A stretch of 64,000 nucleotides of DNA from Verrucomicrobia bacterium UBA6982 (GTDB lineage Bacteria; Verrucomicrobiota; Kiritimatiellia; RFP12; UBA3636), in contig DJYI01000139.1 of the NCBI GenBank assembly GCA_002448475.1, positions 19,732 through 83,731 of the forward strand. Reading direction: 5' to 3'. A program made the translations under genes and the position numbers. This document shows, piece by piece, positions 1 through 64,000 of the stretch. How positions within the stretch are numbered: position 1 is the first letter of the stretch; each line of letters starts with the position of its first letter. Below the pieces are notes generated by a model, which did not search any database, was not told the DNA's origin, and saw only the letters and a list, made by a program, of their open reading frames with translations.

Positions 1-1649
1 ACGCGCCGCGCGGCCAGTTCCACCGCTCGCGACTGGATTGCAAGCTGCTCGCGCGTCTGCGCAAGCTCGCGGATGTCCTGCCTGACAGTCGCCTTGAGTC
101 CGTCCTCGGCTTTCTGATAGTCCCGGACGGCGCTTTCGAGCGCGACAAGCGCCGAGCGATATGCGTTGCCCTCCTCCCGGCGGTCGAGAGCGAGGTCGAT
201 CTTGAACGAGCCGGAGGCGGATCCGTCGCGCATCCTGAAACTGGTGTGGTCAACGCCCTGCGCGGCCATGGACGGCGTGGCCGCCGTCCCGACTTTTGCA
301 CTGCCTCCGATCGTGAACTCGGAGCGCAGCGCGTCCTCGGCCACGAGAAGGTGGCGCTGGGCGTCTTCCACGCGGTCGCGCGCGGTCATGACGTCCGAGC
401 GGCGCTCGAAGGCCACGGCAAGCGCCCTGTCTGTGGCGTCCTGGTCGTTTTCAGATAGACTGGAGCCTTCCGCCTGACTGGCACTGTCCGGTTCCGAGAA
501 TCGCCCAACGAGCGTGTGCAGGTCATCCAGATCCTTCTCGCGCGGCTCCACTCGGGCGTCGGGCGGGAGTCCGATTCGCGTTTTGAACGTGTCAAGGGCC
601 GTTTCGTATTTTTGGCACGCCGCGATCCAGTTGGCGCGGGCCGACAGTTCGCTCTGGTGGGCCTGGTCGAAGGCGGCCTTGGAGAGGCGGCTGGCGTCGG
701 ACATCCGGCGCGAGCGCCTTGCCGAATGGACGACCCGGCGATAATGGTCCACCTCGTTTCGGCGCGTCCGTCCCGCCAGCAGGAGCGAAAGATACGAGCG
801 GGCCACATCGGTCACGAACTCGCGTTTGCGCTGCTCGAACTCGCGAACCGCGTAAACCAGATCCCGCTCCGCCTGCGTGAGCGATTCGCGGCGCACAAGC
901 GACCCGGAGCCGCGAAGCAGCGGAATCGAGACGCTCAAGTCGGCCAGGGAACCCCACGCCGTCCTGCGCTTTCCGGATAGCATTCCGGCGATGTTGAATG
1001 CAAGAGAGGCGTCCGTAGAAACGCCGTTTTCAAATGTCCGCCGAATGCCCGGCTTGGCGCTTTCGCCGTGTGATGACGCTCGGGTCCCGTCTTCCGAGCG
1101 CGACGTCTCCGCAGATCCCGTTATCGCTCCGAGGAGCGTGGTGTGGAATTCGTGGCTGGCCACGTCAAGCGCCAGGGCGGCGGCGAAGAGCTTTTCCTTT
1201 GCGGCGCGGAAGTCGGGCGAATTGGCTGCGGCGATGCGAACTGCGTCTTGAAGTCCTATTTCCAGCGTGTTCGTCCCGGAAACCGCGAAGTCGGAGTCCG
1301 CGCCCTCCGCTCCCGGGCGCAGCCGGTCTTCGGCCTTCCAGTAGCGGTTGTCAGGCAGGTCGCGGATTCCGAGTGACGCGGGATCGAAAACCGGCAGCTC
1401 CTGCGCGGTGAGAAGTCGGCGGCGTAGCGTGTCGGATGGAGTTTCGACTTCCAGCGCTTCCTGCGCCGCGCCAGCTACGGCCCGCGCCGATTCGACGCGG
1501 CGAGCGGCAGCGCGATCCGCCTCGTCCCGCCACCCGGCGGCGGAGCGGCACCCTTCCAGCGCAATGACGAACGGAGCGGTTGCCGGCAACACGGCTGCGC
1601 GGAGAAGTCGGAAAAGTGCGTTCGAGAATTTGTTCCGGGAAAATGACAT
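1..1649 (-). CDS. Outer membrane efflux protein (TolC/OMF family), N-terminal ~550 codons; the C-terminus runs off the window start
   Basis: Translating the minus strand by hand in the frame ending at plus 57, 60, ... gives an open frame from the ATG at 1649 down to position 1 with no stop. This ORF is missing from the supplied track because its stop lies outside the window. The start reads MSFSRNKFSNALFRLLRAAVLPATAPFVIALEGC (signal peptide, possibly lipoprotein-like). After it comes ...NTLEIGLQDAVRIAAANSPDFRAAKEKLFAAALALDVA and long Ala/Leu/Arg-rich coiled-coil repeats typical of OMF proteins. All plus-strand ORFs in 166..1662 are antisense to it. Confidence 0.6.
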   Translation of the reverse strand, partial: MSFSRNKFSNALFRLLRAAVLPATAPFVIALEGCRSAAGWRDEADRAAARRVESARAVAGAAQEALEVETPSDTLRRRLLTAQELPVFDPASLGIRDLPDNRYWKAEDRLRPGAEGADSDFAVSGTNTLEIGLQDAVRIAAANSPDFRAAKEKLFAAALALDVASHEFHTTLLGAITGSAETSRSEDGTRASSHGESAKPGIRRTFENGVSTDASLAFNIAGMLSGKRRTAWGSLADLSVSIPLLRGSGSLVRRESLTQAERDLVYAVREFEQRKREFVTDVARSYLSLLLAGRTRRNEVDHYRRVVHSARRSRRMSDASRLSKAAFDQAHQSELSARANWIAACQKYETALDTFKTRIGLPPDARVEPREKDLDDLHTLVGRFSEPDSASQAEGSSLSENDQDATDRALAVAFERRSDVMTARDRVEDAQRHLLVAEDALRSEFTIGGSAKVGTAATPSMAAQGVDHTSFRMRDGSASGSFKIDLALDRREEGNAYRSALVALESAVRDYQKAEDGLKATVRQDIRELAQTREQLAIQSRAVELAARR

Positions 1650-1797
1650 CGCGCCGGAGTAGAACACAACGCGCACTTTCGGTCAACCCGTTTTGGGAGC
1701 CGTTTTCATTAATTGTTGATTCGATTTAGATTTTTCTTGACTTGATTCGTGCGTAGTGCTAGTGTCCCGGCCCGTCGCCGCGCAAGCGGGGGCGTTT

Positions 1798-1874
1798 CGG
1801 AGTGTAGCGCAGACTGGTAGCGCGTTTGGTTCGGGACCAAAAGGTCAAGAGTTCAAATCTCTTCACTCCGACCA
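1798..1874 (+). tRNA. tRNA-Pro (anticodon CGG)
   Basis: A 77-nt cloverleaf read by eye. Acceptor stem CGGAGTG/CACTCCG with the bacterial tRNA-Pro-like C1:G72 pair. D-arm GCGC-AGACTGGTA-GCGC. Anticodon arm TTTGG-TTCGGGA-CCAAA, giving anticodon CGG. T-arm AAGAG-TTCAAAT-CTCTT, discriminator A and an encoded CCA. Confidence 0.85.
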
Positions 1875-1883
1875 TTTCAGACG

Positions 1884-1918
1884 CGGACGTGGCTGGTCCC
1901 ACGTTCGTGTCTTTTTTT
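1884..1918 (+). terminator. Rho-independent terminator downstream of tRNA-Pro, facing the 3' end of the convergent murC-murB gene
   Basis: CGGACGTGG-CTGGTC-CCACGTTCG is a 9-bp stem (one G-U pair) with a 6-nt loop, followed by TGTC and a T7 run. Confidence 0.55.
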
Positions 1919-1978
1919 GCGCGTTGGGATTTGGCGCCAGCAATGGTCCGACGCTAAAACCCGGCTGCGCGGGTAGCG

Positions 1979-4279
1979 TCAGCGAAGTATGCGGACCTCG
2001 GGGGCAAGGCGAATGCCGCTGGAGGCTTCCACGCGCCGGGCCACGATCTCGAAGAGAGCCTCGATGTCCGACGCGGTCGCGCCGGGCCGCGTTGCCACGA
2101 TGTTGCCGTGCCGTTCGCTCACGAATGCGCCGCCAACGGTCAGCCCCTTGCATCCCGCGCGCTCGGACAGCGCGCCGGCGGACGGGGACGGCGGCGGCGG
2201 GTTGCGGAAGGCGCTGCCGCATGAGCGCAGGCCGGTGAAGTCGAATCGCCGCGCGGCGGCGGCGTCCATTGCGGCCGCGACGGAGGCGGGTGTCGCGCGC
2301 GAGAGTCGCAGACGCGCCGACACGGCCACGTGCCCGGCCAGTCCCGGGCATTCGCGATAGCCGGGGTGCAGCGCGGCGCGGTCGAGCCGGACGTCCGCTC
2401 CGTCAGACATTCTAATCGCGCGAACGCTCTCCACGGCGTCGCAAAAGGCTCCGAGGCGCGTTCCGGCGTTCATTGCGACCCACCCTCCGATCCAGCCGGG
2501 GATGCCGGCCATGAATTCCAGTCCGGAGAATCCAAGCGCCCTGCAGTAGTCCAGAAGATGGGGGCCCGGATAGGCGGCGCCGACGTCGATGCGCTCGTTG
2601 TCGTATGGGGCGATGAATGAAAACTCCTCTCCGCGCAGTCGCAGCACCGGGGCGGTGCAGCCAGTGGCGGCGACGAGGGTGTTCGTTCCGGCTCCGACAA
2701 TTTCCGGCTTCATTCCGTCCGCCCGCGCATTGGCCAGGGCGCTTCGCAGTTCCTCCATCGTTTCGACAATGCGTAGGCGCGGCACCGGTGGCGGCGGACA
2801 TGGGCCGTATGCCGAAAGCGCGGGTCGTGGCGGCGGCTCGGATGCGGGCGTCACGGCGGCGAGGCGCGGGGCAAGACTGTTCACGTCGCCGGCTCCAACG
2901 ACAAGGACCAGATCTCCCGGTCGAATGGTCTCGGCCAGATAGTCGAACGCCGAGTCGAGCGAATCGGCCAGGACAGGTGACGCAACCTGAGATTCACTGC
3001 GAAAAGCCGCGTATAGGTCGATGGAAGTTCCGCCCGCCACCGGATCTTCGCTTGCGGCGTAAACCGGGCATAGCACGAGTTCGTCAACGCCGGCGAACGC
3101 TGGCGGGAAGTCGCGCAGAAAGGTGCGAGTCCTCGTGTAGCGGTGGGGTTGGAATACGGCGACGATCCGTTTGTGAGGAACTCCACGCGCGGTTTCGACG
3201 AGTGCCGCTATTTCCGACGGGTGGTGCGAATAGTCGGAAACGACCTCGAACCCGCGGGGCGCGCCGATTCGCTCGAAGCGCCGGGCCGGGAGCGCTGCGT
3301 TTGCTTCAAGCGCGGAAGCGGCGGCTTGGGGGTCGATTCCAGCGCAGACCGCTGCGGCTATGGCGGCGGCGGCGTTGAGCGCGTTGTGGCGACCTGGCAC
3401 TTTCAGGGACACGTGGACGCCAGGCTGGGAAAAGGCCTTCAGCGGGGGAGTGTGGAGAGTAAAGCTCTGGCCTCCGTTCGCCGTTGGCGCCCAGTCGCTG
3501 ATGCGCCAGTCGGCATCGGGCGAAAAACCGAACGACACAAGCCGCTCGTGCCCGGAGCGCCTGGCAAGCGATGCCGCGCGCCGATGATCCGCGCAGAATA
3601 CCACAGGTCCAGTCGTGCGCGCGACGGCCGTGCGGAACACATCTTCAAATTCCGCGACCGAGCGGAACCTGTCCACATGGTCCAGGTCGAGGTTTGTGAG
3701 AACCAGTAGGGCAGGGCGGTAGAGCGCGAGAGTTCCGTCCGACTCGTCGGCCTCGACGACGAGCGATGAATTGGTTCTTCCGGACGCGAAAGGGCCACCG
3801 GCCACGCCGCCAAGGTATGGTGAAGAGCCGCCAATGCACCAGGCGGTGTGTTCCGGGCGCAGCGCGCGAAGAATGGTGGCGAGAAAAGTGGCCGTGGTCG
3901 TTTTGCCGTGCGAGCCGCAAACGGCCATGGTCGGCATTGTTTCGGAAATCGCGGCAAGCGCTTCGCCTCGCGAAAAGACCGGAATTCCGGCGGCGCGGCA
4001 GGTCACGAGTTCAGGCGCGTCATCCCTGACGGCCGGAGTGCGGATTACGAGATCCGGATGACCGGACGCCACGTGAGCCGGATCATGAATCCCGAGGAAA
4101 CTTATTCCAGCTTCTTCAAGCCAAGCGGCGAGCGGGCCGCGCTTTTCGTCGCAACCAGAAACATTCCACCCGCGAGAGTGAAGGAGCCATGCGACACCGG
4201 CCATGCCGACGCCGCAGACGCCGACGAAGTGCGCCTTGCGCGCTTCGCCGACGTCGGACGAGGGAAAGACGGACGGCAT
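1979..4279 (-). CDS. murC-murB: Bifunctional UDP-N-acetylmuramate--L-alanine ligase / UDP-N-acetylenolpyruvoylglucosamine reductase (MurC-MurB fusion)
   Basis: The N-terminal ~470 aa are Mur-ligase-like (GVCGVGMAGVA..., ...CGSHGKTTTATF..., ...EADESDGT...). The C-terminal ~290 aa are MurB-like (GAGTNTLV, ...GLEFMAGIPGWIGGWVAMNAG..., ...RSCGSAFRNP...). I place the start at the internal ATG at 4279 (MPSVFPSS...), which forms an ATGA overlap with the glnS stop. The 55 upstream codons of the ORF are probably not translated. Confidence 0.8.
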   Translation of the reverse strand: MPSVFPSSDVGEARKAHFVGVCGVGMAGVAWLLHSRGWNVSGCDEKRGPLAAWLEEAGISFLGIHDPAHVASGHPDLVIRTPAVRDDAPELVTCRAAGIPVFSRGEALAAISETMPTMAVCGSHGKTTTATFLATILRALRPEHTAWCIGGSSPYLGGVAGGPFASGRTNSSLVVEADESDGTLALYRPALLVLTNLDLDHVDRFRSVAEFEDVFRTAVARTTGPVVFCADHRRAASLARRSGHERLVSFGFSPDADWRISDWAPTANGGQSFTLHTPPLKAFSQPGVHVSLKVPGRHNALNAAAAIAAAVCAGIDPQAAASALEANAALPARRFERIGAPRGFEVVSDYSHHPSEIAALVETARGVPHKRIVAVFQPHRYTRTRTFLRDFPPAFAGVDELVLCPVYAASEDPVAGGTSIDLYAAFRSESQVASPVLADSLDSAFDYLAETIRPGDLVLVVGAGDVNSLAPRLAAVTPASEPPPRPALSAYGPCPPPPVPRLRIVETMEELRSALANARADGMKPEIVGAGTNTLVAATGCTAPVLRLRGEEFSFIAPYDNERIDVGAAYPGPHLLDYCRALGFSGLEFMAGIPGWIGGWVAMNAGTRLGAFCDAVESVRAIRMSDGADVRLDRAALHPGYRECPGLAGHVAVSARLRLSRATPASVAAAMDAAAARRFDFTGLRSCGSAFRNPPPPSPSAGALSERAGCKGLTVGGAFVSERHGNIVATRPGATASDIEALFEIVARRVEASSGIRLAPEVRILR

Positions 4280-6012
4280 CAACCGCCCTTCGCGATTTTC
4301 GCCCAGCTGTCGCGCAGCGTGGCGGTGCGGTTGAACACCGGCGCGCCGGGTTTCGAGTCGATTGGATCCGGAAAGAAGTATCCCAGGCGCTCGAACTGCA
4401 CTGCGCCATCGGCGGGGACCGCTGCGGCAAGCGCGGGTTCGCACAGAGCGGTTGCGTCTTTGCGGGACTCAGGGTTGAGCAGTTCCTTGAAGTCCCGGTC
4501 GGGATCGGCGTCTGGGTTTTCGACAGAGAAGAGTCGGTCGTAGAGCCGAACCGGAAGCGCGAGGGCCGTGGCGGCGTCCGCCCAGTGTATCGTTCCTCGG
4601 ACGGCATGTCCATCTGGCGCGTTGCCGCCAAGCGAGGCCGGATCCCAGGTCCCTCGGATTTCCGTGACATTGCCGTTTTCATCCTCGGAAAAGCCCGTGC
4701 AGGTGAAGAGGCAGGCGTATTTGAGGCGGACCTCGCGTCCCGGGGAAAGTCTGTGGAACTTCTTCGGCGGATCCTTCATGAAGTCCGCGCGCTCGACCCA
4801 GAGTTCGCGTCCGAAGCGCACCTTGCGCGTGCCGGCGGCGGGATCCTCCGGGTTGTTCACGGCGTCGCATTCGTGGGTTTCGCCAGGGGCCATGTTCTCG
4901 ATGACGAGCTTCACCGGATCGAGAACCGCCATGCGGCGCGGAGCGGATTTGTTGAGCTCGTCGCGAACAGCCGATTCAAGGATCCCCACGTCTGTGGTCG
5001 AGATGAACTTCGTGATTCCGACTCCCTCGCAGAAGGCGCGCACCGCGCGCGCCGGATAGCCGCGGCGGCGCAGGCCGCAGAGCGTCGGCATGCGGGGATC
5101 GTCCCATCCGGAGACGAGACCCTTCTCCACGAGTTCGGCGAGCTTGCGCTTGCTCATCACCGTGTAGGAAATGCCGAGACGCGAGAACTCGCGCTGGTGG
5201 GGGCGGATCTTGACGCCTCCGCGCTCGACGAGCATTCCCATTTCGTCCATGCGGTCCACAACCCAGTCGTAGAGCGGGCGGTGGACTTCAAACTCCAGAG
5301 TGCACATGGAGTGCGTTACGCCCTCCAGCGCGTCCTCGATCGGGTGGGCGAAGTCATACATCGGATAGATGCACCACTTTGTGCCGAGATGGTAGTGTGG
5401 CAGTCGGTTGATGCGGTAGAGGACGGGGTCGCGGAAATGGATGTTTGGCGACGCCATGTCAATCTTCGCGCGAAGACAGCATTCGCCGTCTTTGTACTTT
5501 CCGGCTTTCATGTCGCGAAGGCGCGCGAGGTTTTCCTCGGGCGGGGTGTCGCGCCACGGGCTTGGAATGCCTGGCTCGGTTGGAATTCCGCGGTGCTTCT
5601 TCCACTCCTCCTGGGACAGGAAGCACACGTAGGCGCGTCCGGTCTGCACAAGGCGCTCCGCGATCTCATACATCGTGTCGAAGTAGTCGGCTGCGCTGTA
5701 GAAATGCTCGCCCCAGTCGAAGCCGAGCCAGCGGATGTCCTCCTTGATGTTCTCGGCGAACTCGTCGCTCTCCTTCGTCGGGTTCGTGTCGTCGAGACGC
5801 AGGTGGCACTCTCCTCCGAATTTTTCGGCCATGCCGAAGTCGAGGCAAATCGCCTTGGCGTGACCGATGTGCAGGTAGCCGTTAGGCTCCGGGGGGAAGC
5901 GGGTGACCACCTTGCCGCCAGTGCGTCCGGCGGCTACGTCGTCCTCGATCCATTGCTCGAGAAAATGCTTCGGCGCGGCGGAAGGGGCGGCGCCGGTGTC
6001 GTTTTCGCTCAT
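4279..6012 (-). CDS. glnS: Glutamine--tRNA ligase (GlnRS)
   Basis: Class I aaRS with a HIGH motif (PEPNGYLHIGHAK) and a KMSKS-type VMSKR motif. The length (577 aa) and overall sequence are GlnRS-like. Confidence 0.85.
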   Translation of the reverse strand: MSENDTGAAPSAAPKHFLEQWIEDDVAAGRTGGKVVTRFPPEPNGYLHIGHAKAICLDFGMAEKFGGECHLRLDDTNPTKESDEFAENIKEDIRWLGFDWGEHFYSAADYFDTMYEIAERLVQTGRAYVCFLSQEEWKKHRGIPTEPGIPSPWRDTPPEENLARLRDMKAGKYKDGECCLRAKIDMASPNIHFRDPVLYRINRLPHYHLGTKWCIYPMYDFAHPIEDALEGVTHSMCTLEFEVHRPLYDWVVDRMDEMGMLVERGGVKIRPHQREFSRLGISYTVMSKRKLAELVEKGLVSGWDDPRMPTLCGLRRRGYPARAVRAFCEGVGITKFISTTDVGILESAVRDELNKSAPRRMAVLDPVKLVIENMAPGETHECDAVNNPEDPAAGTRKVRFGRELWVERADFMKDPPKKFHRLSPGREVRLKYACLFTCTGFSEDENGNVTEIRGTWDPASLGGNAPDGHAVRGTIHWADAATALALPVRLYDRLFSVENPDADPDRDFKELLNPESRKDATALCEPALAAAVPADGAVQFERLGYFFPDPIDSKPGAPVFNRTATLRDSWAKIAKGG

Positions 6013-6019
6013 TGCGGCC

Positions 6020-7288
6020 TCAGTGCTTGAACGAGCGCTGGCCGGTGAAGACCATCGCCACGCCGTGTTCGTTGCAGCAGTCGATCACATCCCAGTCGCG
6101 CAGTGCGCCGCCGGGCTGGACGATCGCCGTCACTCCTTCGCGGATGCCGACCTCCGCGCCGTCGCGGAACGGGAAAAAGGCGTCGGAGACCATGGCGGAG
6201 CCGGATATGCCGCCGTGCTCGGCCTTCGACATCTCATCGACCTCGGCCTCCTTTTTCCTGCCGTCGTCATCGCCGAACTTGCCGCGCAGCTCGTTGTATG
6301 GCGTCTGCCATTTTTCCCACGCGAACCAGTCCGCGAGTTTGCGATACGCCTTGTCGCGAGCGATCTCCGCCACGCCGACGCGATCCTGTTCGCCGGTTCC
6401 GATGCCGACCGTGCAGCCGTCCTTGACGTAAAGGACGGAGTTGGAGGTGACGCCGGCCTCGACCAGCCAGCCGAACACGAGGTCGTCCATTTCCCGCGCT
6501 GTGGGCTGACGGGCAATCTTGTGGACGGAGCCGTCCTTGCGCGTCACCTCGGCTGGGAGGAAATCCGTCCCCTTGCGTGCGAGCGGCGAGAACGACCACT
6601 GCGCCACGATGCCGCCGTCGATGAGGCTCTTGAAATCGACGAAGCGTTTTGCGGCGAACTCGGAGAGTCGGGCCATGTTGCCTATGCGCATGACGCGCAG
6701 GTTCTTCTTTTGCGCGAAGATGTCCATCACCCCCGGCGCGAACTCAGGAGCCACGACTACCTCGGCGTAGTTCTCGGCGACGAGTTTCGCCGTCTCGATG
6801 TCGCATTCGCGATTCAGCGCTATGCAGCCGCCGAACGCGGCGAGGCGGTCCGCCTTGTTGGCTCGGTAGTATGCTTCCGCCAGAGAGGAGCCGAGCGCCA
6901 CGCCGCACGGGTTGTTGTGCTTGACGATGATCGCGCAGGGTTTTTCCTGGAGGTAGCGCAGAATGTTGAGCGCGTTGTCCGCGTCGGTGAGGTTGGTTTT
7001 GCCTGGGTGCTTTCCCGACTGGAGGAGCTCGGGCTCGGAGGCAAGCGGATTGCCAGGATCGATGGCGCGAACGTCGCCAAGGGCAAGGTTCCCTCCGACT
7101 AGTTTGTAAACGGCCGCTTCCTGTCCGGGATTTTCGCCGTAGCGCAGTCCCTTTCGGACGCCGTCCACGACCCAGCCCACCTTTTCGTAGCGCAGCGTCT
7201 GACGCGAGTCGCCGTCTATGAACGAAATTTCCATCGCGGGCGTGAAATGGTCGTCCATGATGGTCTTGTATGCCTGTTTGAGATCCAT
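6020..7288 (-). CDS. AICAR transformylase-domain protein (PurH C-terminal-type) that lacks an MGS-like IMP cyclohydrolase domain
   Basis: Carries the RYGENPGQ motif (like RYGENPHQ) and ...SDAFFPFRDG...VTAIVQPGGALRDWDVIDCCNEHGVAMVFTGQRSFKH, which is typical of the AICARFT domain. The N-terminal ~110 aa are not MGS-like. I chose the ATG at 7288 (MDLKQ..., preceded by AGGGTGA). The track's start at 7300 is a GTG. Confidence 0.65.
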   Translation of the reverse strand: MDLKQAYKTIMDDHFTPAMEISFIDGDSRQTLRYEKVGWVVDGVRKGLRYGENPGQEAAVYKLVGGNLALGDVRAIDPGNPLASEPELLQSGKHPGKTNLTDADNALNILRYLQEKPCAIIVKHNNPCGVALGSSLAEAYYRANKADRLAAFGGCIALNRECDIETAKLVAENYAEVVVAPEFAPGVMDIFAQKKNLRVMRIGNMARLSEFAAKRFVDFKSLIDGGIVAQWSFSPLARKGTDFLPAEVTRKDGSVHKIARQPTAREMDDLVFGWLVEAGVTSNSVLYVKDGCTVGIGTGEQDRVGVAEIARDKAYRKLADWFAWEKWQTPYNELRGKFGDDDGRKKEAEVDEMSKAEHGGISGSAMVSDAFFPFRDGAEVGIREGVTAIVQPGGALRDWDVIDCCNEHGVAMVFTGQRSFKH

Positions 7289-7339
7289 TGTCGTTGTCAC
7301 CCTGTGAGAGCTGAATGAAAAAGCTGTTTTCCGGCGGTG

Positions 7340-8326
7340 CTACGCCCTGCGGGCTTCGAGCGCCCTGACTATTTCGGGAACGACCTCGTTGAGGTCGCCG
7401 ACGATTCCGATGTCGGCCACTTCGAAGATGGGTGCCGACGGGTCCTTGTTCACGGCCACGATCGTGTCCGAGCTCTGCATTCCGGCAAGGTGCTGGATGG
7501 CGCCGGAGATGCCGAGCGCGACGTAGAGTTTCGGGCATACGGTTTTGCCGGTCTGTCCCACCTGGTGAAGCGGGGAAATCCAGCCCGCGTCCACGGTGGC
7601 GCGCGAGGCGCCGACCGAGCCGCCGAGGGCGTCGGCGAGCTTGCGGACAAGGCCGAAGCCCTCCGGACCGCCGATGCCGCGTCCGCCTGACACTATGACC
7701 TTGGCCTCGGCAAGATTCGCGTCGTCGCCCGCCTCCTTCGTTGCCGACACGCGGTGCATCCGCTCCGGCACGTCCGATATGTCGATGCCCAGTCTCACGA
7801 TCGTCCCGGACGCTCCATCCACCCTTGTGCGCTTGAAGACGTTGGCGCGCACCGTGGACATCTGCGGGCGATGGTTTTCGCAGGTGATCGTTGCCATGAT
7901 GTTGCCGCCGAAGGCCGGGCGAGTTTGGAGGAGAATCTTCTTTTCGGAGTCGAACTCAAGCCCCGTGCAGTCGGCGGTCAGTCCCGTGTGCAGGGCGGCG
8001 GCGACCGTTGGGGCGAGCGAACGCCCGACGGACGTCGCGCCAAACAGGAGTATTTCGGGCTTTTGTTCGCGGACCGCGCGGCAGACCGCCTCGCCGAACC
8101 AGTCGTTCTGGCTGTAGGCGAAGCGCGGCGAATCGGCGACATAGACCTTGGAGGCTCCGTATGCGAAGAGTTCCGGCGCGAGCGCCTCTCCGTTTTCGGA
8201 AAGCAGAAGAGCGCATAGCGTGTAGCCGGACTGTGCCGCCAGTTCGCGGCCCTTTGAGAGAAGTTCGAGAGAGACGTTCTGCAGCGCTCCGTCGCGCTGC
8301 TCTGCGAAAACCCAGATTTCGTTCAT
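7340..8326 (-). CDS. etfA: Electron transfer flavoprotein alpha subunit
   Basis: EtfA-like sequence throughout. The FAD-binding C-terminal half reads ...[15 protein letters not shown]...[31 protein letters not shown].... Confidence 0.85.
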
Positions 8327-8338
8327 TTCGGCGGGGCC

Positions 8339-9127
8339 CTAGACGAGATGTTTTGCTGCGAGGCGCTCAACGAGCGCTTCGGCGACCTGCGACGGCGTTC
8401 CTTCAAGCCGTTCGCGTCCAGTTTTCACCGGCGGTGCGAAGACCTTGGTAACGCGCGTTGGGGAGCCCTTGAGGCCGATAAGTTCGGGATCCGGCGCCAA
8501 GTCCGCAAAGCCCCAGACGGGGATTTGGGCCTTCTTTGCGGCCATTTTGCTTTTGAGCGAACCAATGCGCAGTTCGCCGGCCTCCTTGACTACAGTGAGA
8601 GCGCACGGGCGGTCGATTTCCCACTCCTCGTATCCGTCCTCAGTCGTGCGGATAACCTTGAACGCCTTGTCGCCAAGCGCTTCAACGCTCTTGGCGTAGG
8701 TGAGGACCGGAAGTCCGAGCTGCCAGGCGATTCCAGGCCCGACCTGCGCGGTGTCTCCGTCCGTCGCCTGCTTGCCGAAGAGGACGAGATCGACAGGGCC
8801 GAGCTTTTTGATCGCCAGGGCGAGCGTGTAGCCAGTCGCCCATGTGTCCGCGCCGCCAAATTCGCGGCCGGAGACCAGGACGCCGTCAGTTGCGCCGCGC
8901 GCAAGGCATTCGCGAATTGCGGCCTCGGCTTGCGGCGGCCCCATCGAAACCACTGTGACGGTGGTGCCGGGAATGGCGTCCTTCAGCTTGAGCGCCACTT
9001 CGAGAGCGTTTTCGTCGAACGGATTGACTACGGATGGAACCCCGGCGCGGTTGAGACGGTTCGTGGCCCGGTCGATGGTGACCTTGTCCGAATCGGGAAC
9101 CTGCTTTATGCAAACGACTATTTTCAT
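8339..9127 (-). CDS. etfB: Electron transfer flavoprotein beta subunit
   Basis: MKIVVCIKQVPDSDKV...NPFDENALEVALKLKD... is EtfB-like. The start is placed at the internal ATG at 9127 (cat at 9125-9127). Confidence 0.85.
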   Translation of the reverse strand: MKIVVCIKQVPDSDKVTIDRATNRLNRAGVPSVVNPFDENALEVALKLKDAIPGTTVTVVSMGPPQAEAAIRECLARGATDGVLVSGREFGGADTWATGYTLALAIKKLGPVDLVLFGKQATDGDTAQVGPGIAWQLGLPVLTYAKSVEALGDKAFKVIRTTEDGYEEWEIDRPCALTVVKEAGELRIGSLKSKMAAKKAQIPVWGFADLAPDPELIGLKGSPTRVTKVFAPPVKTGRERLEGTPSQVAEALVERLAAKHLV

Positions 9128-9253
9128 GCGGACTGCGCGTTGCGCGCCGACTCTGGCGCGCGTTGCGCGCCGGATGTTACCAGAACCCCCCCGCGCGGAC
9201 AAGACCGCGTTTTCTTCGCCGGTTTCGGGCACCTTGACGCATCTGGGTTCCGG

Positions 9254-10546
9254 CTAGGAAATGAAGGATTTTGCAAGAATCGGAAGTCCAGGGTCGCGAG
9301 CCCCGAATGTCGCGGCGATGTCGCGCCCTCGCGCCTCGGCGCGAACGACTGCGGCGGCATCGCCTGGAGTGGCGGCGAAACGCGCCGGAGCGCCGCGGGA
9401 CGCCAGCGCGGCGACGAAGTCCTCGGAACGGACGGATCTGTCGGCTGTGCCGCCGGCGTCGAAGACAGGAAGCAGCAGAAGTCGGTCGTCCGGTCGCAAC
9501 GTTGCCGTGAACATTTCAAGCAGATCGTCCCACATCGCGCGCAGAGGCCCGTATCCGTGCGGTCGCCACACGGCAAACAGCCTTTCGGAGCGTTTGCGCA
9601 GGGCGAGCAGGGAGGCGCGGAGCTTCTCAGTGTTGTGCGCATAGTCGTCAACTGCGCGGAGTCCGTCCGCTCGCCGTCCCACAAGTTGCATTCGCCGCGC
9701 AAGGCCGCGGAACGTGGCGAGCGCGGGCGCGAGCGACTCGCGCGCGGCTCCCAGCGCAATGGCCATGCGGCAAGCCGCCGATGCGTTTTCGGCGTTGTAG
9801 GCTCCTGGAAGCGGGACGGCGATCCGCATGCCGTCGAGCGAAAACGACACGCTCCATTCGCCCTCGACAACGTCATGCGCCGGATTCTCTCCGCGCGCAT
9901 CGACGACCGGCCCACGAACGCGCGACGCGAATTCGTCGAAAAGCGCGTGGGTTTCAGCAATCGGAAAATGGTCCGCCGACTCATTGAGAATTATTGCGGC
10001 GGCGGGAGAAAAGGCGAGAAACTGGCGGTTGCTTTCGTCCGCCTCCGCGACCCATGGACCGTTCCCGGCAAGGACCGCTCCGGTGCGCCCCGGCCGCATC
10101 CAATTCACGCACGGTGCGCCGTTCACCACGCGCGGATCCATGCCGCAGCAGCGGAGCAGGTGCCCGAGCATGGCTGTCGTTGTGGATTTGCCGCTGGTTC
10201 CGGCGACCGCCACGAGTCGCCGTCCATCGAAGAGCCGTGCAAGTTCGTCGGCGCGGCGGCTTGATGGGATGTTGGCGCGACGGGCGGCGGCTAGATCAGG
10301 ATTGTCGTCCTCCACCGCAACGCTTGCGACGACGCGGGCGGTAATGCCCGGTCGAATTCCGGAGCCGTCCTGCGGGAAGAATTCGACTCCTTGTGAGCGC
10401 AGGGCCTGAAGCGCCGGAACCGGCGCGGAGGAATCGAGAAATCGGTCCGAGCCGCTCACCGCCTCGCCGCAGTCGAGCAGAGCCTCGGCGAGCGCGGACA
10501 TTCCGGTGCCCGCGGCTCCCACAAGATGGATGACGTTTGGTGGCAT
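9254..10546 (-). CDS. Mur ligase family protein (MurC/Mpl-like; possibly the murein-peptide recycling ligase Mpl)
   Basis: HLVGAAGTGMSALAEALLDCG (Rossmann N-domain), AVAGTSGKSTTTAML (P-loop) and AEADESNRQF (a DESD-like motif). murC is already present as the fusion at 1979..4279. The start is the ATG at 10546 (MPPNVIHL). Confidence 0.6.
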   Translation of the reverse strand: MPPNVIHLVGAAGTGMSALAEALLDCGEAVSGSDRFLDSSAPVPALQALRSQGVEFFPQDGSGIRPGITARVVASVAVEDDNPDLAAARRANIPSSRRADELARLFDGRRLVAVAGTSGKSTTTAMLGHLLRCCGMDPRVVNGAPCVNWMRPGRTGAVLAGNGPWVAEADESNRQFLAFSPAAAIILNESADHFPIAETHALFDEFASRVRGPVVDARGENPAHDVVEGEWSVSFSLDGMRIAVPLPGAYNAENASAACRMAIALGAARESLAPALATFRGLARRMQLVGRRADGLRAVDDYAHNTEKLRASLLALRKRSERLFAVWRPHGYGPLRAMWDDLLEMFTATLRPDDRLLLLPVFDAGGTADRSVRSEDFVAALASRGAPARFAATPGDAAAVVRAEARGRDIAATFGARDPGLPILAKSFIS

Positions 10547-10589
10547 CGCGAAAGCCTGGGAGAAGAGGGTGGGGGAGAGTAGGTTTCGC

Positions 10590-11915
10590 TTACAGAAGAC
10601 CCGACGGCGGGAGGGGACCGACAAGCGGGCGCGCCCAGGAGATGAATGCGGGAGTGACGTCGTTGCCCGACTTGGCAATGAAGGCGTCAGGCATCGAGCG
10701 CGTGTTTTTGGCGACTTTTTCCACGGGAACAGCTACAAATTCCACTGCGTATGCTCGGCCCTGGCGGCGGCGGATCGAAATGGATGCCGCTTCCGCCGGA
10801 GCGCCGGCCGCGGCGCGGGCGAGGGCGTAGCGGACAGCTTCGGCTCCGACCGCGCGCGCCTCTGCGCTGTCGCTTTCGCTCGCCATGCCGGGAAAAGTGC
10901 GCTGAAGGTAGCCGAATGTGTCGGCGCGGACGCGTTTGATTCCGGTCTTTTCCTTCACAAGATGCGCAAGCCAGTCGCCGAGGGACCCGCTGCCAGAGAG
11001 CTGGAGGTTGCCGTGAGAGTCGCGCTCGTTGGAGAACTTCGACGCAACCAGAACCCCGCGGGAGTCTCGAATTCCCTCGCTGGCGGCCACGACGCAGCGG
11101 CCTAGTCTGGAATAGACGGCTTTTACGTCGGAGACGAACTTCTGCGGCGAAAACGCCCTCTCCGGCAGATACACGAGGTGAGGGCCGGAATCGCGCCCCG
11201 TGCGAGCCAGCGCGGAGGCGGCTGTGAGGAACCCGGCGTCGCGCCCCATGACGATGTCAATTTTTACCCCTCCGAGCGCTCGGTTGTCTAGATCGTCGCC
11301 GCGCAGGGCGCAGGCCACGAAGCGGGCTGCCGAGCCATAGCCTGGAGTGTGGTCGTTCTCGAGCAGGTCGCAGTCTATCGTCTTTGGCACGTGCACCACG
11401 CGCAGTGGTGCGCCAGCCTTTGCGGCATGCGCCGCAACGATGCGCGCGGCATCGGCGGAATCGTTGCCTCCGATGTATAGGAACAGCCCAACCTTGCGCC
11501 GCAGCAGCGCTTCAAGAATTCTGGCGCAGTCCTCCTCGGTTGGCTTGTGTCGGCATGAGCCGAGCGCCGCAGACGGAGTGGCGGCCACTGTTTCGAGCCG
11601 TTCGGGGGTGACGCGGCGAAGGTCGATCCAGTCGTCGGAAAGAACGCCGTCAATGCCATGGCGAGCGCCGAGAATGCGTCCGACCGAGGCGCCTGCGTCA
11701 CGTGCGGCGGCGACGGCGCCGACAAGCGACTGGTTGATGACCATTGTTGGGCCGCCGGACTGGGCGATTGCGAGATTCGGAAGATTTTTCACGGTTGATT
11801 CGAGTTGTCGGCGCGCCCCGGGGCGTTGAGCAAAACCGCCCAGTCGTGCCGGGAACGCATCGTAACAGACCGCCCCCAACCGTGCAACGAAAAGGAGAGC
11901 GAATGGTTTGGCCAA
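10590..11915 (-). CDS. 6-phosphofructokinase family protein (probably PPi-dependent)
   Basis: PFK hallmarks are present: SGGPT...N, VPKTIDCDL (like PKTIDND) and MGRDAGFL (MGRxxG). The start is uncertain: 11915 is a TTG, and a GTG at 11792 would give a shorter product starting VKNLPNLAI. Confidence 0.75.
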   Translation of the reverse strand: MAKPFALLFVARLGAVCYDAFPARLGGFAQRPGARRQLESTVKNLPNLAIAQSGGPTMVINQSLVGAVAAARDAGASVGRILGARHGIDGVLSDDWIDLRRVTPERLETVAATPSAALGSCRHKPTEEDCARILEALLRRKVGLFLYIGGNDSADAARIVAAHAAKAGAPLRVVHVPKTIDCDLLENDHTPGYGSAARFVACALRGDDLDNRALGGVKIDIVMGRDAGFLTAASALARTGRDSGPHLVYLPERAFSPQKFVSDVKAVYSRLGRCVVAASEGIRDSRGVLVASKFSNERDSHGNLQLSGSGSLGDWLAHLVKEKTGIKRVRADTFGYLQRTFPGMASESDSAEARAVGAEAVRYALARAAAGAPAEAASISIRRRQGRAYAVEFVAVPVEKVAKNTRSMPDAFIAKSGNDVTPAFISWARPLVGPLPPSGLL

Positions 11916-12064
11916 AACCTGTCCATAGTTTGCTGACTAAACACACATGATTCTGTGCATTTAGTTCGGTGGACTACGTTGAAATAGTCCATTTGTGTTT
12001 TTTTCACAAACTACTTGCATTCCGTCCTGTCTTATGGTAGTGTCCCCGCATCTAGGATACGCCC

Positions 12065-13363
12065 ATGCTGATTGAAGCCACATTCGAAAACCTCCTTTCC
12101 TTTGACAAGCCCACCACCTTCTCCATGGTGGCCGGCAAGATCACGAAGCAACACAAGGACCATGTCAGAAAAGTCGCCGGAACATCTGTGTTGCGAGGGG
12201 CCATTCTGTATGGCGCCAACGCCGCCGGAAAGACGAATGTGATCAAAGCCTTGGCTCTGTTTAACCAAATGCTCTTGACAGGGGATTGCGGAGCGTTTTT
12301 AGGAAACAGGTTTCTCTTGTCGGCAAAGCCTCGTTCTGACATGATGTGCGAACTTGTCGTCAGCAATGCAGAACATGTTTTCCGTTATCATGCCACAACG
12401 GACGGAAAGGCTATTCGCAAGGAATCGCTTTGGTTGATTTCCCCCACAGGCGATGAACTGCTCTTCGACCGATCCAACATCGGTGTCCGGCGCGGTCCAA
12501 TGCTAGACGATCCATGGTACCAATGGCGGACCGTTCAGGACAAAACTCCCTATCTTTCAAAACTCGTTTCCGACGGACTTTTTGAACATCGCAGGCAAAT
12601 TCCGAATTCTGACATCCTGATTGAAGCCGTCATGGCATTGCGGTTCGTAGTCCCGCTGTCCTTCGTTGCCAGCGTCTCAATTGTTCCGATGTTCATCGTA
12701 GGCGGTGCCGGAAGATTCAAGGACTTCCTGAAAGATTTACTCGTCAAAGCCGATGCCGGTATCACAGGCGTGACAGGCATTCCCCTATCCAAGAAGACAT
12801 TGGAAAGCCTGCCGCTTGCGACCGCCATGTCGCGACCTGACATGGATATTCTTATGGGCAGCACGTCCGAGCTTTCCTACGGCTTTTCCTTCAACGGTAA
12901 ATACATAGTCCTGTCACGCTCAAAATCGGGATTCAAGGGCGAAGAGATTCAACTCCAGCATGGGTTGACGACATTTCCTCCAGAGGCGGAATCCGAGGGG
13001 ACGCGTCGACTTGTCGAATACGCACCGCTTTTTCTGTTCCTTCGGGAAACGCCTGCGGCATATCTCGTCGACGAATTCGACAGCCATCTGCACCCCGCTC
13101 TTTCGAAGTTTCTGCTTGAAACGGTGTTTGCAACAGCCCATCCGGAAGCCCAGTTCATCGTTACCGCTCACGACACGACGCTGATGACGCACGACCTTTG
13201 GCGGACGGATGAAATCTGGTTCTCCGAAAAAAGGCAGGACGGTTCGACAGATCTTTACTCGATGTACAACTTCACGCCGCGATTCGACAAGAACCTCGAA
13301 AAGGGCTACCGACAGGGACTCTACGGCGCGGTTCCCTTTCCGGGTGGAGAATGGCGCAGATGA
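12065..13363 (+). CDS. AAA_21/AAA_15-type ABC-like ATPase (AbiLi / OLD-family ATPase-like)
   Basis: Walker A is GANAAGKTN and Walker B/D-loop is AAYLVDEFDSHLHP, followed by the ...VTAHDTTLM... region typical of SMC/OLD-like ATPases. It sits in a low-GC islet and its 3' end overlaps the next gene. Confidence 0.75.
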   Translation: MLIEATFENLLSFDKPTTFSMVAGKITKQHKDHVRKVAGTSVLRGAILYGANAAGKTNVIKALALFNQMLLTGDCGAFLGNRFLLSAKPRSDMMCELVVSNAEHVFRYHATTDGKAIRKESLWLISPTGDELLFDRSNIGVRRGPMLDDPWYQWRTVQDKTPYLSKLVSDGLFEHRRQIPNSDILIEAVMALRFVVPLSFVASVSIVPMFIVGGAGRFKDFLKDLLVKADAGITGVTGIPLSKKTLESLPLATAMSRPDMDILMGSTSELSYGFSFNGKYIVLSRSKSGFKGEEIQLQHGLTTFPPEAESEGTRRLVEYAPLFLFLRETPAAYLVDEFDSHLHPALSKFLLETVFATAHPEAQFIVTAHDTTLMTHDLWRTDEIWFSEKRQDGSTDLYSMYNFTPRFDKNLEKGYRQGLYGAVPFPGGEWRR

Positions 13364-13986
13364 AATCGAGTGCCTCACCGGCGGATCGGCCTCGCATCAC
13401 CGCCACGGTCTACCTCTTCCACGAAGGGGCGACGGAACTCCGCTATTTCCAGGACCTCGCCCGAAATCGCTCCGTGCGCATCGTCCGCCGGGAGAGGAAC
13501 GCCGCTCCGCTCAAGCTTCTTGAAAGCGCGGTCCGGTTCGTCAACCAGAACTGCCGGGCGATTGCGAGAACGACGCCCGATCCGCATGTCTGGGTTGTCT
13601 TCGACGACGATGAGAAACCCGACATCCGCGACGCCGCCGATTGGTTCGTTCGAAACCGCACCTCGATTCCTGACGCCTTCCGCGAGCGCTTCCACGTCGG
13701 CTACATGAAACCCTGCATCGAATTGTGGGGCATGCTCTGCCATCCGAACGGTCGGACTGCCTTCCGCCGTGCCCGCACCCACGTCGAGATGCAACGCGAA
13801 CTGCGCCGCGTCATGCCATCCTACGACCACGACGCCAATCCCTACTTCGACGTAAAGACGATGACTACACTTCCGTTCGCCTGCAAAACAGCCGAAAGCT
13901 GGGAACATACATCCGGTCCTTTTCCCCAATGCATCAACACCTCCTTCTTCGCTGGCATTTACCAGCTTGTTAGAATCATATCGTGA
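13360..13986 (+). CDS. RloB-like (Toprim-like) protein, partner of the upstream ATPase (AbiLii-like)
   Basis: The N-terminus ITATVYLFHEGATELRYF matches the RloB signature (ILIVcEGekTEpnYF-like). The ATG at 13360 forms an ATGA overlap with the upstream stop at 13361-13363. An in-frame ATG at 13351 is an alternative start. Confidence 0.65.
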   Translation: MKSSASPADRPRITATVYLFHEGATELRYFQDLARNRSVRIVRRERNAAPLKLLESAVRFVNQNCRAIARTTPDPHVWVVFDDDEKPDIRDAADWFVRNRTSIPDAFRERFHVGYMKPCIELWGMLCHPNGRTAFRRARTHVEMQRELRRVMPSYDHDANPYFDVKTMTTLPFACKTAESWEHTSGPFPQCINTSFFAGIYQLVRIIS

Positions 13987-13993
13987 ACGTAGC

Positions 13994-14037
13994 TTGCAAA
14001 AGTAAACGCACCTGATTTGGTGCGTTTACTTTTGCAA
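13994..14037. terminator. Perfect 19-bp inverted repeat (TTGCAAAAGTAAACGCACC / GGTGCGTTTACTTTTGCAA) with a 6-nt loop; a candidate terminator or protein-binding palindrome
   Basis: Read directly from the sequence. It lies 8 nt after the RloB-like stop. There is no U-tract on either side. Confidence 0.4.
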
Positions 14038-14203
14038 ACGATGTCAGGAAAAACGGGATAAGCCTGATCAAAAATTATCTTGAACGCCAATTCCGGTGAT
14101 GGTAGAATCCCCGCCGTTGAAGCGATGCTGGAACCTTGTTCCGGCGAATTTTCGTCAGTCTATTTGCGTTTGCGGTCGCACTTTCGAACACACGAGGGCA
14201 TAC

Positions 14204-15172
14204 ATGTCAAGGTTTCTTGATCCAAAGGCGGACGTCACGTTCAAGAAGGTGTTTGGCGAGCACGGGAATCTCGTCATCAGCCTTCTAAACGCCATGCTTC
14301 CCCTCGACGAAGGCAAGCAGGTCGAATCCATCGAGTATCTTCCTCCGGAGCAGGTTCCCCGGACTCCAACTGGCAGGAATTCCATCGTTGACGTCCGTTG
14401 CGAGGAGACAGGCGGGCGCAAGTTCATAGTCGAAATGCAAATGGAGTGGACGCCGGAATTCCAGCAGCGCGTCCTCTTCAACGCCTCCAAGGCATACGTC
14501 CGGCAGATGCGCAAGGGCTCGAAATACCACCTGCTTCAGCCGGTCTATTCGCTCAACTTCATAAACGACATATTCGCCCCCGACCTGCCCGGCTACTATC
14601 ATTACTACCACCTCGTCCACTATCTTCATTCCGACAAGGTGCTTGACGGACTTCATCTCGTGTTCGTTGAACTGCCGAAGTTCAAGGCAAAAAGCCTCGC
14701 TGAGAAGAAGATGCAGGTTCTGTGGCTGCGTTTTCTGACGGAAATCGACGAAAACACCAGAAAAGTCGCCAAGGAACTTCGAGACAATCCGCAAGTCAGC
14801 GAGGCCCTGGACATCGTCGAGGAGTCCGCTTTCAACGACGAGGATCTGGCCGCCTACAACGGGTTCTGGGACCGCGTGAGCCGGGAGGCCACGAAAAAGG
14901 CGAACATGGACCGTGCGTTTGCCGAGCGAGACGCCGCCGTGGCAAATCTCAACGCTGCCGTGGCAAAGCTAGACGCCGCCGTGGCCGACCGCGACGCCGC
15001 CGTGGCAAAGGCGGATGCCGCCGCCGCGAAAGCCGATGCCGCAATAACTAAATTGCTACAGACAGCGCGAAAGCTTAAATCGCGTGGTTTTTCCGACAAA
15101 GACATCGCCGCCATCACGGGCCTTGACGCCGCCACAATCTCAAATCTGTCCAACCTCCATATCCCACAATGA
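14204..15172 (+). CDS. Rpn/YhgA-like PD-(D/E)XK nuclease, putative transposase-like recombination-promoting nuclease
   Basis: The N-terminus MSRFLDPKADVTFKKVFGEH and ...VDVRCEETGGRKFIVEMQ... (the nuclease core) are typical of the Rpn/transposase_31 family. The start is the ATG at 14204. The upstream 36 codons of the ORF are probably not translated. Confidence 0.65.
   Translation: MSRFLDPKADVTFKKVFGEHGNLVISLLNAMLPLDEGKQVESIEYLPPEQVPRTPTGRNSIVDVRCEETGGRKFIVEMQMEWTPEFQQRVLFNASKAYVRQMRKGSKYHLLQPVYSLNFINDIFAPDLPGYYHYYHLVHYLHSDKVLDGLHLVFVELPKFKAKSLAEKKMQVLWLRFLTEIDENTRKVAKELRDNPQVSEALDIVEESAFNDEDLAAYNGFWDRVSREATKKANMDRAFAERDAAVANLNAAVAKLDAAVADRDAAVAKADAAAAKADAAITKLLQTARKLKSRGFSDKDIAAITGLDAATISNLSNLHIPQ
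14927..15052 (+). repeat. Six tandem 21-nt (heptad) repeats encoding DAAVAxx, at the C-terminus of the Rpn-like gene
   Basis: The nucleotide unit is gacgccgccgtggcaaa.... The protein reads ERDAAVA NLNAAVA KLDAAVA DRDAAVA KADAAAA KADAAIT. Confidence 0.6.
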
Positions 15173-15412
15173 ACTTTCTTCTAAAACAGATCGTCACCGC
15201 CTTTCCAGCTGCATTCGCCCATTTTTGTTCCGTTCACCCGTAGGGGCCACTCCTTACTCCCCACGCTTCTCCCTCGTCACTTGCTACGGCTGCAACGTCC
15301 TCCACGTCAGCCTAACCTGTCTGGATTTGACACTTTCACCGTCTCAGTGAATCCTACCGACTGGATCAATCACCATACCGCCGGCACCTCGCTCCGTAGC
15401 CGCGAGCGACGG

Positions 15413-16060
15413 ATGCGGATGTTCGCCGACGCAATCTCGGCGGTAGGGCTTCGCGGTGCGACGATTCTCGACGTCGGCGGAACGCGCGCCTACTGGGAAA
15501 ACTGGGCGCACATGCTCCCGCCCGGCGCCGTCGCTCGGATCGATGTCGTGAACCTGCCGGGACAGATGGGCGATCTTGCGGGTCGGACGCTCGAAATCGC
15601 AGGACTCCCTGTTCGCTTCATTGCTGCGAACTTACTCGACGGCCAATTCCACGCCCTCGACGCGCGCTACGACGTCGTCCACTGCATTTCCGTTATTGAG
15701 CACGTCGGCGACGCCGCCGCGCAGCGCACCTTCGCGGACGCCCTCCGCCGCCTCGGCGACCGTCTCTGGGTCCAGACCCCGGCCAAGGAGTTTCCCCTCG
15801 AAGCGCACTTCCGCCTCCCCTTCTTCGCCTGGTGGCCCCTCCCCCTTCGTGCCTTCTTCAACTGGCGCTTCCGCCTTGGCGTCATGCCCCGCCACCGCTC
15901 CTGGCCCGAGGCCGTCGCCTTCTGCCGCTCCACCCGCCTCCTCACCCGCCGCGCCTTCTCCCGACTCTTCCCCTCCTGCAGCCTCTGGACCGAGCGCGTC
16001 CTCCTCCTCCCCAAGTGCTACGTCGCATCGTCCATTGCCCCATCCGCCCGAATCTGCTAG
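15413..16060 (+). CDS. Class I SAM-dependent methyltransferase
   Basis: ILDVGGTRAYWE is motif I (like LDVGCG), and ...YDVVHCISVIEHV... is the post-II motif typical of MT_11/12. The start is the ATG at 15413 (MRMFADAIS). The upstream 44 codons of the ORF are unlikely to be translated. Confidence 0.6.
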   Translation: MRMFADAISAVGLRGATILDVGGTRAYWENWAHMLPPGAVARIDVVNLPGQMGDLAGRTLEIAGLPVRFIAANLLDGQFHALDARYDVVHCISVIEHVGDAAAQRTFADALRRLGDRLWVQTPAKEFPLEAHFRLPFFAWWPLPLRAFFNWRFRLGVMPRHRSWPEAVAFCRSTRLLTRRAFSRLFPSCSLWTERVLLLPKCYVASSIAPSARIC

Positions 16061-16307
16061 AATCACGCCCCGTGACGCCAATTTCCACCAGCAAGTTCAC
16101 GTTTTCCGACCCTTATCGGGAGGGATGCATCCATGTCGACTCGCGCCACCCCTTCTCCGGCGCCCGCGTCATCCTCGTCGCCGCCGGCTTCTCCCCCAAG
16201 ACCCGCAATCTCGTCCGCCCGAAAAGCGAGACCATGGCATGCCCCTGCGACATTCCGGCTTCGCCCTGCGGATGCTCCATGGTGCCAAGTCTGATCGAAT
16301 AAACTGC

Positions 16308-17624
16308 ATGTCAACATCCCGACCATCATTCTGTTGCTCTTGCGGCGCTTGTGCCTACCTTTCAGGCAATCCAACGGCGCGCATGGTTCCGTCCCGCGAA
16401 GGACCGCGCCCCTGCGTCGACGACTCCTCGCAAGGGGCGCTCGACCATTCGGTCTGTCCGGGCGTCGGCATCGACTATCCGCGCCTCTATGAGGTACACT
16501 ACGGCCGCCATCCCGACAACTGGCTCACCGGCATCGTCCAAAAGGTCCGTACAGGCCATGCCGCCGATCCGACAATCCGCCTCGCCGGCGCATCGGGCGG
16601 CGTCTTGACGCGCGTGCTCCAGTATCTGCTCGAGACCGGGCGCATCGACGGCGCCGTTGTCGCCAAACAGGGTATCCCGTCCCCGATGGAGGCCTCCGCC
16701 GTCATTGCGACGACGCCGCAGGAGGTGCTGGACTGCGCCGGTTCTGTTTACATTCAGGTTCCGATGATTCCAGCCCTCGCCCGGTTCGAGCCCGGCAAGC
16801 GCTATGCGTTTGTCGGCACGCCGGAACAGACAGCCGTCCTCCGAGAGCTCCAGCGCCGCGGAGATGCACGTGCCCGGCAGGTCGCGTTCGTCCTCGGCCC
16901 TTACACGGGCACGGCCCTCTCCCCTCGCGCCCTCGAATACTATCTTCGGTCCAACAAGGTCGCGAAGGAGGATCCCGTAACGTCGGTGCAATGGCGCGCG
17001 GGCAAATGGCCCGGGTATCTGGAGATTCAGACGAAATCCGGCGTCATCCTCCGCTCGCCGAAGGTCTACTACAACTTCCTCATCCCGTTCTTCGTCACCG
17101 ACACGTCACTCCTCTCGCGCGACTTCTGCAACGAGTTCGCCGACCTCGCCGTCGGCGACGCCTGGTCGCCGAAGTTCGAGAACGCCGGCGAGGGCGGCGT
17201 TTCGGTCGTCGTGACGCGCACCCCGGAGATGGAGACGGTCATTGCCGAAATGTGCAACAAGGGCCTTCTCGCGCTTGAAGAGGCCGATCCCGCAAAAGCG
17301 GGCGACATGCACGGCCACATGCTCGACTTCAAGAAACGCGGCGGCTACCTCCGCGGTCGAATGCGTCGCTTCTTCGGCCGCCCAGCGCCGGACTACGGAT
17401 ACCGTCCCGCGCGCATCGCCTTCCCGCGCCGCGCCGTCGAGCTCATCATCTCCTCGGTCTTCTTCCTCTGCCGCTCCGCCCCGGCCCGGTGGATTGTCTG
17501 CCGGATTCCCGAACGCATCCTCGGCCCCTTCTTCAACTGGATGAGGCTCCGTTGGAAGGCACTCTCCCGCCCAACCAAGCGCAAAGGGCTGGCCCAGTAC
17601 GACGTGATCATCACATCCCGCTAG
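16308..17624 (+). CDS. Coenzyme F420 hydrogenase/dehydrogenase beta-subunit-like Fe-S protein (FrhB/FdhB family), the kind that accompanies polysaccharide pyruvyl transferases
   Basis: An N-terminal Cys cluster (CCSCGACAYLS) followed by an FrhB_FdhB-like body. It is the C-terminal part of the 682-aa ORF 15576..17624. The start is the ATG at 16308. In-frame ATGs at 16239 and 16272 are alternatives. Confidence 0.6.
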   Translation: MSTSRPSFCCSCGACAYLSGNPTARMVPSREGPRPCVDDSSQGALDHSVCPGVGIDYPRLYEVHYGRHPDNWLTGIVQKVRTGHAADPTIRLAGASGGVLTRVLQYLLETGRIDGAVVAKQGIPSPMEASAVIATTPQEVLDCAGSVYIQVPMIPALARFEPGKRYAFVGTPEQTAVLRELQRRGDARARQVAFVLGPYTGTALSPRALEYYLRSNKVAKEDPVTSVQWRAGKWPGYLEIQTKSGVILRSPKVYYNFLIPFFVTDTSLLSRDFCNEFADLAVGDAWSPKFENAGEGGVSVVVTRTPEMETVIAEMCNKGLLALEEADPAKAGDMHGHMLDFKKRGGYLRGRMRRFFGRPAPDYGYRPARIAFPRRAVELIISSVFFLCRSAPARWIVCRIPERILGPFFNWMRLRWKALSRPTKRKGLAQYDVIITSR

Positions 17625-17669
17625 CGCCCGCCGCCACCCTTCACATTTCACCCTTCACTCTCCACGCTT

Positions 17670-19277
17670 GTGACCGCAGACTTTCGCCATCTTCTCTCCG
17701 ATTTCCTCCCGCGCATTCTCTCGCAGTGCTGCCGGGATGCGAACAGCCCCGCCTTCGGATGCTTCGACCGAAACTTCTGGCACTACCGAATGCGGGATTT
17801 CGCCTCGATCATCCTCCAACAGGGCGGCTACACGGTCCTGCAGGCCCAACGGGCGCTTCCGGGCGGCCCGCTCACGGAGTCGTTCGCCCGTTCGATCGCC
17901 GCCGGAGCCTGCCGATTCTGGAACCGCCGCGCCGCTCGCCACGGCGCCTTTGAGGAATACTATCCCTGGGAACAGGGCTATCCTCCACTCGCCTTCTCTT
18001 CCCTCGCCGTCGCCAAGATGGTCGCCGCCGGCGTCTGCGCCGCCGGGGACGTCGACCGCGGTCTCCGAAAGGCCGCGCGCCAACTTGCCGCCCGTTTCGA
18101 GCCAAAGGCCGCGAATCAGCAGGTCGCCGGCCTCGCCGCGCTCGCGTGGATTCGAAAAATCCGCCCCGACCTCGTTTCCGACCGCGCCTTCGCCCGCCAG
18201 AAAAAGCGCACGCTCACCCTGCAGACGGACGAAGGATGGTTCTGGGAATACGACGGTCCCGACGCCGGCTACCTTTCCGTCACGATCGACTGCCTCTGGG
18301 ACCTTTTCGACGCCACCGGCGACGCGGATTTCCGCACCTCTGCCGACCGCGCTCTCGCATTCCTCCATCGGGTAATCGCCGTGCCCGGTCGTGCCCCCGG
18401 TATGCTCAACGCCCGCAACACCGACTATGTCGTTCCCTACGGCATTGCCCGCTACCTTAATAACGGAACCGACATCCAGCGTCGCCTCGCCGGGCAGCTC
18501 CTCGCCGCGCTCTACGCCGATCTCCCGTCGCCAGCCCATTTCTTCCGCGCCGTCGACGACCGCTATCTCTGCCACTACATCGGCCACTCCATCGCCAGAG
18601 CCATCCTGGAGCTGGAAAAAGCCGAACGCTCCGCCCCTGATTCGGCCGCGCCCGAAGCGCCAGCCCGCGAAGCCTTCGACCTCCCCCTCGCCGGCTACGT
18701 CTTCCGACCGGGCTTTGACGGCGCCCCCGACCTCTTCCTCGCGCTCAAGAAGGGCGGCTGCCTCCGCGCCTCCCTCGGCGACGCCTCCGCGCTCGACTTC
18801 GGCTGGATTGTCAAGACCGGCAGGAAACAGTTCGTCACGCACTGGTGGAGCCGCGACTGGACCCTCTCCTCCGACGGCGCCTCGTGGACCATTCGCGGCC
18901 CGCTCGCCCCGCACAAGGAGCTCGACTCGACGCCCTTCAAGCACTTCGGCCTCCGCATCGTCTCGTTCCTCTTCGGCAAATCCGTCATCGGACTCCTCAA
19001 AAACGTCCTCATCTTCAAGAAGACGAAGAGCCCCTACGCCTTTGAACGCACCGTTTTCCTCGACGGAGGTGCCGTCCGGATCGAGGACCGCATCGACGGC
19101 CTGACCGGTTCCGAAACCGTCCTTCCCGCGCCCCGCGCCTCCAAGCGCCATGTCGCCTCCGCCGACAGTTTCCACGCCGAGGACGTCGCCCTCTCCCACA
19201 GTTTCGCCGCAAAGAGGGAAACCCGCATGGAGAACGGATCTTTCACCGTATCCACCGCTCTTTCTCGCAATCTTTGA
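17670..19277 (+). CDS. Hypothetical soluble protein (535 aa) in the polysaccharide locus
   Basis: A long ORF with coding-like composition, co-directional with the FrhB-like gene. I recognise no motif. It has a GTG start. Confidence 0.45.
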   Translation: MTADFRHLLSDFLPRILSQCCRDANSPAFGCFDRNFWHYRMRDFASIILQQGGYTVLQAQRALPGGPLTESFARSIAAGACRFWNRRAARHGAFEEYYPWEQGYPPLAFSSLAVAKMVAAGVCAAGDVDRGLRKAARQLAARFEPKAANQQVAGLAALAWIRKIRPDLVSDRAFARQKKRTLTLQTDEGWFWEYDGPDAGYLSVTIDCLWDLFDATGDADFRTSADRALAFLHRVIAVPGRAPGMLNARNTDYVVPYGIARYLNNGTDIQRRLAGQLLAALYADLPSPAHFFRAVDDRYLCHYIGHSIARAILELEKAERSAPDSAAPEAPAREAFDLPLAGYVFRPGFDGAPDLFLALKKGGCLRASLGDASALDFGWIVKTGRKQFVTHWWSRDWTLSSDGASWTIRGPLAPHKELDSTPFKHFGLRIVSFLFGKSVIGLLKNVLIFKKTKSPYAFERTVFLDGGAVRIEDRIDGLTGSETVLPAPRASKRHVASADSFHAEDVALSHSFAAKRETRMENGSFTVSTALSRNL

Positions 19278-19312
19278 TTTTATGTCCGCTCCCGTCTTCT
19301 TCCGCACACGAG

Positions 19313-20449
19313 ATGACTACCATGAGTTTGGCAAGTGACATTTCAATCAATAATGGACAGCCAATGGGAGGCCCTTCCCAGCTGGATGCCACGAGTCGGG
19401 ATGTCAACACACACATTTTTGGAATTGATATACTACGAATCGTAGCCATGCTAATGGTCATTTCCCTGCACATTCTTGAACATGGTAGAGCCTTTGACAG
19501 TCTAGGATCAAGCAATTGGGTCAACAAGCTTGCGCGATGTTTTCGCGCCGAACACTTGTGTGCCGTAGACTTGTTTATGGCGACTACCGGATGGCTCCTA
19601 GTAAAGAAACCGTTTCGTCTCAAAAGATTGTCCGAACTAGCAATTCAAGTTTTCTCCATTTCACTAATCATCCGGATTGTTGCTCTTGTTTTTTTTGAAC
19701 AAAGGGTTTCGTGGTTGTCATTTTTCGCGGATTCCTGGTATTGGAATTGTTACATAACCATTATCCTGCTCTCCCCTATTATCAATATCGGATTGCAAGG
19801 ACTCCATTCCGCATGGAAGAAACAATCCGGATGGATTCTTCTCGCATGTCTTGCCGCATCAATCTATCTCTTACCATTCAAAGTGGAAAAATCATCCCCA
19901 GGATACAGTGTTGTTTGGATGCTGGTATGCTATCTGTTTGGCGCTTGGAGTCGACTGTCTATTGGGATTATTCGGAATTCTGCTACTCGTTGGACCATTG
20001 AAGCCATCGCCTTGTTGCTCCCCATTCTTGCCGTAGGAATTTCATATGGGCTCCTACTGATTGGAGTGAAGGCGTTTTCCCTCGCCGAGCACTATCATTC
20101 CCCACTGATTTTAGGATGTGCCCTTTGTCATTTGCTTTTTTTCACAAGCATTCCAATCACTCGGCTTCCGAAGTTACTCCGTTTGGCAGCAGACGTCTCA
20201 TTTGGTGTCTACCTGATACATGAGAACCCTATTGCTCGAGTCTGGTACCTGAACGATCGGTTCAGTTGCCTTGAAACAAGCTCGTTCTTGGATTTCGTTG
20301 TTTGTATCTGGACTGCTGCGATAATCATCTATCTGTGCTGTGCTGTTTTGGAATTAATTCGGTTTCTCCTTTTCAAACTGTTAGGGCGGACATTATCTGC
20401 GCTCAAGCAATCCTTCCAACCAACAAATCGCTGCTTGCAAACCAACTGA
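19313..20449 (+). CDS. Acyltransferase family 3 membrane O-acyltransferase (paralog 1 of 5)
   Basis: GIDILRIVAMLMVISLHI (the AT3 N-terminal signature) and a multi-TM, Phe/Leu-rich body. It sits in a low-GC segment. The start is the ATG at 19313. Confidence 0.7.
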   Translation: MTTMSLASDISINNGQPMGGPSQLDATSRDVNTHIFGIDILRIVAMLMVISLHILEHGRAFDSLGSSNWVNKLARCFRAEHLCAVDLFMATTGWLLVKKPFRLKRLSELAIQVFSISLIIRIVALVFFEQRVSWLSFFADSWYWNCYITIILLSPIINIGLQGLHSAWKKQSGWILLACLAASIYLLPFKVEKSSPGYSVVWMLVCYLFGAWSRLSIGIIRNSATRWTIEAIALLLPILAVGISYGLLLIGVKAFSLAEHYHSPLILGCALCHLLFFTSIPITRLPKLLRLAADVSFGVYLIHENPIARVWYLNDRFSCLETSSFLDFVVCIWTAAIIIYLCCAVLELIRFLLFKLLGRTLSALKQSFQPTNRCLQTN

Positions 20450-20490
20450 AGTCTGAGAATGTTCACCTCGGACCACATCTAGAAGAAGTT

Positions 20491-20934
20491 ATGCAGACCC
20501 ATGTCATAATGCGCCTTCCCGCCCTCCTCCGCAAACTCTTTCTCTTCCTCGCCGTGGGACTCCCGGCGTTTCTCGTCGCATTCCCGCTCAACTTTCTCCT
20601 CGTCGACCGGTGCGGACTCCCGAAGGCGCTCGCCTACGCGTTCGTCCTCGTCGTCCAGGTCAACATCAACTTCCCGCTCTGCCGCTGGCTCGTCTTCGAC
20701 CCGGCTCCTGAAAAGTCCGTCTGGCAGCAATATGCCGAGTTCATGGGAGCCGTCGCCTTCTTCCGAGGACTCGACTGGCTCTTCTACACGTTCTGCGTCG
20801 AAGCATTCCGATTCCCCCTTGTCATCGCGGGCAAAGACTGCTATTATCTCGCCTACCAGCTTGCCAACGTCGTCATCTTCTCCCTCGCCAAGTTCGTCTT
20901 CTGCCGCCGCGCCATCGAAGGAAGCCGCCCATGA
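20491..20934 (+). CDS. GtrA-like small membrane protein (putative polyprenyl-phosphate-sugar flippase)
   Basis: About 147 aa with 4 TM segments; MRLPALLRKLFLFLAVGLPAFLVAFPLNFLLV... is the GtrA family pattern. Its 3' end forms an ATGA overlap with the next gene. Confidence 0.65.
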   Translation: MQTHVIMRLPALLRKLFLFLAVGLPAFLVAFPLNFLLVDRCGLPKALAYAFVLVVQVNINFPLCRWLVFDPAPEKSVWQQYAEFMGAVAFFRGLDWLFYTFCVEAFRFPLVIAGKDCYYLAYQLANVVIFSLAKFVFCRRAIEGSRP

Positions 20935-21869
20935 AGCTCTTCATCCAGATCCCCTGCCTCAACGAAGAGGCCACGCTTCCGCAGACGCTCGCCGACCTGC
21001 CGAAGCAGATCGACGGCATCGACGAGATCGAGGTGATGGTCGTCGATGACGGCTCGACCGACCGCACTGTCGAGGTCGCACGCGAATGCGGCATAAAGCA
21101 TATCGTATCCCATGGCAGCAACCGCGGCCTCGCCGCCGCGTTCTCCTCCGGCCGAGACTACGCTCTCGCCCACGGGGCAGACATCCTCGTCAACACCGAC
21201 GCCGACAACCAGTACTGCGGCGCCGACATCGCCAAACTCGTCGTCCCGGTCCTTGAAAACAAGGCCGACATCGTCGTCGGATGCCGCCCCATCGTCGACA
21301 ATCCGGAATTCTCCCGCGTCAAGAAGCTCCTTCAGCTCTGCGGCAGCTGGGCGCTTCGCCGCATCTCCAAGACGACCGTCCGCGATGCCCCCTCCGGCTT
21401 CCGCGCCTTCTCCCGGAACGCCCTCTCCCGCATCTTCCTGCACTCCCGGTTCTCCTACTGCATGGAGACGCTCATCCAGGCGGGTACGACCGGCATGCGC
21501 GTTTCCTCGGTCGACATCCGCGTGAATCCCAAGACGCGCGACTCGCGCCTCTTCAAGTCCATTCCCCAGTATCTGCGCAAGACCGGCGGCACGATGCTCT
21601 CGATGTTCGTCCTCTACCGGCCCGGCGCGTTCTTTTCGCTGCTCTCCGCACCGTTCTTCCTCCTCGCCGCAATCCTGGGCTTCCGCTTCCTCCTCCTCGT
21701 CTACGCATTTCCCGCCCCCGCCCGCACCCATCTGCCATCACTCATTCTCCTCGCCATCTCCGCCTTCGCCGGTCTGCTCTGCCTCCTTCTCGCCGTCCTC
21801 GGCTCCCTCCTCGGCGCCAACCGCCGCCTCGCCGAGGAACAGATATACCTTCTCCGGAAAAAGCCATGA
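20931..21869 (+). CDS. Family 2 glycosyltransferase, GtrB-like polyprenyl-phosphate glycosyltransferase
   Basis: The GT-A N-domain reads ...EVMVVDDGSTDRT...VNTDADNQY... (DxD), and there is a C-terminal 2-TM tail, as in GtrB/DPM synthases. Confidence 0.75.
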   Translation: MKLFIQIPCLNEEATLPQTLADLPKQIDGIDEIEVMVVDDGSTDRTVEVARECGIKHIVSHGSNRGLAAAFSSGRDYALAHGADILVNTDADNQYCGADIAKLVVPVLENKADIVVGCRPIVDNPEFSRVKKLLQLCGSWALRRISKTTVRDAPSGFRAFSRNALSRIFLHSRFSYCMETLIQAGTTGMRVSSVDIRVNPKTRDSRLFKSIPQYLRKTGGTMLSMFVLYRPGAFFSLLSAPFFLLAAILGFRFLLLVYAFPAPARTHLPSLILLAISAFAGLLCLLLAVLGSLLGANRRLAEEQIYLLRKKP

Positions 21870-23437
21870 GACTCCGTTTCAACACCGCAGGCCCCTGCAT
21901 CCCCGGACGGCACTACATGCTTCCGGCGCTGGATCGACTTCCCGAGGTCCGCCGCCTCGTCGAGGACGAGGACTACTTCGTCGTCCACGCCCCGCGCCAG
22001 ACCGGCAAGACCACGGCGCTCAACGCCCTCGTCGATGAAATCAACGCCGCGGGCGACAAGGTTGCGCTCTACTGCTCCCTGGAAACGCTCCAGAATGCGG
22101 CCGACCCCGCCCACAGCGCCGAGGCCATCTGCGGGCTGCTTCTCTTCAACGCCCGCCAGACGCTTCCCGACCTGTTTCCCCAGCCCCCGAAGGATGACCG
22201 TGTCCGGGAATCGGGCGGTCTGTATGCGGCGGAGACCATTGCCGTCCGCGAGACGCTTTCCTCCATGGCCCGACAAGCCGCGAAGCCGCTCGTCGTGTTC
22301 TTCGACGAGGCGGACTGCCTCGCCGGGCAGGTGCTCGTCTCCTTCCTTCGCCAGCTTCGCGACGGATATGTCAACCGGACCCGCATTCCCTTTCCCGCAT
22401 CCATCGCGCTTGTCGGCATGCTCGACGTGCGGGACTACAAGGCCCAGATTCGCCCCGACGGCGAGTCGCTCGGACAGATCAGCCCGTTCAACATCATCGC
22501 GGAAGACATCCTGCTTCGCTCCTTCACCGACGCGGAAGTCCGGGCCCTCTACGCGCAGCACACCGAGGCGACGGGCCAGACCTTTGCGCCCGACGCCGTC
22601 GACAAGGCGATGGACCTGACGCGCGGCCAGCCCTGGCTCGTCAACGCCCTCGCCCGGGAATGCGTGGAAAAGATCCACCGGCTCGACTACTCCGCCCCGA
22701 TCACGGCCGAGGATGTCGAAACGGCGAAGGAGTCCATCATCCGCCGCCGCGACACGCACGTGGACAGCCTCATGGAGCGCCTTCGCGAACCACGGGTGCG
22801 GCGCATCGTCGAACCGGTCATCCTTGGGGAAGACCGCGTCGCGTCCGTGAACGACGAAGACTACCGCTTCGTCCTCGACCTGGGGCTGCTGCGCGAAGAT
22901 CGGGGTGCGCTCGTGCCTGCGAACCGGATGTACGCGGAAATCATCGGACGCTATCTCACCCGCGACGTGCAGACGGACATGTTGCAGTCCGTTCCGCAGA
23001 CACCCTGGGCCACGCCGGACGGACTGGACATGCCCGGCCTCATGGCGGCATTCCAGGCGTTCTGGCGCGAAAACAGCGGTGCCGACAAGAGGGTCTGCGA
23101 TTACCGGGAGGCGACCCCTCATCTGATGCTCATGGCGTTCCTGCAGCGCGTTTTGAACGGCGGAGGGCGCATCGTGCGCGAGATGGCCCTCGGTTCGCGC
23201 CGGCTCGACCTCTGCGTCGAATACCGAGGCCGCCGCTACGCCGTCGAGGTCAAGACCTCGAAGAACTTCGCGGGGGAGAAATCGTATGCCCAGCTCGCCG
23301 GCTACCTCGACACCCTCGGCCTCCCGGAGGGCTGGATGGCCGTGTTCGACACCGGTTCCGACAAGCCGTGGAACGAAAAGCTGTACCGCCGCGATGTCCC
23401 CTTCGCGGGAAAGACAATTCATATCGTGGGGCTATAA
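21866..23437 (+). CDS. AAA-like-domain ATPase (PF14516-like N-terminus) with a C-terminal PD-(D/E)XK-like region
   Basis: FNTAGPCIPGRHYMLP...DYFVVHAPRQTGKTTAL fits the AAA_35-like N-terminus and Walker A. The C-terminus ...RRLDLCVEYRGRRYAVEVKTSKN... looks like a restriction-endonuclease-like fold. The ATG at 21866 overlaps the GT2 stop as ATGA. The ORF's upstream 195 codons overlap the GT2 gene and are not expected to be translated. Confidence 0.6.
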   Translation: MRLRFNTAGPCIPGRHYMLPALDRLPEVRRLVEDEDYFVVHAPRQTGKTTALNALVDEINAAGDKVALYCSLETLQNAADPAHSAEAICGLLLFNARQTLPDLFPQPPKDDRVRESGGLYAAETIAVRETLSSMARQAAKPLVVFFDEADCLAGQVLVSFLRQLRDGYVNRTRIPFPASIALVGMLDVRDYKAQIRPDGESLGQISPFNIIAEDILLRSFTDAEVRALYAQHTEATGQTFAPDAVDKAMDLTRGQPWLVNALARECVEKIHRLDYSAPITAEDVETAKESIIRRRDTHVDSLMERLREPRVRRIVEPVILGEDRVASVNDEDYRFVLDLGLLREDRGALVPANRMYAEIIGRYLTRDVQTDMLQSVPQTPWATPDGLDMPGLMAAFQAFWRENSGADKRVCDYREATPHLMLMAFLQRVLNGGGRIVREMALGSRRLDLCVEYRGRRYAVEVKTSKNFAGEKSYAQLAGYLDTLGLPEGWMAVFDTGSDKPWNEKLYRRDVPFAGKTIHIVGL

Positions 23438-23462
23438 GCCAAACACGAAATTGATCACAACC

Positions 23463-24587
23463 GTGAACGCTCCTTCGCACTCTGCCGTCGCTTTTCATCG
23501 GAATTCGAGTCTCGAACTCCTCCGAATCCTCTGCATCCTGCTGATCCTCGCCAATCACTATTCGGTTCTCGGCGGCATTCCGGCACGGGGTTGGCGGGAA
23601 CTGACATGGGGATACTTCTTCGTCCAGTCCATTGGCATGTTCGGTCGAACCGCTTGTTCCGTTTTCGTCCTAATCTCGGGATACTACCTTTCGACGGGAG
23701 TCAAACCTGGCCATTGGAAGAAAGTCATCCCGCTTGCTGCGGAAGCCGTTTTCTATTCTTCCGTCGCCTTCTTCGTTCTATGCGCGCTTGGGTTTCGGAT
23801 GTTCTCGCCGAAAGGGCTCATCCTTGCGTTTGTTCCGTTTTTCGGGCGCAACATCTGGTTTGTGACGAACTATCTCGTCTTCTGGCTCGCCATCCCGTTT
23901 TTGAACCCGATGGTCGCCTCATTGACAAAACGCCAGCACGAAGGGATTCTCGCGTTCTTCGGGGTGTTCTGGTGCATTCTGCCGACGTTCTCGAGCAAAG
24001 CGCTTTCCTTCGGGTGGACCTTCGGAGAACTGGATTTCTTTCTCGTCATGTATCTCGTCGGCGCCTACCTGCGCCGGTTCTCCCCCCATGAACGCTACCG
24101 GAACCGCTGGAACGGCTTTGCCGCGCTCCTGTTCTTCGTCCTCATGATCCTGTCCGTGGCTGGAATGGACTTGCTCGGACTATGGCTTAGGAAGGATGCA
24201 CTCGTCTCCCATGCCGTCCATTTCCTTTCGTTCTATTCCGTCCTTTCCGTCCCTCTCGCCGTGTTCTCGTTCTGTTTTTTCTCCCGGCTCTCGTTTTTGA
24301 ACCACACCGTTGACCGGATCGCGAAATCGGTTCTCGGCATCTACCTTCTCCACATGCAGCTCACACATCTCGATGGCAGAAGATATCCCCGAATGCCCTT
24401 CATGTCGACGACCCGTATCTCCACGCCTTCGCCAAAATCTCCCTGCTGTTTTTCTTCTGTCTTGCCGTTGATTTGTGTCGCCATTATACCGTGGGACATT
24501 TGGGACGAATTCTCTTGCGCAAGTTTCGATTGGCCTGACTATTTCCCGCAACAACCGACATGGACAACTCCCACGACAACAGAATAG
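23463..24587 (+). CDS. Acyltransferase family 3 membrane O-acyltransferase (paralog 2)
   Basis: ...FHRNSSLELLRILCILLILANHYS... and a multi-TM body. There is no in-frame ATG after the upstream stop. Candidate starts are the GTG at 23463 or the TTG at 23451. Confidence 0.6.
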   Translation: MNAPSHSAVAFHRNSSLELLRILCILLILANHYSVLGGIPARGWRELTWGYFFVQSIGMFGRTACSVFVLISGYYLSTGVKPGHWKKVIPLAAEAVFYSSVAFFVLCALGFRMFSPKGLILAFVPFFGRNIWFVTNYLVFWLAIPFLNPMVASLTKRQHEGILAFFGVFWCILPTFSSKALSFGWTFGELDFFLVMYLVGAYLRRFSPHERYRNRWNGFAALLFFVLMILSVAGMDLLGLWLRKDALVSHAVHFLSFYSVLSVPLAVFSFCFFSRLSFLNHTVDRIAKSVLGIYLLHMQLTHLDGRRYPRMPFMSTTRISTPSPKSPCCFSSVLPLICVAIIPWDIWDEFSCASFDWPDYFPQQPTWTTPTTTE

Positions 24588-26440
24588 ACTTCTGGGCAGA
24601 AACCTGGATCGGAGCCGTAGTGCTGATCCTCCTCTCCTGTTCGTTCTTCAGCATCTTTTCCCATCTTCGCTTCGGCGCCTGGATCGGCGGCGGCGCCGCC
24701 ATTCTTTGGACCGCTCTCCGCATCCGCCGCGCTGGCCGTTCCGTCTTCTCCGTTCCCCGCTTCCACGGAATCGGCTGGGGCATTCCGGTTCTGTTCGCGC
24801 TTTGCCTCATTTCGCTCCTGGCCGGACCGCACTGCTTCCTCGACACCTACAGCTACCGCCTTCCGCAGATGTTCTTCTGGCTACAGGAGGGCCATCCATG
24901 GTCCGTGCCTGGGGTGGACATGCGCATCAACCAGATGCCCCACGTCTGGCCGATGCTCTCCGCCGCCTTCTACCTTCCCCTCGGCGAACGGGCCCTCGCG
25001 CTGCCCAACTTCATCGGACTGCTGTTTCTGTCCGCCCTGTTCCGCAAATGGGCCGCCCCAGCCGATGGCCCGAACCCGAAGTCCGACGCCATCGCCCTCG
25101 TCTTCCTCTCCGCGCCCATCTTCCTGATGGGAGCCTCGACGAACGACAATGTCGTCTGCTGCTGCGCCTTTCTCGCTCTTTCGTACCACTTTGCGGCCCG
25201 TCCCGAGACCTCTCTGAGGACCGTCGCCCTCTCCGCTCTCTCCTTTGCGCTCGCCTGCGGCATCAAGCCCCAGTATCTCGCCCTCGCCCCGGTCTGGGCC
25301 GCCTGGTTTTTCTTCGCCCCCTCCCGTCCGTGGCGGACGATCCGGCTCCGGCCGCTCCTCCTACTCGTCCCGCTGCTCGTCCTCTGCTCACCTGTCCCGA
25401 CCCTCGCCGTCAACCGGATCTGCTGGGGTAGTTTCACGCACCCCCGCGTGGAGGAGCGGAACGAGTCCGGGGAAAAGACGATCGCCGTCCCGTCGGAATC
25501 CGAAGCGGACGAGGCTGCGGCGACCGACGGCGAACGGGCAAAACCGTCTGGTGACCGCTTCCGCGGTGAACACGCCTTTTTCACGCTTGGCACGCAACTC
25601 TTCGCCCCCCCCTTCAACCCGCTCTTCGGGATCATGAACCGATGGGTCCAGTCCGGAGGCGATTTCGTCTCGCGGCAGTTCAAGAGAAACGGCATTCGGT
25701 TCCAGCCGCTCGTCATTCCCGAAGTGGCCTCGCTGGAACTGTTCGTTTCCTTCGCGCTCGTCCTCGGCTTGGCGCTCGCTCTCCGGCACCAGGAATTCCA
25801 TCCGGGATTTGTCCTCCCCGTCTTCGCCTTGACAGTTCTAGCTGTCATCTACACCAAAGGTGGCACCCTCGGCCGTTCCTTCTCCGGATTCTTTCTCCTC
25901 TTGTTCCCGGTAGCGATTCCTGCCCTCGCCCGGCTGCCGCGACGCCTCCTCTCCGCCTACTCCGGACTCTGCCTTCTCATTGGAGTCGCCGTCGTCGTCA
26001 CCGACCCGTCGCGTCCGTTGCTTCCTCTCCGTTTCCTTTCCACAAAACTCGCCAACCGCCCCGCGGTCGCCGCGAAACTCGCCGACTACTCCCACTTCTC
26101 CGAGCGACAATTCGCCACCCGTGCCCTTCTGGCCGACATCCCAGCGACCGTAAAAAAAATTGGCATCATCCTGGAGAAAAACTCCCCCTTCGCCGAAATC
26201 TGGCTTCAACGCCCCGGGGTTCACGTCGTTCCCTATGCAGCTCTTCCCGCCCCATCCCGACTCGTCCGTGACGACATCCGCTTTCTCTTCTTCAAGGCTT
26301 CTCATTCCTCGTCCCAGGGAGAACTGACGGACGCCCCCCTCTCCGCCAATTCAGGCATCAAGCTCTTTGCGACCCTCCCCTATGTCTCCTTCACGCACAA
26401 AGGGCCTGAACCATGGCATGTGCTGTATCGAGACCCATGA
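24560..26440 (+). CDS. Polytopic membrane protein (626 aa), candidate GT-C-type glycosyltransferase or polymer-modifying protein
   Basis: About 10-12 predicted TM segments at the N-terminus, with a loop ...LDTYSYRLPQMFFWLQEG... and a C-terminal soluble domain. The family was not recognised. Confidence 0.45.
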   Translation: MDNSHDNRIDFWAETWIGAVVLILLSCSFFSIFSHLRFGAWIGGGAAILWTALRIRRAGRSVFSVPRFHGIGWGIPVLFALCLISLLAGPHCFLDTYSYRLPQMFFWLQEGHPWSVPGVDMRINQMPHVWPMLSAAFYLPLGERALALPNFIGLLFLSALFRKWAAPADGPNPKSDAIALVFLSAPIFLMGASTNDNVVCCCAFLALSYHFAARPETSLRTVALSALSFALACGIKPQYLALAPVWAAWFFFAPSRPWRTIRLRPLLLLVPLLVLCSPVPTLAVNRICWGSFTHPRVEERNESGEKTIAVPSESEADEAAATDGERAKPSGDRFRGEHAFFTLGTQLFAPPFNPLFGIMNRWVQSGGDFVSRQFKRNGIRFQPLVIPEVASLELFVSFALVLGLALALRHQEFHPGFVLPVFALTVLAVIYTKGGTLGRSFSGFFLLLFPVAIPALARLPRRLLSAYSGLCLLIGVAVVVTDPSRPLLPLRFLSTKLANRPAVAAKLADYSHFSERQFATRALLADIPATVKKIGIILEKNSPFAEIWLQRPGVHVVPYAALPAPSRLVRDDIRFLFFKASHSSSQGELTDAPLSANSGIKLFATLPYVSFTHKGPEPWHVLYRDP

Positions 26441-26458
26441 AACCTGCCAAACGAAACA

Positions 26459-28246
26459 ATGAAACCAAAATTCACCCGCCCCTTTGTTTTTTCAATGGCG
26501 CTTCTTGTTGTTTGCGGCGTCCTGTTGTCTCTTTCAAGCTTCCGTGTTTCCGATTCGTTGCTCTGCTTTTCAATTCGCGCCGAACAGTTTTTCCATTTGC
26601 CATCAAACCGGGCTCCCGCCGGATTTCAGTTTTTGAGATTGCTCCGCGCTTCCATTTTTGCGATTCTGTCATGTCTTGTATTTTGGGCAACCCGCAAATC
26701 TTTGAATGAATCCGGACAAACATGCAACTGGCTGGCCAGAGCCATCATTTGCCTAGGTTTTTTCTTGCGATTTGATCTTTGGGCAACCAAGGACTTCTGG
26801 TGCGACACATGGGCGTTGAAGACCGCCATCCAAACGCATTCCGCACTTGAAATCCTGACCGGGCGGTTGGGATTCAACCAGGCGGCGCCTGTCGGTTTTT
26901 CGTTGCTCGAAAAGGCCGTTGGCGTTGTTTCCGGTTATTCCGGAACGGCGATGACTCTTCCGCTGTTGCTGGCCGGATGCGCGTCATTGGCGGCCTTGTC
27001 CCGCGTAACGGAGCGGTGCGGTTCGGTGCGCTGCAAAATGGTGTCGCTGGTCATGCTTTTCGTTTTTGCCGTGAACCCTTCTTTCGTGTATTACAGTGCG
27101 GAACTCAAGCCGTATGGCTTTGATCTGCTTGTTTCGGCACTCGCAGTCTTGCTTGTGATCGATTTCCAGAATGGAGAATCGAGCTGGAAGAAACTTGTCT
27201 GTTTTTCAGCTTTTGCGCCGTGGTTCTCCTTGCCTTCGTTTTTCGTCCTTTTTTCCCTTTATGCCGCATTGGCCTTTTTTTTCTTCTCGGATCACGCGCG
27301 GATTCGATGTCTGGTTCTCTGTGCGGCCATTTCAGGGGCATTGGCGATATTCCCGCTAATCCATGCATTCGCGACCATGCCGGCGGCCATGGACAATGTC
27401 CAAGACTTGTTCGCTCCGGTCACATGGTCCAAAGGAGCTCTTCTATGGTGGACGGGGCGGCTTCTTCATTTTTTCCGCGGTCCGGCATATTTCGGTTTCA
27501 CCTCATGGAGCCTGTTCTCTCCTTTTGCATTGCTGTCATTGATTCCCCTTGGATTGTTTTCGCTCGGGGTGTGGCAGCGAAGACGAGACCCCCTGGTTTG
27601 GATGTCGTTGCTTTGCATCGCTTTCACCTTTTTCGCATCGGCCTGTCACTATTGGAAGATCAATCCGGGTACAAGTTTGACCGGCGGACGCCTTATTCTC
27701 TTTTTGACTCCGTTCGCGTATCTGCCGCTTGCTAGCGGGTTGCACTGGATGGCCACGAAGAATAAAGCCGCCGGAGCCGCGACATGCGCTTTTGCCTTGG
27801 TTTCGGCTTGCTTGTGGTTTTTCCAGCAGACACCCATTTCCTGTCCCATGAACGACATAGCTACACGGGTTACCGTTCAACGAAAGCCGGGAGATATTAT
27901 TCTTTGCGACGAAATCATGCTGCTTGCTCTCATTTCCGAAAACGCCGAGCGGACAATCAAGGCGTCTGAGGACATCTTGATGGTGTATTCCAGCCCGTCA
28001 TATGATGACGTCGAGTTCGCCAGTCTGGACCATTATCTGCCACGACATCGAAGAAAACTGGATTCTGAACGAGAACACGTAGTTTCCCAAATGCTGTCTT
28101 TTTTTTCGGAGGGCGGGCATGCCAGTCTGCTCGTCTACCCGACGCACAAACGAAGTGCCGATATGGCGAATGGCCTTTCTGTGAACTTTTCGAACGACAT
28201 AATTGATGCAGTAATCCGCCCATGGGTCGCATTTGTCCGCCTTTAA
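26459..28246 (+). CDS. Polytopic membrane protein (595 aa) with the same architecture as the upstream gene, a probable paralog
   Basis: A multi-TM N-terminus with a ...DLWATKDFWCDTWALK... loop and a C-terminal soluble domain. It sits in a lower-GC segment. Confidence 0.45.
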   Translation: MKPKFTRPFVFSMALLVVCGVLLSLSSFRVSDSLLCFSIRAEQFFHLPSNRAPAGFQFLRLLRASIFAILSCLVFWATRKSLNESGQTCNWLARAIICLGFFLRFDLWATKDFWCDTWALKTAIQTHSALEILTGRLGFNQAAPVGFSLLEKAVGVVSGYSGTAMTLPLLLAGCASLAALSRVTERCGSVRCKMVSLVMLFVFAVNPSFVYYSAELKPYGFDLLVSALAVLLVIDFQNGESSWKKLVCFSAFAPWFSLPSFFVLFSLYAALAFFFFSDHARIRCLVLCAAISGALAIFPLIHAFATMPAAMDNVQDLFAPVTWSKGALLWWTGRLLHFFRGPAYFGFTSWSLFSPFALLSLIPLGLFSLGVWQRRRDPLVWMSLLCIAFTFFASACHYWKINPGTSLTGGRLILFLTPFAYLPLASGLHWMATKNKAAGAATCAFALVSACLWFFQQTPISCPMNDIATRVTVQRKPGDIILCDEIMLLALISENAERTIKASEDILMVYSSPSYDDVEFASLDHYLPRHRRKLDSEREHVVSQMLSFFSEGGHASLLVYPTHKRSADMANGLSVNFSNDIIDAVIRPWVAFVRL

Positions 28247-28295
28247 CCCCATTGCCATGATCACAAACCACGCGATGACTCCCGACAGAACCAAT

Positions 28296-29555
28296 ATGAA
28301 GGCGCCACGCATTTTGTGTTTCGGCGCCCATCCGTTTCCGACATCAATGCGCCCCGTCGGCTCTTACTTCGACGCCAGGCTTCTTTTCCGCATGACAGGC
28401 GGGAATCTCGGTAATTGCATAATTGGCGAATACGCTCGTAAAACGATTCGCGGACAGTTCACTGACATAACACATTTTCCAGGCCACCTTCCTTTCTCGG
28501 CTGAAGAAGCCAACGAGAGGTTCGATCATGTCTTGATTGTGGCCGCAAACTGGTTCACCTGCAATTGGCTGTCCGATTTTTCAAAAGAGATCAATTGGTT
28601 CCACAACCTTCGAATTCCCGTGACCGTCGTAGGCCTTGGGCAACAGTTGCCAAATGGAGCGGTCTCCCGCGATGATCGTATTCGTTTCGCGAAATCCGTC
28701 CCGGATAGTTTCGTTCGGTTGCTACGCGTCTGGCTCGACCATGGTCCGTCGATTGCCGTCAGAGGAGAGATCTCCCGCGAACTGCTTGCCCATGTCGGAA
28801 TCCGTGCGGTCATCCCGACCGGTTGCCCAACTTGGTTCGTCAACGGCGGCAACCAGCCGGATATCGTCACAAAGGACCATCTCGACCCCCACACCCGCAT
28901 CGCTATCCATGGAACCCTTCGGACAGCGGGAGAGATCTTTCGTCTTTCTTCGTCCCACCAGAACGCCGTTTATGTTATTCAATCGGAAATTCCATTCGTT
29001 CCGTTTTCGGGAAGGCACCCGCCTTCGGGCTGGCGGCTTCCCCTGTTTCTTCGCCACGCTTCCGGCCTGAAGCCGTCTATGATGTCCGGACGCGATCCGC
29101 TGTTTGTCCACTTCTCCCAACTTTCGGACTGGGAGGGTTTTCTTCGGTCCTGCGCATTCTCTTTCGGAAGAAGAATCCACGGAACAATTTGCGCCATCAA
29201 AAACGGCATCCCGGCCGTCATCGTACGGCACGACCAGAGAATCGCTGAGTTCGTCGATCTCTTCCGAATCCCTTCCGTGTCCTCCTCCGACCTGCAACGG
29301 CCCGAGTTCTCGTTGTCTTCGGCATACCAACATGCCGACTTCTCGGACATGAACCGCGCCTATCCCTCGCTTTTGGATCAGTATCAGACTTTCCTTCGGT
29401 CCCATGGTCTTTCGCCGGCATGTAGAACCATTCGGCAAGACCAAAAATCGGAAATCGACTATCCGGCGTTCAGATCCTTCGAGACAAACGTCTTTGAATG
29501 GAAATGGGAGCTGGGGCTAGTGAGGCAAAAAATCAGAAAGCGATTGTGGAGATGA
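28296..29555 (+). CDS. Polysaccharide pyruvyl transferase family protein (CsaB/WcaK-like), copy 1
   Basis: MKAPRILCFGAHPF...TGGNLGNCIIGEYA... follows the PS_pyruv_trans N-terminal pattern (GxGNxGD-like). The start is the ATG at 28296. Confidence 0.55.
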   Translation: MKAPRILCFGAHPFPTSMRPVGSYFDARLLFRMTGGNLGNCIIGEYARKTIRGQFTDITHFPGHLPFSAEEANERFDHVLIVAANWFTCNWLSDFSKEINWFHNLRIPVTVVGLGQQLPNGAVSRDDRIRFAKSVPDSFVRLLRVWLDHGPSIAVRGEISRELLAHVGIRAVIPTGCPTWFVNGGNQPDIVTKDHLDPHTRIAIHGTLRTAGEIFRLSSSHQNAVYVIQSEIPFVPFSGRHPPSGWRLPLFLRHASGLKPSMMSGRDPLFVHFSQLSDWEGFLRSCAFSFGRRIHGTICAIKNGIPAVIVRHDQRIAEFVDLFRIPSVSSSDLQRPEFSLSSAYQHADFSDMNRAYPSLLDQYQTFLRSHGLSPACRTIRQDQKSEIDYPAFRSFETNVFEWKWELGLVRQKIRKRLWR

Positions 29556-29626
29556 GAAACACTTGACACGATGATCTATACCCCCAAGTCCTTCTTGTAA
29601 TTGATATCAACATCTTTGCGAACACG

Positions 29627-30022
29627 ATGAAAACAGGAATCACATTCGGGACATTCGACGTCTTCCACTACGGACATCTTCGAATACTGGAACGATCGCG
29701 CGAACTCTGCGACCGGCTGGTCGTCGGCATCTCCAGTGATGAACTCAATTTCTCGAAAAAAGGGAGAATGCCGTACTACAGCTTTGACGAAAGGTCCCGC
29801 ATCGTCGGTGCTCTCAAATGCGTCGACGAAGTGTTCAAGGAAGAATCTCTTGAACTCAAGGCAGAATACATCAAGCGGTTCAAAGCCGACGTCCTCGTTA
29901 TGGGCGACGATTGGAAAGGCAAGTTTGACTGGGTCATACCCTTGACAGGCTGCGCGGTTTTCTATCTTCCGCGGACACCTGCAATTTCAACAACGGCCAT
30001 TGTCGAAAAAATCCGAAATTGA
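29627..30022 (+). CDS. tagD: Glycerol-3-phosphate cytidylyltransferase (TagD-like)
   Basis: 131 aa, MKTGITFGTFDVFHYGHLRILERS..., carrying the HxGH nucleotidyltransferase motif, with TagD-like size and sequence. Confidence 0.85.
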   Translation: MKTGITFGTFDVFHYGHLRILERSRELCDRLVVGISSDELNFSKKGRMPYYSFDERSRIVGALKCVDEVFKEESLELKAEYIKRFKADVLVMGDDWKGKFDWVIPLTGCAVFYLPRTPAISTTAIVEKIRN

Positions 30023-30094
30023 CCTGAAACTCCCCACTCCAGACCACGGTAGCGCCACCTGCGGATTCTGTGTAACAACTCAAGTCACGCTGAT

Positions 30095-31651
30095 TTAGGC
30101 GGCAGACCGTCTCACCCTGAACAAACGACGAATCCACGCCACGGCGAATCGCCGTTCTTCGTTGTCAAGAACAAACAGTATCGACCCGGTAGCAAGGCTA
30201 GTCGTTGTCGCGAGGCCAACTGCCAAAATACGCCAGACGGACGCCGGCGCCGCGCCCTGCACGGCGAATCCGGCGAGAAAGGCGAGGACGACGACGGCAA
30301 GGAGCGGAGCCACGATCCGGAAACACCAATGCCGCAGGGACATCCCGCAAAGCCGCCAGCCGAAGATGGCCCGTTCCAGCGAGAGCAGCGAGTAGCTGAT
30401 GACGAACGACAGCCCGATGCCGAGAGCCCCCCAACCCGCCTTGACGAACGCATAGACGAAGACGAGCGTCGACAGGGATGTGATGCCCAGGACGAAATTG
30501 AAAAGCCCGATCCGACCCTTTGCGGCAACCATCAGATGCTGTCCGATTCCGAGCTTGTGGCAGATCAACGCACACAGCAGGCAACGGCAGAGCGTCGCCG
30601 TCCCGTCGGGCGGCGTCTCGAGCCAGATGCGGAGAACCTCATCGATCTCCACCACGAGCGGAACCGCGAAAAGGGCAGTGAGGAGCACGGCGAACTTTCC
30701 ACTCCGGAACGCCAGGGCAACGGCGCTGCCGCTATTCTTCGCCCCTTCGGCCGTCGTAACGGCCGGAGCCATCGCGCCGAGAAGCGCAGAGGTGAACGAC
30801 CCCGTATGTGCCGAAATGTGCAATGTGATGCTGTAGGACGCATTCATCGCGGGTCCGAAGAAACGGTTGATGATAAACGCGGTTCCGTTCTTGCGAGCGA
30901 TGTCCCCTCCGCAGCTGAACAACTCCCAGAACGCGTATCGGAAAAGGGGTAGGATCCGCGCGCGGTCGAACATCATGGACGGTCGAACTCGACAATCGCC
31001 GAATGTCCGCCAAGCGCGAAACATCTGGGCGAGCTGGACTGCGATTCCCGGAATCACCAGCATCATCGAATAGCAGACGAGTCGGTCTCCCTGCACGAAG
31101 AGCAGGCGGTACGCAAGCCCCAGCAGGAGCAGCGCCTGAAAAACACCCCAAAAGGCCAGTTCAGAAATGAGCTGTTGCGCCTTGTACATTGAGATGAATG
31201 GCACCGATGCAACCGTGCAGAACAAGCTTGCCATCGACAATCGAAACACCCAAATGCATGCATCAACTCGATCAGGCGGAATCACGAACCAATGGCGGAT
31301 GGCATAGGAGCCGACCGGATAGCCGATAGCGACTAGGACCGCAGGCAGGATGAGATGGATCGAGAGTGCCGCGTTGAACCACCGCTGAACATCTTCGCAT
31401 TCCTCACGCCAGCTTTTTACGCCCGACTTGCCGATCGCATATGCGAGAAACCGCGAGACAGCCAACCCTAGTACATTGTTGAAAACGGAAACGAAAGCGA
31501 TGAAACTTCCGACAAGCGCGAAAAGCCCCAAATCGCGCTCTCCGAGCGCACGAAACACCCATCTGCTCGTAAAGAGAGCGACAAACAGGACGAAAACGGA
31601 TCGCCCATAAGTCGTAATTGTGTTGACAATGATTCGCCGCGTTGCTGTCAT
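30095..31651 (-). CDS. wzx: Wzx-type polysaccharide/oligosaccharide flippase (MOP superfamily)
   Basis: 518 aa with about 14 TM segments, resembling the polysaccharide biosynthesis protein family. It is the last gene of the long minus-strand operon. Confidence 0.7.
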   Translation of the reverse strand: MTATRRIIVNTITTYGRSVFVLFVALFTSRWVFRALGERDLGLFALVGSFIAFVSVFNNVLGLAVSRFLAYAIGKSGVKSWREECEDVQRWFNAALSIHLILPAVLVAIGYPVGSYAIRHWFVIPPDRVDACIWVFRLSMASLFCTVASVPFISMYKAQQLISELAFWGVFQALLLLGLAYRLLFVQGDRLVCYSMMLVIPGIAVQLAQMFRAWRTFGDCRVRPSMMFDRARILPLFRYAFWELFSCGGDIARKNGTAFIINRFFGPAMNASYSITLHISAHTGSFTSALLGAMAPAVTTAEGAKNSGSAVALAFRSGKFAVLLTALFAVPLVVEIDEVLRIWLETPPDGTATLCRCLLCALICHKLGIGQHLMVAAKGRIGLFNFVLGITSLSTLVFVYAFVKAGWGALGIGLSFVISYSLLSLERAIFGWRLCGMSLRHWCFRIVAPLLAVVVLAFLAGFAVQGAAPASVWRILAVGLATTTSLATGSILFVLDNEERRFAVAWIRRLFRVRRSAA

Positions 31652-32979
31652 CGATGTTCGATTGTATGTCTGTTCACACGCATTTGGGATGAAATGGCCA
31701 CAGATACTCTTTCAGCAATCAACTCGAGATGACGCCCAGATTCAATCATTCGAGAAAAAACAAGGAGCTCATCGCGAATTCCCTCTCCGTCGAGAGGATA
31801 AAAGTACCGACGATTGTCAGCCGGATTTTCAAACCGAATTTCAAAATAGTCCGTCTTCCACCATGGTGCCGGCACCACTATGTACCCTTTCGTTCCGGCA
31901 ATGACCAGTTCTCCTTCCGACTTGACGCCTTTCGCCACTGTGGCCGACCCAACAGCCGTAGGGTAAACGAAATCCACTTTTGAAAACACATCGAAATCTT
32001 TCGTGCCAGACGCAAGAAAAGAAGTTTCACATCTGTCTTTCCAATCTGTCCCAAGAATTTGGAAAATGGGAAGCAATGCCGTTGGCCCCCATGCCGTACG
32101 ACTGTTCCATTGTGAACCAGCCATCGTCTTGATTCCACTCGGCATCAAACTTGTACAGGTTGCAGAAACGGACACGACACTGCCGATCTTCCCGGATTTT
32201 AAGAGTAGCAGCAACCTGTTATATGCTGTCGAATACGCCGTTTTGATTGCGTCCATTAGCACCAGTCCGCTTTCCTTTGCCAAAGCGAACAACCTTTGGC
32301 AAGACATTTCGTCCAGGGCAACGGGCGACTCAACAAGGACATGCTTTCCTTTGCGAAAAGCCTGCTCAATGCAAACAGCATGATGCCGAGGATGATTTGC
32401 CAAATAGATGGCATCACAATTATCGAGCACTTGTTGATAGTCTTGAACAAGTTGAACACCGTCCTTTTGCGCCGCATTGACAATGTCATTGTGACTTGTT
32501 AGCGCAACCGAAACGGACAATCCGTCAACGAAAGAACTCTCCGCAAATAGTTTGGCTACTATATTTCCGTCTCCGATGAGACCAAGCCGACAAGACTGCC
32601 GTTTTTCTCGAATTACCGTAGAAGAAACCCCTTCCGTTCTCGGAAGATAAATCACGTCGCAGTATTCTTTCAAGTAGTCGAATTTGCCAGTCCAATCAGA
32701 GCCTAAAACGAAGATATCAATTCCAAGTCGTCGAATGTCATCGATTTTTTGTCCCTCGTATTCTTCTACCAGAATTTCATCGGCGAGGCCAAGACGTTGA
32801 ACGCCCTCAATGCGTTCCACAAGGGACTGCCGCGCATTGATTTTTCCGCGAGTCCGATCATAATTGTCGGAAGTCACTCCAACAATGAGGTAGTCGCCAA
32901 GAGCCTTTGCCCGTTCCAACAGCCGTCTATGGCCATAATGAAGAAGGTCGAATGTTCCGTATGTGATTACTTTTTTCAT
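31648..32979 (-). CDS. Bifunctional TagD-like cytidylyltransferase / Gfo-Idh-MocA NAD(P) oxidoreductase fusion, a candidate CDP-alditol (or CDP-glycerol-derived) synthase
   Basis: The N-terminal 130 aa read MKKVITYGTFDLLHYGHRRLLERAKALGDYLIVGVTSD... and are TagD-like with HxGH. The C-terminal ~300 aa start ...CRLGLIGDGNIVAKLFAE... (a Rossmann GxGxxG, Gfo/Idh/MocA-type). It overlaps the wzx start as ATGA. It lies in a low-GC segment. Confidence 0.7.
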   Translation of the reverse strand: MKKVITYGTFDLLHYGHRRLLERAKALGDYLIVGVTSDNYDRTRGKINARQSLVERIEGVQRLGLADEILVEEYEGQKIDDIRRLGIDIFVLGSDWTGKFDYLKEYCDVIYLPRTEGVSSTVIREKRQSCRLGLIGDGNIVAKLFAESSFVDGLSVSVALTSHNDIVNAAQKDGVQLVQDYQQVLDNCDAIYLANHPRHHAVCIEQAFRKGKHVLVESPVALDEMSCQRLFALAKESGLVLMDAIKTAYSTAYNRLLLLLKSGKIGSVVSVSATCTSLMPSGIKTMAGSQWNSRTAWGPTALLPIFQILGTDWKDRCETSFLASGTKDFDVFSKVDFVYPTAVGSATVAKGVKSEGELVIAGTKGYIVVPAPWWKTDYFEIRFENPADNRRYFYPLDGEGIRDELLVFSRMIESGRHLELIAERVSVAISSQMRVNRHTIEHR

Positions 32980-32986
32980 GTGTTTA

Positions 32987-34027
32987 CTACCTTCCTCCGA
33001 ACAGGACGGCGGATGTTTTCGGCATGGTTCTTTTCAACAGTTCCGCAATGGCGAGGGAAACGGCGAACGCGAAGACGGCGACACCCAGATACGCCACCGT
33101 GCTTCTTCCGGGATGCAAATACGCCTTGACGGGGAGAAGAACGAATTTGTGGACAAGGTAAACGCCGAACGAACTGGAAACAAGCCACTCGGGCCATCGA
33201 CTGTCGCCCATCAGGCCCCAAACGCCGTACAGGGTGAACGGAACGCACAGGAAGCCGAGATGCTCCGCCGCCGGAAGCCCCTTCAAGACGAAGAATGCCC
33301 TGAATACAGCCAGACCGATTCCGACAGTCAGCGAAACGACAGGGGGGGGGGGCTGAAATCCACGATTCCTTTCTGTAGCGCAAGGCCGAGCGAAAAAAAA
33401 GAACAGGCCCAGCACAGGAAAGATTCCGACTCGGGCGAATTCTTCCCATTGCCCCGCGTTCGGCAACGGCCAAAACGGACAGACCGCAGCATAAACGACG
33501 AACAAAAGCAGCAGAAACCATCCTCGGAATTTCTTCAGGCACCAGACGAATGCCGGAGACAAGACCACCAGGATGAACAGCGCCCGTACATACCACAGCG
33601 GAGTCAGATAGGGGCATCGAGTGGGCCACAGACCGATTTGCCTCAACGTCGGAAACGTGAACGACACGGTTCTTCCGTGGAGGAGCGAATGGGCGTTCTT
33701 CCAGAGGAAATTCTCCAGCCAGAACAGCGCATTCCAGAGGACAAAGGGAACGAGAAGCGTTCGGACACGTTTGCCTACGGCTTTCCGGTATCCCTTCCCT
33801 TGCAGACTACGCCCCACCATGTAGCCGGACACGGTGAAGAAGAACGGGACTGCGATCTGCGTCACGCCGTTTTCAAGGATTTCCTCCAGCCACCAGCCGG
33901 TCGTTCCGCGCCCGAAATGCGGACGGCAATGGATGATCACCACGAGGAATGCGCATAAAATCCCCATGTTCCTGATTTTGCGGCTCGCCGCCTCGGTCAA
34001 TGTTCCGCGTTCATTCATTCCTAACAT
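32987..34027 (-). CDS. Acyltransferase family 3 membrane O-acyltransferase (paralog 3); carries the poly-C(11) and T8 homopolymers
   Basis: ...[19 protein letters not shown]... is the AT3 N-terminal signature, followed by a multi-TM body. Its 5' end overlaps the aminotransferase 3' end by 8-17 nt. Confidence 0.7.
33342..33352. repeat. Homopolymeric G(11) on the plus strand, which is C(11) on the coding strand and encodes QPPPP inside the acyltransferase-3 gene
   Basis: Counted directly: a-ggggggggggg-c at 33341-33353. A second T8 run on the coding strand (A8 on plus, 33393-33400) lies 40 nt away in the same gene. Confidence 0.9.
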
Positions 34028-35111
34028 ATCCCAAAACGGCCTTCAAGGCGTTGACGAGCGAATCATAATCCGCCTCTGTAAGGCATCCCATGTGTCCGAC
34101 TCGGAACACTTTGTCTTTCAAATCCCCGCCGTTGGGGCAAATCCAGATGCCGTGTTCGTTCTTGAGTTTGAGGAAGATGTCGAATGCGGACATGCCGTTC
34201 GTAGGGTGGAGCGGCGTCACGGCGTTGCTCAGTCTTTCGCTGACGATTTCAAGAGGCAGGTCCGCGATCTTCGAACGGAAGTATACCGCCATCCTCTTCG
34301 CTTTTGCGACCTCTGCGGCGACACCACCTGCCGCATCAATCGCCTTCAACCGCGCATGGATCTGCAACAGCGTCCCGACGGCGGGCGTGAACGGCGTCTG
34401 CCCCCTCACTTGATTCGCAAGAGCGTCTTTCAGGTCGAAGTAAAGGCACTTCGGGTCGTTCCTGGTGACCCGTTCCAGTGCGCGTGGAGAAAGGACGATG
34501 ACGCTCACCCCCGGAGGACACGCTAGGGCCTTCTGCGATCCGGTAATCATGACGTCCGCGCCCAGCGCCGCCATGTCGAAGTCGTCGCACAGGAACGAGC
34601 TGATGTTGTCGACGATCAAAAGCAGGTCGTTTTCCTTGCAAAAATCAGAAATCAGACGCATGTCGTAGTGTACGCCCGTGCTGGTCTCGTGCTTGTTGAC
34701 CAAAAAGGCCGAATAGGCGCTTTTGCCTTCTCCGCGCCTCCGCGTCTCCGCGTTGGACAAATCGTCTATTGTCAGCGCTTTTCCGGTCTCCAGTTTGATT
34801 TCGTCGTGCGGGATGCCGTGGATTTCGCAGATTTTGCAAAAACGGGCGCCAAAACTCCCGCCATTGACGACCAAAGCCCGGTCCTCCGGCGTGAGCAGGT
34901 TCATCGCGGCCGCTTCCATGGAGGCCGTGCCGGACCCCGTGATGAAGACAGCCCGCGACCCTTCGGGGGCGCCGGCGAACTTCAGCATCAGCCGTTCGTT
35001 TTCCAGCATGACGGAGGAAAACTCCGCCGTTCGGAAATAGGGAACCTGTTCGGCCCCGATGGCAAGGACTTCTCCCGGAGACTGGACCGGACCGACGGTG
35101 AAATTGATCAT
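34011..35111 (-). CDS. Class V aminotransferase (AGXT/PhnW/serine-pyruvate aminotransferase family), PLP-dependent
   Basis: [16 protein letters not shown]... has the TPGP-like start, and ...[18 protein letters not shown]... is the family consensus. The ATG at 35111 forms an ATGA overlap with the upstream stop. The ORF's 149 upstream codons overlap the upstream gene and are not expected to be translated. Confidence 0.7.
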
Positions 35112-36814
35112 GGCTTCGATTCCTCTGCAAGGGCTGCGGAAACCTTCTTTTCCAGGTCGCGATAGACGGACAGGCAGAACGGACCGTCCTCGGCCATGTC
35201 CGTGAACACTTCGAGCAGCACCGCGCCTTCCGGTCCTCGGGCGAATTCGGGAAGAACCTTCGAAAGGCTCTTTTCGTCCGTCGCCGAAAGATATTTGAAA
35301 CCGCATTCTTCCGCCCAGGCCCTGGCTGATCGGCCGTGACGGCATCCGATGTGGCGGTCTACCGTCGGCAGGGAATGGCTTGCTGGCGGGATGTGGAATT
35401 CCGCCGCCCCGCGGTTGTTGACCAGGAAAATCCTCACGTCTTTCGCGCGTTCCCGGATGGCCAGGGCGTTCATTCCGTAGAAGAAACTGAGATCGCCGAT
35501 AACGAGAAACGCCCGCCTTCCGCCGGCCACCGCCTGCCCAAGGAACGTTGGCAGGCATCCGTCGATGCCGAATGCGTTGATGTTTCCTGCGACGCGAACT
35601 CCTTCGGCCAGCGGGAAAAACTGCATCAGCCGAACGGCGTTGAGAATGCTCACATGGACGAGCGATTCCGGTGGAATCATGCTGGCCAGCGCCCCGACGG
35701 CGTAAAACTGCCCGTAGGGAAGCGGTGGCAGGACAGCGGCTTTTTCAAGGCGCTTCCAAAGTTTCAGGTAGCCACCCTCCCGCTTTCCGGTGGAGAGTTC
35801 GGACATCCGTTCGAGGAACGTTTCGACCTGGCACTCGAAAACCGCCGTCTGGCTCTTGAACACGTCACGGACAACGCCTTCCGGATCGATCGACCAATGC
35901 TCGAACTCTCCGCGGTGAGCCTTGAAAAGGTCCTTGATCCTTTCCTGGAAATTGGTGCCGAACGTGATGACGATGTCCGGAAGGACTTCTGCGAAGGTTT
36001 TTGACTTCAACCCCTTGCACACCGCCTCCGCCATGACGAACGTTTCCGTGCGGATGTTTGCGAAATGGTCCCCGAGAACAGGGGCGCGGAACCGTTTGCA
36101 GAAAGCTGACAGAGCGCGTTTTTCCGAAGCCGTCCAGCGGTCGCAGGCGCCGGCGATGACGAGGATGCGGCGCGCTTTTTCCAGGCGCTTCGCGAAATGG
36201 TTCCACGTCCGGCCGTCGTTTTCCCCAACCCAATCCACGAACCGATAGTGTATAGCTTTTCTCCCCTGCCCATCCGCGTTCCACATGGCGTTGGTGTCGC
36301 CGACCAGCGGAAGGTTGACATGGACGGGGCCTGGGCGGTGTCTCCGAAGTTCGACAAGGGCTTCGCTCAGCAATCGGGAAAAGTGCCAGACGTCATCTGT
36401 GTCTTTCAGGACGGGCAGACTCACGCTTTTTTTTGTGACAGACGCAAAAACGGCGGGTTGGTCGATCTTTTGCGTTTCCAGCTGATGGAGGACGTAGGGA
36501 CTTCGGTCCGCCGTGATCGCCAAGACGGGAACATGGGCGAAAAAGGCTTCCGTCATGCCGGACAGGTAGTTTGATGCGGCCGTTCCGCTCGTGCAGGACA
36601 ACCCGACAGGTTCGCCCAGTTCCTGAGCCAGCCCCAGTGCGAAGAAGGCTGCGCTGCGTTCATCCACCACGGAATGGCAGACGAAAAACGGATCGGACTC
36701 GACCGCCGTCACGAACGGGATGTTCCGCATGCCCGGAGACAGCACCAGATGGCGGACCCGGTAGTGCTTCAACGCTGAAACGAGGATGTCGATGGCAAGG
36801 GTGTTTGATGTCAT
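35108..36814 (-). CDS. MenD-family ThDP-dependent enzyme (SEPHCHC-synthase-like), possibly recruited to a non-menaquinone role
   Basis: The N-domain [16 protein letters not shown]...[13 protein letters not shown]...[12 protein letters not shown]...[10 protein letters not shown] is closely collinear with E. coli MenD (VRHICIAPGSRSTPL...DERGLGHLALGLA...TSGTAVANL...LTADRPPEL). The C-terminal ThDP motif is ...[12 protein letters not shown]...[14 protein letters not shown]...[11 protein letters not shown]. Confidence 0.65.
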
Positions 36815-36826
36815 GGAGAAGACCTT

Positions 36827-37726
36827 TCAAGTATTGCCAAAGGTAAAACGGCAATCGTCCTGCGTAAGATTACCGCAGCCGGCCGTCACGTAAAGGATGG
36901 ATCCAAGGACCATTCTGCCAAGCGACGATACGAGAACGACGGCGAGGTTCGCAACCTCGCTCTCCGCAATCAAGCGACCGCCCGGCATGCGAGGACGCGC
37001 AAATGATTTTCCTTTATTCGGTCCGAGAAAGGCTTCCGTCGCGGTGGGGCCAGGGGCGATGCCGTTCACGACGATTCCATATGGAGCAAGTGTTTTCGCC
37101 ATTCCAGGAACCAAGCCGCGCAATGCCCACTTCGCGAGATTGTAGGGGGAGTTTGCGGGACGCAGACTCGACGAAGAGCAGACGACGAGAATGTTTCGGT
37201 TCCCGCACTCGTCGTTCCGCGATATCCAGTCCTCTGCCGCACACTGAGAGAGAAAGTAGGCTCCGCGGAGGTTTGTTTCCATCACTTCGTCGAAATCTTC
37301 CGGCAATGTGCTGCCAAATCTGGCAAAATTGAGACTGCCGGCGTTGTTCACCAAAATGTCAATCCCGCGAAGGCCGCAACACGGGAGCGCATTCGCTTCC
37401 CTCCACTTGTCGCGAAACGACTCGACGCTTTTCATCTCCAATGCAATGCCGCAAACTCTATCTTCGGATGCGGATGTAGCACATTGCGCAAGTTCATCGA
37501 CGCGCCGATTCACGGCGTCACGGTTTCTTCCAGTAATGATGACGTTTCCGCCAGCCGACAATATGGCCTTTGCGGTCGCGAGACCGATTCCTCTGGTTCC
37601 ACCCGTGATCAAAGCGGTTCGCCCCGCCAGCAAATCGGAACGGAACGGTGAAATGCCATCGCCTTCAGGGAGGGGAATCGGCATCTGTTCCATCTCGTTC
37701 TCCGGGTTCATCGTGTCCGAGTCCAT
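36827..37726 (-). CDS. SDR-family short-chain dehydrogenase/reductase
   Basis: TGGTRGIGLA (the Rossmann TGxxxGIG motif), NNAG, ...SSSS... and YxxxK-like (PYNLAK). The ATG at 37726 overlaps the upstream stop. The track start at 37732 is a TTG. Confidence 0.75.
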   Translation of the reverse strand: MDSDTMNPENEMEQMPIPLPEGDGISPFRSDLLAGRTALITGGTRGIGLATAKAILSAGGNVIITGRNRDAVNRRVDELAQCATSASEDRVCGIALEMKSVESFRDKWREANALPCCGLRGIDILVNNAGSLNFARFGSTLPEDFDEVMETNLRGAYFLSQCAAEDWISRNDECGNRNILVVCSSSSLRPANSPYNLAKWALRGLVPGMAKTLAPYGIVVNGIAPGPTATEAFLGPNKGKSFARPRMPGGRLIAESEVANLAVVLVSSLGRMVLGSILYVTAGCGNLTQDDCRFTFGNT

Positions 37727-37728
37727 GT

Positions 37729-38826
37729 TCAAAGGCGGTTGAGTGATTCGGAAAGAAAAGCCCGGGACTCATTTCGGACGGCTTCGATCCGCCCGCAGAC
37801 TTCGGCAAAATCCGTCGGCGATTCGTACGCAAAGCCCGTTTCCGCTCTCGGGATGCCGATCCAATCGGCGAGTTCCTCCATTTTCGTATCGCACTGCTCC
37901 CGCGTGAAAACGGAGAACGGTCGCCGGTAGTGGATGGCGAAAATCATTCCGTGGTAGGAATTCGTCACCACGAACTCCGCTTCGCGCACCAGCCCGAGAA
38001 ACTCTTCCACGCCGGCGTCGTATCGCATCTCATGCCCCATTTCGGCATGCGACGCCCGGATGCTGATTTCCACGACCCGCCAGCCGTTCCGTTTTGCCAG
38101 ATCCGACGCGAATGCCGTCATGCGCGGATCGTCACGGCGGGAATAAAGCAACAGGAATGGTTCCTTCTTGTTTGGGGATTTCGCGATCAAGTCATAATCG
38201 GACCGGGCCAAAAGCAGCGTGGGATCGCACACGCGCCGGACGGGCACCTCCGTCGCCGTGCGGACCCGGTCCATCAAAGTCGTTTCCCGCAGACCGATTG
38301 CTTTGAAATTCCGCATTCTGGCGTCGAGAACGGGCAGCTGGTCCGGGCGGAAATGAGGTGTTCCGAAACTCGGCGCATAGGCGACGGACCGCCCCTGCAT
38401 CACGGCGTAATTGGCGTAGTATCCGTCGTCCATTCCGAACTCGTCCGGGCAGAAAATCGTGTCGCTCCCGCAAACGAAACCATCAAGGCCCTCACGTTTC
38501 ATGCAGTCGCCGAAATTCGCGGAGGTATATACGCCGACGGAACGAGGGCAGCATTCCCGGTAGAATCGGTCGAACTTGCCATAATTGACACGGATCGCCG
38601 GCATGGACGCCTCGACCATCCGGCGCGAGGCGTCATCCTTGTCCCACATGTTCCGGAACGGATCGAGCGGGTTCTTGTCCTTGAGGATGTCGGGGCAGTA
38701 ATCGATCAGGACGGGTTTGTTTCCCGTCTTTTCGATGGAACGACAAAGCGCCCAGCTCTGCAACGCCGATCCGTAGTTGGTGAAGTTGCAGTGGATGTTG
38801 TAGCTGATGACACCTAAACGTTTCAT
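37729..38826 (-). CDS. Polysaccharide pyruvyl transferase family protein, copy 2
   Basis: MKRLGVISYNIHCNFTNYGSALQSWAL... and ...VVTNSYHGMIFA... (like the TDSYHG motif) match the PS_pyruv_trans family. Confidence 0.55.
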   Translation of the reverse strand: MKRLGVISYNIHCNFTNYGSALQSWALCRSIEKTGNKPVLIDYCPDILKDKNPLDPFRNMWDKDDASRRMVEASMPAIRVNYGKFDRFYRECCPRSVGVYTSANFGDCMKREGLDGFVCGSDTIFCPDEFGMDDGYYANYAVMQGRSVAYAPSFGTPHFRPDQLPVLDARMRNFKAIGLRETTLMDRVRTATEVPVRRVCDPTLLLARSDYDLIAKSPNKKEPFLLLYSRRDDPRMTAFASDLAKRNGWRVVEISIRASHAEMGHEMRYDAGVEEFLGLVREAEFVVTNSYHGMIFAIHYRRPFSVFTREQCDTKMEELADWIGIPRAETGFAYESPTDFAEVCGRIEAVRNESRAFLSESLNRL

Positions 38827-39746
38827 CGGATGTAGCGATCACTTTTCGCCAATTGTGTGGGTCCGAACTTCCAAGCCACGGCTTTGCAATCGCGATGTTT
38901 CGGAATGCGTTGTTCAACAGGGGGAAGCCTCATATAATTTCCAAAACAAATCCGGAGCGTCTCCTCGACTTGAACTGGAACGGGCGCCAGTCGTCCAGCG
39001 AATGGAATGAATCGCTGTTCAGAAAAAGCTGATGTGGGAAAGAAATCTGGAATCTCGTCAATGCGCAACCCAAAAGCGCCGCAAAAACGACTCTGCCCAA
39101 ACGGGACAGACCGGGCGATTCGTTCGGAAATACGGCAACGGTCACCAAGAGAATCAAAACCCGGGAAGAAGATTCCCGCGCATGCACCAATCAATCGGAC
39201 AAGCCGGTGTCGTAATCCCTTTCCTTTTCCATGTGCCAAAAACGAGATTCGCGCACGAAGCATCCTGCGAAGAAACTTCCGTCGAGTTCGGGACAAACTG
39301 GAATCAGGGTAGCCATCCAAAGGAAAAACATCCACGTAAATCCCATGAGGCAGAGTGTGTCCAAGGCGTTGCTCAACCCGGGAAATCACGCTCCGATCCG
39401 TTTCTTGCACTTTTCCGTAGATCTCTGGCATCTCGGGCGTATTCTTCCAATCGATCCACTTCATGTCAGCCGGAAGTTCCTTCTCCGCAATGCAAACAAA
39501 CCGATCATAGTCTCCCCTCGGCATATGGATGTCCAAATCGTCATCCCAAGGAATAAAGCCTCCATGTCGAATTGCGCCAAGCGCAGAACCATACGCAAGA
39601 AAGAACTGAATCCCATGACGGGAGGCGATTTCCGCAATGGCATCGTAGACTCGAAGCATCGCCTCCCAATGGTCGCGAAGGCCGGGGAAAGAAATCGGTT
39701 GAAATGAATCAGACACATATGTCACATCAGTGTTCCTTTCCAGCAA
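38823..39746 (-). CDS. LicD-family phosphotransferase (transfers phosphocholine, or alditol/glycerol-phosphate from a CDP donor), copy 1
   Basis: ...HGIQFFLAYGSALGAIRHGGFIPWDDDLDIHMPRGDYDRF... is the LicD core, with DDD catalytic residues. The start is uncertain: the track's 39746 is a TTG, and an in-frame ATG at 39659 is an alternative. Confidence 0.7.
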   Translation of the reverse strand: MLERNTDVTYVSDSFQPISFPGLRDHWEAMLRVYDAIAEIASRHGIQFFLAYGSALGAIRHGGFIPWDDDLDIHMPRGDYDRFVCIAEKELPADMKWIDWKNTPEMPEIYGKVQETDRSVISRVEQRLGHTLPHGIYVDVFPLDGYPDSSLSRTRRKFLRRMLRARISFLAHGKGKGLRHRLVRLIGACAGIFFPGFDSLGDRCRISERIARSVPFGQSRFCGAFGLRIDEIPDFFPTSAFSEQRFIPFAGRLAPVPVQVEETLRICFGNYMRLPPVEQRIPKHRDCKAVAWKFGPTQLAKSDRYIR

Positions 39747-40923
39747 TAATCTTTCTCACGTTGCGCGCGAAATCACGAGCGAAGACAACTGCTGTGCGAT
39801 GCGCAAACTGCCGAACGAGACATTCGTCATGGGCCAAACTGAGATTAGCAAAAAACGACGAAACACCCACCGCATTCGTCGCCCAAGAACGTTCCGAGAT
39901 CGCGAGGGCCCGGGCGTTACGGCGCATCTCCGTAATACGTTCTGGATCGCAGGCCAAGGATTCCATTGTCTCGGCCAGATGATCCTCGTCAACACTACAC
40001 ATGGGCCAATAGTAACCATCACAACGTGGCTCGTGACTGGCAACACGGACGCACACGCCACTGTCTTCGTCAGGAAATTCATTCATTGGAGGCTCATCTG
40101 GAACAACAACCGGAAGACCGCATGACAATGCCTCGCAGACGGTAAGTCCGATTCCGTCAAGGCGGCTGGGATAGACATAGACATCGCCCAGATGATAGGC
40201 GCCTGGTGCTGGTATCGTTTCTTTCAGAAGTGTCAGACGTCCTGAGAAAAGAAGTTGCTCGACGATTTCGCGCAAATTCGGAAAAGCCGAAAGAATGTCC
40301 TTCTGGGCGTGGACAACAAGTTTTGCGGGAGCCCTAACATGGAAAAATGCCCGCAACAGCAAGTCTGTTCCCTTCCGTTTGGGAGAAAAACCTGCACTGT
40401 GAAAAAAAGTCACCACGCCTGATTCGACGAGCGCCGGCCAGCAGCTGGACGGCTTGAAGAGTTCAACATTCGTCCCCCAAGGAATATAAAGACACTGCGG
40501 ATGCCAGCCGAAAACGGAAGCGTGCCTTTTGGTATTGCAGATCAGTCCGTCGTAAATCGCGAAATCGCGAACCGTGTACTTCGTGTAGTAGTCCACATAG
40601 GCAACGGTTTTCACCCCCAACCGGGTACAGAGTGCCGCCGGCCAAAGCGTCCTTTGCTCGTTGAAGAGAACCGCGGACACCCCGGTTTCCCGAAGCCAAC
40701 GCCGGAAGTCCCGGGGGGAAATGCCGGACCGGTCCGCGTCGGCGGAACGCGCAGCCCAATGGATGCGCGGCCCGTCCCAGTTCGGATCGCCGACGGCAAA
40801 CGCCTCCCCGCCGCGGGCGAAAACGAAAACCTCGTGCCCCGCCCGCTCGAGCACATCACGGTATTGACGCGACACATAGGCCGCACCTCGCTCAAACCAA
40901 GTCGTGACGATGCCGATTCTCAT
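39727..40923 (-). CDS. Family 4 (GT-B) glycosyltransferase
   Basis: MRIGIVTTWFERGAAY... (a GT-B N-domain) and a C-terminal ...CEALSCGLPVVVPDEPPMNEF... (EX7E-like), typical of Glycos_transf_1. Confidence 0.65.
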   Translation of the reverse strand: MRIGIVTTWFERGAAYVSRQYRDVLERAGHEVFVFARGGEAFAVGDPNWDGPRIHWAARSADADRSGISPRDFRRWLRETGVSAVLFNEQRTLWPAALCTRLGVKTVAYVDYYTKYTVRDFAIYDGLICNTKRHASVFGWHPQCLYIPWGTNVELFKPSSCWPALVESGVVTFFHSAGFSPKRKGTDLLLRAFFHVRAPAKLVVHAQKDILSAFPNLREIVEQLLFSGRLTLLKETIPAPGAYHLGDVYVYPSRLDGIGLTVCEALSCGLPVVVPDEPPMNEFPDEDSGVCVRVASHEPRCDGYYWPMCSVDEDHLAETMESLACDPERITEMRRNARALAISERSWATNAVGVSSFFANLSLAHDECLVRQFAHRTAVVFARDFARNVRKIIAGKEH

Positions 40924-42080
40924 GAAAGGACTTCTGTAGCTCCAAATAAGTGCGACTCCACCGCATCGACAATCCGGACTGCTGCTCGACCATCGCCGTA
41001 TGGATTCGCAACGCCGGACATGCGCCGGTATTCATCCAAATCGGACAAAAGTCGTTCGACACCGGAAACAATCAAGTCCTCCTCCGTTCCGACCAGCCGA
41101 CTCGTCCCGGCTGTAACCGCTTCGGGACGTTCAGTCGTTCTGCGCATAACGAGAACCGGTTTTCCGAGACTCGGCGCTTCCTCTTGAACGCCGCCCGAGT
41201 CAGTCAAGACAAGGAAAGAACGTTTCATCAAGGCCACAAACGCCAGATACGGCTGTGGTGGAATCAAATGGACGTTCGAGCGATTGCAACCTACAATGTC
41301 GAAAACCGGCTTCTGGACGTTGGGGTTAAGATGGACAGGATAGACGAAGTGGACGCCTGGGTTGTCGGTTGCGAGACGAACAAGCGCATTGCAGATGTGT
41401 AAAAAACCTTCACCAAAACTTTCTCGACGGTGGCCTGTGACTAATACCATCCTTTCCTTGCCCAAAAACCAATCCGAATCAGAAATCCCCTCAATGACAG
41501 GTGGAGCCTTTTCGACCGTGGAATTTGCGAAAAAAAGAGCATCGATCACCGTGTTCCCCGTCACCATCACCGCGTTCGGGTCTATTCCTTCACGGAGAAG
41601 ATTGGCGTATGCGCTATCCGTTGGTGCAAAGTGAAGCGTTGAAAGACGCGTCGTAAGTACGCGGTTCGCCTCTTCAGGCCATGGGGCGTATAGATTGCCA
41701 GTACGAAGGCCAGCCTCAACATGACCAACGGGAATTCGATGGTAAAATGCAACCAGAGATGCTGCGAAAACAGTAGTTGTATCCCCCTGTACGAGAACAA
41801 AATCCGGCCTCTCGGAAGTAAAGTAACGATCAATCGACTCAATCAGACGCGCAGTTAAACCTGACAAAGTCTGATCAGCCATCATGAGATCAAGATCCGC
41901 ATCCGGCAGAATATCGAAAACCGGCAGAACCTGATCAAGCATCTGTCTGTGCTGCCCAGTTACGCAAACGGAGCCTTCTAGTCGATCACGCTTCCGCAAT
42001 TCGAGAACAACGGGAGCTAGTTTGATTGCTTCCGGTCGCGTCCCGAACACAACGGAAACTTTCTTTTTGGAACTAGACAT
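40920..42080 (-). CDS. wecB: UDP-N-acetylglucosamine 2-epimerase (non-hydrolysing)
   Basis: VSVVFGTRPEAIKLAPV...HVEAGLRTGN...VLTDSGGVQEEAP... are WecB/MnaA hallmarks. The start is the internal ATG at 42080, which overlaps the upstream stop. Confidence 0.85.
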   Translation of the reverse strand: MSSSKKKVSVVFGTRPEAIKLAPVVLELRKRDRLEGSVCVTGQHRQMLDQVLPVFDILPDADLDLMMADQTLSGLTARLIESIDRYFTSERPDFVLVQGDTTTVFAASLVAFYHRIPVGHVEAGLRTGNLYAPWPEEANRVLTTRLSTLHFAPTDSAYANLLREGIDPNAVMVTGNTVIDALFFANSTVEKAPPVIEGISDSDWFLGKERMVLVTGHRRESFGEGFLHICNALVRLATDNPGVHFVYPVHLNPNVQKPVFDIVGCNRSNVHLIPPQPYLAFVALMKRSFLVLTDSGGVQEEAPSLGKPVLVMRRTTERPEAVTAGTSRLVGTEEDLIVSGVERLLSDLDEYRRMSGVANPYGDGRAAVRIVDAVESHLFGATEVLS

Positions 42081-43224
42081 GTCTGAAAATCCTTTCGTAA
42101 AACCTGAAATGGGCGGCAGCAACAACAGAGGGAGACATGTATGAACGAATTCTACTTCGAGCCTCTTCCGCCACAGACATATTGTAGGATTCAGCAAAGA
42201 CTGAGATCAACACTCGGGCTATGGCGGCGGCATCCCGTTGTGGGACAACAGTCGCGTTTCCAAATCGTCGGGCGTTCTCGGCAAGGGCAGTTCCTTCTGC
42301 GACGACACCATGGCACCCACGCATGAGTCCTTCAATCAACTGGTTGCCAAACATCTCTTCAAGCGAGGGAGCAACGATAACGCGACAATGATCAAGAATA
42401 GAAAACAATTCTCGCGAGGAAACTCGCCCGTGCAAAAACAAGGAGTCTCCAAGTACCAAACGCAGATCCCGAAGGCACCTACCAGCGGCTCCCTGTGCAT
42501 TATTCTCGGAAGGATTCCCCATGACGTGCAATTGCAAGTCTGGAATAACCCTAATCACATTTCGCAAAGCATCAACAAGATACTTTACTCCCTTGCGTTC
42601 GTCCATTGTCCCCACATATGCAACCGCATGGCCGGATCGCGGCACGAGGGGTCCGTCGAGCCTGGGTTCGTAGGTGTTCGGGATCAGCGTCAGGTCCAGA
42701 TGCGGATACTGCCTTGCAAGGGCTTCTTTCACATATTCGCTTTTTGCCACGACGAAGCGAGTTTTCCGAAGGACCATGTCCTCACCCCAGCGCAGGAATC
42801 GCTCGTTCCAAGTCGGCGCGCGGCCAAGTGCCGGGAGAATCTGGAAAAATAGCCCCTGAGCCGTGATGCAAAAGGGGAGCCCGGAGCGAATCGCCGCATG
42901 TCCGTAGGCGGCTTCTGTACCATGAGCATGAACCACGGTAGGAGCTAGTATTCGAACGAGACGAGCCATGCGCCAGGCATCAAGCGCATAAAACGTAAAC
43001 TGGCGATAAGGATGAAAGGAGCGGAGGAAATGAACAGGAATCCCCTCGATTTCGCAGTCAAAATCGCAAGTAGCCTTGTGGGCTTGAGATATGATCGAGA
43101 CATCTATCCCAGCCGCTTTCTGCGCAAGGGCGTGATTCAAGACCCACCGACCAGGATGTTGCTTAACTTGCTTACTCCTAATGTCGTCAGGAACTGGGAC
43201 ACTCCCTAGATGGACAATTTTCAT
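42073..43224 (-). CDS. Family 4 (GT-B) glycosyltransferase
   Basis: MKIVHLGSVPVP... plus ...EEMFGNQLIEGLMRGCHGVVAEG... (EX7E). The ATG at 43224 forms an ATGA overlap with the upstream stop. The ORF's 51 upstream codons are probably not translated. Confidence 0.7.
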   Translation of the reverse strand: MKIVHLGSVPVPDDIRSKQVKQHPGRWVLNHALAQKAAGIDVSIISQAHKATCDFDCEIEGIPVHFLRSFHPYRQFTFYALDAWRMARLVRILAPTVVHAHGTEAAYGHAAIRSGLPFCITAQGLFFQILPALGRAPTWNERFLRWGEDMVLRKTRFVVAKSEYVKEALARQYPHLDLTLIPNTYEPRLDGPLVPRSGHAVAYVGTMDERKGVKYLVDALRNVIRVIPDLQLHVMGNPSENNAQGAAGRCLRDLRLVLGDSLFLHGRVSSRELFSILDHCRVIVAPSLEEMFGNQLIEGLMRGCHGVVAEGTALAENARRFGNATVVPQRDAAAIARVLISVFAESYNMSVAEEARSRIRSYMSPSVVAAAHFRFYERIFRHV

Positions 43225-44657
43225 AAGGCGGCATCCCTGTTTTGTCGCTGATACCCGCGAACAACAGCAATCATCAAGGCATAACTCGGATACCACGACA
43301 TTAATGTTTTGGAAGAGTGACCTGATGTATAGGAAAACAATACTGAAACCAAACAAGACATCGCCAAATATATGCAAAACGACGGCAAATAAACCCCCGT
43401 GGTTACAATTTTACAGGCCCGAATCGCATACAAAACCATGTGAGCGGTAAAAACAAACCACAGCAACATGCAAGGCAATCCGAAATCGGCGGCGTAGGCA
43501 TACCAAGTGCTATGCCAGTTTCCCGAAGTGCCATGCCCTTCCCCTGCGACTGTTTCAAGATGGGTGGACAGTCGCCAAACCGTTTCCTCAGTATCCATGG
43601 AAAATCCCTTTCGGCCCAACCATGGATTTTTGCGTATAACGCTCCTGGCATATTCGCGCAATTCCATTCTGAACAGGTCGGACATCCCTCCATATTCTTC
43701 TGATGCCTTGTATTTTGGGAATACAACAGCAAGGGCACGAGTTGCAGATTTTGGAAGCATGTAAAGATGCCCATCACCAGCAACTGCGCACAAAATCACA
43801 ACCGCTCCGAACAACGCCATGCAACACGTGATGAATTTGTCTTTCCCCCTAATGAACGACGCAAAAAACGGAACTACGAGAATCGTTCCAAACGCCCTTC
43901 GCTTGCCAGAAAGAATGGCAAGCGCCGCCGTAAGAATGACAAAGAACAATTTCGGCAACGAATTCAGAATTGTCAAAAGAGGATACCGGGAAAAGACCAA
44001 AGTATAAAGCGTTGCACACGGAACAAGCCAATATCTCACTCTCAGACCATCCCCTGTCAACGCGGAATCATCATTATCCACTTCGTCTAAACCTATGAAA
44101 TTCCGGCACAATGAAAAAAGAACGCCGTAGAAGGTCAAAAAAAACAACATTTTGGCATCGCGTTCAGTAAAACGTCTAGATGCCAAAGCAAAAAACGCAA
44201 GGAACCCGAGCAATATCTGGAGATAGAACCGGCTTCCTATTGTTGAACTGCCGAGAATTGCAAGTCCGGGAGGATTCAAGCAAAATACGAAAAGCATCCA
44301 GCAAAAAGGTGGTATTACCCAGAATGTGTCTTTGTCAATGGAAACGGAAGAATCACGATGGAGCCCGACTCTGATGAAATGAACACAGGAAACGGAAAGG
44401 CACGCCAATTCATTTCTGCTGAAGGGTATTCCGGAAATTGAAGGGGCGAAGAACAAAATGAGCGGATATAAAAGCCAATACTTGTCGTTTAAGGCCAGAA
44501 CAATCCAGGTGAAAACGACAAACGCGGCAGTGATCTTCAAATTAGTTGAAGACCCCGACATTGCAGACTTCACGGCGAAAAGCGCGAAAACCACTAGTGC
44601 CATTCCGAACACCAGTCGCTGAATTCGCTGCTTGTAGGCTGCGGAAGGATTGGTCAT
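43221..44657 (-). CDS. Wzy-like O-antigen/EPS polymerase or O-antigen-ligase-family membrane protein
   Basis: 478 aa with about 10-12 TM segments and a large periplasmic-type loop in the C-terminal half. It sits in an AT-rich segment (~45% GC). It is the first gene of the minus-strand operon. Confidence 0.55.
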   Translation of the reverse strand: MTNPSAAYKQRIQRLVFGMALVVFALFAVKSAMSGSSTNLKITAAFVVFTWIVLALNDKYWLLYPLILFFAPSISGIPFSRNELACLSVSCVHFIRVGLHRDSSVSIDKDTFWVIPPFCWMLFVFCLNPPGLAILGSSTIGSRFYLQILLGFLAFFALASRRFTERDAKMLFFLTFYGVLFSLCRNFIGLDEVDNDDSALTGDGLRVRYWLVPCATLYTLVFSRYPLLTILNSLPKLFFVILTAALAILSGKRRAFGTILVVPFFASFIRGKDKFITCCMALFGAVVILCAVAGDGHLYMLPKSATRALAVVFPKYKASEEYGGMSDLFRMELREYARSVIRKNPWLGRKGFSMDTEETVWRLSTHLETVAGEGHGTSGNWHSTWYAYAADFGLPCMLLWFVFTAHMVLYAIRACKIVTTGVYLPSFCIYLAMSCLVSVLFSYTSGHSSKTLMSWYPSYALMIAVVRGYQRQNRDAAL

Positions 44658-44838
44658 TGGTTCTTGTACAAAATTGCCTATGCCGATTTACGGTCTCATG
44701 ACCTCAAGGCGCTCTGAATACTATGTCATTGCTGTCCTTTTGTCCAGAATTTTCTATTTGACTTTTCGTGCACGTCATTCTAGCATCGGTCATGTGCTGC
44801 CTTACCCATCATCAAAAGAATCTTCGATCGCCACGCAA

Positions 44839-45774
44839 ATGAAGCCCAGCGAAATTGTTCATCGGGGAAGTCCCGCTTCCCTTGCGGTTCTCGTCAACAC
44901 CTGCGACAAGTTCGAAGACTGCTGGAGACCATTCTTTGTCCTCTGGAATAAATTCGGTCTGAAAACGATCAACCACACGGTCTATCTGAACACGGAGCGC
45001 AAATCGTTCGACTCGATGGGTGGTTCCATCCACTCCCTGCGAGTCTGCGATACCAACGACTGGACCGGACCGAAGCCACCGACCTGGAGTTGGTGTCTCG
45101 AAAAGGCTCTCGACTCCATTCCGGAGGATTTCGTCCTCTATCTGCAGGAAGACTACTTTCTGACCGCTCCGGTCAACGAGGCCAGGCTAGCAGACCTTCT
45201 GCGCTGGATGGCCGCTCATCCCGACGCAGGTTGCGTCCGCATCGACTGCGCCGGCAAGTCCACGCCTGGCCCTGAACCCGGTCTTCGGACCTGTGATCCG
45301 AAGTGGTGGTATTTCGTGACCTGCCAAGCCGCAGTCTGGCGCAAGGATGTCCTGCGCGGACTTATTCGCGAGCATGAGGACGCTTGGCAGTTCGAACGGT
45401 GGGCGTCGAAACGCGCGCGAATGATCGGATGCCACTTTTTCGCACTTGAGCCAGAGAGTGGCCTCTGGCCCGCCCAATATCTGAAGACGGGGGTCATTCA
45501 AGGGAAATGGTTTGAACCCGTAGTGCCGCTCTTCCGGAAGCACGGCATCGCGATGGATTTCTCGCAACGCGGGTTCTACGAGGGTAAATACGGGCGGAGA
45601 AACGGCCGTCCTTTCGCATGGCTATTGGCCTTTCTTCTCTATAACGCCAAGGCCTTTGTCTTTCGATACTTTTTGCCATGGTCCAGCTTCCGCGAAATTG
45701 TCGAATTGCGCTTCCATTCGACGATTCCGTCAACGCCACCCCATAATCCAAAGACAGACCAAAGGTTCGCCTAG
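44839..45774 (+). CDS. Hypothetical protein, possibly a GT-A-like glycosyltransferase of an uncharacterised family
   Basis: A coding-like ORF, with its start at the ATG at 44839 (MKPSEIVHRG...). ...FVLYLQEDYFL... looks like a DxD-type motif. The call is weak. Confidence 0.4.
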   Translation: MKPSEIVHRGSPASLAVLVNTCDKFEDCWRPFFVLWNKFGLKTINHTVYLNTERKSFDSMGGSIHSLRVCDTNDWTGPKPPTWSWCLEKALDSIPEDFVLYLQEDYFLTAPVNEARLADLLRWMAAHPDAGCVRIDCAGKSTPGPEPGLRTCDPKWWYFVTCQAAVWRKDVLRGLIREHEDAWQFERWASKRARMIGCHFFALEPESGLWPAQYLKTGVIQGKWFEPVVPLFRKHGIAMDFSQRGFYEGKYGRRNGRPFAWLLAFLLYNAKAFVFRYFLPWSSFREIVELRFHSTIPSTPPHNPKTDQRFA

Positions 45775-45788
45775 TATCTATTGCCTGC

Positions 45789-46826
45789 ATGGAAATCAAA
45801 CACTCGTTCCGGCTCGCCTGGCTTGATGACATCAAGGGATTCGCCATGCTATGCGTGGTGATCCAACACGCCTTTTTGAATCCGCCATGGGGTCGTTACT
45901 TGTTTCTTGGATCAGTCCCTATATTTTTCGTCGCTGCCGGGTTCACGACTACGTCTATGACCTCCGAACAGATTTCAAGAAAAGCAAAACGACTGCTCGT
46001 TCCGTACTTCGTATATGCGGTCGGCCTTGGACTGATCGCCCTCGGTGCTACCTGCTGGAAAAACGGCTCGGGTGCGGACTTCGGCCACCGCATCCTTCTT
46101 CTGCTTTCCGGCATTGCTTATGGAAGACATTCTGTATTCAGAGACGGCAGCGGAATCGGGCTGAATCACTTTGGGATCGCGCCATTATGGTTTCTCCCGG
46201 CTCTTTTTCTTTCGTTTGTCCTGTTGTTCCTCTTCGACAAGTTGCCGAAGTGTCTGCAATTCCCGTATACGATAGGGCTTCTTGCCGGAACGATCCTCGC
46301 AACCCGATTACAAATCTATTTGCCATGGAGCATTGATCTAGCGCCGATCGGAATGTTTCTCCTTGCAACCGGTCGGTTTTTGCGAAAGACGACTGCTCCA
46401 ATTCAAACAGGATTTCCTTTTGTCGATTGTTTTGTATGGCCAGCTTGGGCGTTTCTCGCTCGCACAAATGGTTTTCCGGTTTCGTTTTTCAATGGACAGT
46501 TTGGCTCGCATGGAATGGCAAGCCTCGCCGCTTACGTATTGTTAGCCGTCACTGAATTTGTCCTTCTCGCCAGACTCCTGAACAACACCCACGGAGGGAA
46601 GCTTTTCTTTGTTCCGTTTAGGGCACTCGGGAAGAATTCTCTCGTCTTTCTATGTTTTCAGCTGTTCATCATCAACGCTTGCGAACTGGCATTGGGGAAC
46701 TCGCCGGGGAGTAACATTTCTGTCGGTTTGATCAAAAGTTTGGTCACTATTGTATTCTGCTTGCTCGCTGCGCGTTTGATATTTAGACTTGGAAAAACCG
46801 TCCCTTTCTTCAAATTGCTGGGATAA
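45789..46826 (+). CDS. Acyltransferase family 3 membrane O-acyltransferase (paralog 4)
   Basis: ...LAWLDDIKGFAMLCVVIQHAF... (the AT3 signature) and a multi-TM body. Confidence 0.65.
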   Translation: MEIKHSFRLAWLDDIKGFAMLCVVIQHAFLNPPWGRYLFLGSVPIFFVAAGFTTTSMTSEQISRKAKRLLVPYFVYAVGLGLIALGATCWKNGSGADFGHRILLLLSGIAYGRHSVFRDGSGIGLNHFGIAPLWFLPALFLSFVLLFLFDKLPKCLQFPYTIGLLAGTILATRLQIYLPWSIDLAPIGMFLLATGRFLRKTTAPIQTGFPFVDCFVWPAWAFLARTNGFPVSFFNGQFGSHGMASLAAYVLLAVTEFVLLARLLNNTHGGKLFFVPFRALGKNSLVFLCFQLFIINACELALGNSPGSNISVGLIKSLVTIVFCLLAARLIFRLGKTVPFFKLLG

Positions 46827-46830
46827 TAGC

Positions 46831-47889
46831 ATGAAATCGACCAAAACAACATCATATCGGATCGCCGCTTTCGATGTCTTGCGAAGCATTGCTCTCTTCG
46901 GCATTGTCGCCGTTCATGTCTGCTATTCCTTTCCAGACAATTCGTTCCGCCGCGCCGGGCAGCAACTGGGAGGAACCTTCAACGCTGTATTTCTTCTGTT
47001 GTCTGCTCTTTTGACGGGGTTGGCGAACAAACACATCAAGGAGTCCCCCGCTCGTTTTCTCGCCCGTCGAGCCTTGCGAGTGGGAATTCCGCTTTGGATT
47101 TTTCTTGTGTTTTTTTTCGTTGCCGCCATTGCTTGGACAGACACTACGATCCCGGCTGCAAAGGCCGTGGCCGAGTTCGCATTCCTTGGTTGGCCCGTGA
47201 AACTCCCTGGCCTAGGGCATCTTTGGTTTGTAACGCTCATTCTTCTTTGCTATGCACTAGTCGTTATCCTCGACCACAACCCGGCCCTCTTTGATGGGGC
47301 TCGGAAGGAAGGCTTCATCTTCCTTGCGACCATTACAACATCGTTGCTATTCGACCAGTGGAATATCCCAGCAGTACAAGCCCCGCTTTATCTGTTTTTT
47401 TTCGGTTTCATCTGGAAACACGCGACTGCCATCTTCTCGCTTGCAAAACGATCCATGACCAGAACCGCGTCTGCGATAATCGCGACGGCGGCATTCGTTA
47501 CTTTGCAAATTGGCAGCGCCATAGCATTCCAGCGCGGCTTATGGGACAAATCGCAGATGGGAGCGTATGTTCTGGGGTTGGTCGCGGGAATGTCCTGGAT
47601 CATTTTCGTAATTGGCCTATTGGAACGGGCTTCCATTCCACACATCGTTACGAAACTGTTCTCGACAATCGCGATTATTAGCTATGAGGCATATCTTGTC
47701 CACAACCCGTTCACGCGAATTCCGTTTCCGATCCACAAATCGTTGGGTCTCGACTCGTTCCTGGCCCGCTATTTATTCGTCCTAATCGTCTCTCTGTTAC
47801 TGGCCGGAGCCTTGCATGAAATCGCCACCTACACTCGCACCATCCTTTCAAGGTGGCAAAATCATGCCGGACCTTCACGATTCCCATGA
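46831..47889 (+). CDS. Acyltransferase family 3 membrane O-acyltransferase (paralog 5)
   Basis: ...YRIAAFDVLRSIALFGIVAVHVCY... (the AT3 signature) and a multi-TM body. The start is the ATG at 46831, 5 nt after the upstream stop. Confidence 0.65.
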   Translation: MKSTKTTSYRIAAFDVLRSIALFGIVAVHVCYSFPDNSFRRAGQQLGGTFNAVFLLLSALLTGLANKHIKESPARFLARRALRVGIPLWIFLVFFFVAAIAWTDTTIPAAKAVAEFAFLGWPVKLPGLGHLWFVTLILLCYALVVILDHNPALFDGARKEGFIFLATITTSLLFDQWNIPAVQAPLYLFFFGFIWKHATAIFSLAKRSMTRTASAIIATAAFVTLQIGSAIAFQRGLWDKSQMGAYVLGLVAGMSWIIFVIGLLERASIPHIVTKLFSTIAIISYEAYLVHNPFTRIPFPIHKSLGLDSFLARYLFVLIVSLLLAGALHEIATYTRTILSRWQNHAGPSRFP

Positions 47890-49121
47890 AAAGACACTTT
47901 GGCCAGAAGACCATAATAGCACCTTGCCTTTTTCTCCCACGTAAAATTTCTTTGAACATGTGAAACGGCCGATTTTGACATTTCCGAACGCAAACCCGGT
48001 TCACACAATCTTCGGAATGACTCCGCCATCTTCTCCACGACCTGTTCCTTAGGCCCAACGGATATCCGAAATCCAGCCGATTCCGGCACTTGCGTTGCTG
48101 GCCCACCCCAGTCCAAACATACAACAGGGAGTCCCGCCGCCATTCCTTCCAGACATGCCCAACCGCCAGAATCGTGCATACTTGGATGAACCAAAACGTC
48201 AGCGGAATGCAAATGGCGAAGTGCCACATCACGCGGAAGATTTCCGAGAATGCGAACATGATCGGAAACACCAAGCTTTTTGCAGAGCATCTGCAACTTG
48301 GCTCGCTCCGGTCCATCGCCAATCAATTCAAGTTCAGAATCATTGATGCCAGCTCGGGCGAACGCCTCGACAGCCAAAGCGTACCCTTTCCAGGCAACTA
48401 GTCGTCCCAAGCAAATAAAGCGAAGTCCCTTGTGAAAAACCTTTCCTGCGTCAAGACGCCGGATGTCGGCATTGGACAACGCGGACTCACCCAAGATGAA
48501 AACTTGTGATGAACTGCCACGCACCACACTGCATCTATCAGCAGACACTTTTGTCGTGGCTAGAACAATAGAAGCATTCTTCAGTGTCCCCCTTGTTCCG
48601 GGAGTCCATTCCGAGAAAAATCGGACCAATCCGCGAATTGTTTCAAAAAGACGACCTCGTATCGGCAGACAATTCCGAAGCTGTTTGGGGGTGAACTCAG
48701 CACCGCCGACGGGACCAAGCACATACGGTATCCCGGAATTTGCAAGGCAACTACGTCCCCAATACCTTACAAATGTCACGTGTTGGGCGGCATCAAACCT
48801 TTCCAGCTCATGCAAACGACGGACCTCCTTGCCGGCCATCGCTTGCCAGAACTGGTAGTGGAGCCTGATTTTCCACTCTGTCGGATTTCTCCACACATAG
48901 CGTGCAAAAGGAACTTCAAAAAAATGGAAACGGAGATTGTCCGCAACACGGCCAGCTTTGATTTCCTCTTCTATGTTCGAACGGCATTCCGATTGGGTAA
49001 GAACATGAACTTCGCAGAAAGCCGCCAACGCATTGGCAACGTTCCAACCTACGCCCGGCTCGGAACCGCGTCCTGGCCCACAGGCATAACTGGACAAAAG
49101 GATCTTCAAGCGTTTCGTCAT
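47862..49121 (-). CDS. Family 4 (GT-B) glycosyltransferase
   Basis: MTKRLKILLSSYACGPGRGSEPGVGWN... and ...CLEGMAAGLPVVCLDWGGPATQV... (EX7E-type). Confidence 0.7.
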   Translation of the reverse strand: MTKRLKILLSSYACGPGRGSEPGVGWNVANALAAFCEVHVLTQSECRSNIEEEIKAGRVADNLRFHFFEVPFARYVWRNPTEWKIRLHYQFWQAMAGKEVRRLHELERFDAAQHVTFVRYWGRSCLANSGIPYVLGPVGGAEFTPKQLRNCLPIRGRLFETIRGLVRFFSEWTPGTRGTLKNASIVLATTKVSADRCSVVRGSSSQVFILGESALSNADIRRLDAGKVFHKGLRFICLGRLVAWKGYALAVEAFARAGINDSELELIGDGPERAKLQMLCKKLGVSDHVRILGNLPRDVALRHLHSADVLVHPSMHDSGGWACLEGMAAGLPVVCLDWGGPATQVPESAGFRISVGPKEQVVEKMAESFRRLCEPGLRSEMSKSAVSHVQRNFTWEKKARCYYGLLAKVSFHGNREGPA

Positions 49122-50014
49122 GGTATTGATGGCCCGTGTGACGGATCTTGATCTTGCACGTCAGACGGGAACGATGAAACGGCATCATCTTTCCACCAAG
49201 CTCGAAAAGCGTGGTCGGTGATTCTCTTCTCCGGAGGAGGAGGAGTCATGTAATCGCCGTAAACAGAAGTCAGATACTCCTTCCACCCTGACATGACGCA
49301 TCGGGACTCTCCTTCAAAGGGAACTGTTGCCCATCCCGCATAAATGGAACTCGGAAAAATCTCCCGAATCCCGTACCCCCAAACTGCACAACCAACGAAT
49401 GGTGCTCCTTCAAACGATGTTTGGGACGCTTTCCTGCTGAACAACGGAAGAATCAACCGACTTGGAAGACGACGCACGGCCAACGGAATCAATTTGAAGG
49501 GGAGACAAAGCGAGAGAAACAACTGGCGCCGAAAGGACCGTTTTTTGTTGAATGGAGAGCAGTTCTGAAAAACAAGACACCCCCAAACCACTTTTTTCAT
49601 CCGAATGATTCGGCGAGGCGTTTCGTTATTGTCGGGAAACCCGTCCAAGGGGAAAACATCAAGGAAAACACCAAGTTGCAAATGTCGATATGAATCTTCG
49701 ATCAAGACGGTTCTTTCATCGCAGACTTTCGCAAAGGGGTAACAATACTTGCTGTCATTCTCATGGCAATGGAGCGCATAGCGGTCAGAACGGAACTCAC
49801 GGCAAAACCGTTCGTAATCGGGGCGTGGCATTGCAATGTCAATATCGTCATCCCAAGGAATAAAACCTTTGTGTCGGATTGCCCCGAGAAGGGTTCCACC
49901 ATACAGCGTGTAACGAAGTCCGTTTTTGACGCAGAAGGCATGAACCTCGGAAAGGATGCCTTTCTCAATGTTCTGAATCTCTTGTGTGGAGGAAATCGTC
50001 TTCATGTTCGTCAT
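49118..50014 (-). CDS. LicD-family phosphotransferase, copy 2
   Basis: ...STQEIQNIEKGILSEVHAFCVKNGLRYTLYGGTLLGAIRHKGFIPWDDDIDIAMPRPDYERF... aligns position by position with the pneumococcal LicD N-terminus. The start is the ATG at 50014 (MTNMKT), where the TAA stop of the upstream gene overlaps it by 1 nt. An in-frame ATG at 50074 is an alternative. Confidence 0.75.
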   Translation of the reverse strand: MTNMKTISSTQEIQNIEKGILSEVHAFCVKNGLRYTLYGGTLLGAIRHKGFIPWDDDIDIAMPRPDYERFCREFRSDRYALHCHENDSKYCYPFAKVCDERTVLIEDSYRHLQLGVFLDVFPLDGFPDNNETPRRIIRMKKVVWGCLVFQNCSPFNKKRSFRRQLFLSLCLPFKLIPLAVRRLPSRLILPLFSRKASQTSFEGAPFVGCAVWGYGIREIFPSSIYAGWATVPFEGESRCVMSGWKEYLTSVYGDYMTPPPPEKRITDHAFRAWWKDDAVSSFPSDVQDQDPSHGPSIP

Positions 50015-50862
50015 TAGCTCAAGTAGAGTTTGCCCTCGGTGAAAACACGACTGACAATCAGACAATGTCGCCATCGTCGTCCTATGCGCGCCAGAATGCG
50101 ATAAACGATACGCTCCCTTTTTTGAAGAAACCGAGGAAGTGGATAGTACGATCTTCGAATCTGATCATATTCGGCCCATCTGGTTTCTCTATACACGGTT
50201 GAAACGTTCGAGTCGTGAATCGCGAATGCTCCGATTACGCCGGGCACAAAGTGAAACCTATAACCGGCTTTCGCAAGCCGACAGTAGTATTCGCCGTCCA
50301 TGATGACCTTATAGGACGGATCAAGATAGTGTCCGGAATCAATCGCTCGACGGCGCCAAAAAGACGAACAGGAAGCAATCGTAACAGACGAAACGGCCAT
50401 GACAAAAAACGAGAACCTATGGGAATGCTTGACGCGAATCGGGCACCCATCTTCCGAAACGAAAAGAAAGTCGCCGTAAACAAAATCGGCCTTGGGGTGC
50501 TTTTCGAGGAAGTCGGCGACGAGGGAGAACTTGCCGGGAAGATAGTATTCGTCCGCGTTGAGCCAGGCGACAACGTCGCCCGTGGCGCGGCGAAGGCCCT
50601 TGTTGATCGCGTCGGTCTGGCCCTTGTCGGGCTCGGAAACGTAGGAAAAGGAATAGCGGCCGTCCTTCGCGGCCGGCTGCGCCGCCGCGGAGGTGGCCCA
50701 ATCCTTGAGGATCTGGACGGAGTCGTCGGTCGAGCCACCGTCTATGACGATGTGCTCAATCGCCGGTGCCCCCGGCGCGTCCGCCTGCGCGAGCACGCTT
50801 TCGAGCGCCTTCCTCAGGAAGCGCCCGTAATTGTAGTTCGGTGTAACGATGGAGAATTTCAT
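50014..50862 (-). CDS. Family 2 glycosyltransferase
   Basis: MKFSIVTPNYNYGRFLRKALESVLAQ...IVIDGGSTDDS... is a GT-A DxD N-domain. The start is the ATG at 50862, overlapping the upstream stop as ATGA. Confidence 0.7.
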   Translation of the reverse strand: MKFSIVTPNYNYGRFLRKALESVLAQADAPGAPAIEHIVIDGGSTDDSVQILKDWATSAAAQPAAKDGRYSFSYVSEPDKGQTDAINKGLRRATGDVVAWLNADEYYLPGKFSLVADFLEKHPKADFVYGDFLFVSEDGCPIRVKHSHRFSFFVMAVSSVTIASCSSFWRRRAIDSGHYLDPSYKVIMDGEYYCRLAKAGYRFHFVPGVIGAFAIHDSNVSTVYRETRWAEYDQIRRSYYPLPRFLQKRERIVYRILARIGRRWRHCLIVSRVFTEGKLYLS

Positions 50863-51380
50863 TGCTCGGGAGCCCCCGCCGACACGGGCGATTCGTCCGC
50901 GCCGCAAGGGATGGGGTTTCCGTCCAGCTCCCGCTGGGCGGCGAAAGCGATACGTTGGGCATCCAAGGCGTCGAAGAGGTGTTCGACGGACATTTCGTGA
51001 TAAGGGGAATACAGGAGAAGGATCGTTTCAAGAGGGGCGAACGCTTCAATCTCGCGAAACGAAAGCCCTGTCTTCCACTGGTATTGGGCAAGAGCCCATC
51101 CGGCCCAGAACTCCCGGCTCCGACCGACGACTCCCTTCGGTTTCTCGCGGCGGAATGGGACGCCTGCGTCATCGAGGATTTCCGCCGCGAGCTCCCATCC
51201 TGACTTTCCGCTCACGGTTCCGCTGAGTCCGTTTCCGAAGTCGTCCGAAACGTGCGAGGAAAGAAAGAGACGCCAGAAGTCCCGAAGCTCCATGCCGAAG
51301 AGATAGACCGCGCTCTCCAGCATCGATCCGAGGGCGAGCGAAGCGTCGGAGAGGTACAAGTCACTGTAGGCGGGGATCAT
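50859..51380 (-). CDS. Hypothetical protein, partner of the upstream DUF3990-like gene
   Basis: The start is the ATG at 51380 (MIPAYSDLYL...). It overlaps the upstream gene by 20 nt. I recognise no motif. Confidence 0.4.
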   Translation of the reverse strand: MIPAYSDLYLSDASLALGSMLESAVYLFGMELRDFWRLFLSSHVSDDFGNGLSGTVSGKSGWELAAEILDDAGVPFRREKPKGVVGRSREFWAGWALAQYQWKTGLSFREIEAFAPLETILLLYSPYHEMSVEHLFDALDAQRIAFAAQRELDGNPIPCGADESPVSAGAPEQ

Positions 51381-52032
51381 CCGGACGAATCCTTTCCTGA
51401 AGAATGTTGAGCATGTAGAGTCCGTCCGGATCGAACGGCTGGGCTCGCATCTCGCGGAACTCCCGCCGCGCGTCCGCGTCGCGCCGTTCCCGGGAATCGA
51501 GATAATCGGAGCGGCTTGCCGGTTCCGCCGAAACGAAGGAAAGAGCGCCGAACGCCTTCCGGCTCTTCGCGACGACTTGCAAACCGAGATTGCCGAGCCG
51601 GATCGCCCGCGAAAGGTTGGCATAGGAGAGGGCGCCTGAAAGAAACGTGCGCGCAAAGGAAAAGTAGCTGTCGTCCGCACGATAGCCGACGATGACATCG
51701 GCTTTTGAGTAATCGGGCAGGAACGTCGAAAGAAGATAGTCTCGCGCAGCGGAGGCGATGTCTCCATCGATGTCGAACGTGCGGTTCTCGAGCAGAACGG
51801 CGAGCCAGTGCAACACTGTGAACGACCCATCGGCCAGGTTCAAAACGTTCAATAGGGACAGGTCGAGTTCGTATTGATTGACGAACCCGTCGTGGAGAGG
51901 GGTGACGCTCCACTCGCCGGCAAGAGAACGATCCTCGGTGCAGTAGAACCCAAGCCCGTAGTCGTTGCTTCGCTTGCCGAAGCCGAACACGGGCCTTTCA
52001 ACAACACTCTCGGAACCGTGGAATATCGTCAT
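51361..52032 (-). CDS. DUF3990-like protein
   Basis: MTIFHGSESVVERPVFGFGKRSNDYGLGFYCTEDRSLAGEW resembles the DUF3990 N-terminal consensus (M.LYHGS...DFG.GFY.T....A..WA). The start is the ATG at 52032, preceded by GGAG. Confidence 0.45.
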   Translation of the reverse strand: MTIFHGSESVVERPVFGFGKRSNDYGLGFYCTEDRSLAGEWSVTPLHDGFVNQYELDLSLLNVLNLADGSFTVLHWLAVLLENRTFDIDGDIASAARDYLLSTFLPDYSKADVIVGYRADDSYFSFARTFLSGALSYANLSRAIRLGNLGLQVVAKSRKAFGALSFVSAEPASRSDYLDSRERRDADARREFREMRAQPFDPDGLYMLNILQERIRPDDPRLQ

Positions 52033-52430
52033 TCGGAGGCTCCAAGGGAAACCTCCCTGGACGACGTCCACAGGCCGTGGAGGTTGCAGTAGGCTGTGGC
52101 GTGGAGGGTGCCGGGGACGGTGAGGGAGACGCGGAAGCGGGCGGAGGGCGCGGTGGCGGCGGGGCCGGGCGCGTCGGAGAGGGAGGCGCCGTGCGCCGAG
52201 AAGTCCGCGCGGCCCAGCTCGATCGAGGTGCTGGCGCCTTCGGGGACGAAATGAAGCGCGATCCAGACGATGTGGTGCTGCACCGTGTTCGGATGCGCGA
52301 TCTCCTTGCCGACGTCGACCTCGACGTCGAAGGGGACGCCGGGCTTCACGGACGCCGGGGCGGAGATGACGGGGACGTGCTTTTCCGCCTTCCAATCGGC
52401 GGTCTTGACGGTGGAGGAAAGCGTGTTCAT
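52029..52430 (-). CDS. Superoxide reductase (1Fe-SOR, neelaredoxin/desulfoferrodoxin centre-II type), copy A
   Basis: The Fe-ligand motifs are all present: ...EKHVPVI..., ...HPNTVQHHIVWIAL... and ...CNLHGLW.... The start is the ATG at 52430 (MNTLSSTVKTADW). Confidence 0.75.
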   Translation of the reverse strand: MNTLSSTVKTADWKAEKHVPVISAPASVKPGVPFDVEVDVGKEIAHPNTVQHHIVWIALHFVPEGASTSIELGRADFSAHGASLSDAPGPAATAPSARFRVSLTVPGTLHATAYCNLHGLWTSSREVSLGASE

Positions 52431-52522
52431 TTTTGGATTGTCACCCCTCGTCGGAGCATTTGCCGCCCCGGCGGCGGCAGGGGGTAGAGGTTGATGGTCG
52501 GATGCGTCAAAGGGATGGCGGA

Positions 52523-52551
52523 ATTCTAGCATACTTGAAAAAAAGTTGCAA
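52523..52551 (-). promoter_or_regulatory. Putative sigma70-type promoter of SOR copy A
   Basis: On the minus strand, TTGCAA (-35, 52546-52551), then a 17-nt spacer, then TAGAAT (-10, 52523-52528). The block is conserved upstream of copy B (54755-54782, with a 16-nt spacer). A 13-bp direct repeat CCGGCGGTCGGCC lies just upstream and occurs twice. Confidence 0.4.
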
Positions 52552-52607
52552 CCGGCGGTCGGCCCCTGCCGAACAGCGGGCCGCCCGGCGGTCGGCCCCC
52601 ATCAAGC

Positions 52608-52760
52608 GTCGTCGTTCACTTGGGCGAGAACACTTTCAAGCGCATTCCGGAGGAAGCGCCCGTAGCTGTAGTTCGGAGTGACGATGGAGAATCTCATTGC
52701 GCTGCGGTCTTGACGGTGGAGGAGAGGGTGCTCATGGCGCGCATTCTAGCAGGGAAGGAG
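52608..52760 (-). pseudogene. Chimeric gene remnant: SOR 5' end (13 codons, MSTLSSTVKTAAQ*) joined by an ATGA junction to a GT2 5' end (about 30 codons, MRFSIVTPNYSYGRFLRNALESVLAQVNDDA*), plus a fragment of the SOR -10 region
   Basis: 52625-52700 is about 85% identical to 50790-50865, the 5' end of the GT2 gene and its junction with the DUF3990-partner gene. 52703-52737 resembles the SOR start region 52396-52430. Confidence 0.5.
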
Positions 52761-52793
52761 GCCCGGCGGCGCAACCGGGGGCGGATCGAGAAG

Positions 52794-54095
52794 TCACGGG
52801 CGGAGGGTCGAGAGGGGGCAGACGAGGATACCGTCCTCGGGACGGCGGTAGGCGATGTCGCCTTCGGCGACGACAATCATGCGGAAGGCCGGAGGGGGCA
52901 TGCGGGTCGTGTCGATCTTGGATGCTAGGGATGTAAGGGCGGCGACGCCCTTGGCGATCAGGGAGTCGCCGCCCGTCTTGATCTCGATCAGGCCGTAGTG
53001 CCCGTTTTCGAGGCGCAGCACGGCGTCGCACTCCAAGCCGCTTTTGTCATGGTAGTGGCACAGCGTACCGCCGAGGGCGTCGGCGCAGGTTCGCAGGTCG
53101 CGGATGGCCATGGTCTCGAAGAACAGGCCGAAGGTCGGCATGTCGTTCATGAGTTCGGCCGGGCCCACGCCGAGCGCTGCGGCGGCGATCGAAGGATCGG
53201 AGAAATAGCGCGTGTCCGTCGTCCGGATCGGCGTCTTGCAGCGCAGGTTCGGACACCAGGCCTCGAGATCGTCCGTCGCGAAGATCTTCCGCAGTGCCTT
53301 CAGGTAGGCGTACACGGTGTCCTCCGTCAGGGTGTCGACGTCATTGGCCTTCATGTCATCGCGGATGGCGGCCGCGGACGACTGCGTTCCCTGGAGCCGG
53401 GCCAGGCTACGCATAAGGCGCCGGACCCGGCCGGGATCGCGCAGGGTGCCGTCGACCCGCGAAACGTCGCTGTCGCAGATTGCCGCGAAATACTCCTTCG
53501 CCGGGCCGCGCGCGGCGCTCCCGGACAAGCCGAGCGCGCCCGGCCATCCCCCTCGGCACAGCAGTTCGCAAATGTCCTCGAGATGCCGATCGTTCTTCGC
53601 GCCGGTCGGATCCTCTCCGGCAAACAGACCGGAGAAGGAAACCGAGCCCGTGGACTCGCCGCTCTCCCAAAGGCTCATGGGGCGCATGGACAAGCGAGCG
53701 ATGCGGCCCGTTCCCGTATGGCGGAGGGTCCGGTTCTTTTCGTCCGCTTCGTCCACCGCCGGCGGAACGGCGCTGCCCGTCAGGATGAACATGCCCCGCC
53801 CGCCCTCGTCGACGGCAAACCGGACGGCGTCCCAGAGAAGCGGCACTTCCTGCCACTCGTCCAGAAGATGGGGCGAAGCGCCCTCCAACACCTTGTCGGG
53901 GCGGGCCTCCGCCAGAATCCGGTCGGTCCTTCCCTTGACCGGATCGCCGAAACAGACCTCGCTTTTCGCGATTTGCCGGGCCGTTGTCGTCTTCCCGCAC
54001 CATTTCGGACCCTGCACGAGAACGGCACCCATGTACGACAACTTTTCCGCGAGAAGAATGTCCGCAACGCGTTTTCTGTAGGTTTCCGCTTTCAC
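52794..54095 (-). CDS. AAA+ ATPase of the DUF4143-containing (AAA_14-like) family
   Basis: Walker A is VLVQGPKWCGKTTTARQ, and there is a C-terminal DUF4143-like region. The GTG start at 54095 is preceded on the minus strand by TTGACA, 17 nt, then CAGAAT. Confidence 0.65.
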   Translation of the reverse strand: MKAETYRKRVADILLAEKLSYMGAVLVQGPKWCGKTTTARQIAKSEVCFGDPVKGRTDRILAEARPDKVLEGASPHLLDEWQEVPLLWDAVRFAVDEGGRGMFILTGSAVPPAVDEADEKNRTLRHTGTGRIARLSMRPMSLWESGESTGSVSFSGLFAGEDPTGAKNDRHLEDICELLCRGGWPGALGLSGSAARGPAKEYFAAICDSDVSRVDGTLRDPGRVRRLMRSLARLQGTQSSAAAIRDDMKANDVDTLTEDTVYAYLKALRKIFATDDLEAWCPNLRCKTPIRTTDTRYFSDPSIAAAALGVGPAELMNDMPTFGLFFETMAIRDLRTCADALGGTLCHYHDKSGLECDAVLRLENGHYGLIEIKTGGDSLIAKGVAALTSLASKIDTTRMPPPAFRMIVVAEGDIAYRRPEDGILVCPLSTLRP

Positions 54096-54134
54096 AAGGG
54101 TGGATTCTGGGTCATTTTCCTGAATTTGTCAAGC

Positions 54135-54249
54135 CATTCGGTAATTTGGCGAATTTTCGTTAGGCAATCTGGCGCCATTCCGTTAGGCAATCTGGCGCCA
54201 TTCCGTTAGGTAATTTGGCGACGTTTCGTTAGGTAATTTGGCGACAGAT
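54135..54249. repeat. Tandem array of a 23-bp unit CGTTAGG(C/T)AAT(C/T)TGGCG(C/A)C...: four full copies plus one degenerate copy
   Basis: Read directly. The full copies are at 54158-54180, 54181-54203, 54204-54226 and 54227-54249, with a degenerate copy at 54135-54157. The array sits immediately upstream of the putative -35 of the DUF4143 ATPase gene. Confidence 0.8.
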
Positions 54250-54264
54250 GGGCGGGCTTTTTTC

Positions 54265-54657
54265 CTAATCCACCGCGAGCGCCGAGGCGCTTGTCCACAG
54301 GCCGTGGAGGTTGCAGTAGGCTGTGGCGTGAAGGGTGCCTGGGGCGGAGATGCAGACGCGGAAGCGGGCGGAGGGCGCGGTGGCGGCGGGGCCGGACGCG
54401 TCGGAGAGGGAGGCGCCGTGCGCCGAGAAGTCCGCGCGGCCGAGCTCGATCGAGGTGCTGGTGCCTTCGGGGACGAAATGAAGCGCAATCCAGACGATGT
54501 GGTGCTGTGCCGTGTTCGGATGCGGAATCTCCTTGCCGACGTCGACCTCGACGTCGAAGGGGACGCCGGGCTTCACTGACGCCGTGGCGGAGATGACGGG
54601 GACGTGCTTTTCCGCCTTCCAGTCGGCGGTCTTGACGGTGGAGGAAAGTGTGTTCAT
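54265..54657 (-). CDS. Superoxide reductase (1Fe-SOR), copy B
   Basis: Nearly identical to copy A (MNTLSSTVKTADWKAEKHVPVISATASVKPGVPFDVEVDVGKEIPHPNTAQHHIVWI...CNLHGLW). Confidence 0.75.
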   Translation of the reverse strand: MNTLSSTVKTADWKAEKHVPVISATASVKPGVPFDVEVDVGKEIPHPNTAQHHIVWIALHFVPEGTSTSIELGRADFSAHGASLSDASGPAATAPSARFRVCISAPGTLHATAYCNLHGLWTSASALAVD

Positions 54658-54829
54658 TTTTGGATTGCCACCGCTACGCTCGGCGTGACATTCGCCGCCC
54701 CGGCGGCTGAAAGGTGTAGAGGTTGATGGTCGGATGCGTCAAAGGGATGGCGGAATTCTAGCATACTTGAAAAAAGTTGCAACCGGCGGTCGGCCCCTGC
54801 CGAACAGCGGGCCGCCCGGCGGTCGGCCA

Positions 54830-56050
54830 CTACCGAACTAGAGGGAGCCGCTTTGATACGGTGCAGCGGACCATGGTGGGGGAGAGATCGAACTTCGGTG
54901 GTGGGTTGCCGTTGTCTGCCAAATGCTGGCGGGCGAGACCGATGCCGCGTCCAAATTGCTGGACGTATCCCCAGGTCTTGAGAATGGTGGCTAGGTTCGG
55001 GTTGCGATAGTCGGCATAGCCGGGAACGCCGAAGGTCTCCGACGTGACGGTTCCATACGGTCCGCCGGGGTTGGAAATTTCCACGCGATCGTCAAACCAG
55101 TCCACGCGGACCGGCGCATTGGTGTGTTCATAGGTCCGATGCAGGACGGCGTTGTAGAGCAATTGCTGCAGGGCGACCATCGGATAGTCGGGCCGAACAA
55201 TATGCGTCGGACCGGATTCCACGTCCCACGCGATGCGGTTGTGGGCCGCCATTTTCGCCTCTGCGGTCTGAAGCATGGCCTTGAGCGGGCCGCGGCAGTC
55301 CAGTTCGTCAACGACCGGTGCCGCGCGATCCGTCCCGGAGAAGCGGAGGAACTGGACCCTGGCTCCGGGGAGATGCCATTGGGGATCCTTTCCCAGGGCC
55401 AGCAACCCGGAAAGCGTTGGTCGCGTATCCTCCGGCGAAACGATCATCCGGCAGGAGGCAAGTTTCTCTTCGTAGCTGCGGCCGTTCGCGGAGAGGATCT
55501 CCGGCGCAAACGCTACCGGGAGAAACTCGTCCTCGAACGCCGCACGGGAGAGGTCGGCCAACGAGGCCGCCACAACCGGACAGAGGTCGAACGGAAGGTT
55601 CTTCCAACGCCTTTTCTCGGTGAGCGTCCGCTCCTCCTGAACTGTGGCGACGCCACGACGCGGCCCGATCCGAATCCATGTGCGCCCGTCGAACTTCACG
55701 GGCGGAATGTCCGACGGCTCGACAACGACAACGACCATCTCGGCACCGAGAAGAATCCGTTTCTCGACAAGGATCGACGGAGACGGTAGAATGCGACCAT
55801 CGGTCTTCATGTCCGAAACGTCGCGCAAAAGCTCGTCCGTCACGGCCAAGCCGGACGGCGAACCGTCGTCGTTCGCTCCGATGAAGAGGACGCCGGGGTG
55901 ATTGTGGCCCGGGAGGTCGTTCGCAAACGCGCATACCGCCTCCCGCGCCTTTGTCGCGACATCGCGCGAGAAGGAAGACTTCCTCTCGGCGGCGTCGGAC
56001 TCAAGGTCCCTGAGACGGGCCAGCAGTTCTGCGTCGGACAGTGAACTCAT
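54830..56050 (-). CDS. AlbA_2 (Schlafen-like divergent AAA) + HATPase_c_4 domain protein, usually annotated as a putative transcriptional regulator or 'RecG-like'
   Basis: MSSLSDAELLARLRDLESDAAERKSSFS...AVCAFANDLPGHNHPGVLFIGANDDG... is the AlbA_2-type N-domain. The C-terminus ...LLYNAVLHRTYEHTNAPVRVDWFDDRVEISNPGGPYGTV... is HATPase_c_4-like. The start is the ATG at 56050, 28 nt after the SNF2 gene. The ORF's 249 upstream codons overlap the SNF2 gene and are not expected to be translated. Confidence 0.6.
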   Translation of the reverse strand: MSSLSDAELLARLRDLESDAAERKSSFSRDVATKAREAVCAFANDLPGHNHPGVLFIGANDDGSPSGLAVTDELLRDVSDMKTDGRILPSPSILVEKRILLGAEMVVVVVEPSDIPPVKFDGRTWIRIGPRRGVATVQEERTLTEKRRWKNLPFDLCPVVAASLADLSRAAFEDEFLPVAFAPEILSANGRSYEEKLASCRMIVSPEDTRPTLSGLLALGKDPQWHLPGARVQFLRFSGTDRAAPVVDELDCRGPLKAMLQTAEAKMAAHNRIAWDVESGPTHIVRPDYPMVALQQLLYNAVLHRTYEHTNAPVRVDWFDDRVEISNPGGPYGTVTSETFGVPGYADYRNPNLATILKTWGYVQQFGRGIGLARQHLADNGNPPPKFDLSPTMVRCTVSKRLPLVR

Positions 56051-56078
56051 GCGGGGCGGATAATAGCAGAAGTGGGCG

Positions 56079-58901
56079 CTACTGCCAAGAAAGGCGACAG
56101 TTTTCGACGAAGGCTCGGGCGGAGCGGATCGGATCCGGGATGTCGCGGGAAAACACAGACGCCTCCAGAATGCGCTCAAATTCGGGGCGAAGATCAAGTT
56201 CGGCGACGGCGGACTGGAAGTCCTCGGAAGAAACGGGCGCGACGGAATCCGACTCCGGAACTGCGCCGAGCGCTTGGCGCGCGGCGCCTGCGGCGAGTGC
56301 CACGGCCTTGCGCAGCGCGGCCTGGCCTTCCCCCGCGAACCCGCCGCCAACAAGAAGTTCTCCCATTTTGAGGAGGCGTTCGGTTTCGGAGTCGGCCCTT
56401 CTGGCAGCCGCGACGCGGCGCGCGGCCGCAGCCTTGGCCGCATCGGCCGGTTCGCGGACAAACACCGGCTTCGCGACATCGGAGCGGAACTGGATGACTC
56501 CCAAATCGCGGAGCCGTTCGATGATCGCCCAGGTTTCCGGGGAGACAATCTCCACAGCAGAGTCAGGCAGCGCCGTTCCGTGGGTTCCGGCGATCCGTCG
56601 GGCCGCCTCGGTCTGGTCGATTCCGGAGCCGACGAAGACGGCGGCGGTCGGCGCACGGTCGGCGGCGTCCCCGGAACGGCCGAGCAGGAGGCGCTCGACG
56701 CCGGGACATTCCGCCGCGATTTCCGCGCGAAGCCGCTCGTCCGGCGGGATGACCGGCTCGGTTCGAGGCGAAGGATCGGGGCGGACCTTGACAGCATCGC
56801 CCATCACGGAGGCAAGGCGCTGCATGAAGGCGCTTTCCTTCCTGCGTCCCTTAGCCTCCTCGGCGTCAAGTCGCTCGAAGTCGGCGGCGTCGCCCTGCGC
56901 GTCAAGAACGAAATCGGCCAGCCCCTGCTTGAAATCTAGCGTCTGGAGCATACGCTCCTCTATCGTTCCGGCGGCGACCATGTTCACGACAAGGACATCG
57001 CGCTTCTGGTGCTTGCGCCAGGCGCGGGCAATCCGCTGTTCGAGGCGGGCCGGATTCCACGGAAGATCGAGGTTTACGACAACGCTCGCTACCTGAAGGT
57101 TCAGGCCCACGCCGCCGGACTCCGAGGCGAGGAACACCCGGCACTTCGGATCCTCCTTGAAGCGACGAATTTCCTCCCGGCGGCGCCTCTGCGGAATCTG
57201 GCCGGTGTGGAGAGCGAAGCCGATGTCCTTCGCCTCGAGCCTGGCGGCGAGCAGATCAAGCATGCGGGTCCATTCGGAGAACACAATGACCTTGCGAGAA
57301 GGTTCGTCGGCGAAGATGTCGTCAAGGACCTCCTCGAATTCGTCCAGTTTTGGCGAGTCGCGGATTTCGGGATCCATGATATAGCAGGAATCGCAAAGCA
57401 TTCTCATCATCGCAAGTTCCCTCTGGAGACGCTCCTGCTCCTTCGGGGAAAGCGGACGCTTCCTGCTTAGCGCGTAAAGGGTCGCGACCTCGTGCAGGTG
57501 CTCGTCGTAGCGACGCGACTGCTCCGGCGTCATCGAAGTCTTGTAGGTTTTCGACATGCGGCCTGGAAGTTCGTCCTCGACTGCTGACTTGCGACGGCGT
57601 AAAAGGATGCCCGAAACCGCGTCATGGAGTTCCGCGAGATCCTTCATGCCCGTGTTGTGGCCATCTTTGTCAAAGGAGTAGAAGCGCCTGTTGAAGCGAA
57701 AGAGACTGCCGAAAAGGGTAGGATCGACGAATTCGACCAGAGAATAGAGCTCGTCAATGCGGTTCTCCAGCGGCGTGCCGGTCAGGACGAAGGCGTATGG
57801 GGAGGACAGGGCCTTCAAGTTGCGGGCGGTCTTTGTCTTCCAGTTCTTGATGCGCTGGGCCTCGTCGAGAATGACAAGGTCGGGCTTCAACGTGTCGTTG
57901 ATCTCCTTCCAGTCGCGGATTGCCTGCTCGTAGTTCGCGACAAGAAAGAACGCCGCCGTTTTCGCGTAACGTTCGAGACGTGCGGCGCGAGCGCCGAAGA
58001 GCAGTTCGACCGTCGCATCGGAAAAGAGCCGGATCTGATCGTCCCATTCGCCTTTGAGAGAGGCCGGCACGATTACGAGAACATGGCGGACATCGGCGGC
58101 CTCGCGAAGAAGAAGCGCCGCCGCGATCGCCTGAACGGTCTTGCCGAGGCCCATTTCGTCGGCAAGGATGGCGCGCCCCTTGCGGGCGAGATGCAAGGCG
58201 CCGTCCTGCTGATATGGGAAGAGAGATTTCTTCAGGAACGGCCAGCGGGTGTCGGTGCCCTGATCGTCGCGGAATTCGTCGACGGCTCGAACGAGCGCCT
58301 CGCGGCGTGTCAGGTCCGCCAGGTGGCGTCGAATTTCATGCGAAACGCGAACAGAACCTGGACGGACGGCATTCAACCTGTCGCAGGCGCGGAGAAAAAC
58401 GTCCAGACCGGCGGCGGAGGCGTCGCGGAGCGTCCCGTCGGCGGCGCAATGGCGCGCCAGGGCGCGCCGCGTCTCCGGCGGCAGGGTAGGGGACAGGATG
58501 AGAACCGGGACATGCCGTGGGCGGCGTATGAACACCTCTGCGGCTGTCGATTGGCGGGACTTTCCGCACTTGCGCGCGGCAACCTTCAGGACACGTTCGA
58601 TGTGCTTGCATGTGCCGAGACCGTTCTTGACGAAATCCGGGCAATTGCATGTATTGATCGGTTCGTCAAGCGAGCGCAGTTCGACTCTGTAGGCGGCGGT
58701 TCGGTGATCTGCGGCCGGGTGAGACACCTCGTAGATGCCAAACCCGCCGGACACGTCGACGGCCCTGACCTTCATGGGCTCGGCCGCCGCCCGTTCCCGC
58801 CGCTTGCGTATTTCCTCCGCGTCCGTAGTCGCCCAGCTATCGAGCTTGGGCACCTTGGCGCGGGAGGGCGATGCTCCGTTTTTCAGTTGCTGTGTCTTCA
58901 T
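56079..58901 (-). CDS. SNF2-family helicase with an N-terminal SWIM zinc finger (YwqA/RapA-like)
   Basis: The SWIM finger is CNCPDFVKNGLGTCKHIERV. The SNF2 motifs include ...ILADEMGLGKTVQAIAA... (motif I), ...DLVILDEAQRIKN... (DEAQ box, motif II) and ...VFLASESGGVGLNLQVASVVVNLDLPWNPARLEQRIARAWRKHQ... (motifs V-VI). Confidence 0.8.
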   Translation of the reverse strand: MKTQQLKNGASPSRAKVPKLDSWATTDAEEIRKRRERAAAEPMKVRAVDVSGGFGIYEVSHPAADHRTAAYRVELRSLDEPINTCNCPDFVKNGLGTCKHIERVLKVAARKCGKSRQSTAAEVFIRRPRHVPVLILSPTLPPETRRALARHCAADGTLRDASAAGLDVFLRACDRLNAVRPGSVRVSHEIRRHLADLTRREALVRAVDEFRDDQGTDTRWPFLKKSLFPYQQDGALHLARKGRAILADEMGLGKTVQAIAAALLLREAADVRHVLVIVPASLKGEWDDQIRLFSDATVELLFGARAARLERYAKTAAFFLVANYEQAIRDWKEINDTLKPDLVILDEAQRIKNWKTKTARNLKALSSPYAFVLTGTPLENRIDELYSLVEFVDPTLFGSLFRFNRRFYSFDKDGHNTGMKDLAELHDAVSGILLRRRKSAVEDELPGRMSKTYKTSMTPEQSRRYDEHLHEVATLYALSRKRPLSPKEQERLQRELAMMRMLCDSCYIMDPEIRDSPKLDEFEEVLDDIFADEPSRKVIVFSEWTRMLDLLAARLEAKDIGFALHTGQIPQRRRREEIRRFKEDPKCRVFLASESGGVGLNLQVASVVVNLDLPWNPARLEQRIARAWRKHQKRDVLVVNMVAAGTIEERMLQTLDFKQGLADFVLDAQGDAADFERLDAEEAKGRRKESAFMQRLASVMGDAVKVRPDPSPRTEPVIPPDERLRAEIAAECPGVERLLLGRSGDAADRAPTAAVFVGSGIDQTEAARRIAGTHGTALPDSAVEIVSPETWAIIERLRDLGVIQFRSDVAKPVFVREPADAAKAAAARRVAAARRADSETERLLKMGELLVGGGFAGEGQAALRKAVALAAGAARQALGAVPESDSVAPVSSEDFQSAVAELDLRPEFERILEASVFSRDIPDPIRSARAFVENCRLSWQ

Positions 58902-59038
58902 TGTCTGTGGCCGATTATTGACAATTGCGGTCTAAGCGCAAGGAAAATCGTGAATCTGGGTGGGATAAAAAAAGCGTAGTTGCGAATTTTACGTATCGAA
59001 CTTTACGCAACGCAAAAGAAGTGCTAGTATTCGGCCTC

Positions 59039-60166
59039 ATGAAACCGAACAACCCCTTTCTTGTGCGCGGATACGCCGGTCCGGAATGGTTCTGTGATCG
59101 CGAGAACGAAACAGCAAAACTCGTTTCGGCGTTTGAAAACGACCGTGACGTGACTCTTGTGGCCCCTCGGCGATACGGGAAAACAGGACTTATCAGGAAC
59201 GCTTTCCAATGTCTAGACGATCAGATTCCCAAAATTTACATTGATGTGTTCCAAACACGAACTCTGGCCGACTTCACGGCTCTGTTTGCTTCCGCCGTGG
59301 CCGATGCAATGGACACAAAGTTCGAGCGGGCGGTTGCCGCCGCAGCGTCCTTTTTCAGGAGCTGTCGTCCATCGATTACCGTTGGACCTGACGGAAATCC
59401 AAAGATTTCGTTCGACATTTCTCCTTCGCGGACTGAAGAGACGCTTTCCGAAGCATTCGCCTATTTGGCAAAACGCGACAAACGCGCCATTATCGCCATT
59501 GATGAATTTCAACAGGTGCTGGACTATCCCGGCCAGAGCGCCGAAGCGCTTCTGCGATCACAAATTCAGTTTGTTCCGCACATTCGTTTCGTCTTTGCCG
59601 GATCACGCCAACATCTCATGCGAGAAATGTTTCTGTCGCCCAAGCACCCGTTCTATCAAAGCACTGACATCCTTTCCCTGAAGCCAATTGACAAAGACAT
59701 CTATTATTCCTTCGCGGCCCGACACTTCCGCGCCGGGGCAATGAAACTGGAGAAATCAGCGTTTGATGCCATCTATGACCGATTCGACGGAGTGACCTGG
59801 TACCTGCAAATGGTTCTTAATCGTTTATGGGAGGGTCGTCGGGATGTCATGGGTCCCGATGCCGTGGAACCGGTCATTTCGGAAATCATAGAATCGAGAT
59901 CTATGGAATACCATGATCTTCTCCTCTCCCAGACGTCGGCTTCTCAAGCTGTTTTGCGCGCCATGGCGGCGGAAAAAATCGTGGCGGAACCGACGTCCGG
60001 CCAGTTCGTGGCGCATTGTGGACTCCGTGCGACATCCACCGTTGCGTCCGCATTAAAGTCGCTTCGAGATCGAGATCTCGCATATCACACACCTAGGGGA
60101 TGGATTGTCTATGACCGCTTTTTTGGAGAATGGCTGTCTCGGTTCGCTCCCCGCCTCCGCCAATGA
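59039..60166 (+). CDS. Arch_ATPase-type AAA+ ATPase with a C-terminal DUF234-like winged-helix domain
   Basis: ...FLVRGYAGPEWFCDRENETAKL... then Walker A LVAPRRYGKTGL and Walker B AIIAIDEFQQV. The start is the ATG at 59039. It sits in a lower-GC segment. Confidence 0.6.
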   Translation: MKPNNPFLVRGYAGPEWFCDRENETAKLVSAFENDRDVTLVAPRRYGKTGLIRNAFQCLDDQIPKIYIDVFQTRTLADFTALFASAVADAMDTKFERAVAAAASFFRSCRPSITVGPDGNPKISFDISPSRTEETLSEAFAYLAKRDKRAIIAIDEFQQVLDYPGQSAEALLRSQIQFVPHIRFVFAGSRQHLMREMFLSPKHPFYQSTDILSLKPIDKDIYYSFAARHFRAGAMKLEKSAFDAIYDRFDGVTWYLQMVLNRLWEGRRDVMGPDAVEPVISEIIESRSMEYHDLLLSQTSASQAVLRAMAAEKIVAEPTSGQFVAHCGLRATSTVASALKSLRDRDLAYHTPRGWIVYDRFFGEWLSRFAPRLRQ

Positions 60167-60188
60167 AGCGGAGGACGATTCCATGAGA

Positions 60189-61448
60189 TCATGTGGAAGG
60201 AGTGGCGCCGCACGAAGCGTAGATTGCCAGCAGGCGCGCCAGGTTGCGGTCCGGGCGGCAGTCCGAGGTCTCGAAGGCGGCGCGGGCGGCAGTGCCCATG
60301 CGACGAAGTTCGGCGGTGTCGGCGAGGAGGGAGCGAAGGGAGGAGGCGAGCGCGGCGGGGTCGCCGGAGGGGAATAGCCGACCCGTAACGCCGTCCTCGA
60401 CGATTGTGCTCTGCGACACGGAATCAGAAACAAGAGCAGGAACGCCATTTGACATGGCTTCAAGAACCGTCGTCGAGAACTGTTCGTAACAGCGCGACGG
60501 GAGAACGAGCAACTGCGCGACGGCGAGCTCGCGGAGGGCGTCTTCGCGGGGAAGGGGACCGAGGAAGCGGACGGAGTCTACGATGCCGAGGGAGGAGGCA
60601 AGGGCGCGAAGGGATTCATCCTCCGGGCCGGAGCCGACGATGGAAAGGCAACAAGGGTGACGTGGAATGCCGTTGCACAGCAGCGCCCAGGCGCGGAGGA
60701 GGACGTCGACGCCCTTTTCCGGGGAAAGACGACCAAGATAGATTACATGGGCGGCGGGCCCGCCTTCGCTTTTAGCATGCCGCTTTTCGCATGCCGCTTG
60801 CGTCGTGATATTTGTGGCGGTCGGTATTGTCGCAGCAACTGCGTTCGGCTTCACGACGATTTTACTCGCCGGCAGACCCGCCTGGATGAATTTCTCGCGG
60901 GCGAATTCCGTCAGGGCGATGTAACGCGTCACCTTGCGGCGCCAGGTGCCGAGCAGGCGATGGACGATGAGCATCGCGGCCAGCGTGACGGACTGGGAAA
61001 GCGAGCCGCGGTAGCAGCGGCGACAAACGCCGCGCAGCGGCGAACGTCCAAGACAGCTTTCGCAGATCCGGCCGCCGCGGAAAAGGTAGCCGTTCAGGCA
61101 AGTTAGACGGTAGTTGTGGAGTGTCTGGACGACAGGCACGCCTTCTCTGGCGGCGGCGTAGTAGATCGACGGCGAAATCAGCGGAAAGGTATTGTGGCAG
61201 TGAACGACGTCCGGCTTTTCGCGTCGAATGAGTTCCCGGACCTCGCGAAACGTCCGTTGGTTCCATATAGTTCGGATCGCCAGCGAAATTTTCGCTGCCA
61301 GTCCTCCGTTGTCATGTATGTCGGCGTTTGTCTTCTCGTAGCGGACGACCTTGTGCCCGGCATCTTCGAGCATCCGGCACTCGGATTCGAAGACGCTGTC
61401 CTCGCCACCGCGAATGCGATATCGGTTGTGGGCCACGAGAATCTTCAT
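60189..61448 (-). CDS. Family 4 (GT-B) glycosyltransferase
   Basis: MKILVAHNRYRIRGGEDSVF... (a GT4 N-domain) and ...EQFSTTVLEAMSNGVPALVSD... (EX7E). Confidence 0.7.
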   Translation of the reverse strand: MKILVAHNRYRIRGGEDSVFESECRMLEDAGHKVVRYEKTNADIHDNGGLAAKISLAIRTIWNQRTFREVRELIRREKPDVVHCHNTFPLISPSIYYAAAREGVPVVQTLHNYRLTCLNGYLFRGGRICESCLGRSPLRGVCRRCYRGSLSQSVTLAAMLIVHRLLGTWRRKVTRYIALTEFAREKFIQAGLPASKIVVKPNAVAATIPTATNITTQAACEKRHAKSEGGPAAHVIYLGRLSPEKGVDVLLRAWALLCNGIPRHPCCLSIVGSGPEDESLRALASSLGIVDSVRFLGPLPREDALRELAVAQLLVLPSRCYEQFSTTVLEAMSNGVPALVSDSVSQSTIVEDGVTGRLFPSGDPAALASSLRSLLADTAELRRMGTAARAAFETSDCRPDRNLARLLAIYASCGATPST

Positions 61449-61534
61449 GGGACAAACGAACGAGCCAGATTCAGTGTTGGCGAGGAGATTTCGTTGTAAT
61501 GCGGCGGGCTGGAGTCCGCCGCTTCTTTCATTGA

Positions 61535-64000
61535 CTACCGACTCACCCGAGACACGGAAACCGAGGCTGGGTGGCCGTTGAGGTCGAACGAACCTGTCGC
61601 TGCGTCTCCTGCCCCCACCGTAGAGTTGGAGACGGCAAGCTCGATGGCCAGAACCTCGCCCTTCACAAAATCGGCGTTGGACGAAATCGCGGCGGCGGCC
61701 TCGGCGTCGGTCTCCACGGAAAGACTGATGCGGTCGGAAACGTCAAATCCTGACTCCTTGCGCAGAGTCTGCACATGTGAGACGAGCTCGCGAGCAATGC
61801 CTTCCGCCACGAGGTCGGGCGTAAGGGCGGTGTCAAGCGCGACGGTGAGGTCGCCGTCGTTGGCGACGGTGAGGCCTTCGTTCTCGGTGCGCTGGACCAG
61901 CACGTCCTCGGGGAGGAGGGTGATTTCCTCGCCGGGGCCGTCGAGGTGCAAAACCACCCCTTCGCCGGCCTGGAGCCTGGCGATGTCCGCGGCGGAAAGC
62001 GCGGCAATGGCGGCGGCGGCGGCTTTCATGCGCGGGCCGAGCTTCTTGCCGAGGACCTTGAAGTTGGCCTTGGCCGAAAGAGTGACGAAGCGCGATTCGT
62101 CGGAGGCGAACTCGACGGCCTTGACGTCGAGTTCCTCGGCGATGACTGGCGCCATCGGCGCGAGCGCCTCGGCGAAGCCGGGCGCGGCGCAGGCGACGAC
62201 GGCGCGGGCGAGCGGCTGGCGGACCTTGAGGCCCTTCTGCTTGCGCAGGTTGTGGCCGAGCGCGACGGCGCGCTGCGCGGCGGCCATGCGCGATTCGAGC
62301 GCGACGTCGCGCGCGGCGGCGTTCGCCTTGGGGAAGGCGCACAGGTGCACCGACTCGGGCATTCCGGCGCCGCGAAGGTTGCGGTAGATCTCCTCGGCGA
62401 TGAACGGCGTGAATGGGGCTGCGACCTTGCAGAGCTGCACCAGAACGTAGCGCAGCGTGCGGTAGGCGTGGCGCTTGTCCGCGTCGTCCTCCGACTTCCA
62501 GAAGCGCCGGCGCGAGCGGCGGATATACCAGTTGGTGAGGTTCTCGACGAACGCGACGAACGGGCGCACGGACTTCTGCAGGTCGTAGCGGTCCATCGCG
62601 GCGGTGACGTCGGCGACGAGCGTCTCGAGCGAGGAGACGATCCAGCGGTCGAGCTCGCTCGGGGAGTCGGGCGTCTCGAGACTCTCCTCGTGCCAGCCGT
62701 CGACGTTGGCGTAGGTGACGAAGAACGAATAGGCGTTCCACCACGGGATCAGGAGGTCGCGCAGGATCTGGCGCACGCCGGCCTCGCTGAAGCGCAGGTT
62801 CTCGGCGCGTACCACGGCCGAGTTGATCATGTAGAGGCGCACCGCGTCGGCCCCGCAGGAGGAGACGAGCTCCATCGGGTCGGGGTAGTTCTTGAGGTGC
62901 TTGCTCATCTTCTTGCCGTCCTCGGCGAGGACGAGCCCGTTCACGACGACGTGCTTGTAGGGAGACCGGTCGAAGAGGAGCGTGCCGAGAACCATGAGAG
63001 AGTAGAACCAGCCGCGCGTCTGGTCGAGCCCCTCGGCGATGAAGTCCGCCGGGAAGCGCTTGAGGAAGGCCTCCTTGTCGGGGAACGCGAACGGGTAGTG
63101 GACCTGCGCGTATGGCATCGATCCGGACTCGAACCAGCAGTCGAGCACCTCGGGCGTGCGGTGGTAGGTCTTGCCGTCGCGGCGGATGACGATCTTGTCC
63201 ACGAAGTGCTTGTGCAGGTCCGTGACCTTCTCGCCGGAGAGGGCCTCGAGCTCGGCGACGGAGCCGACGCAGATCAGGTCGTTCTCGTCCTCGTCGTTCA
63301 CCCAGATCGGGATGCACGAGCCCCAGAAGCGGTTGCGCGAGACGTTCCAGTCGCGCGCGCCCTCGAGCCAGTTCTCGAAGCGCTTTTCGCCGACGTATTC
63401 CGGCATCCACGCGACTGGCGCGTTGTTCTTCGCGAAGCGCTCGTGCAGGTCCTCCACGCGGATGTACCAGGCGGGGATCGCGCGGTAGATCAGCGGCGTG
63501 TCAGTGCGCTCGCAGAACGGGTAGGAGTGCGTGATCGTGGCCTGGTGGACGAGCTTGCCCTCGGCCTTGAGGCGCTTGATGATGTCCTTGTCGCATTCCT
63601 TGCAGAAGCGCCCGGCGTATTCGGGCACCGTGTCCGTGAACTTGCAGTCCGCGTCGAGCGGGTCGGCCCACGCCTCGACGCCGTTCTCGCGGCAGACGCG
63701 GAAGTCGTCCTCGCCGTAGGCGGGGGCGATGTGGACGAGACCCACGCCGTCGTCCGTCGTAACGTAGTCGTCGTTGAGCACTCGGAACGCGCCGCGGGTG
63801 CGTTCGGCCTCGAAGTAGGGGAAGAGCGGTTCGTAGGTCCAGCCCTTGAGCGCGTCGCCCTTGAAGCGCGCGACGACCTCGACCTGCTCCGCCGGCTTCC
63901 TGAAGACGGCGGGCAGACGCGCCTCGGCCATCACGTAGCACGGGCGCGCCTCGTCCGTGAGGTCGCGCACGACTACGTAGTCGATCTTCGCGCCGGCGCA
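61535..64000 (-). CDS. ileS: Isoleucine--tRNA ligase, C-terminal ~820 codons; the N-terminus lies beyond the window end
   Basis: Class I aaRS with KMSKHL (a KMSKS motif), ...WFESGSMPYAQ..., a CP1/editing region and an anticodon-binding region, all IleRS-like. The frame is open to position 64000. Confidence 0.85.
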   Translation of the reverse strand, partial: CAGAKIDYVVVRDLTDEARPCYVMAEARLPAVFRKPAEQVEVVARFKGDALKGWTYEPLFPYFEAERTRGAFRVLNDDYVTTDDGVGLVHIAPAYGEDDFRVCRENGVEAWADPLDADCKFTDTVPEYAGRFCKECDKDIIKRLKAEGKLVHQATITHSYPFCERTDTPLIYRAIPAWYIRVEDLHERFAKNNAPVAWMPEYVGEKRFENWLEGARDWNVSRNRFWGSCIPIWVNDEDENDLICVGSVAELEALSGEKVTDLHKHFVDKIVIRRDGKTYHRTPEVLDCWFESGSMPYAQVHYPFAFPDKEAFLKRFPADFIAEGLDQTRGWFYSLMVLGTLLFDRSPYKHVVVNGLVLAEDGKKMSKHLKNYPDPMELVSSCGADAVRLYMINSAVVRAENLRFSEAGVRQILRDLLIPWWNAYSFFVTYANVDGWHEESLETPDSPSELDRWIVSSLETLVADVTAAMDRYDLQKSVRPFVAFVENLTNWYIRRSRRRFWKSEDDADKRHAYRTLRYVLVQLCKVAAPFTPFIAEEIYRNLRGAGMPESVHLCAFPKANAAARDVALESRMAAAQRAVALGHNLRKQKGLKVRQPLARAVVACAAPGFAEALAPMAPVIAEELDVKAVEFASDESRFVTLSAKANFKVLGKKLGPRMKAAAAAIAALSAADIARLQAGEGVVLHLDGPGEEITLLPEDVLVQRTENEGLTVANDGDLTVALDTALTPDLVAEGIARELVSHVQTLRKESGFDVSDRISLSVETDAEAAAAISSNADFVKGEVLAIELAVSNSTVGAGDAATGSFDLNGHPASVSVSRVSR

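Follow-up and report, generated by a model that had tools for sequence, protein, structure and literature searches.

A widespread module of gut bacteria that probably attaches an amine-bearing phospho-alcohol to surface polysaccharide

The polysaccharide locus in the window, i.e., in the whole stretch of 64,000 nucleotides from Verrucomicrobia bacterium UBA6982 analysed here, contains a conserved module of three parts, a PLP aminotransferase, a TagD-like cytidylyltransferase (CT) and a CDP-alcohol phosphotransferase, and it is to this module that the CT::Gfo/Idh/MocA-like fusion protein of the locus belongs. The module is widespread in gut bacteria and probably attaches an amine-bearing phospho-alcohol, for which serinol phosphate is the best guess, to the surface polysaccharide. 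The original prediction held it plausible that the glycan is decorated via CDP-alcohols and LicD transferases, and this part has some support. The link between the CT family and CDP-alcohol phosphotransferases is general: among 80 related loci, LicD is found in 50, a TagF-like Glyphos_transf enzyme in 22 and either one in 66. However, a plain polyol phosphate as the substituent is difficult to reconcile with the constant class-V aminotransferase partner, which points to an amine-bearing product instead.

The fusion gene and its conserved partners

The fusion gene (31648-32979, minus strand) codes for 443 aa, and profile searches of both halves as well as structure prediction corroborate the architecture that had been proposed for it. 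Residues 5-125 match CTP_transf_like (Pfam PF01467, E=7.1e-20) and residues 131-242 the N-terminal domain of GFO_IDH_MocA (PF01408, E=1.1e-13; 52.3 bits against a cut-off of 24 bits), and the second half has the two-domain Gfo/Idh/MocA fold. The TagD-like CT domain (residues 1-126) carries the motifs HYGH and RTEGVSST, and the general forms HxGH and RTxGxSxT do not vary across the family. Against TagD structures in the PDB it scores 130 bits (E=6.8e-37), the small stand-alone CT of the window 120 bits; as the fused CT is thus no more distant from genuine TagD than the small CT is, glycerol-3-phosphate is still a possible substrate. With the NCBIfam equivalog model for glycerol-3-phosphate cytidylyltransferase (TIGR01518) it reaches 111.7 bits, below the cut-off of 165.4. 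The Pfam, TagD and LicD matches of the window genes lie well past chance level. Contrary to expectation, the architecture is not unusual, with more than 8000 homologues of the fusion in the databases, spread over at least eight phyla among the bacteria of gut and rumen.

The constant partner of the fusion, overlooked in the original prediction, is the class-V PLP aminotransferase AT5 (366 aa; 34011-35111, minus strand; PF00266, E=1.9e-16, 60.5 bits against a cut-off of 21.5), which keeps the PLP-lysine in an SQK motif. Its alignment with PDB entry 3F0H, deposited merely as 'Aminotransferase' (E=1.5e-135), includes the PLP-lysine motif GSQK, which is invariant in alignment A1, as befits a class-V (fold-type I) PLP enzyme. 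An aminotransferase lies directly upstream of the fusion in five of five fusion-anchored contexts. Conversely, when 80 species-level genomes were scanned with AT5 as the anchor, 71 loci held the CT::Gfo fusion, 64 of them with the fusion no more than 300 bp from AT5. The genes present, the arrangement of their domains, their co-occurrence and the loss of residues are all observed directly. The third part of the module is represented in the window by a LicD-family phosphotransferase (38823-39746, minus strand; PF04991, E=2.4e-34, 119.9 bits against a cut-off of 22.6), which shares the operon of AT5 and the fusion and is likely to be the transferase for the CDP-activated product.

AT5 is also found in loci that lack the Gfo domain, namely together with a small CT and LicD in L014, L015, L017 and L018, and with a LicC-type nucleotidyltransferase and LicD in L027; the Gfo domain is therefore dispensable. 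Fusion contexts show 155 conserved AT5 columns, of which 150 are the same in Gfo-less contexts, and AT5 identity is 66% between the two groups as compared to 67% inside the fusion group, which argues for a single common substrate that arises before any CT or Gfo step. A HisC-like transaminase (TIGR01141, 248 bits) takes the place of AT5 in L010. The substrates of the HisC-like family are R-CO-CH2-O-phosphate ketones, i.e., analogues of DHAP.

Proposed pathway

A tentative reading of the whole, in which the identity of the substrate and the order of the steps are deduced from context, leads from DHAP via serinol phosphate and CDP-serinol to the glycan. AT5 would transaminate a phospho-ketone of central metabolism, in the likeliest case DHAP to serinol phosphate; the N-terminal CT domain of the fusion would convert serinol phosphate and CTP to CDP-serinol; and LicD, or in Prevotella/Segatella a TagF-like enzyme, would transfer the amino-alcohol phosphate to the glycan. 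We have counted in favour of this pathway the linkage of the fusion to an aminotransferase, the loss of the EKP lysine in AT5-linked fusions, the Gfo-less AT5 loci with their unchanged AT5 columns, the HisC-like replacement in L010, the DHAP transamination of C. jejuni, the invariant CT motifs and the presence of a LicD or TagF-like enzyme in most loci. Against it counts a GpsA-like gene beside the module in L005, which would suit a start from glycerol-3-phosphate, and neither CDP-serinol nor phosphodiester-linked serinol on a bacterial glycan was found in the literature searched.

The first step proposed here is an established reaction of capsule synthesis: Cj1437 of C. jejuni transaminates DHAP with L-Glu, and the capsule pathway to which it belongs also uses (S)-serinol phosphate (PMC12096443). 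In that pathway, however, an ATP-dependent ligase attaches the serinol phosphate to glucuronate as an amide, and dephosphorylation follows, with neither CMP activation nor a phosphodiester. No Campylobacter chain is among the PDB sequence matches of AT5 at E<=1e-3.

The Gfo-like domain

The AF2 model of the fusion (pLDDT 84) matches the Gfo/Idh/MocA structures 3e9m (E=2e-22, TM 0.80 on target), KijD10 and GnnA in Foldseek, and GenD2 is a further structural neighbour. In residues 129-443, however, the active site is degenerate. The GxxGxG loop is present (G133-x-x-G136-x-G138; the third glycine is kept in 36 of 70 homologues), but the catalytic lysine of the E-K-P motif is missing: the window fusion has E217-S218-P219, with S218 aligned opposite K102 of KijD10. 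According to column counts serine occupies this position in 68 of 70 close homologues, and none of the 70 AT5-linked fusions has lysine there. The second catalytic motif is lost as well, NSRTAWGPT in the window standing against GGSxTELGSY in a sister clade, so that Ala296 and Thr300 are found at the Glu and Tyr (D/E, H/Y) positions. In the sister clade, Lys, Glu and Tyr are kept (the EKP lysine in eight of nine members), and GDPD, Metallophos and LicD are the partners to which its fusions are linked or even fused, as in the operon CT-Gfo-GDPD::Metallophos-LicD, without an aminotransferase.

Judged by these residues, the Gfo-like domain of the window fusion is not a canonical reductase. As it is nevertheless strongly conserved, with about 50% identity across phyla and many invariant charged residues, its role is probably one of binding, scaffolding or non-canonical chemistry. 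The high conservation together with the GxxGxG loop of the window protein suggests that the domain may have kept NAD(P) binding and some catalytic activity, a point for which the serinol phosphate pathway does not account.

An alternative that would employ the domain, and which we consider unlikely, places the chemistry at the nucleotide level: the CT would form CDP-glycerol, the Gfo-like domain would oxidise C2 to CDP-dihydroxyacetone, and AT5 would yield CDP-serinol. This corresponds to the logic of GnnA/GnnB or WbpB/WbpE applied to a CDP-polyol, and the adjacency of a Gfo-type dehydrogenase and an aminotransferase, seen also in GenD2/GenS2, is indeed the classic amino-sugar route. It is further favoured by the nucleotide-sugar enzymes KijD10 and GnnA among the structural neighbours, by the closeness of the fused CT to TagD, by the GpsA-like gene in L005 and by 16 'ETP' fusions that retain the Glu and Tyr/Phe positions and the full GxxGxG motif. 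However, dehydrogenases of the GnnA, WbpB and GenD2 type are active enzymes with the catalytic residues of their family, and their partner aminotransferases are of the DegT type. AT5, in contrast, belongs to class V; the lysine is absent from all 70 AT5-linked fusions, and in the window's clade Glu and Tyr are replaced too. In addition, AT5 occurs in Gfo-less loci with its conserved residues unchanged, and its replacement in L010 favours a free phosphate ester as the substrate.

The model of the original prediction, an active Gfo reductase whose product, glycerol phosphate or some other alditol phosphate, the fused CT would activate to a CDP-alditol in the manner of Bcs1 or TarI/TarJ, with the aminotransferase unrelated, is in our view improbable. 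In TarI/TarJ and the fused Bcs1, an IspD-like CT is combined with a reductase of the MDR or SDR type that acts on a ketose phosphate, families unrelated to those of the fusion. The fusion resembles these systems in that a CT is coupled physically or genetically to an oxidoreductase-fold protein in the context of polyol-phosphate decoration, and its domain architecture as such supports the model; the sister-clade operons with their intact Lys, Glu and Tyr plausibly work in this way. In contrast, the window protein does not fit the CDP-ribitol synthase type, as its CT belongs to PF01467 and not to the IspD family and all three catalytic residues are missing from its second domain; in addition, EKP occurs in no AT5-linked fusion, and the linkage to an aminotransferase is near-universal in the window's clade. 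With the catalytic residues missing from the oxidoreductase-fold domain, the functional analogy probably fails for this clade, leaving a likeness of architecture only.

Neighbouring genes of the operon

The gene for a multi-pass membrane protein of 518 aa (30095-31651, minus strand), for which no family match was found, overlaps the stop codon of the fusion gene by 4 bp; its product is probably a flippase or serves the operon as a membrane component of another kind, and a 32% identical homologue adjoins the AT5 module in L015. Between the fusion and AT5 lies a membrane acyltransferase of the Acyl_transf_3 family (346 aa; 32987-34027, minus strand; PF01757, E=2.2e-37), an insertion limited to the lineage of the window, AT5 and the fusion being directly adjacent elsewhere.

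Directly upstream of AT5, in the window as well as in L100-L104, is found a MenD paralogue, a ThDP enzyme of 568 aa (35108-36814, minus strand; TIGR00173, 253 bits against a cut-off of 244; MenD in the PDB, E=1e-43). It is adjoined by an SDR oxidoreductase (36827-37732, minus strand; PF13561, PF00106), as it is by an SDR or Epimerase-type gene in L103-L105, and a polysaccharide pyruvyl transferase (37729-38826, minus strand; PF04230, E=1.1e-29) recurs beside it. The three genes form a recurrent but separable side module, the MenD paralogue being present in none of the 80 other AT5-anchored loci and, in L105, present without AT5. The MenD paralogue and the SDR of the window could feed AT5 a carbonyl substrate other than DHAP, which counts against serinol phosphate.

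In one such scheme, which runs parallel to the 2-aminoethylphosphonate (AEP) pathway, the MenD paralogue would convert 3-phosphohydroxypyruvate to phosphoglycolaldehyde, AT5 would form phosphoethanolamine, the CT would form CDP-ethanolamine, and LicD would carry out the transfer. Apart from the gene order, this is consistent with the eukaryotic ECT, which belongs to the family of the CT and is among the PDB matches of both CTs, and with AEP aminotransferase being one of the nearest named families of AT5. PhnW-AepZ is among its best named HMM matches, although AT5 stays below the NCBIfam cut-offs for PhnW-AepZ and BhcA and scores 153.9 bits with the AEP transaminase model TIGR03301 (cut-off 360.8). 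The scheme has little probability in the light of the distribution of the MenD paralogue, which travels with the pyruvyl transferase and the SDR rather than with AT5, so that most carriers would have no source of phosphoglycolaldehyde.

The small CT and the second LicD gene

The stand-alone TagD-like CT (131 aa; 29627-30022, plus strand; PF01467, E=8.6e-24) matches B. subtilis TagD (1COZ) at E=3.9e-34, has the motifs HYGH and RTPAISTT, shares TagD fold and motifs with the fused CT, and is 44% identical to it. With TIGR01518 it scores 129.6 bits, and as both CTs stay below the equivalog cut-off, its description as a canonical TagD was an overstatement. Nor does it form one module with the fusion, as had been assumed: it is the final gene of a plus-strand unit convergent with the minus-strand operon of the fusion, with the gene for the 518-aa membrane protein in between, and it was found only in the same-lineage loci L001-L004. 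The small CT is its own unit outside the conserved module.

Both CTs share with systems of TagD and LicD- or TagF-type CDP-glycerol transferases the CT fold, the motifs HxGH and RTxGxSxT (E from about 1e-34 to 1e-37) and the LicD or Glyphos_transf partners. The fused CT differs in its association with an aminotransferase and a Gfo-like domain, neither of which takes part in making CDP-glycerol. The small CT probably makes CDP-glycerol. This supply may possibly serve the second LicD-family phosphotransferase (49118-50074, minus strand; PF04991, E=1.2e-42, 147 bits against a cut-off of 22.6), which lies about 9 kb off. Its end had previously been placed at 50014, the difference being merely one of start-codon choice. 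That one polysaccharide locus holds two CTs of the TagD type together with two genes of the LicD family, as predicted, is confirmed by the open reading frames and their PF01467 and PF04991 matches. Phosphocholine as the group transferred is unsupported, as neither a kinase nor a transporter of the lic type was encountered.

Relation to pneumococcal and phosphonate systems

Pneumococci reportedly possess a CDP-2-glycerol pathway made up of Gtp1, Gtp2, Gtp3 and WchX. In the serotype 23F annotations gtp1 is a dehydrogenase, gtp2 a nucleotidyl transferase, gtp3 a phosphotransferase and wchX a glycerol phosphotransferase (PMC3493582), and by annotation only this set, with its LicD-type glycerol phosphotransferase, resembles the CT, EKP Gfo, GDPD/Metallophos and LicD of the sister clade. 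In contrast, the window operon contains no Gtp3-type phosphotransferase (GDPD, Metallophos or other), has an aminotransferase instead, and its Gfo-like domain lacks the catalytic residues.

In AEP tailoring, an AEP transaminase, the cytidylyltransferase PntC and a LicD-type transferase act together (Rice et al. 2019, PMC6697681), LicD and a class-V aminotransferase being typical of such clusters. The module described here likewise would use a class-V aminotransferase to form a small amino-phosph(on)ate, a CT to activate it as a CMP/CDP derivative and LicD to carry it to a surface glycan, and L027 even pairs AT5 with a LicC/PntC-type nucleotidyltransferase. It differs in that its CT is of the TagD type (PF01467) and not of the LicC type, and in presumably having a phosphate ester as its substrate and not a phosphonate. 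A tblastn search with the Ppm domain of L013 gave no match for PEP mutase in the window, nor in any of 79 further loci, and the window contains no phosphonopyruvate decarboxylase (Ppd), its ThDP enzyme being MenD-like. L013 itself has, alongside AT5, a separate bona fide Ppd (475 bits) and an AEP transaminase (456 bits), the latter 23% identical to AT5. Both a pneumococcal-type CDP-2-glycerol pathway and true phosphonate tailoring are thus very improbable for the window operon, gtp3 being annotated as a phosphotransferase and not as an aminotransferase.

For the surface polysaccharide of the many gut bacteria that carry the module, the outcome of the serinol phosphate pathway would be a zwitterionic substituent in phosphodiester linkage.

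Organisation of the locus

Both cytidylyltransferase genes of the original prediction are present in the window, one coding for a stand-alone TagD-like protein of 131 aa (29627-30022, + strand) and the other for a 443-aa fusion with an oxidoreductase-like domain (31648-32979, - strand). The small protein is assigned to PF01467 (CTP_transf_like, E = 8.6e-24) and resembles TagD of B. subtilis (1COZ, E = 3.9e-34), the same holds for residues 5-125 of the fusion (E = 7.1e-20 and E = 6.8e-37, respectively), and HMM searches confirmed the supposed second half as a Gfo/Idh/MocA N-terminal domain (PF01408, residues 131-242, E = 1.1e-13). In an AlphaFold2 model of the fusion (70 homologues in the alignment, mean pLDDT 84.1) the C-terminal half superposes on Gfo/Idh/MocA structures, the matches comprising 3e9m (E = 2e-22), 4had, 3evn, the TDP-sugar 3-ketoreductase KijD10 and the UDP-GlcNAc 3-dehydrogenase GnnA. 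Also the two LicD genes were recovered (PF04991, E = 2.4e-34 and 1.2e-42). The two cytidylyltransferase domains share 44% identity, and with 129.6 bits (small protein) and 111.7 bits (fused domain) both remain below the 165.4-bit cut-off of the NCBIfam equivalog for glycerol-3-phosphate cytidylyltransferase.

The fusion is a member of a tightly packed - strand operon of ten genes running from 42197 to 30095, which code for a UDP-GlcNAc 2-epimerase (40920-42197), a GT4 glycosyltransferase (39727-40923), a LicD protein (38823-39746), a polysaccharide pyruvyl transferase (37729-38826), an SDR (36827-37732), a MenD paralogue (35108-36814), a class-V PLP aminotransferase hereafter termed AT5 (34011-35111), an Acyl_transf_3 protein (32987-34027), the fusion itself and a membrane protein of 518 aa (30095-31651). 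The small cytidylyltransferase gene, in turn, is the last of a convergent + strand unit comprising two large membrane ORFs and a second pyruvyl transferase gene, and its product probably supplies CDP-glycerol to another transferase, perhaps the second LicD protein. The two predicted membrane proteins of 626 and 595 aa (24560-28246, +), which precede the second pyruvyl transferase (28233-29555), gave no Pfam match even at E = 0.01 and are kept in three database loci (L001-L003). Iron-sulfur proteins resembling FrhB/FdhB (F420 hydrogenase beta-like) recurrently adjoin pyruvyl transferases, in the window (15576-17624, +) as well as in L011 (5691-6923) and L104 (12730-13710).

The polysaccharide island (about 26-51 kb) has a G + C content of 0.50-0.58, compared to 0.62-0.67 on either side. 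The difference is compatible with a horizontal acquisition of the region from 26000 to 51000 and agrees with the spread of AT5 and the fusion across phyla at 60-80% identity.

Loss of catalytic residues in the oxidoreductase-like domain

When the Gfo half alone was compared to 1.84 billion representative proteins, it was found to belong to a distinct subfamily with 142 representatives at E <= 1e-30, which divides into two clades. The sister clade of the window protein has kept the canonical E-K-P lysine as well as a GGSxTELGSY motif, whose Glu and Tyr stand where other Gfo/Idh/MocA members have Asp/Glu and His/Tyr. In the window fusion, by contrast, HMMER places S218 ('VLVESPV') opposite K102 of KijD10 ('VLAEKPL'); this column holds Ser in 68 and Lys in none of 70 close homologues, Ala replaces the Glu in 64 of them, Thr or Ala stands in place of the Tyr, and the third glycine of GxxGxG is retained in only 36. 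Likewise, the E-K-P lysine is missing from all 70 AT5-linked fusions compared, each from a different species (41 Ser, 16 Thr, 6 Pro, 5 Ala, 2 Leu), the Glu position being kept only in the 16 'ETP' fusions of Fibrobacter and some Bacteroidales, where the second position is Tyr or Phe, whereas eight of nine relatives without an aminotransferase show Lys, Glu and Tyr. The fusion lacks two features by which catalytically competent Gfo/Idh/MocA enzymes are defined, and it does not belong to the Bcs1/TarIJ type, to which the original prediction had likened it.

The domain is nevertheless strongly conserved in the window's clade, with K143, H200, H213, E217, K246, Y253, R255, W297, K353-S-E-G, W373-W-K, E380, R382 and G398-E-G-I-R being invariant, and must therefore have some function, which to judge from the residues is probably a role other than canonical hydride transfer. 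The HxGH and RTxGxSxT motifs of the cytidylyltransferase domain are invariant.

Members of the sister clade stand alone or are fused to a cytidylyltransferase or to domains of the GDPD, Metallophos and/or LicD families, such as CT::Gfo::GDPD, LicD::Gfo::GDPD and Metallophos::CT::Gfo::GDPD among proteins P0151-P0191. In Gammaproteobacteria and Campylobacterota, too, CT::Gfo fusions of the sister-clade type are frequent. Their operons, for instance CT - Gfo - GDPD::Metallophos - LicD, contain no aminotransferase gene; loci of this clade include L096 (5292-9796) and L098 (3619-7008). In L098 the intact-clade gene lies near genes for a cytidylyltransferase and a CDP-alcohol phosphatidyltransferase, which may point to a lipid head-group variant. 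In L093-L095 (1645-8836), a CT::Gfo fusion with E-N-P resides beside a flagellin gene and is followed by a stand-alone E-K-P Gfo gene, LicD and GT2 genes; these may be involved in phospho-alcohol modification of flagellin or a surface glycan.

In composition, the sister-clade operon matches the pneumococcal gtp set by annotation, i.e., gtp1 (dehydrogenase), gtp2 (nucleotidyl transferase), gtp3 (phosphotransferase) and wchX (PMC3493582, PMC1391919), and the catalytically intact clade may be the larger family to which the pneumococcal CDP-2-glycerol genes belong. An interpretation of the window protein as a fusion of Gtp2 and Gtp1, in which the aminotransferase would correspond to Gtp3, was dropped because gtp3 is annotated as 'putative phosphotransferase' and because the GDPD/Metallophos-linked clade suits that pathway better. 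A homology search starting from a stand-alone Gfo protein of low G + C content (P0197) returned proteobacterial matches and none from Streptococcus.

Distribution of the module

Homologues of the fusion amount to at least 8000 database matches, of which the best 120 (about 57-70% identity) all contain both domains; fusion-type proteins are annotated at source as glycerol-3-phosphate or choline-phosphate cytidylyltransferases. In all five independent contexts anchored on the fusion, an aminotransferase gene lies directly upstream, AT5 in four and a HisC-like gene in L010, and LicD genes are found beside the pair. A second scan, anchored on AT5 and restricted to one genome per species, yielded 576 relatives, the best 80 of which (62-80% identity) were examined. 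Within this range of identity AT5 is found in eight phyla or more, with Segatella copri and Faecalibacterium among its carriers, and the hosts of these 80 comprise Kiritimatiellae, Fibrobacter, Prevotella/Segatella including S. copri, Akkermansia, Oscillospiraceae, Ruminococcaceae, Lachnospiraceae, Elusimicrobiaceae, Saccharibacteria and Bacilli, the closest relatives of the window protein among them being from Kiritimatiellae MAGs (79-80%). A CT::Gfo-like fusion is present in 71 of the 80 loci, in 64 of them within 300 bp of AT5. LicD genes occur in 50 of the 80 and genes for TagF-like Glyphos_transf proteins, mostly in Prevotella/Segatella, in 22; both are missing from the retrieved stretch in 14.

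In Prevotella/Segatella the gene order is MsbA-like, LpxL-like, TagF-like, AT5, fusion and DUF6056. In L051 (4091-12191) and 21 other loci of this group, the neighbours of AT5 and the fusion code for an ABC exporter of the MsbA type, a lipid A acyltransferase similar to LpxL, a TagF-like glycerophosphotransferase and a membrane protein with DUF6056, and LicD is absent; this suggests that LPS or a polymer linked to lipid is decorated here, and not a capsule. Elsewhere, GNAT or hexapeptide acyltransferases adjoin AT5 modules (L017, 4355-10497; L018, 9558-11169; L027, 9071-9652; L100, 11463-12185) and may N-acylate the introduced amine. An ATP-grasp ligase, comparable to the serinol-phosphate amide ligase of C. 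jejuni, adjoins the module in L017.

Relationships and probable substrate of the aminotransferase

AT5 has kept the PLP lysine (GSQK) and matches PDB entry 3F0H (E = 1.5e-135), deposited only as 'Aminotransferase', a structural-genomics entry from Eubacterium rectale. Among named families it comes closest to BhcA, the L-aspartate-glyoxylate aminotransferase, and to AEP aminotransferase, with scores far below the cut-off in either case. A role as AEP transaminase, suggested by a CT::PEP-mutase in L013, was rejected since this locus, next to the Fom1-like CT::PEP-mutase, encodes a phosphonopyruvate decarboxylase (475 bits) of its own as well as a true AEP transaminase (456 bits), the latter sharing only 23% identity with AT5 of the same locus, and since no PEP mutase was found in the window or in 79 other AT5 loci. 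In L013 (1015-7019) the complete phosphonate module, which also includes an amino-acid permease and an Fe-ADH, directly adjoins the module of AT5, a small cytidylyltransferase and LicD, and an AIPR gene of the abortive-infection type is inserted between AT5 and its cytidylyltransferase gene.

AT5 also occurs without a Gfo domain, in L014, L015, L017 and L018 together with a distinct cytidylyltransferase of 152-159 aa and LicD, and in L027 with a LicC-type nucleotidyltransferase and two LicD proteins. Of 155 alignment columns conserved to at least 90% in 81 fusion-context proteins, only five differ in at least half of the six Gfo-less contexts, all of them conservatively, and identity between the two groups is 66% compared to 67% within the fusion group. 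Therefore AT5 most likely acts, as far as its sequence can tell, on one common substrate in all contexts, which must exist without the Gfo domain and before the cytidylyltransferase step. In L010 the place of AT5 is taken by a transaminase that resembles HisC, both by profile (TIGR01141, 248 bits) and by its matches to HisC structures (E = 1e-36). HisC naturally acts on imidazole-acetol phosphate, a ketone of the form R-CO-CH2-O-phosphate and hence a substituted DHAP.

Proposed pathway and alternative explanations

The module probably yields a CMP-activated phospho-alcohol that originates from the aminotransferase reaction, and not a CDP-alditol formed by a reductase. From the observed co-occurrence of the genes and the observed residue losses a route of three steps may be proposed, in which the substrate, the order of the steps and the part of the Gfo-like domain are read from gene context and residues. 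AT5 would transaminate a central phospho-ketone, the simplest candidate being DHAP, which would give serinol phosphate; the cytidylyltransferase domain would convert this product to a CDP derivative, and LicD, or elsewhere the TagF-like protein, would move the amino-alcohol phosphate to the glycan. In C. jejuni, capsule synthesis is documented to involve both transamination of DHAP (by Cj1437) and (S)-serinol phosphate (PMC12096443). With DHAP and serinol phosphate as stated, the route is tentative and falls somewhat short of being probable.

Oxidation and transamination might instead take place at the nucleotide level, from CDP-glycerol via CDP-DHA to CDP-serinol, in agreement with the precedent of Gfo proteins acting with aminotransferases and with a GpsA-like neighbour in L005; given the lost catalytic residues and the AT5 modules that lack a Gfo domain altogether, this is unlikely. 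The reductase plus cytidylyltransferase model of the original prediction is improbable for the window fusion and probably applies to the sister clade.

Little probability likewise attaches to a phosphoethanolamine route via the MenD paralogue, which is missing from all 80 AT5-anchored loci and present without AT5 in L105; for the same reasons the MenD paralogue and the SDR were rejected as obligatory parts of the module, be it as suppliers of the carbonyl or for removal of a 2-oxoacid co-product. The paralogue passes the NCBI menD cut-off (253 vs 244 bits), its best PDB matches are all MenD (E = 1e-43), and about 2700 database matches of its family are annotated as such. It adjoins the pyruvyl transferase and the SDR (35108-38826, -), distant from menaquinone genes, and the trio of pyruvyl transferase, MenD-like protein and SDR/epimerase recurs in L100, L103, L104 and L105, in this small sample of five loci mostly adjoining AT5 and the fusion on their upstream side, L105 being the one case without both. 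As the MenD paralogue and SDR travel with the pyruvyl transferase, they are kept here only as a side observation. The natural acceptor of MenD bears an enolpyruvyl ether, and by analogy the trio may therefore carry out a novel elaboration of a pyruvylated or enolpyruvylated glycan.

CDP-2-glycerol or AEP pathways, finally, are very improbable, the required phosphotransferase or PEP mutase being absent.

Implications for surface glycans

The proposed module is closest in logic to decoration with AEP and phosphocholine, where an aminotransferase or kinase is likewise followed by a cytidylyltransferase and LicD, and also to TagD/TagF glycerol-phosphate chemistry. Hence its logic of activation and transfer is familiar; unfamiliar are the coupling to an aminotransferase, the oxidoreductase domain with its degenerate active site and the product that probably results. 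None of the papers searched mentions CDP-serinol or this combination of genes, and literature searches that also covered serinol phosphate and glycerol-2-phosphotransferase gave no description of the module.

Small charged substituents such as phosphocholine, aminoethylphosphonate, phosphoethanolamine and glycerol phosphate strongly affect how bacterial surfaces are perceived by host and phage, and zwitterionic motifs combining amine and phosphate are those linked to immunomodulation. A more far-reaching reading, doubtful when all its parts are taken jointly, would see in the module a gut and rumen pathway from DHAP to CDP-serinol, a previously undescribed nucleotide, or a close CDP-amino-alcohol, and on to a zwitterionic substituent of capsules and other surface glycans, with the Gfo-like domain as a pseudo-oxidoreductase derived from an active CDP-glycerol-type dehydrogenase once the transaminase had taken over the carbonyl step. 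Among the bacteria that carry the module are Segatella copri, Faecalibacterium, Oscillospiraceae, Fibrobacter, Akkermansia and Kiritimatiellae.

The module is abundant, and 3F0H, a crystal structure without assigned function, belongs to the relatives of AT5. Once defined, the product would allow for the correct annotation of thousands of genes now mislabelled as 'glycerol-3-phosphate cytidylyltransferase', 'choline-phosphate cytidylyltransferase' or 'Gfo/Idh/MocA oxidoreductase', might add a new activated donor to glycobiology, and would provide a clear example of an oxidoreductase domain shedding its catalytic residues as a transaminase enters the pathway.

Follow-up and report, generated by a model that had tools for sequence, protein, structure and literature searches.

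Variation of surface structures by a slipped-strand mechanism is known from Neisseria, Haemophilus and Campylobacter. One of the described systems is oafA of Haemophilus influenzae, a gene for a sugar O-acetyltransferase of the acyltransferase-3 (AT3) class that acts on LOS, and a simple repeat within its coding region can switch the frame; one sequenced strain carries a frameshifted copy and others carry intact ones (PMC9558356). Another is Neisseria pglI, a glycan-modifying gene with an AT3 domain and repeat-mediated phase variation (PMC9833829, PMC5445459), for which 41% of paired carriage isolates had changed (PMC5445459). In the Campylobacter phasome, G/C tracts of at least 7 nt occur in capsule, LOS and flagellar glycan genes, and the cut-offs for phasome prediction are at least 7 nt for poly-G/C and at least 10 nt for poly-A/T (PMC6321876). 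A different phenomenon are compensated or "savior" indels, in which nearby indels of opposite sign in slippery runs leave a short stretch out of frame (review PMC5009743). A full-text literature search returned no paper linking Kiritimatiellae to phase variation.

The gene described here lies in a 64-kb stretch of DNA, referred to below as the window, and carries a run of eleven C residues (C11) on its coding strand. It shares with oafA and pglI the AT3 class, and its run is, as in Campylobacter, a G/C tract inside a glycan-related gene. However, oafA carries tetranucleotide repeats and its switching is documented between isolates, whereas the window gene carries a mononucleotide run in which no length variation was observed. 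In contrast to the frequent changes of pglI, the window tract is altered in none of the five other assemblies that contain it, and while PglI joins the AT3 domain to a fused SGNH domain and acts in a protein glycosylation system, the window protein has just the AT3 domain. In Campylobacter, different strains keep the tracts and their length varies within a strain; relatives of the window lineage lack the tract, and the available data show it at a single length. It is rather the tracts in GT4 glycosyltransferase genes of related loci, which vary from G12 to G19, that look like the Campylobacter kind. With savior indels the window allele shares two opposite-sign indels in neighbouring runs, with the difference that its rescue is encoded in the DNA, with no sign of slippage at the RNA or ribosome level. 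On balance we lean towards the reading that C11 is a recent homopolymer completing a compensated double frameshift, and that it represents a mutational hot spot or incipient contingency site rather than a demonstrated selected switch.

Results

The original prediction placed an 11-nt poly-G/C tract and a nearby T8 run in an AT3 gene, and both are exactly where it had put them. The gene (32987..34027, minus strand, alternative start at 34018) encodes a membrane acyltransferase of 346 aa that matches Pfam Acyl_transf_3 with an E-value of 2.2e-37 and 129.3 bits (cutoff 31), residues 23-328 covering profile positions 9-325 of 326 and thus the whole domain. C11 (G11 on the plus strand) occupies 33342..33352 and encodes PPPP in codons 226-229, within the peptide QPPPP; T8 (A8 on the plus strand) occupies 33393..33400 and encodes FFF in codons 210-212. 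Between them lie 40 nt (33353..33392). No homopolymer in the window other than G11 exceeds 8 nt, and G/C runs of at least 11 nt are expected at 0.13 per 64 kb under an iid model, 0.04 under a first-order Markov model and about 0.001 by extrapolation from the run-length decay of the window itself. The tract is real and unusual. The GC content of 65% assumed in the original prediction is too high: it is 58.7% in the window and 54.7% in the polysaccharide locus.

A strong outlier of this kind may suggest a selected phase-variation switch of polysaccharide O-acylation, in which C11, perhaps together with T8, would act in populations that were sampled mostly in frame. We regard this as possible, if rather unlikely. 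C11 exceeds the poly-G/C cut-off of 7 nt (PMC6321876), T8 stays below the poly-A/T cut-off of 10 nt, and the gene class fits known contingency loci, as had been pointed out, since the AT3 O-acetyltransferase genes oafA (PMC9558356) and pglI (PMC5445459) are phase-variable. Against such a switch, C11 sits at 65% of the gene, away from the 5' end.

All 11 homopolymers of at least 8 nt in the window fall in the polysaccharide locus, between 19689 and 47402, and the other 31 kb contain none. Nine of these 11 are A/T runs of exactly 8 nt, compared with 2.7 expected under a first-order Markov model, and most of them read as T on the coding strand, where they encode FF or FFF in membrane proteins.

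The polysaccharide locus extends over about 32 kb (19.3-51.8 kb) and encodes, besides several GT2 and GT4 glycosyltransferases, two LicD genes, pyruvyl transferases, a Wzy_C protein and a UDP-GlcNAc 2-epimerase, no fewer than five AT3 genes (19274-20449, 23286-24587, 32987-34027, 45789-46826 and 46789-47889), an unusual density of acylation functions. Upstream of the gene studied here lies a class-V aminotransferase gene (34011..35111, minus strand); its stop codon and the start region of the AT3 gene overlap (ATGAATGA). Downstream, after a spacer of 7 nt, follows a gene in which a cytidylyltransferase-like domain is fused to a GFO/IDH/MocA oxidoreductase domain (31648..32979, minus strand), with the motif GGAGGA at 32998-32993, 13 nt 5' of its ATG. 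The next gene had been called wzx; this label is unsupported, because the 518-aa protein (30095-31651, minus strand) is without Pfam or NCBIfam match. Two further ORFs, of 626 aa (24560-26440, plus strand) and 595 aa (26459-28246, plus strand), have no Pfam match either, and the NCBIfam scan of these three proteins gave a single weak LIC_10190-family match for the 626-aa ORF. A 568-aa TPP enzyme (35108-36814, minus strand) scores 253 bits, just above the MenD (SEPHCHC synthase) cutoff of 244, and shares the operon with the aminotransferase (34011-35111), which is PhnW/AepZ-like at a score below cutoff. An SDR, the TagD-like::GFO fusion and a LicD protein (36827-37732, 31648-32979 and 38823-39746) are further members, and no PEP mutase was found among the scanned ORFs; the product of this set would be a CDP-activated substituent. 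A scan of genome contigs returned distant relatives only (at most 35% identity), mostly rumen and gut MAGs labelled Kiritimatiellae or "Verrucomicrobia"; the species of the window itself was not among them. Going by its closest relatives, the organism probably belongs to the Kiritimatiellae of the rumen.

Aligned with 19 and then with 51 homologues, the AT3 protein diverges solely between T8 and C11. The two runs bracket 14-16 codons that are out of frame relative to all relatives. Read in the +1 frame, the 40-nt stretch gives the family sequence, with 12 of 14 residues identical to the homologue P0003, compared with 1 of 14 in the frame in use, and setting the runs in silico to T7/C12 or T7/C9 yields a family-frame protein. 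This makes the window allele a compensated double frameshift, in which QPPPP marks the point at which the frame lost at T8 is regained. This main feature was missed by the earlier reading of the locus. The change of frame has replaced a glycine that is invariant in 51 of 51 homologues (alignment without the window protein) by R214, so that the window protein departs from the GLFYFSLG motif of its subfamily; Y210F is a further change, at a nearly invariant residue. The case illustrates that a compensated frameshift can go unnoticed in an ORF that looks intact, here accepted by gene callers and by a sequence-only reader despite the lost invariant residue.

Comparison with relatives at 74-79% amino acid identity (L003-L006) shows how the two runs arose. 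These relatives carry interrupted runs (TTCTATTTTTCG; CCCCCTCCCC), with TATTTTT at the T site and CCCCCTCCCC or AATCTCCCC at the C site, and at the position of C11 itself GCCCCCTCCCCG or GCAATCTCCCCR is found in relatives. At the T site they read TTC TAT TTT TCG, and the window differs by an A>T substitution, which makes the T run continuous, and by one extra T, which together turn T5 into T8. At the C site the homologue P0002 reads GGC AAGCTTG CCCCCTCCCC GGTC; the window is without 7 of these nucleotides and has a T>C substitution, which leaves exactly C11. The indels of +1 and -7 cancel (net -6 nt), so the ORF stays open, with codons between the runs in a frame unlike that of every homologue. 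Judged from these relatives, T8 and C11 are both lineage-specific. The original prediction had proposed to look for the run in relatives; with interrupted runs throughout this group and PPPP at the site in 0 of 19 aligned homologues, the outcome leans against an evolved switch. Absence of the tract from the closest relatives means that there is no sign of selection to maintain a slippery run there. Moreover, a 7-nt deletion and one substitution suffice to give C11, so that slippage is unnecessary to explain it, which again speaks against a selected switch, while the indel history at both T8 and C11 is a point in its favour.

Tract length among strains was likewise named as a check. T8/C11 is present in 6 of 6 assemblies, the window and five others, and in both alleles found. 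Three of them (L001, ERZ28612941; L002, Logan SRR1222429; L090, ERZ12302820) are 100% identical to the window, L087 (ERZ12302815) is 99.6% and L088 (ERZ28612959) 99.2% identical, and the five encode the exact AT3 protein or a 98% variant. The second allele (P0066) differs from the window allele by 14 nt and has V296G beside the conserved H293. Twelve of the 14 differences fall in a 37-nt patch (33773..33809, minus strand; gene nt 219-255) that looks like a small recombination patch, the second-allele version resembling more distant relatives. Truncated or alternative-frame variants were absent (0) among 65 matches and three cluster members in a collection of about 15 billion proteins, and JGI metagenome contigs gave no match to a DNA pattern that allowed gaps of varying length at T8 and C11, or to a protein-alignment query. 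Invariance in six assemblies and two alleles leans against an evolved switch. It is weak evidence, because these six assemblies, at least 99.2% identical and read as majority sequences, are near-clonal and a consensus hides minority variants; by record names, all six near-identical strains appear to come from one sheep-rumen dataset.

The same assemblies bear on the question of an artefact, in which the true sequence would be T7/C12 and both homopolymers would be miscalled. Errors are frequent in homopolymers, and a +1 error combined with a -1 error would produce exactly such a pattern. However, T8 is a short run that is normally called correctly by Illumina consensus, and two opposite systematic errors would be needed each time. 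The six assemblies, which stem from several datasets and assemblers, are in agreement, and a distinct allele is among them. A sequencing error is unlikely because five other assemblies, made by at least three pipelines as judged by contig naming, share T8/C11. Record names further suggest reads of the sheep-rumen study, whose libraries were PCR-free and sequenced on Illumina HiSeq 2000 in 2x150 format (PMC4158751). We thus consider an artefact highly improbable.

The 117 codons 3' of C11 follow the family frame and keep every conserved residue, and dN/dS of the C-terminal third is 0.23-0.27 against relatives and 0.15-0.24 among relatives, a similarity that argues for a gene without visible decay; dN/dS of the inter-run stretch is unusable, as it is too short and its gap placement ambiguous. 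In an alignment of 52 sequences including the window protein, H33, V60, P61, F63, F64, G68, R87, W145, R148 and R346 are invariant, and the conserved histidine of the first transmembrane helix is thus present along with the other subfamily-invariant residues. The AT3 fold is all-helical with about 10 transmembrane helices (PMC9833829), and the AF2 model of the window protein (pLDDT 92.5, pTM 0.91) is consistent with it, with about ten long helices; a Foldseek search of the model against the PDB gave no significant match (best E-value 0.48). In the model, residues 205-217 form a helix and 218-228 a loop that varies in length and sequence across the family. Confidence drops locally, to a pLDDT of 75 for residues 211-220, compared with 94 in the model of P0002 (93.6 overall). 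The loss of the glycine leaves the activity of the R214 protein uncertain.

These data have to be weighed against a functionally dead gene, whose frame would be open by chance or because its translation aids downstream expression. G214R at a residue invariant in 51 of 51 homologues, Y210F at a nearly invariant one, the local drop in AF2 confidence and, in the second allele, V296G adjoining the conserved H293 all point in that direction, the four other AT3 paralogues of the window could cover the loss, and a syntenic orthologue described below (L091) is plainly frameshifted. In the opposite direction, the 117 family-frame codons past the run keep their conserved residues at a dN/dS of 0.23-0.27, the affected loop is variable across the family, and the second-site rescue has become fixed, which argues for selection on the C-terminal part. 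A dead gene seems improbable to us on these grounds.

Slippage at either run would switch the product, as the original prediction had held for a change of one nucleotide. Loss of one nucleotide (C10 or T7) in silico leads to a stop at 232 aa, 348 nt 5' of the next gene, and gain of one (C12 or T9) to a 350-aa product with an alternative-frame tail that ends at a TGA overlapping the next ATG (ATGA). The expected polar effect on downstream genes would thus hold for the -1 change with its early stop, but not for the +1 change, for which the overlap of TGA and ATG means that coupling would be preserved.

Homopolymers of G or C recur in related polysaccharide loci. L018 has G12 in a GT4 gene adjoining an AT3 homologue that itself contains G8; the G12 run (L018:8529-8540) lies in an interdomain linker (KFMGGGGSPVKL) and is in frame. 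In the Kiritimatiellaeota MAG locus L022, the runs at 4322, 4951 and 7506 comprise G10 within a GT4 gene, another G10 close to the 5' end of a gene of unknown function, and G9 within a GT25 gene; a second such locus, L023, contains G9 within a GT8 gene and one more G10 (3945 and 9404). Tracts in L022 and L023 that are spanned or flanked by a Pfam domain (GT4, GT25, GT8) leave the gene in frame. In L030, from a Prevotella MAG, C9 is found at the 5' end of an AT3 gene (2721). At the site of the G12 run, a GT4 orthologue with 74% identity is split into two ORFs, with G13 in L094 (2374-2386) and G16 in L095 (2374-2389). As the DNA of L094 and L095 shows no other difference over 4373 nt, the length polymorphism is genuine, and a 66% orthologue has G19 at the same site (L096:53-71). 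A second GT4 gene is likewise split at a G13 run (L094:4361-4373), inside which the L095 contig ends. Finally, the AT3 orthologue of L091 lies in synteny (aminotransferase - AT3 - cytidylyltransferase::GFO - LicD) and has a frameshift at G8 (L091:3237-3244), where the intact 85% relative P0006 reads GGGAGGG. This parallels the window, in that a substitution fuses short runs and a +1 change follows; the record name points to the same sheep-rumen dataset.

Two other candidates were set aside. The truncated homologue P0030 is not a frameshift at the T-run site, as unrelated DNA follows the break and no homopolymer is present. A two-colour Illumina poly-G artefact fits the contig-end runs of L016 and L033, and not the internal in-frame run of the window.

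Thus, as far as these sequences can tell, poly-G length change occurs in polysaccharide genes of related organisms. The G9-G12 runs inside GT4, GT25 and GT8 genes, the one GT4 site with G12, G13, G16 and G19, of which G13 and G16 stand in otherwise identical DNA (4373 nt), and the L091 orthologue that is off at G8 all speak for a selected switch. They raise the prior for switching at the window run without testing it. Since lengths at the GT4 site clearly vary, selected poly-G switching may exist in the group.

Discussion

Several features of a contingency locus come together in the window gene, namely the length of the run, its position inside the ORF and the gene class, and two others do not: the run does not vary between the strains compared and is not kept in orthologues. 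A further argument against a selected switch is the history of the allele itself, since a fast-reverting C run should revert simply before a second-site rescue takes hold. We therefore return to the compensated double frameshift with a recently formed C11 as the account that we lean towards. C11 would have been created recently in an accessory AT3 O-acyltransferase gene of the polysaccharide locus, in a lineage that gained one T, in a run joined by A>T, and lost 7 nt, with T>C downstream. The gene would then have passed through a frameshifted state before a second-site indel rescued it, presumably in this order, and in each of the six assemblies the rescued allele is the fixed majority. The enzyme would be made at full length, with the end of the sixth transmembrane helix and the following loop scrambled, and the rescued protein presumably retains residual activity.

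Slippage should be more frequent than usual at C11, so that OFF variants, of 232 aa after a -1 change or 350 aa after a +1 change, probably arise often. In this sense C11 would probably act as a mutational hot spot, perhaps as a contingency site in the making; on/off switching at the run is inferred rather than demonstrated. The family-frame coding potential between the runs is still intact, as would be expected after a recent event, but also of a population in which the family frame remains in use. In a further scheme, T8 and C11 together would form a three-state switch, with a family-type enzyme from T7/C12, an alternative segment from T8/C11 and OFF states from the mixed combinations; we think it very unlikely. 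The T8/C11 state would in that case be a full-length protein with an alternative segment of 14-16 residues, placed at the end of helix 6 and in the loop after it, and altered activity or specificity. Were it true, slippage would toggle the segment between two sequences encoded in overlapping frames, beyond merely turning the gene off. A related and similarly unlikely possibility is that slippage on T8 and C11 at the level of RNA or the ribosome yields some family-frame protein from the T8/C11 allele.

If the run of the window switches, a rumen symbiont of a little-studied phylum would vary the O-acylation of its surface polysaccharide by a slipped-strand mechanism, and phage, host or protozoal grazing would be likely pressures. 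The GT4 runs of related loci (G12, G13, G16 and G19) suggest that the group may possess a repertoire of switchable genes of this kind.

Follow-up and report, generated by a model that had tools for sequence, protein, structure and literature searches.

A MenD-like ThDP enzyme of a surface-glycan locus and its probable partners, a pyruvyl transferase and a reductase

MurA and MurB catalyze enolpyruvyl transfer to UDP-GlcNAc and then reduction to a lactyl ether. Other ether-linked acids are found elsewhere. Megapolipeptin A contains 2-hydroxy-4-oxoheptanedioic acid, ether-linked via C2, and its gene cluster codes for a "polysaccharide pyruvyl transferase" and a "SEPHCHC synthase"/ThDP lyase which are the proposed makers of that unit (PMC11411415, PMC13291983, PMC12964715). 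O-antigens of Providencia alcalifaciens carry 2,4-dihydroxypentanoic acid in the form of 2-ethers of sugars (PMC10609480). We found no literature report of a pair of polysaccharide pyruvyl transferase (PvT) and MenD-like enzyme in glycan loci.

Such a pair is encoded in the stretch analyzed here, 64,000 nucleotides from Verrucomicrobia bacterium UBA6982 (GCA_002448475.1 DJYI01000139.1:19732-83731; "the window"). The original prediction had singled out a ThDP enzyme, an aminotransferase, and an SDR (34011-37726) as a new accessory pathway for a surface glycan. The best explanation of our results is that the ThDP enzyme is a neofunctionalized MenD paralogue which serves surface-glycan decoration, not menaquinone synthesis. 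On this view, the gene that carries the annotation MenD, the vitamin-K2 enzyme, is a diverged copy acting together with a neighboring PvT and a reductase.

Layout of the operon

Gene calls on identical metagenome contigs yield an operon of 12 genes, from Wzy to a Wzx-like protein, with intergenic gaps of at most 12 nt. Its genes, and the second pyruvyl transferase of the window, are:

43221-44657, minus strand: Wzy-like polymerase (Wzy_C 35.3 bits, cut-off 31.7)
42073-43224, minus strand: GT4 glycosyltransferase (Glycos_transf_1/4)
40920-42080, minus strand: WecB UDP-GlcNAc 2-epimerase (wecB TIGR00236, 485 bits)
39727-40923, minus strand: GT4 glycosyltransferase (Glycos_transf_1/4)
38823-39725, minus strand: LicD-family phosphotransferase (LicD 119.9 bits; phospho-alcohol transfer from a CDP-activated donor)
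37729-38826, minus strand: PvT family protein, 365 aa (PS_pyruv_trans 104.7 bits, full length)
36827-37726, minus strand: classical SDR reductase, 299 aa (adh_short 117 bits; TGxxxGIG and YxxxK motifs)
35108-36814, minus strand: MenD-family ThDP enzyme of a glycan-locus clade, 568 aa (TPP_enzyme_N, TIGR00173)
34011-35111, minus strand: class-V (AGXT/PhnW/SerC-like) aminotransferase, 366 aa (Aminotran_5)
32987-34027, minus strand: membrane O-acyltransferase (Acyl_transf_3, 129 bits)
31648-32979, minus strand: TagD-like cytidylyltransferase fused to a Gfo/Idh/MocA oxidoreductase (CT-Gfo), 443 aa (CTP_transf_like 5-125, GFO_IDH_MocA 131-242)
30095-31651, minus strand: polytopic membrane protein, probable flippase, last gene of the operon, 518 aa (~12 hydrophobic segments)
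28233-29555: second pyruvyl transferase

The four upstream genes (39727-44657, minus strand), assigned by Pfam and NCBIfam, overlap one another by 4-8 nt. Translational coupling had been predicted further downstream, and the underlying distances were reproduced: the TGA stop of the ThDP gene and the ATG of the aminotransferase gene share the ATGA at 35108-35111, the aminotransferase and acyltransferase genes overlap by 17 nt (acyltransferase start at 34027) or 8 nt (start at 34018), and 12 nt separate the SDR stop from the ThDP start codon. The overlap between LicD and the PvT start is 4 nt. An "acyltransferase" gene is found at a similar position in Ruminococcus albus 7.

The description as a Wzx/Wzy operon holds for Wzy and is weak for Wzx: the protein encoded at 30095-31651 has no Pfam or NCBIfam match even at E 0.5, and its label derives only from the hydrophobic segments, from where its gene lies in the operon, and from a flippase-family protein of R. 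albus to which BLASTP gives a weak, collinear match (E 0.004). The aminotransferase (at family level) and SDR assignments were as predicted. PEP mutase was sought in the window and is absent (no EDKxxxxxNS in any frame, no match to any PEP-mutase family among the genes of the low-GC island which holds the ThDP gene), in agreement with the prediction that this is not a standard 2-aminoethylphosphonate cassette.

Separation of the ThDP enzyme from MenD

As predicted, the ThDP enzyme resembles MenD rather than acetolactate synthase (ALS), scoring 253.2 bits against TIGR00173 menD (cut-off 244.2) and 63 bits against the best ALS model; its top PDB matches are MenD (1e-43) and ALS (1e-10). It might therefore be a real MenD (SEPHCHC synthase) that lies by chance within a glycan operon. 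Clearing the NCBIfam cut-off speaks for this, many members of the family are named MenD by NCBI, and the men-operon MenDs of Bacteroidales, at 33-34% identity to the window enzyme, are as similar to it as the clade's own distant members. We nevertheless regard this reading as extremely improbable. A phylogeny against MenD, part of a proposed check, separates the clade from the men-operon MenDs in 195 of 200 bootstraps (neighbor-joining trees only, without outgroup). Of the seven substrate residues that are strictly conserved in MenD, it lacks three, among them the Arg that binds 2-oxoglutarate. The window contains no homologues of MenF, MenB, MenC, or MenE (phmmer, with a Bacteroides men operon as query), which bears out the claim that no other menaquinone gene is nearby. 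In Bacteroides, the clade occurs as a second copy, in addition to a real men operon; it is also present in Bifidobacterium, Ligilactobacillus, and Ruminococcus, and the family extends to bacteria not known as menaquinone makers. The low-GC island looks horizontally acquired, and a PvT is fused to or syntenic with the ThDP gene in 74 of 78 related loci (see below). The ThDP enzyme is thus not the menaquinone MenD and belongs to a clade of its own; its separation from MenD is established by this analysis.

The active site of BsMenD comprises eight residues (PMC2914249). R30, R104, R395, and F473 are kept in the window enzyme, whereas R428, the alpha-ketoglutarate binder, is replaced by I412, I489 by E472, and L493 by P476. 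While the alpha-ketoglutarate-binding Arg is gone, the equivalent of R409 is retained. The residues which contact the acceptor carboxylate (R33, R107, and Q118 in the E. coli enzyme) are conserved, Q118 being invariant (77/77). Together with catalytic E52 and the cofactor motif G440-D441...N466-N467, these residues predict a catalytically competent enzyme.

Conserved partners in 78 related loci

We compared 78 related non-men loci, which span at least six phyla. In 41 of them, the ThDP enzyme carries PS_pyruv_trans as an N-terminal fusion; in 19, the two are encoded side by side on one strand, and in 14 they lie no more than 5 kb apart. The remaining four, one of which is a truncated contig, have no PS_pyruv_trans. 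Independent fusions in reverse order (ThDP-PvT) occur in P0321 and P0322. The ThDP enzyme is also fused to reductases (AKR+Fer4-ThDP in P0247, ThDP-AKR+Fer4 in P0371) and takes part in larger fusions (Fer4-FrhB-PvT-ThDP in L083; GT2-extended SDR-ThDP-PvT in P0326). These associations establish its functional linkage. In the window, the PvT at 37729-38826 lies two genes upstream of the ThDP gene, and each of the 10 closest loci has an orthologue of it, at 268-481 bits; the pyruvyl transferase at 28233-29555 has no relatives in any related locus. Both had tentatively been connected to the pathway; this link proves real and central, though only for the former, which is the partner of the ThDP enzyme.

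In 58 of the 78 loci, a reductase gene lies on the strand of the ThDP gene and no more than 1.3 kb from it, mostly directly downstream. Four folds fill this slot (SDR, Zn-MDR, extended SDR, and AKR+Fer4), which we interpret as non-orthologous replacement of one step, indicating that the ThDP enzyme makes a carbonyl compound. In L005, L011, and L017, the ThDP gene is followed by an orthologue of the window SDR, and the SDR at 36827-37726 is the occupant of the reductase slot in a PvT-ThDP-reductase triad. The original trio was thus drawn wrongly: it left out the PvT and included an aminotransferase which is restricted to the window's clade; the unit conserved in synteny is PvT, MenD-like enzyme, and carbonyl reductase. 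The best explanation of this pattern is that the ThDP enzyme has two obligate partners, a carbonyl reductase (the SDR in the window) and the PvT at 37729-38826.

The glycan context is likewise established: neighbors in related loci include GT2 (42 loci), Glf (20 loci), and ABC-2 exporters, and a Bacteroides thetaiotaomicron CPS locus with a family member has Wza/Wzc as neighbors. The cassette is widespread among gut and rumen bacteria. None of the related Type I loci (L004-L013, L017; genome contigs and metagenomes) has an equivalent of the acyltransferase at 32987-34027; its gene is an insertion into the cassette, outside the conserved part.

Proposed chemistry and a clade-specific arm

Most likely, the cassette furnishes a cell-surface polysaccharide with a side group of unusual type, acidic or resembling an amino acid; all chemical steps, their order, the donor, the acceptor, and the product in this organism are predicted. 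PvT would transfer a C3 enolpyruvyl unit from PEP to a hydroxyl on the glycan itself or on an appendage bound to it. The MenD-like enzyme would decarboxylate a 2-oxo acid and add the ThDP-bound acyl anion, in a Stetter 1,4-addition as in MenD, to the CH2= of the alpha,beta-unsaturated carboxylate. Alternatively, the acyl anion may first be added to PEP itself, with PvT transferring the product. The result would be an ether-linked 2-hydroxy-4-oxo acid, C7 with 2-oxoglutarate as donor and C5 with pyruvate, whose 4-oxo group could undergo reduction by the SDR, giving a 2,4-dihydroxy acid ether, or transamination, giving a 4-amino acid. An observation that counts against this chemistry is that the predicted PvT/ThDP product has one ketone but the window encodes both a reductase and an aminotransferase. 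Also against it, every characterized PS_pyruv_trans enzyme forms cyclic ketals, not enol ethers, and the mechanism is unexplored (PMC10435577).

This ketal activity, the only one demonstrated for the family, would be retained if the ThDP enzyme instead made a branched-chain sugar in the manner of YerE/YerF, by 1,2-addition of an acyl anion to a keto-sugar or aldehyde, with the ketone then reduced and the diol ketalized by PvT. Yersiniose synthesis is known to rely on a ThDP carboligase and then a reductase, and MenD enzymes are capable of 1,2-additions to aldehydes in vitro. The nearest relatives, however, are the naturally 1,4-adding MenDs, not the ALS/YerE branch, and their acceptor-carboxylate residues are conserved. 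Neither a 4,6-dehydratase nor another keto-sugar-generating enzyme is among the conserved neighbors, and the only solved natural product tied to the pair contains a 2-hydroxy-4-oxo acid ether, not a branched sugar. We consider this route quite improbable.

The remaining genes are confined to the window's clade. Aminotransferase, CT-Gfo, and LicD occur in the cassette only there, and aminotransferase, cytidylyltransferase (CT), and LicD are absent from roughly 65 of the 78 loci. The aminotransferase scores far below the cut-offs of PhnW-AepZ (154 vs. 361 bits) and BhcA (155 vs. 650 bits) and is thus placed only to family level; its nearest structure, 3F0H from E. rectale (453 bits), is of unknown function. 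Within the clade, a nucleotidyltransferase always accompanies it, as does LicD except in L006, where LicD has no match. The nucleotidyltransferase is the CT-Gfo fusion in 8 of 10 related Type I loci (L004-L013, L017; orthologues 460-544 bits), and LicD is found in 8 of the 10 closest loci, with three copies in R. albus 7. The N-terminal domain of CT-Gfo matches B. subtilis TagD (1COZ; 7e-37), being closest to glycerol-3-phosphate cytidylyltransferase, and its C-terminal domain resembles sugar 3-ketoreductases. L004 and L013 encode a PLP enzyme of HisC/CobD type together with a LicC-like nucleotidyltransferase, which is an alternative route to a CDP-amino-alcohol; the pair substitutes for both aminotransferase and CT-Gfo in L004, where PvT and ThDP enzyme are kept, and coexists with a class-V aminotransferase copy in L013.

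The constant company of a nucleotidyltransferase, and nearly always of LicD, suggests that the aminotransferase may belong to a separate CDP-amino-alcohol branch. A Gfo/Idh/MocA dehydrogenase with an aminotransferase is the standard amination route for nucleotide-linked alcohols (WbpB/WbpE, GnnA/GnnB). Most plausibly, CT-Gfo, the class-V aminotransferase, and LicD would make and transfer a CDP-activated amino-alcohol phosphate, with CDP-glycerol converted via a 2-keto form to a serinol-type product, and the finished decoration would combine acidic and amino groups. PvT, LicD, and CT-Gfo are thus integral parts of the cassette that lie outside 34011-37726.

The same genes could be read as a head-group pathway like that of 2-aminoethylphosphonate (AEP), in which the ThDP enzyme would simply decarboxylate a phosphorylated 2-oxo acid and PvT would be an unrelated neighbor; for example, 3-phosphohydroxypyruvate would yield phosphoglycolaldehyde, then, by the aminotransferase, a phosphoethanolamine-like compound for CDP activation and LicD. 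In the window's clade the match is slot for slot (PEP/2-oxo-acid enzyme, ThDP enzyme, PhnW/SerC-like aminotransferase, TagD/ECT cytidylyltransferase, LicD), with the phosphorylated precursor having to come from central metabolism since no kinase is present. We judge this unlikely. The near-universal, repeatedly fused partner of the ThDP enzyme is PvT, not the sparsely distributed arm; the route has no need of the reductase; and L004 dispenses with the class-V aminotransferase while L013 has both enzymes. Phosphono- and sulfopyruvate decarboxylases have ~380 aa, unlike the three-domain MenD architecture seen here with acceptor-binding R104 and Q115 kept, and the CT domain is nearest to glycerol-3-phosphate cytidylyltransferase. 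The complete preferred explanation, in which a PvT-borne enolpyruvyl group and a MenD-like acyl anion give a glycan ether acid that is reduced or aminated, plus the CDP-amino-alcohol arm, has in our estimate a slightly better than even chance of being correct.

The ThDP enzyme has in common with MenD the ThDP fold, the three-domain architecture, the cofactor motif, the catalytic Glu, and the residues for the acceptor carboxylate (R33, R107, Q118); Stetter-type 1,4-addition is probably shared as well. The enzyme differs by its separate clade, the lack of a men context, PvT and reductase as partners, and the loss of isochorismate ring contacts (I489 to E472, L493 to P476). As with MurA/MurB, a sugar hydroxyl would receive an enolpyruvyl ether derived from PEP, which a second enzyme would then turn into a stable carboxyalkyl ether. 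In contrast, MurA has a fold unrelated to PS_pyruv_trans, and MurB uses a flavin hydride where a ThDP-bound acyl anion is proposed here; the FrhB-PvT fusions of related loci may be true MurB analogues. The Providencia 2-ether skeleton is exactly that predicted for PvT, ThDP enzyme (pyruvate donor), and reductase, a link by chemical inference only; the searches made found no homologue in Providencia or other bacteria known for dihydroxypentanoate ethers.

The second arm resembles 2-aminoethylphosphonate and phosphocholine cassettes (Ppm-Ppd-AEPT-PntC-LicD; LicABCD) in its aminotransferase, cytidylyltransferase, and LicD-family transferase, and in the small charged head group that these attach to a glycan by a linkage of the phosphodiester type. 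Unlike those, the window has neither PEP mutase nor a two-domain phosphonopyruvate decarboxylase, and its cytidylyltransferase is TagD-like and Gfo-fused.

MgpK/MgpL from Paraburkholderia megapolitana, matched by their described families, likewise form a pair of PvT-family and MenD-type ThDP enzyme, and the C2-ether unit of megapolipeptin is the expected outcome of joining a PEP-derived C3 unit to a ThDP-borne C4 acyl anion. Because the pair was already proposed to make that 4-oxoheptanedioate unit, the claim of a new pathway needs softening, while that of a surface-glycan accessory pathway stands. The role of MgpK/MgpL, itself proposed, is in a PKS/NRPS/PUFA-synthase cluster and targets a lipopeptide lipid tail, whereas the pair studied here belongs to glycan loci, with frequent fusion and a reductase that follows, and the window adds the aminotransferase and the CDP-alcohol/LicD arm.

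Operon anatomy and gene assignments

The MenD-family ThDP enzyme is encoded within a compact 12-gene operon for glycan assembly. The members relevant here, listed in operon order, are:

37729-38826 (-), polysaccharide pyruvyl transferase (PvT)
36827-37726 (-), classical SDR
35108-36814 (-), ThDP enzyme, 568 aa
34011-35111 (-), class-V aminotransferase, 366 aa
32987-34027, Acyl_transf_3 protein
31648-32979, cytidylyltransferase/Gfo fusion (CT/Gfo)
30095-31651, 518-aa polytopic membrane protein (candidate Wzx)

Reading the minus strand between 33980 and 37800 bore out the gene overlaps of the original prediction. The TGA stop codon of the ThDP ORF overlaps the ATG of the aminotransferase ORF as ATGA, the aminotransferase overlaps the acyltransferase gene by 17 nt (8 nt from an alternative ATG), and the stop codon of the SDR is found 12 nt before the 568-aa ORF. 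The assignment of these four ORFs is based on Pfam and NCBIfam. Identical gut-metagenome contigs carry the same operon, whose genes overlap by 4-17 nt or are separated by at most 12 nt, in the order Wzy, GT4, WecB, GT4, LicD, PvT, SDR, ThDP enzyme, aminotransferase, acyltransferase, CT/Gfo fusion, and 518-aa membrane protein. The latter matches a flippase-family protein weakly in BLASTP (E 0.004) and nothing in Pfam or NCBIfam at E 0.5, the Polysacc_synt/MOP family models included; its label as Wzx is weak. The PvT matches PF04230 over its full length (profile positions 1-278 of 280; 104.7 bits vs. a gathering score of 25.3), and a sequence search of the PDB returned no match at E<=1.

The aminotransferase scores about 154 bits on both the PhnW-AepZ and the BhcA models, far under the cut-off in either case. 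For PhnW/AepZ, the values are 153.9 vs. a cut-off of 360.8 (TIGR03301) and 109.3 vs. 400.8 (TIGR02326). Its nearest structure is a 453-bit relative from Eubacterium rectale (PDB 3F0H), a structural genomics entry without assigned function. A PEP mutase had been described as missing, and indeed none of the six reading frames of the window contains the EDKxxxxxNS motif, and no PEP-mutase family match was obtained among the island genes. With no PEP mutase found in the window and the aminotransferase under the PhnW/AepZ cut-offs, we reject a phosphonate (2-aminoethylphosphonate, AEP) cassette. No support was found for a phosphonate route independent of PEP mutase, with a PvT-like enzyme acting as the mutase, and we judge it chemically implausible for this fold.

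Around the operon extends an island rich in glycan genes, about 35 kb long (from roughly 15.5 to 51 kb) and flanked by housekeeping genes. Other island genes code for a second LicD, a second pyruvyl transferase, a free-standing TagD-like cytidylyltransferase, GT2 and GT4 glycosyltransferases, and an FrhB-like flavo/FeS protein. The GC content is 0.50-0.58 at 26-52 kb, 0.58-0.64 at 14-26 kb, and 0.62-0.67 across most of the flanks. Three relatives of the ThDP enzyme show 81-88% sequence identity, and the next show at most 60%, the few named ones being from Clostridia and Lachnospiraceae. The lower GC content of the island and the origin of these relatives indicate that the cassette was likely acquired horizontally. 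Such a cassette would pass from phylum to phylum: its carrier here is a Kiritimatiellia-like gut genome, and its closest relatives belong to Clostridia.

Several further genes of the window deserve mention. A PD-(D/E)XK transposase-like gene (14096-15172) and an AbiEii-like AAA_21 gene (12065-13363) are located at the island edge. The five Acyl_transf_3 genes of the island (19274-20449, 23286-24587, 32987-34027, 45789-46826, 46789-47889) are unusually many and suggest heavy or variable O-acylation. The free-standing TagD-like cytidylyltransferase (29627-30022, +), the second pyruvyl transferase (28233-29555, +), and the second LicD (49118-50074, -) probably represent a separate glycerol-phosphate/pyruvate decoration system within the same island; the second pyruvyl transferase has no relative in the related loci. 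Large ORFs without a Pfam match (374-638 aa) are found at 24560-26440 (+), 26459-28246 (+), 17655-19307 (-), and 44650-45774 (+) inside the island and at 8348-10264 (+) in the left flank. The two that were also scanned against NCBIfam (26459-28246 and 44650-45774) returned no match, and the N-termini of the ORFs at 24560-26440 and 26459-28246 are hydrophobic. A MurC-MurB fusion (1979-4444, -), in which FAD_binding_4 and MurB_C come after the Mur ligase domains, has no named relatives outside Kiritimatiellae (about 60% identity) and Lentisphaerae, which assigns the window to a gut bacterium of the PVC group.

Distinction from menaquinone-pathway MenD

The ThDP enzyme had been described as resembling MenD rather than acetolactate synthase. 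This holds, with 253.2 bits on the menD model TIGR00173 vs. 63 on the best acetolactate synthase model, and with MenD (1e-43) ahead of acetolactate synthase (1e-10) among the closest solved structures. The TIGR00173 cut-off of 244.2 bits is just passed. The ThDP signature is present, with the catalytic E52 of the PYR domain and G440-D441-L...N466-N467 as the GD(G/L)-X24-27-NN cofactor/Mg motif, and is invariant or nearly so in the clade.

In Bacillus subtilis MenD (BsMenD), eight active-site residues were described (R32, R106, R409, R428, K299, I489, F490, L493), seven of them strictly conserved (Dawson et al., PMC2914249). R428 interacts mainly with alpha-ketoglutarate and R409 with both substrates, R32 and R106 serve isochorismate, and I489, F490, and L493 form a hydrophobic wall (PMC2914249). 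Four of these residues are retained in the ThDP enzyme (as R30, R104, R395, F473). Three are replaced (R428 by I412, I489 by E472, L493 by P476), and the K299 position falls in a gap next to R292. R428, I489, and L493 are kept in 10 of the 10 men-operon MenDs of the alignment, and R409 is lost as well in the clade of fused PvT-ThDP proteins. The acceptor-side residues R33, R107, and Q118 (E. coli numbering) are retained, Q118 in 77/77.

For phylogenetic comparison, seven MenDs from annotated men operons were taken from matches in a plasmid collection (E. coli, S. aureus, Listeria, Anoxybacillus, E. faecalis, B. finegoldii, P. distasonis); all reference MenDs fetched adjoin menF, menH, or menB. 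Three more came from scanned loci, two from Bacteroides men operons and one (locus L050) from a contig without a men gene that groups with them. In a neighbor-joining tree of 87 sequences, these 10 MenDs are split from 77 glycan-locus proteins in 195 of 200 bootstraps, and the ThDP enzyme of the window is nested in a subclade (Type I) with 199 of 200. As predicted, no other menaquinone gene is nearby: phmmer detected no match to MenF, MenB, OSBS, or MenE within the window. The glycan-locus family coexists with a real men operon in Bacteroides and is also found in bifidobacteria, lactobacilli, and ruminococci. A function as real MenD is thus rejected by residues, genomic context within the window, and phylogeny, and we consider it highly probable that the enzyme belongs to a glycan-tailoring unit of PvT, ThDP enzyme, and reductase.

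NCBI assigns the name MenD to members of this large family, which comprises hundreds of clusters at 50% identity, because they marginally pass TIGR00173. Related proteins P0031, P0050, P0078, P0172, P0217, and others are named [quoted passage not shown] by NCBI and JGI. For members from glycan loci this is a systematic misannotation, which falsely suggests menaquinone biosynthesis in gut Clostridia, bifidobacteria, and lactobacilli.

Conserved neighbors of the ThDP enzyme

An alignment-driven profile scan with one genome per species resulted in 259 relatives, from which the best 80 loci were kept; the same kind of scan driven by the single ThDP protein gave no match. Hosts among these best 80 are rumen and gut Clostridia, Lachnospiraceae, Ruminococcus, Ligilactobacillus ruminis, Companilactobacillus, Enterococcus, Bifidobacterium, Paraeggerthella, Bacteroidales, Akkermansia, Succinivibrionaceae, and Mollicutes. 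The family also has cultured carriers: Ruminococcus albus 7 (RUMAL_RS18335-18390 on pRUMAL01), Ligilactobacillus ruminis DSM 20403, Bifidobacterium pseudolongum 2093B, B. oedipodis DSM 109957, Companilactobacillus insicii DSM 29801, and Paraeggerthella hominis NSJ-152. When the loci were searched with the window proteins, the PvT (37729-38826) proved to be the only one that accompanies the ThDP enzyme almost everywhere. We mapped 78 loci outside men operons: 76 from the scan, L004 (a metagenome-assembled genome, MAG), and L086 (plasmid pRUMAL01 from Ruminococcus albus 7).

Table. Where the PS_pyruv_trans domain lies with respect to the ThDP enzyme in 78 loci
Fused to the ThDP N-terminus (proteins of about 920 aa): 41
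Adjacent to the ThDP gene, same strand: 19
Within 5 kb of the ThDP gene: 14
Not found (one a truncated contig): 4

PvT and MenD-family ThDP enzyme thus behave as one unit in 74 of the 78 loci (fused, adjacent, or at most 5 kb apart); in the window they are one gene apart in the same operon. In an exhaustive library of representative proteins, 1901 clusters reached E<=1e-30, a number that includes true MenDs; among the top 150, 28 exceed 800 aa. Pfam scans of long proteins revealed further architectures: ThDP-PvT, AKR+Fer4-ThDP, ThDP-AKR+Fer4, Fer4-FrhB-PvT-ThDP, and GT2-extended SDR-ThDP-PvT. The ThDP-PvT fusion must have arisen independently because its domain order is reversed.

In 58 of the 78 loci, the ThDP gene has a reductase gene no more than 1.3 kb away in the same orientation, mostly as its immediate downstream neighbor. 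Four different folds thus fill one pathway slot: classical SDR, zinc MDR, extended SDR/NmrA-like protein, and aldo-keto reductase with an Fe-S domain. GT2, UDP-galactopyranose mutase, and ABC-2 exporters are also frequently encoded nearby, and in Bacteroides thetaiotaomicron a CPS locus of the family has Wza/Wzc and an initiating transferase in addition. From the conserved PvT and reductase neighbors we conclude that the functional unit is a triad of PvT, MenD-like enzyme, and carbonyl reductase in glycan assembly. The original prediction had taken ThDP enzyme, aminotransferase, and SDR as the trio to be sought elsewhere; the pairing with a reductase recurs, and the aminotransferase is no general partner. 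It had also suggested a relation to both pyruvyl transferases, which stands for that at 37729-38826 and fails for that at 28233-29555. The pyruvyl-transferase tree, computed without bootstrap, mirrors the ThDP tree, and the second pyruvyl transferases of the loci, including 28233-29555, fall outside.

The aminotransferase, CT/Gfo fusion, and LicD join the triad only in the subclade of the window (L004-L013, L017) and on R. albus 7 pRUMAL01, where the order LicD-PvT-ThDP-reductase-aminotransferase-CT/Gfo is largely conserved. The CT domain of 31648-32979 is closest to TagD (1COZ, 7e-37) and the Gfo domain to sugar 3-ketoreductases. With 111.7 vs. 165.4 bits on TIGR01518, the CT domain is clearly in the family and not assignable as an equivalog; the free-standing 131-aa protein (29627-30022) is also under this cut-off (129.6 bits). 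A HisC/CobD-like PLP enzyme (hisC 274 bits, CobD 185 bits) and a LicC-like nucleotidyltransferase are encoded in loci L004 and L013. This pair replaces aminotransferase and CT/Gfo in L004, and L013 also keeps a copy of the class-V aminotransferase. A Gfo/Idh/MocA dehydrogenase with an aminotransferase is the standard equipment for amination of nucleotide-linked alcohols (WbpB/WbpE, GnnA/GnnB), and in Campylobacter, HisC/CobD-like enzymes supply capsule synthesis with serinol or ethanolamine phosphates. Both versions of this arm plausibly converge on a CDP-amino-alcohol that is transferred by LicD.

Two related loci from rumen Clostridia MAGs show peculiarities. At L010:9980-11704, the ThDP gene is split into ORFs of 117 and 414 aa within an otherwise intact cassette, which is either a pseudogene or an assembly frameshift. 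At L005:3851-6424 (from yak rumen), two genes for ATP-grasp ligases are located just upstream of a LicD-PvT-ThDP-SDR-aminotransferase cassette; these ligases may couple the new carboxylate or amine through an amide bond.

Proposed chemistry and comparison with known systems

To our knowledge, very few ThDP enzymes catalyze Stetter-type reactions in nature (MenD, PigD, and their relatives). MenD is the archetype: it attacks the beta-carbon of an alpha,beta-unsaturated carboxylate with an acyl anion carried on ThDP (PMC2914249). For the enzyme of the window, the acceptor would be the C3 unit handled by the PEP-dependent PvT, either as enol ether or as PEP itself, which is such a carboxylate. A MenD-like addition would then yield a 2-O-substituted 4-oxo acid. 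Its ketone would explain the near-universal reductase and, in the window, possibly the aminotransferase, which could act on this ThDP product rather than on a nucleotide-linked alcohol. Against the chemistry speaks that SDR and aminotransferase coexist, yet the predicted product has a single ketone.

Two known structures fit this 4-oxo acid route. [quoted passage not shown] Its gene cluster codes for MgpK, described as a "polysaccharide pyruvyl transferase", and MgpL, a ThDP lyase with the annotation SEPHCHC synthase; for these two the authors proposed synthesis of the unit via 1,5-dicarboxy-3-oxopentyl phosphate (PMC11411415, PMC13291983, PMC12964715). Providencia alcalifaciens O-antigens carry sugar 2-ethers of 2,4-dihydroxypentanoic acid (PMC10609480), which fits the C5 skeleton expected from a pyruvate donor and reduction; the Hoha unit requires 2-oxoglutarate as donor. 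When a tie to Providencia/Enterobacterales was sought with a Succinivibrionaceae (gammaproteobacterial) member as query, there was no enterobacterial match among the best 120. On balance, we lean slightly toward ether-linked 2-hydroxy-4-oxo-acid chemistry; confidence in the exact product in this organism is low.

Ketal formation is the sole activity shown for the PS_pyruv_trans family, with its mechanism unexplored (PMC10435577). An FrhB/FdhB-like flavo-FeS protein is encoded in the same glycan island (15576-17624, +), and an FrhB-like domain is fused to pyruvyl transferases in related loci (L083:7706-11605, L038:12636-17186, L044:3081-7112, L068:5598-7925). The architectures are FrhB-PvT, PvT-Fer4-FrhB-hexapeptide-epimerase, and Fer4-FrhB-PvT-ThDP. 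We know of no described function for the FrhB-like protein, and a literature search on F420/FrhB, pyruvyl transferase, and carboxyethyl gave nothing usable. The FrhB-like protein may be a MurB-like reductase which converts enolpyruvyl ethers to lactyl (1-carboxyethyl) ethers, and the fusions independently hint at redox substrates among the products of this transferase family, which a ketal is not.

More tentatively, and with rather less confidence than an even chance, we propose an unrecognised glycan tailoring by C-C bond formation. A MenD-derived "Stetterase", fused to or paired with a PEP-dependent PvT, would convert sugar-bound enolpyruvyl groups to ethers of C5-C7 hydroxy-, oxo-, or amino acids. 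This would be widespread in gut and rumen capsules, EPS, and teichoic-acid-like polymers, and the clade of the window would add a CDP-serinol-type phosphodiester, resulting in a zwitterionic decoration. How commensal capsules act as antigens, are recognized by phages, and modulate immunity depends above all on non-sugar acidic and zwitterionic substituents. If the clade acts on glycan-bound or PEP-derived enolpyruvyl, this would be a new class of carbohydrate-tailoring reaction and a useful biocatalyst. The dihydroxypentanoate ethers and the Hoha unit of megapolipeptin are orphan structures for which the results supply gene candidates; if true, the "Stetterase" reading would also identify the genes still lacking for 2,4-dihydroxypentanoate ethers in enterobacterial O-antigens.

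A literature search retrieved no paper on the pair of PvT and MenD-like enzyme, its fusions, or its reductase partner in glycan loci, and a review on pyruvylation mentions no ThDP enzyme. With MenD, the system shares the proposed chemistry but differs in residues, context, and phylogeny. The logic of PvT and ThDP enzyme is shared with MurA/MurB, and that of the second arm with LicD and AEP cassettes, although the window has no PEP mutase. The nearest described system is the proposed MgpK/MgpL pair, likened here by annotated families, but this belongs to a lipopeptide cluster.
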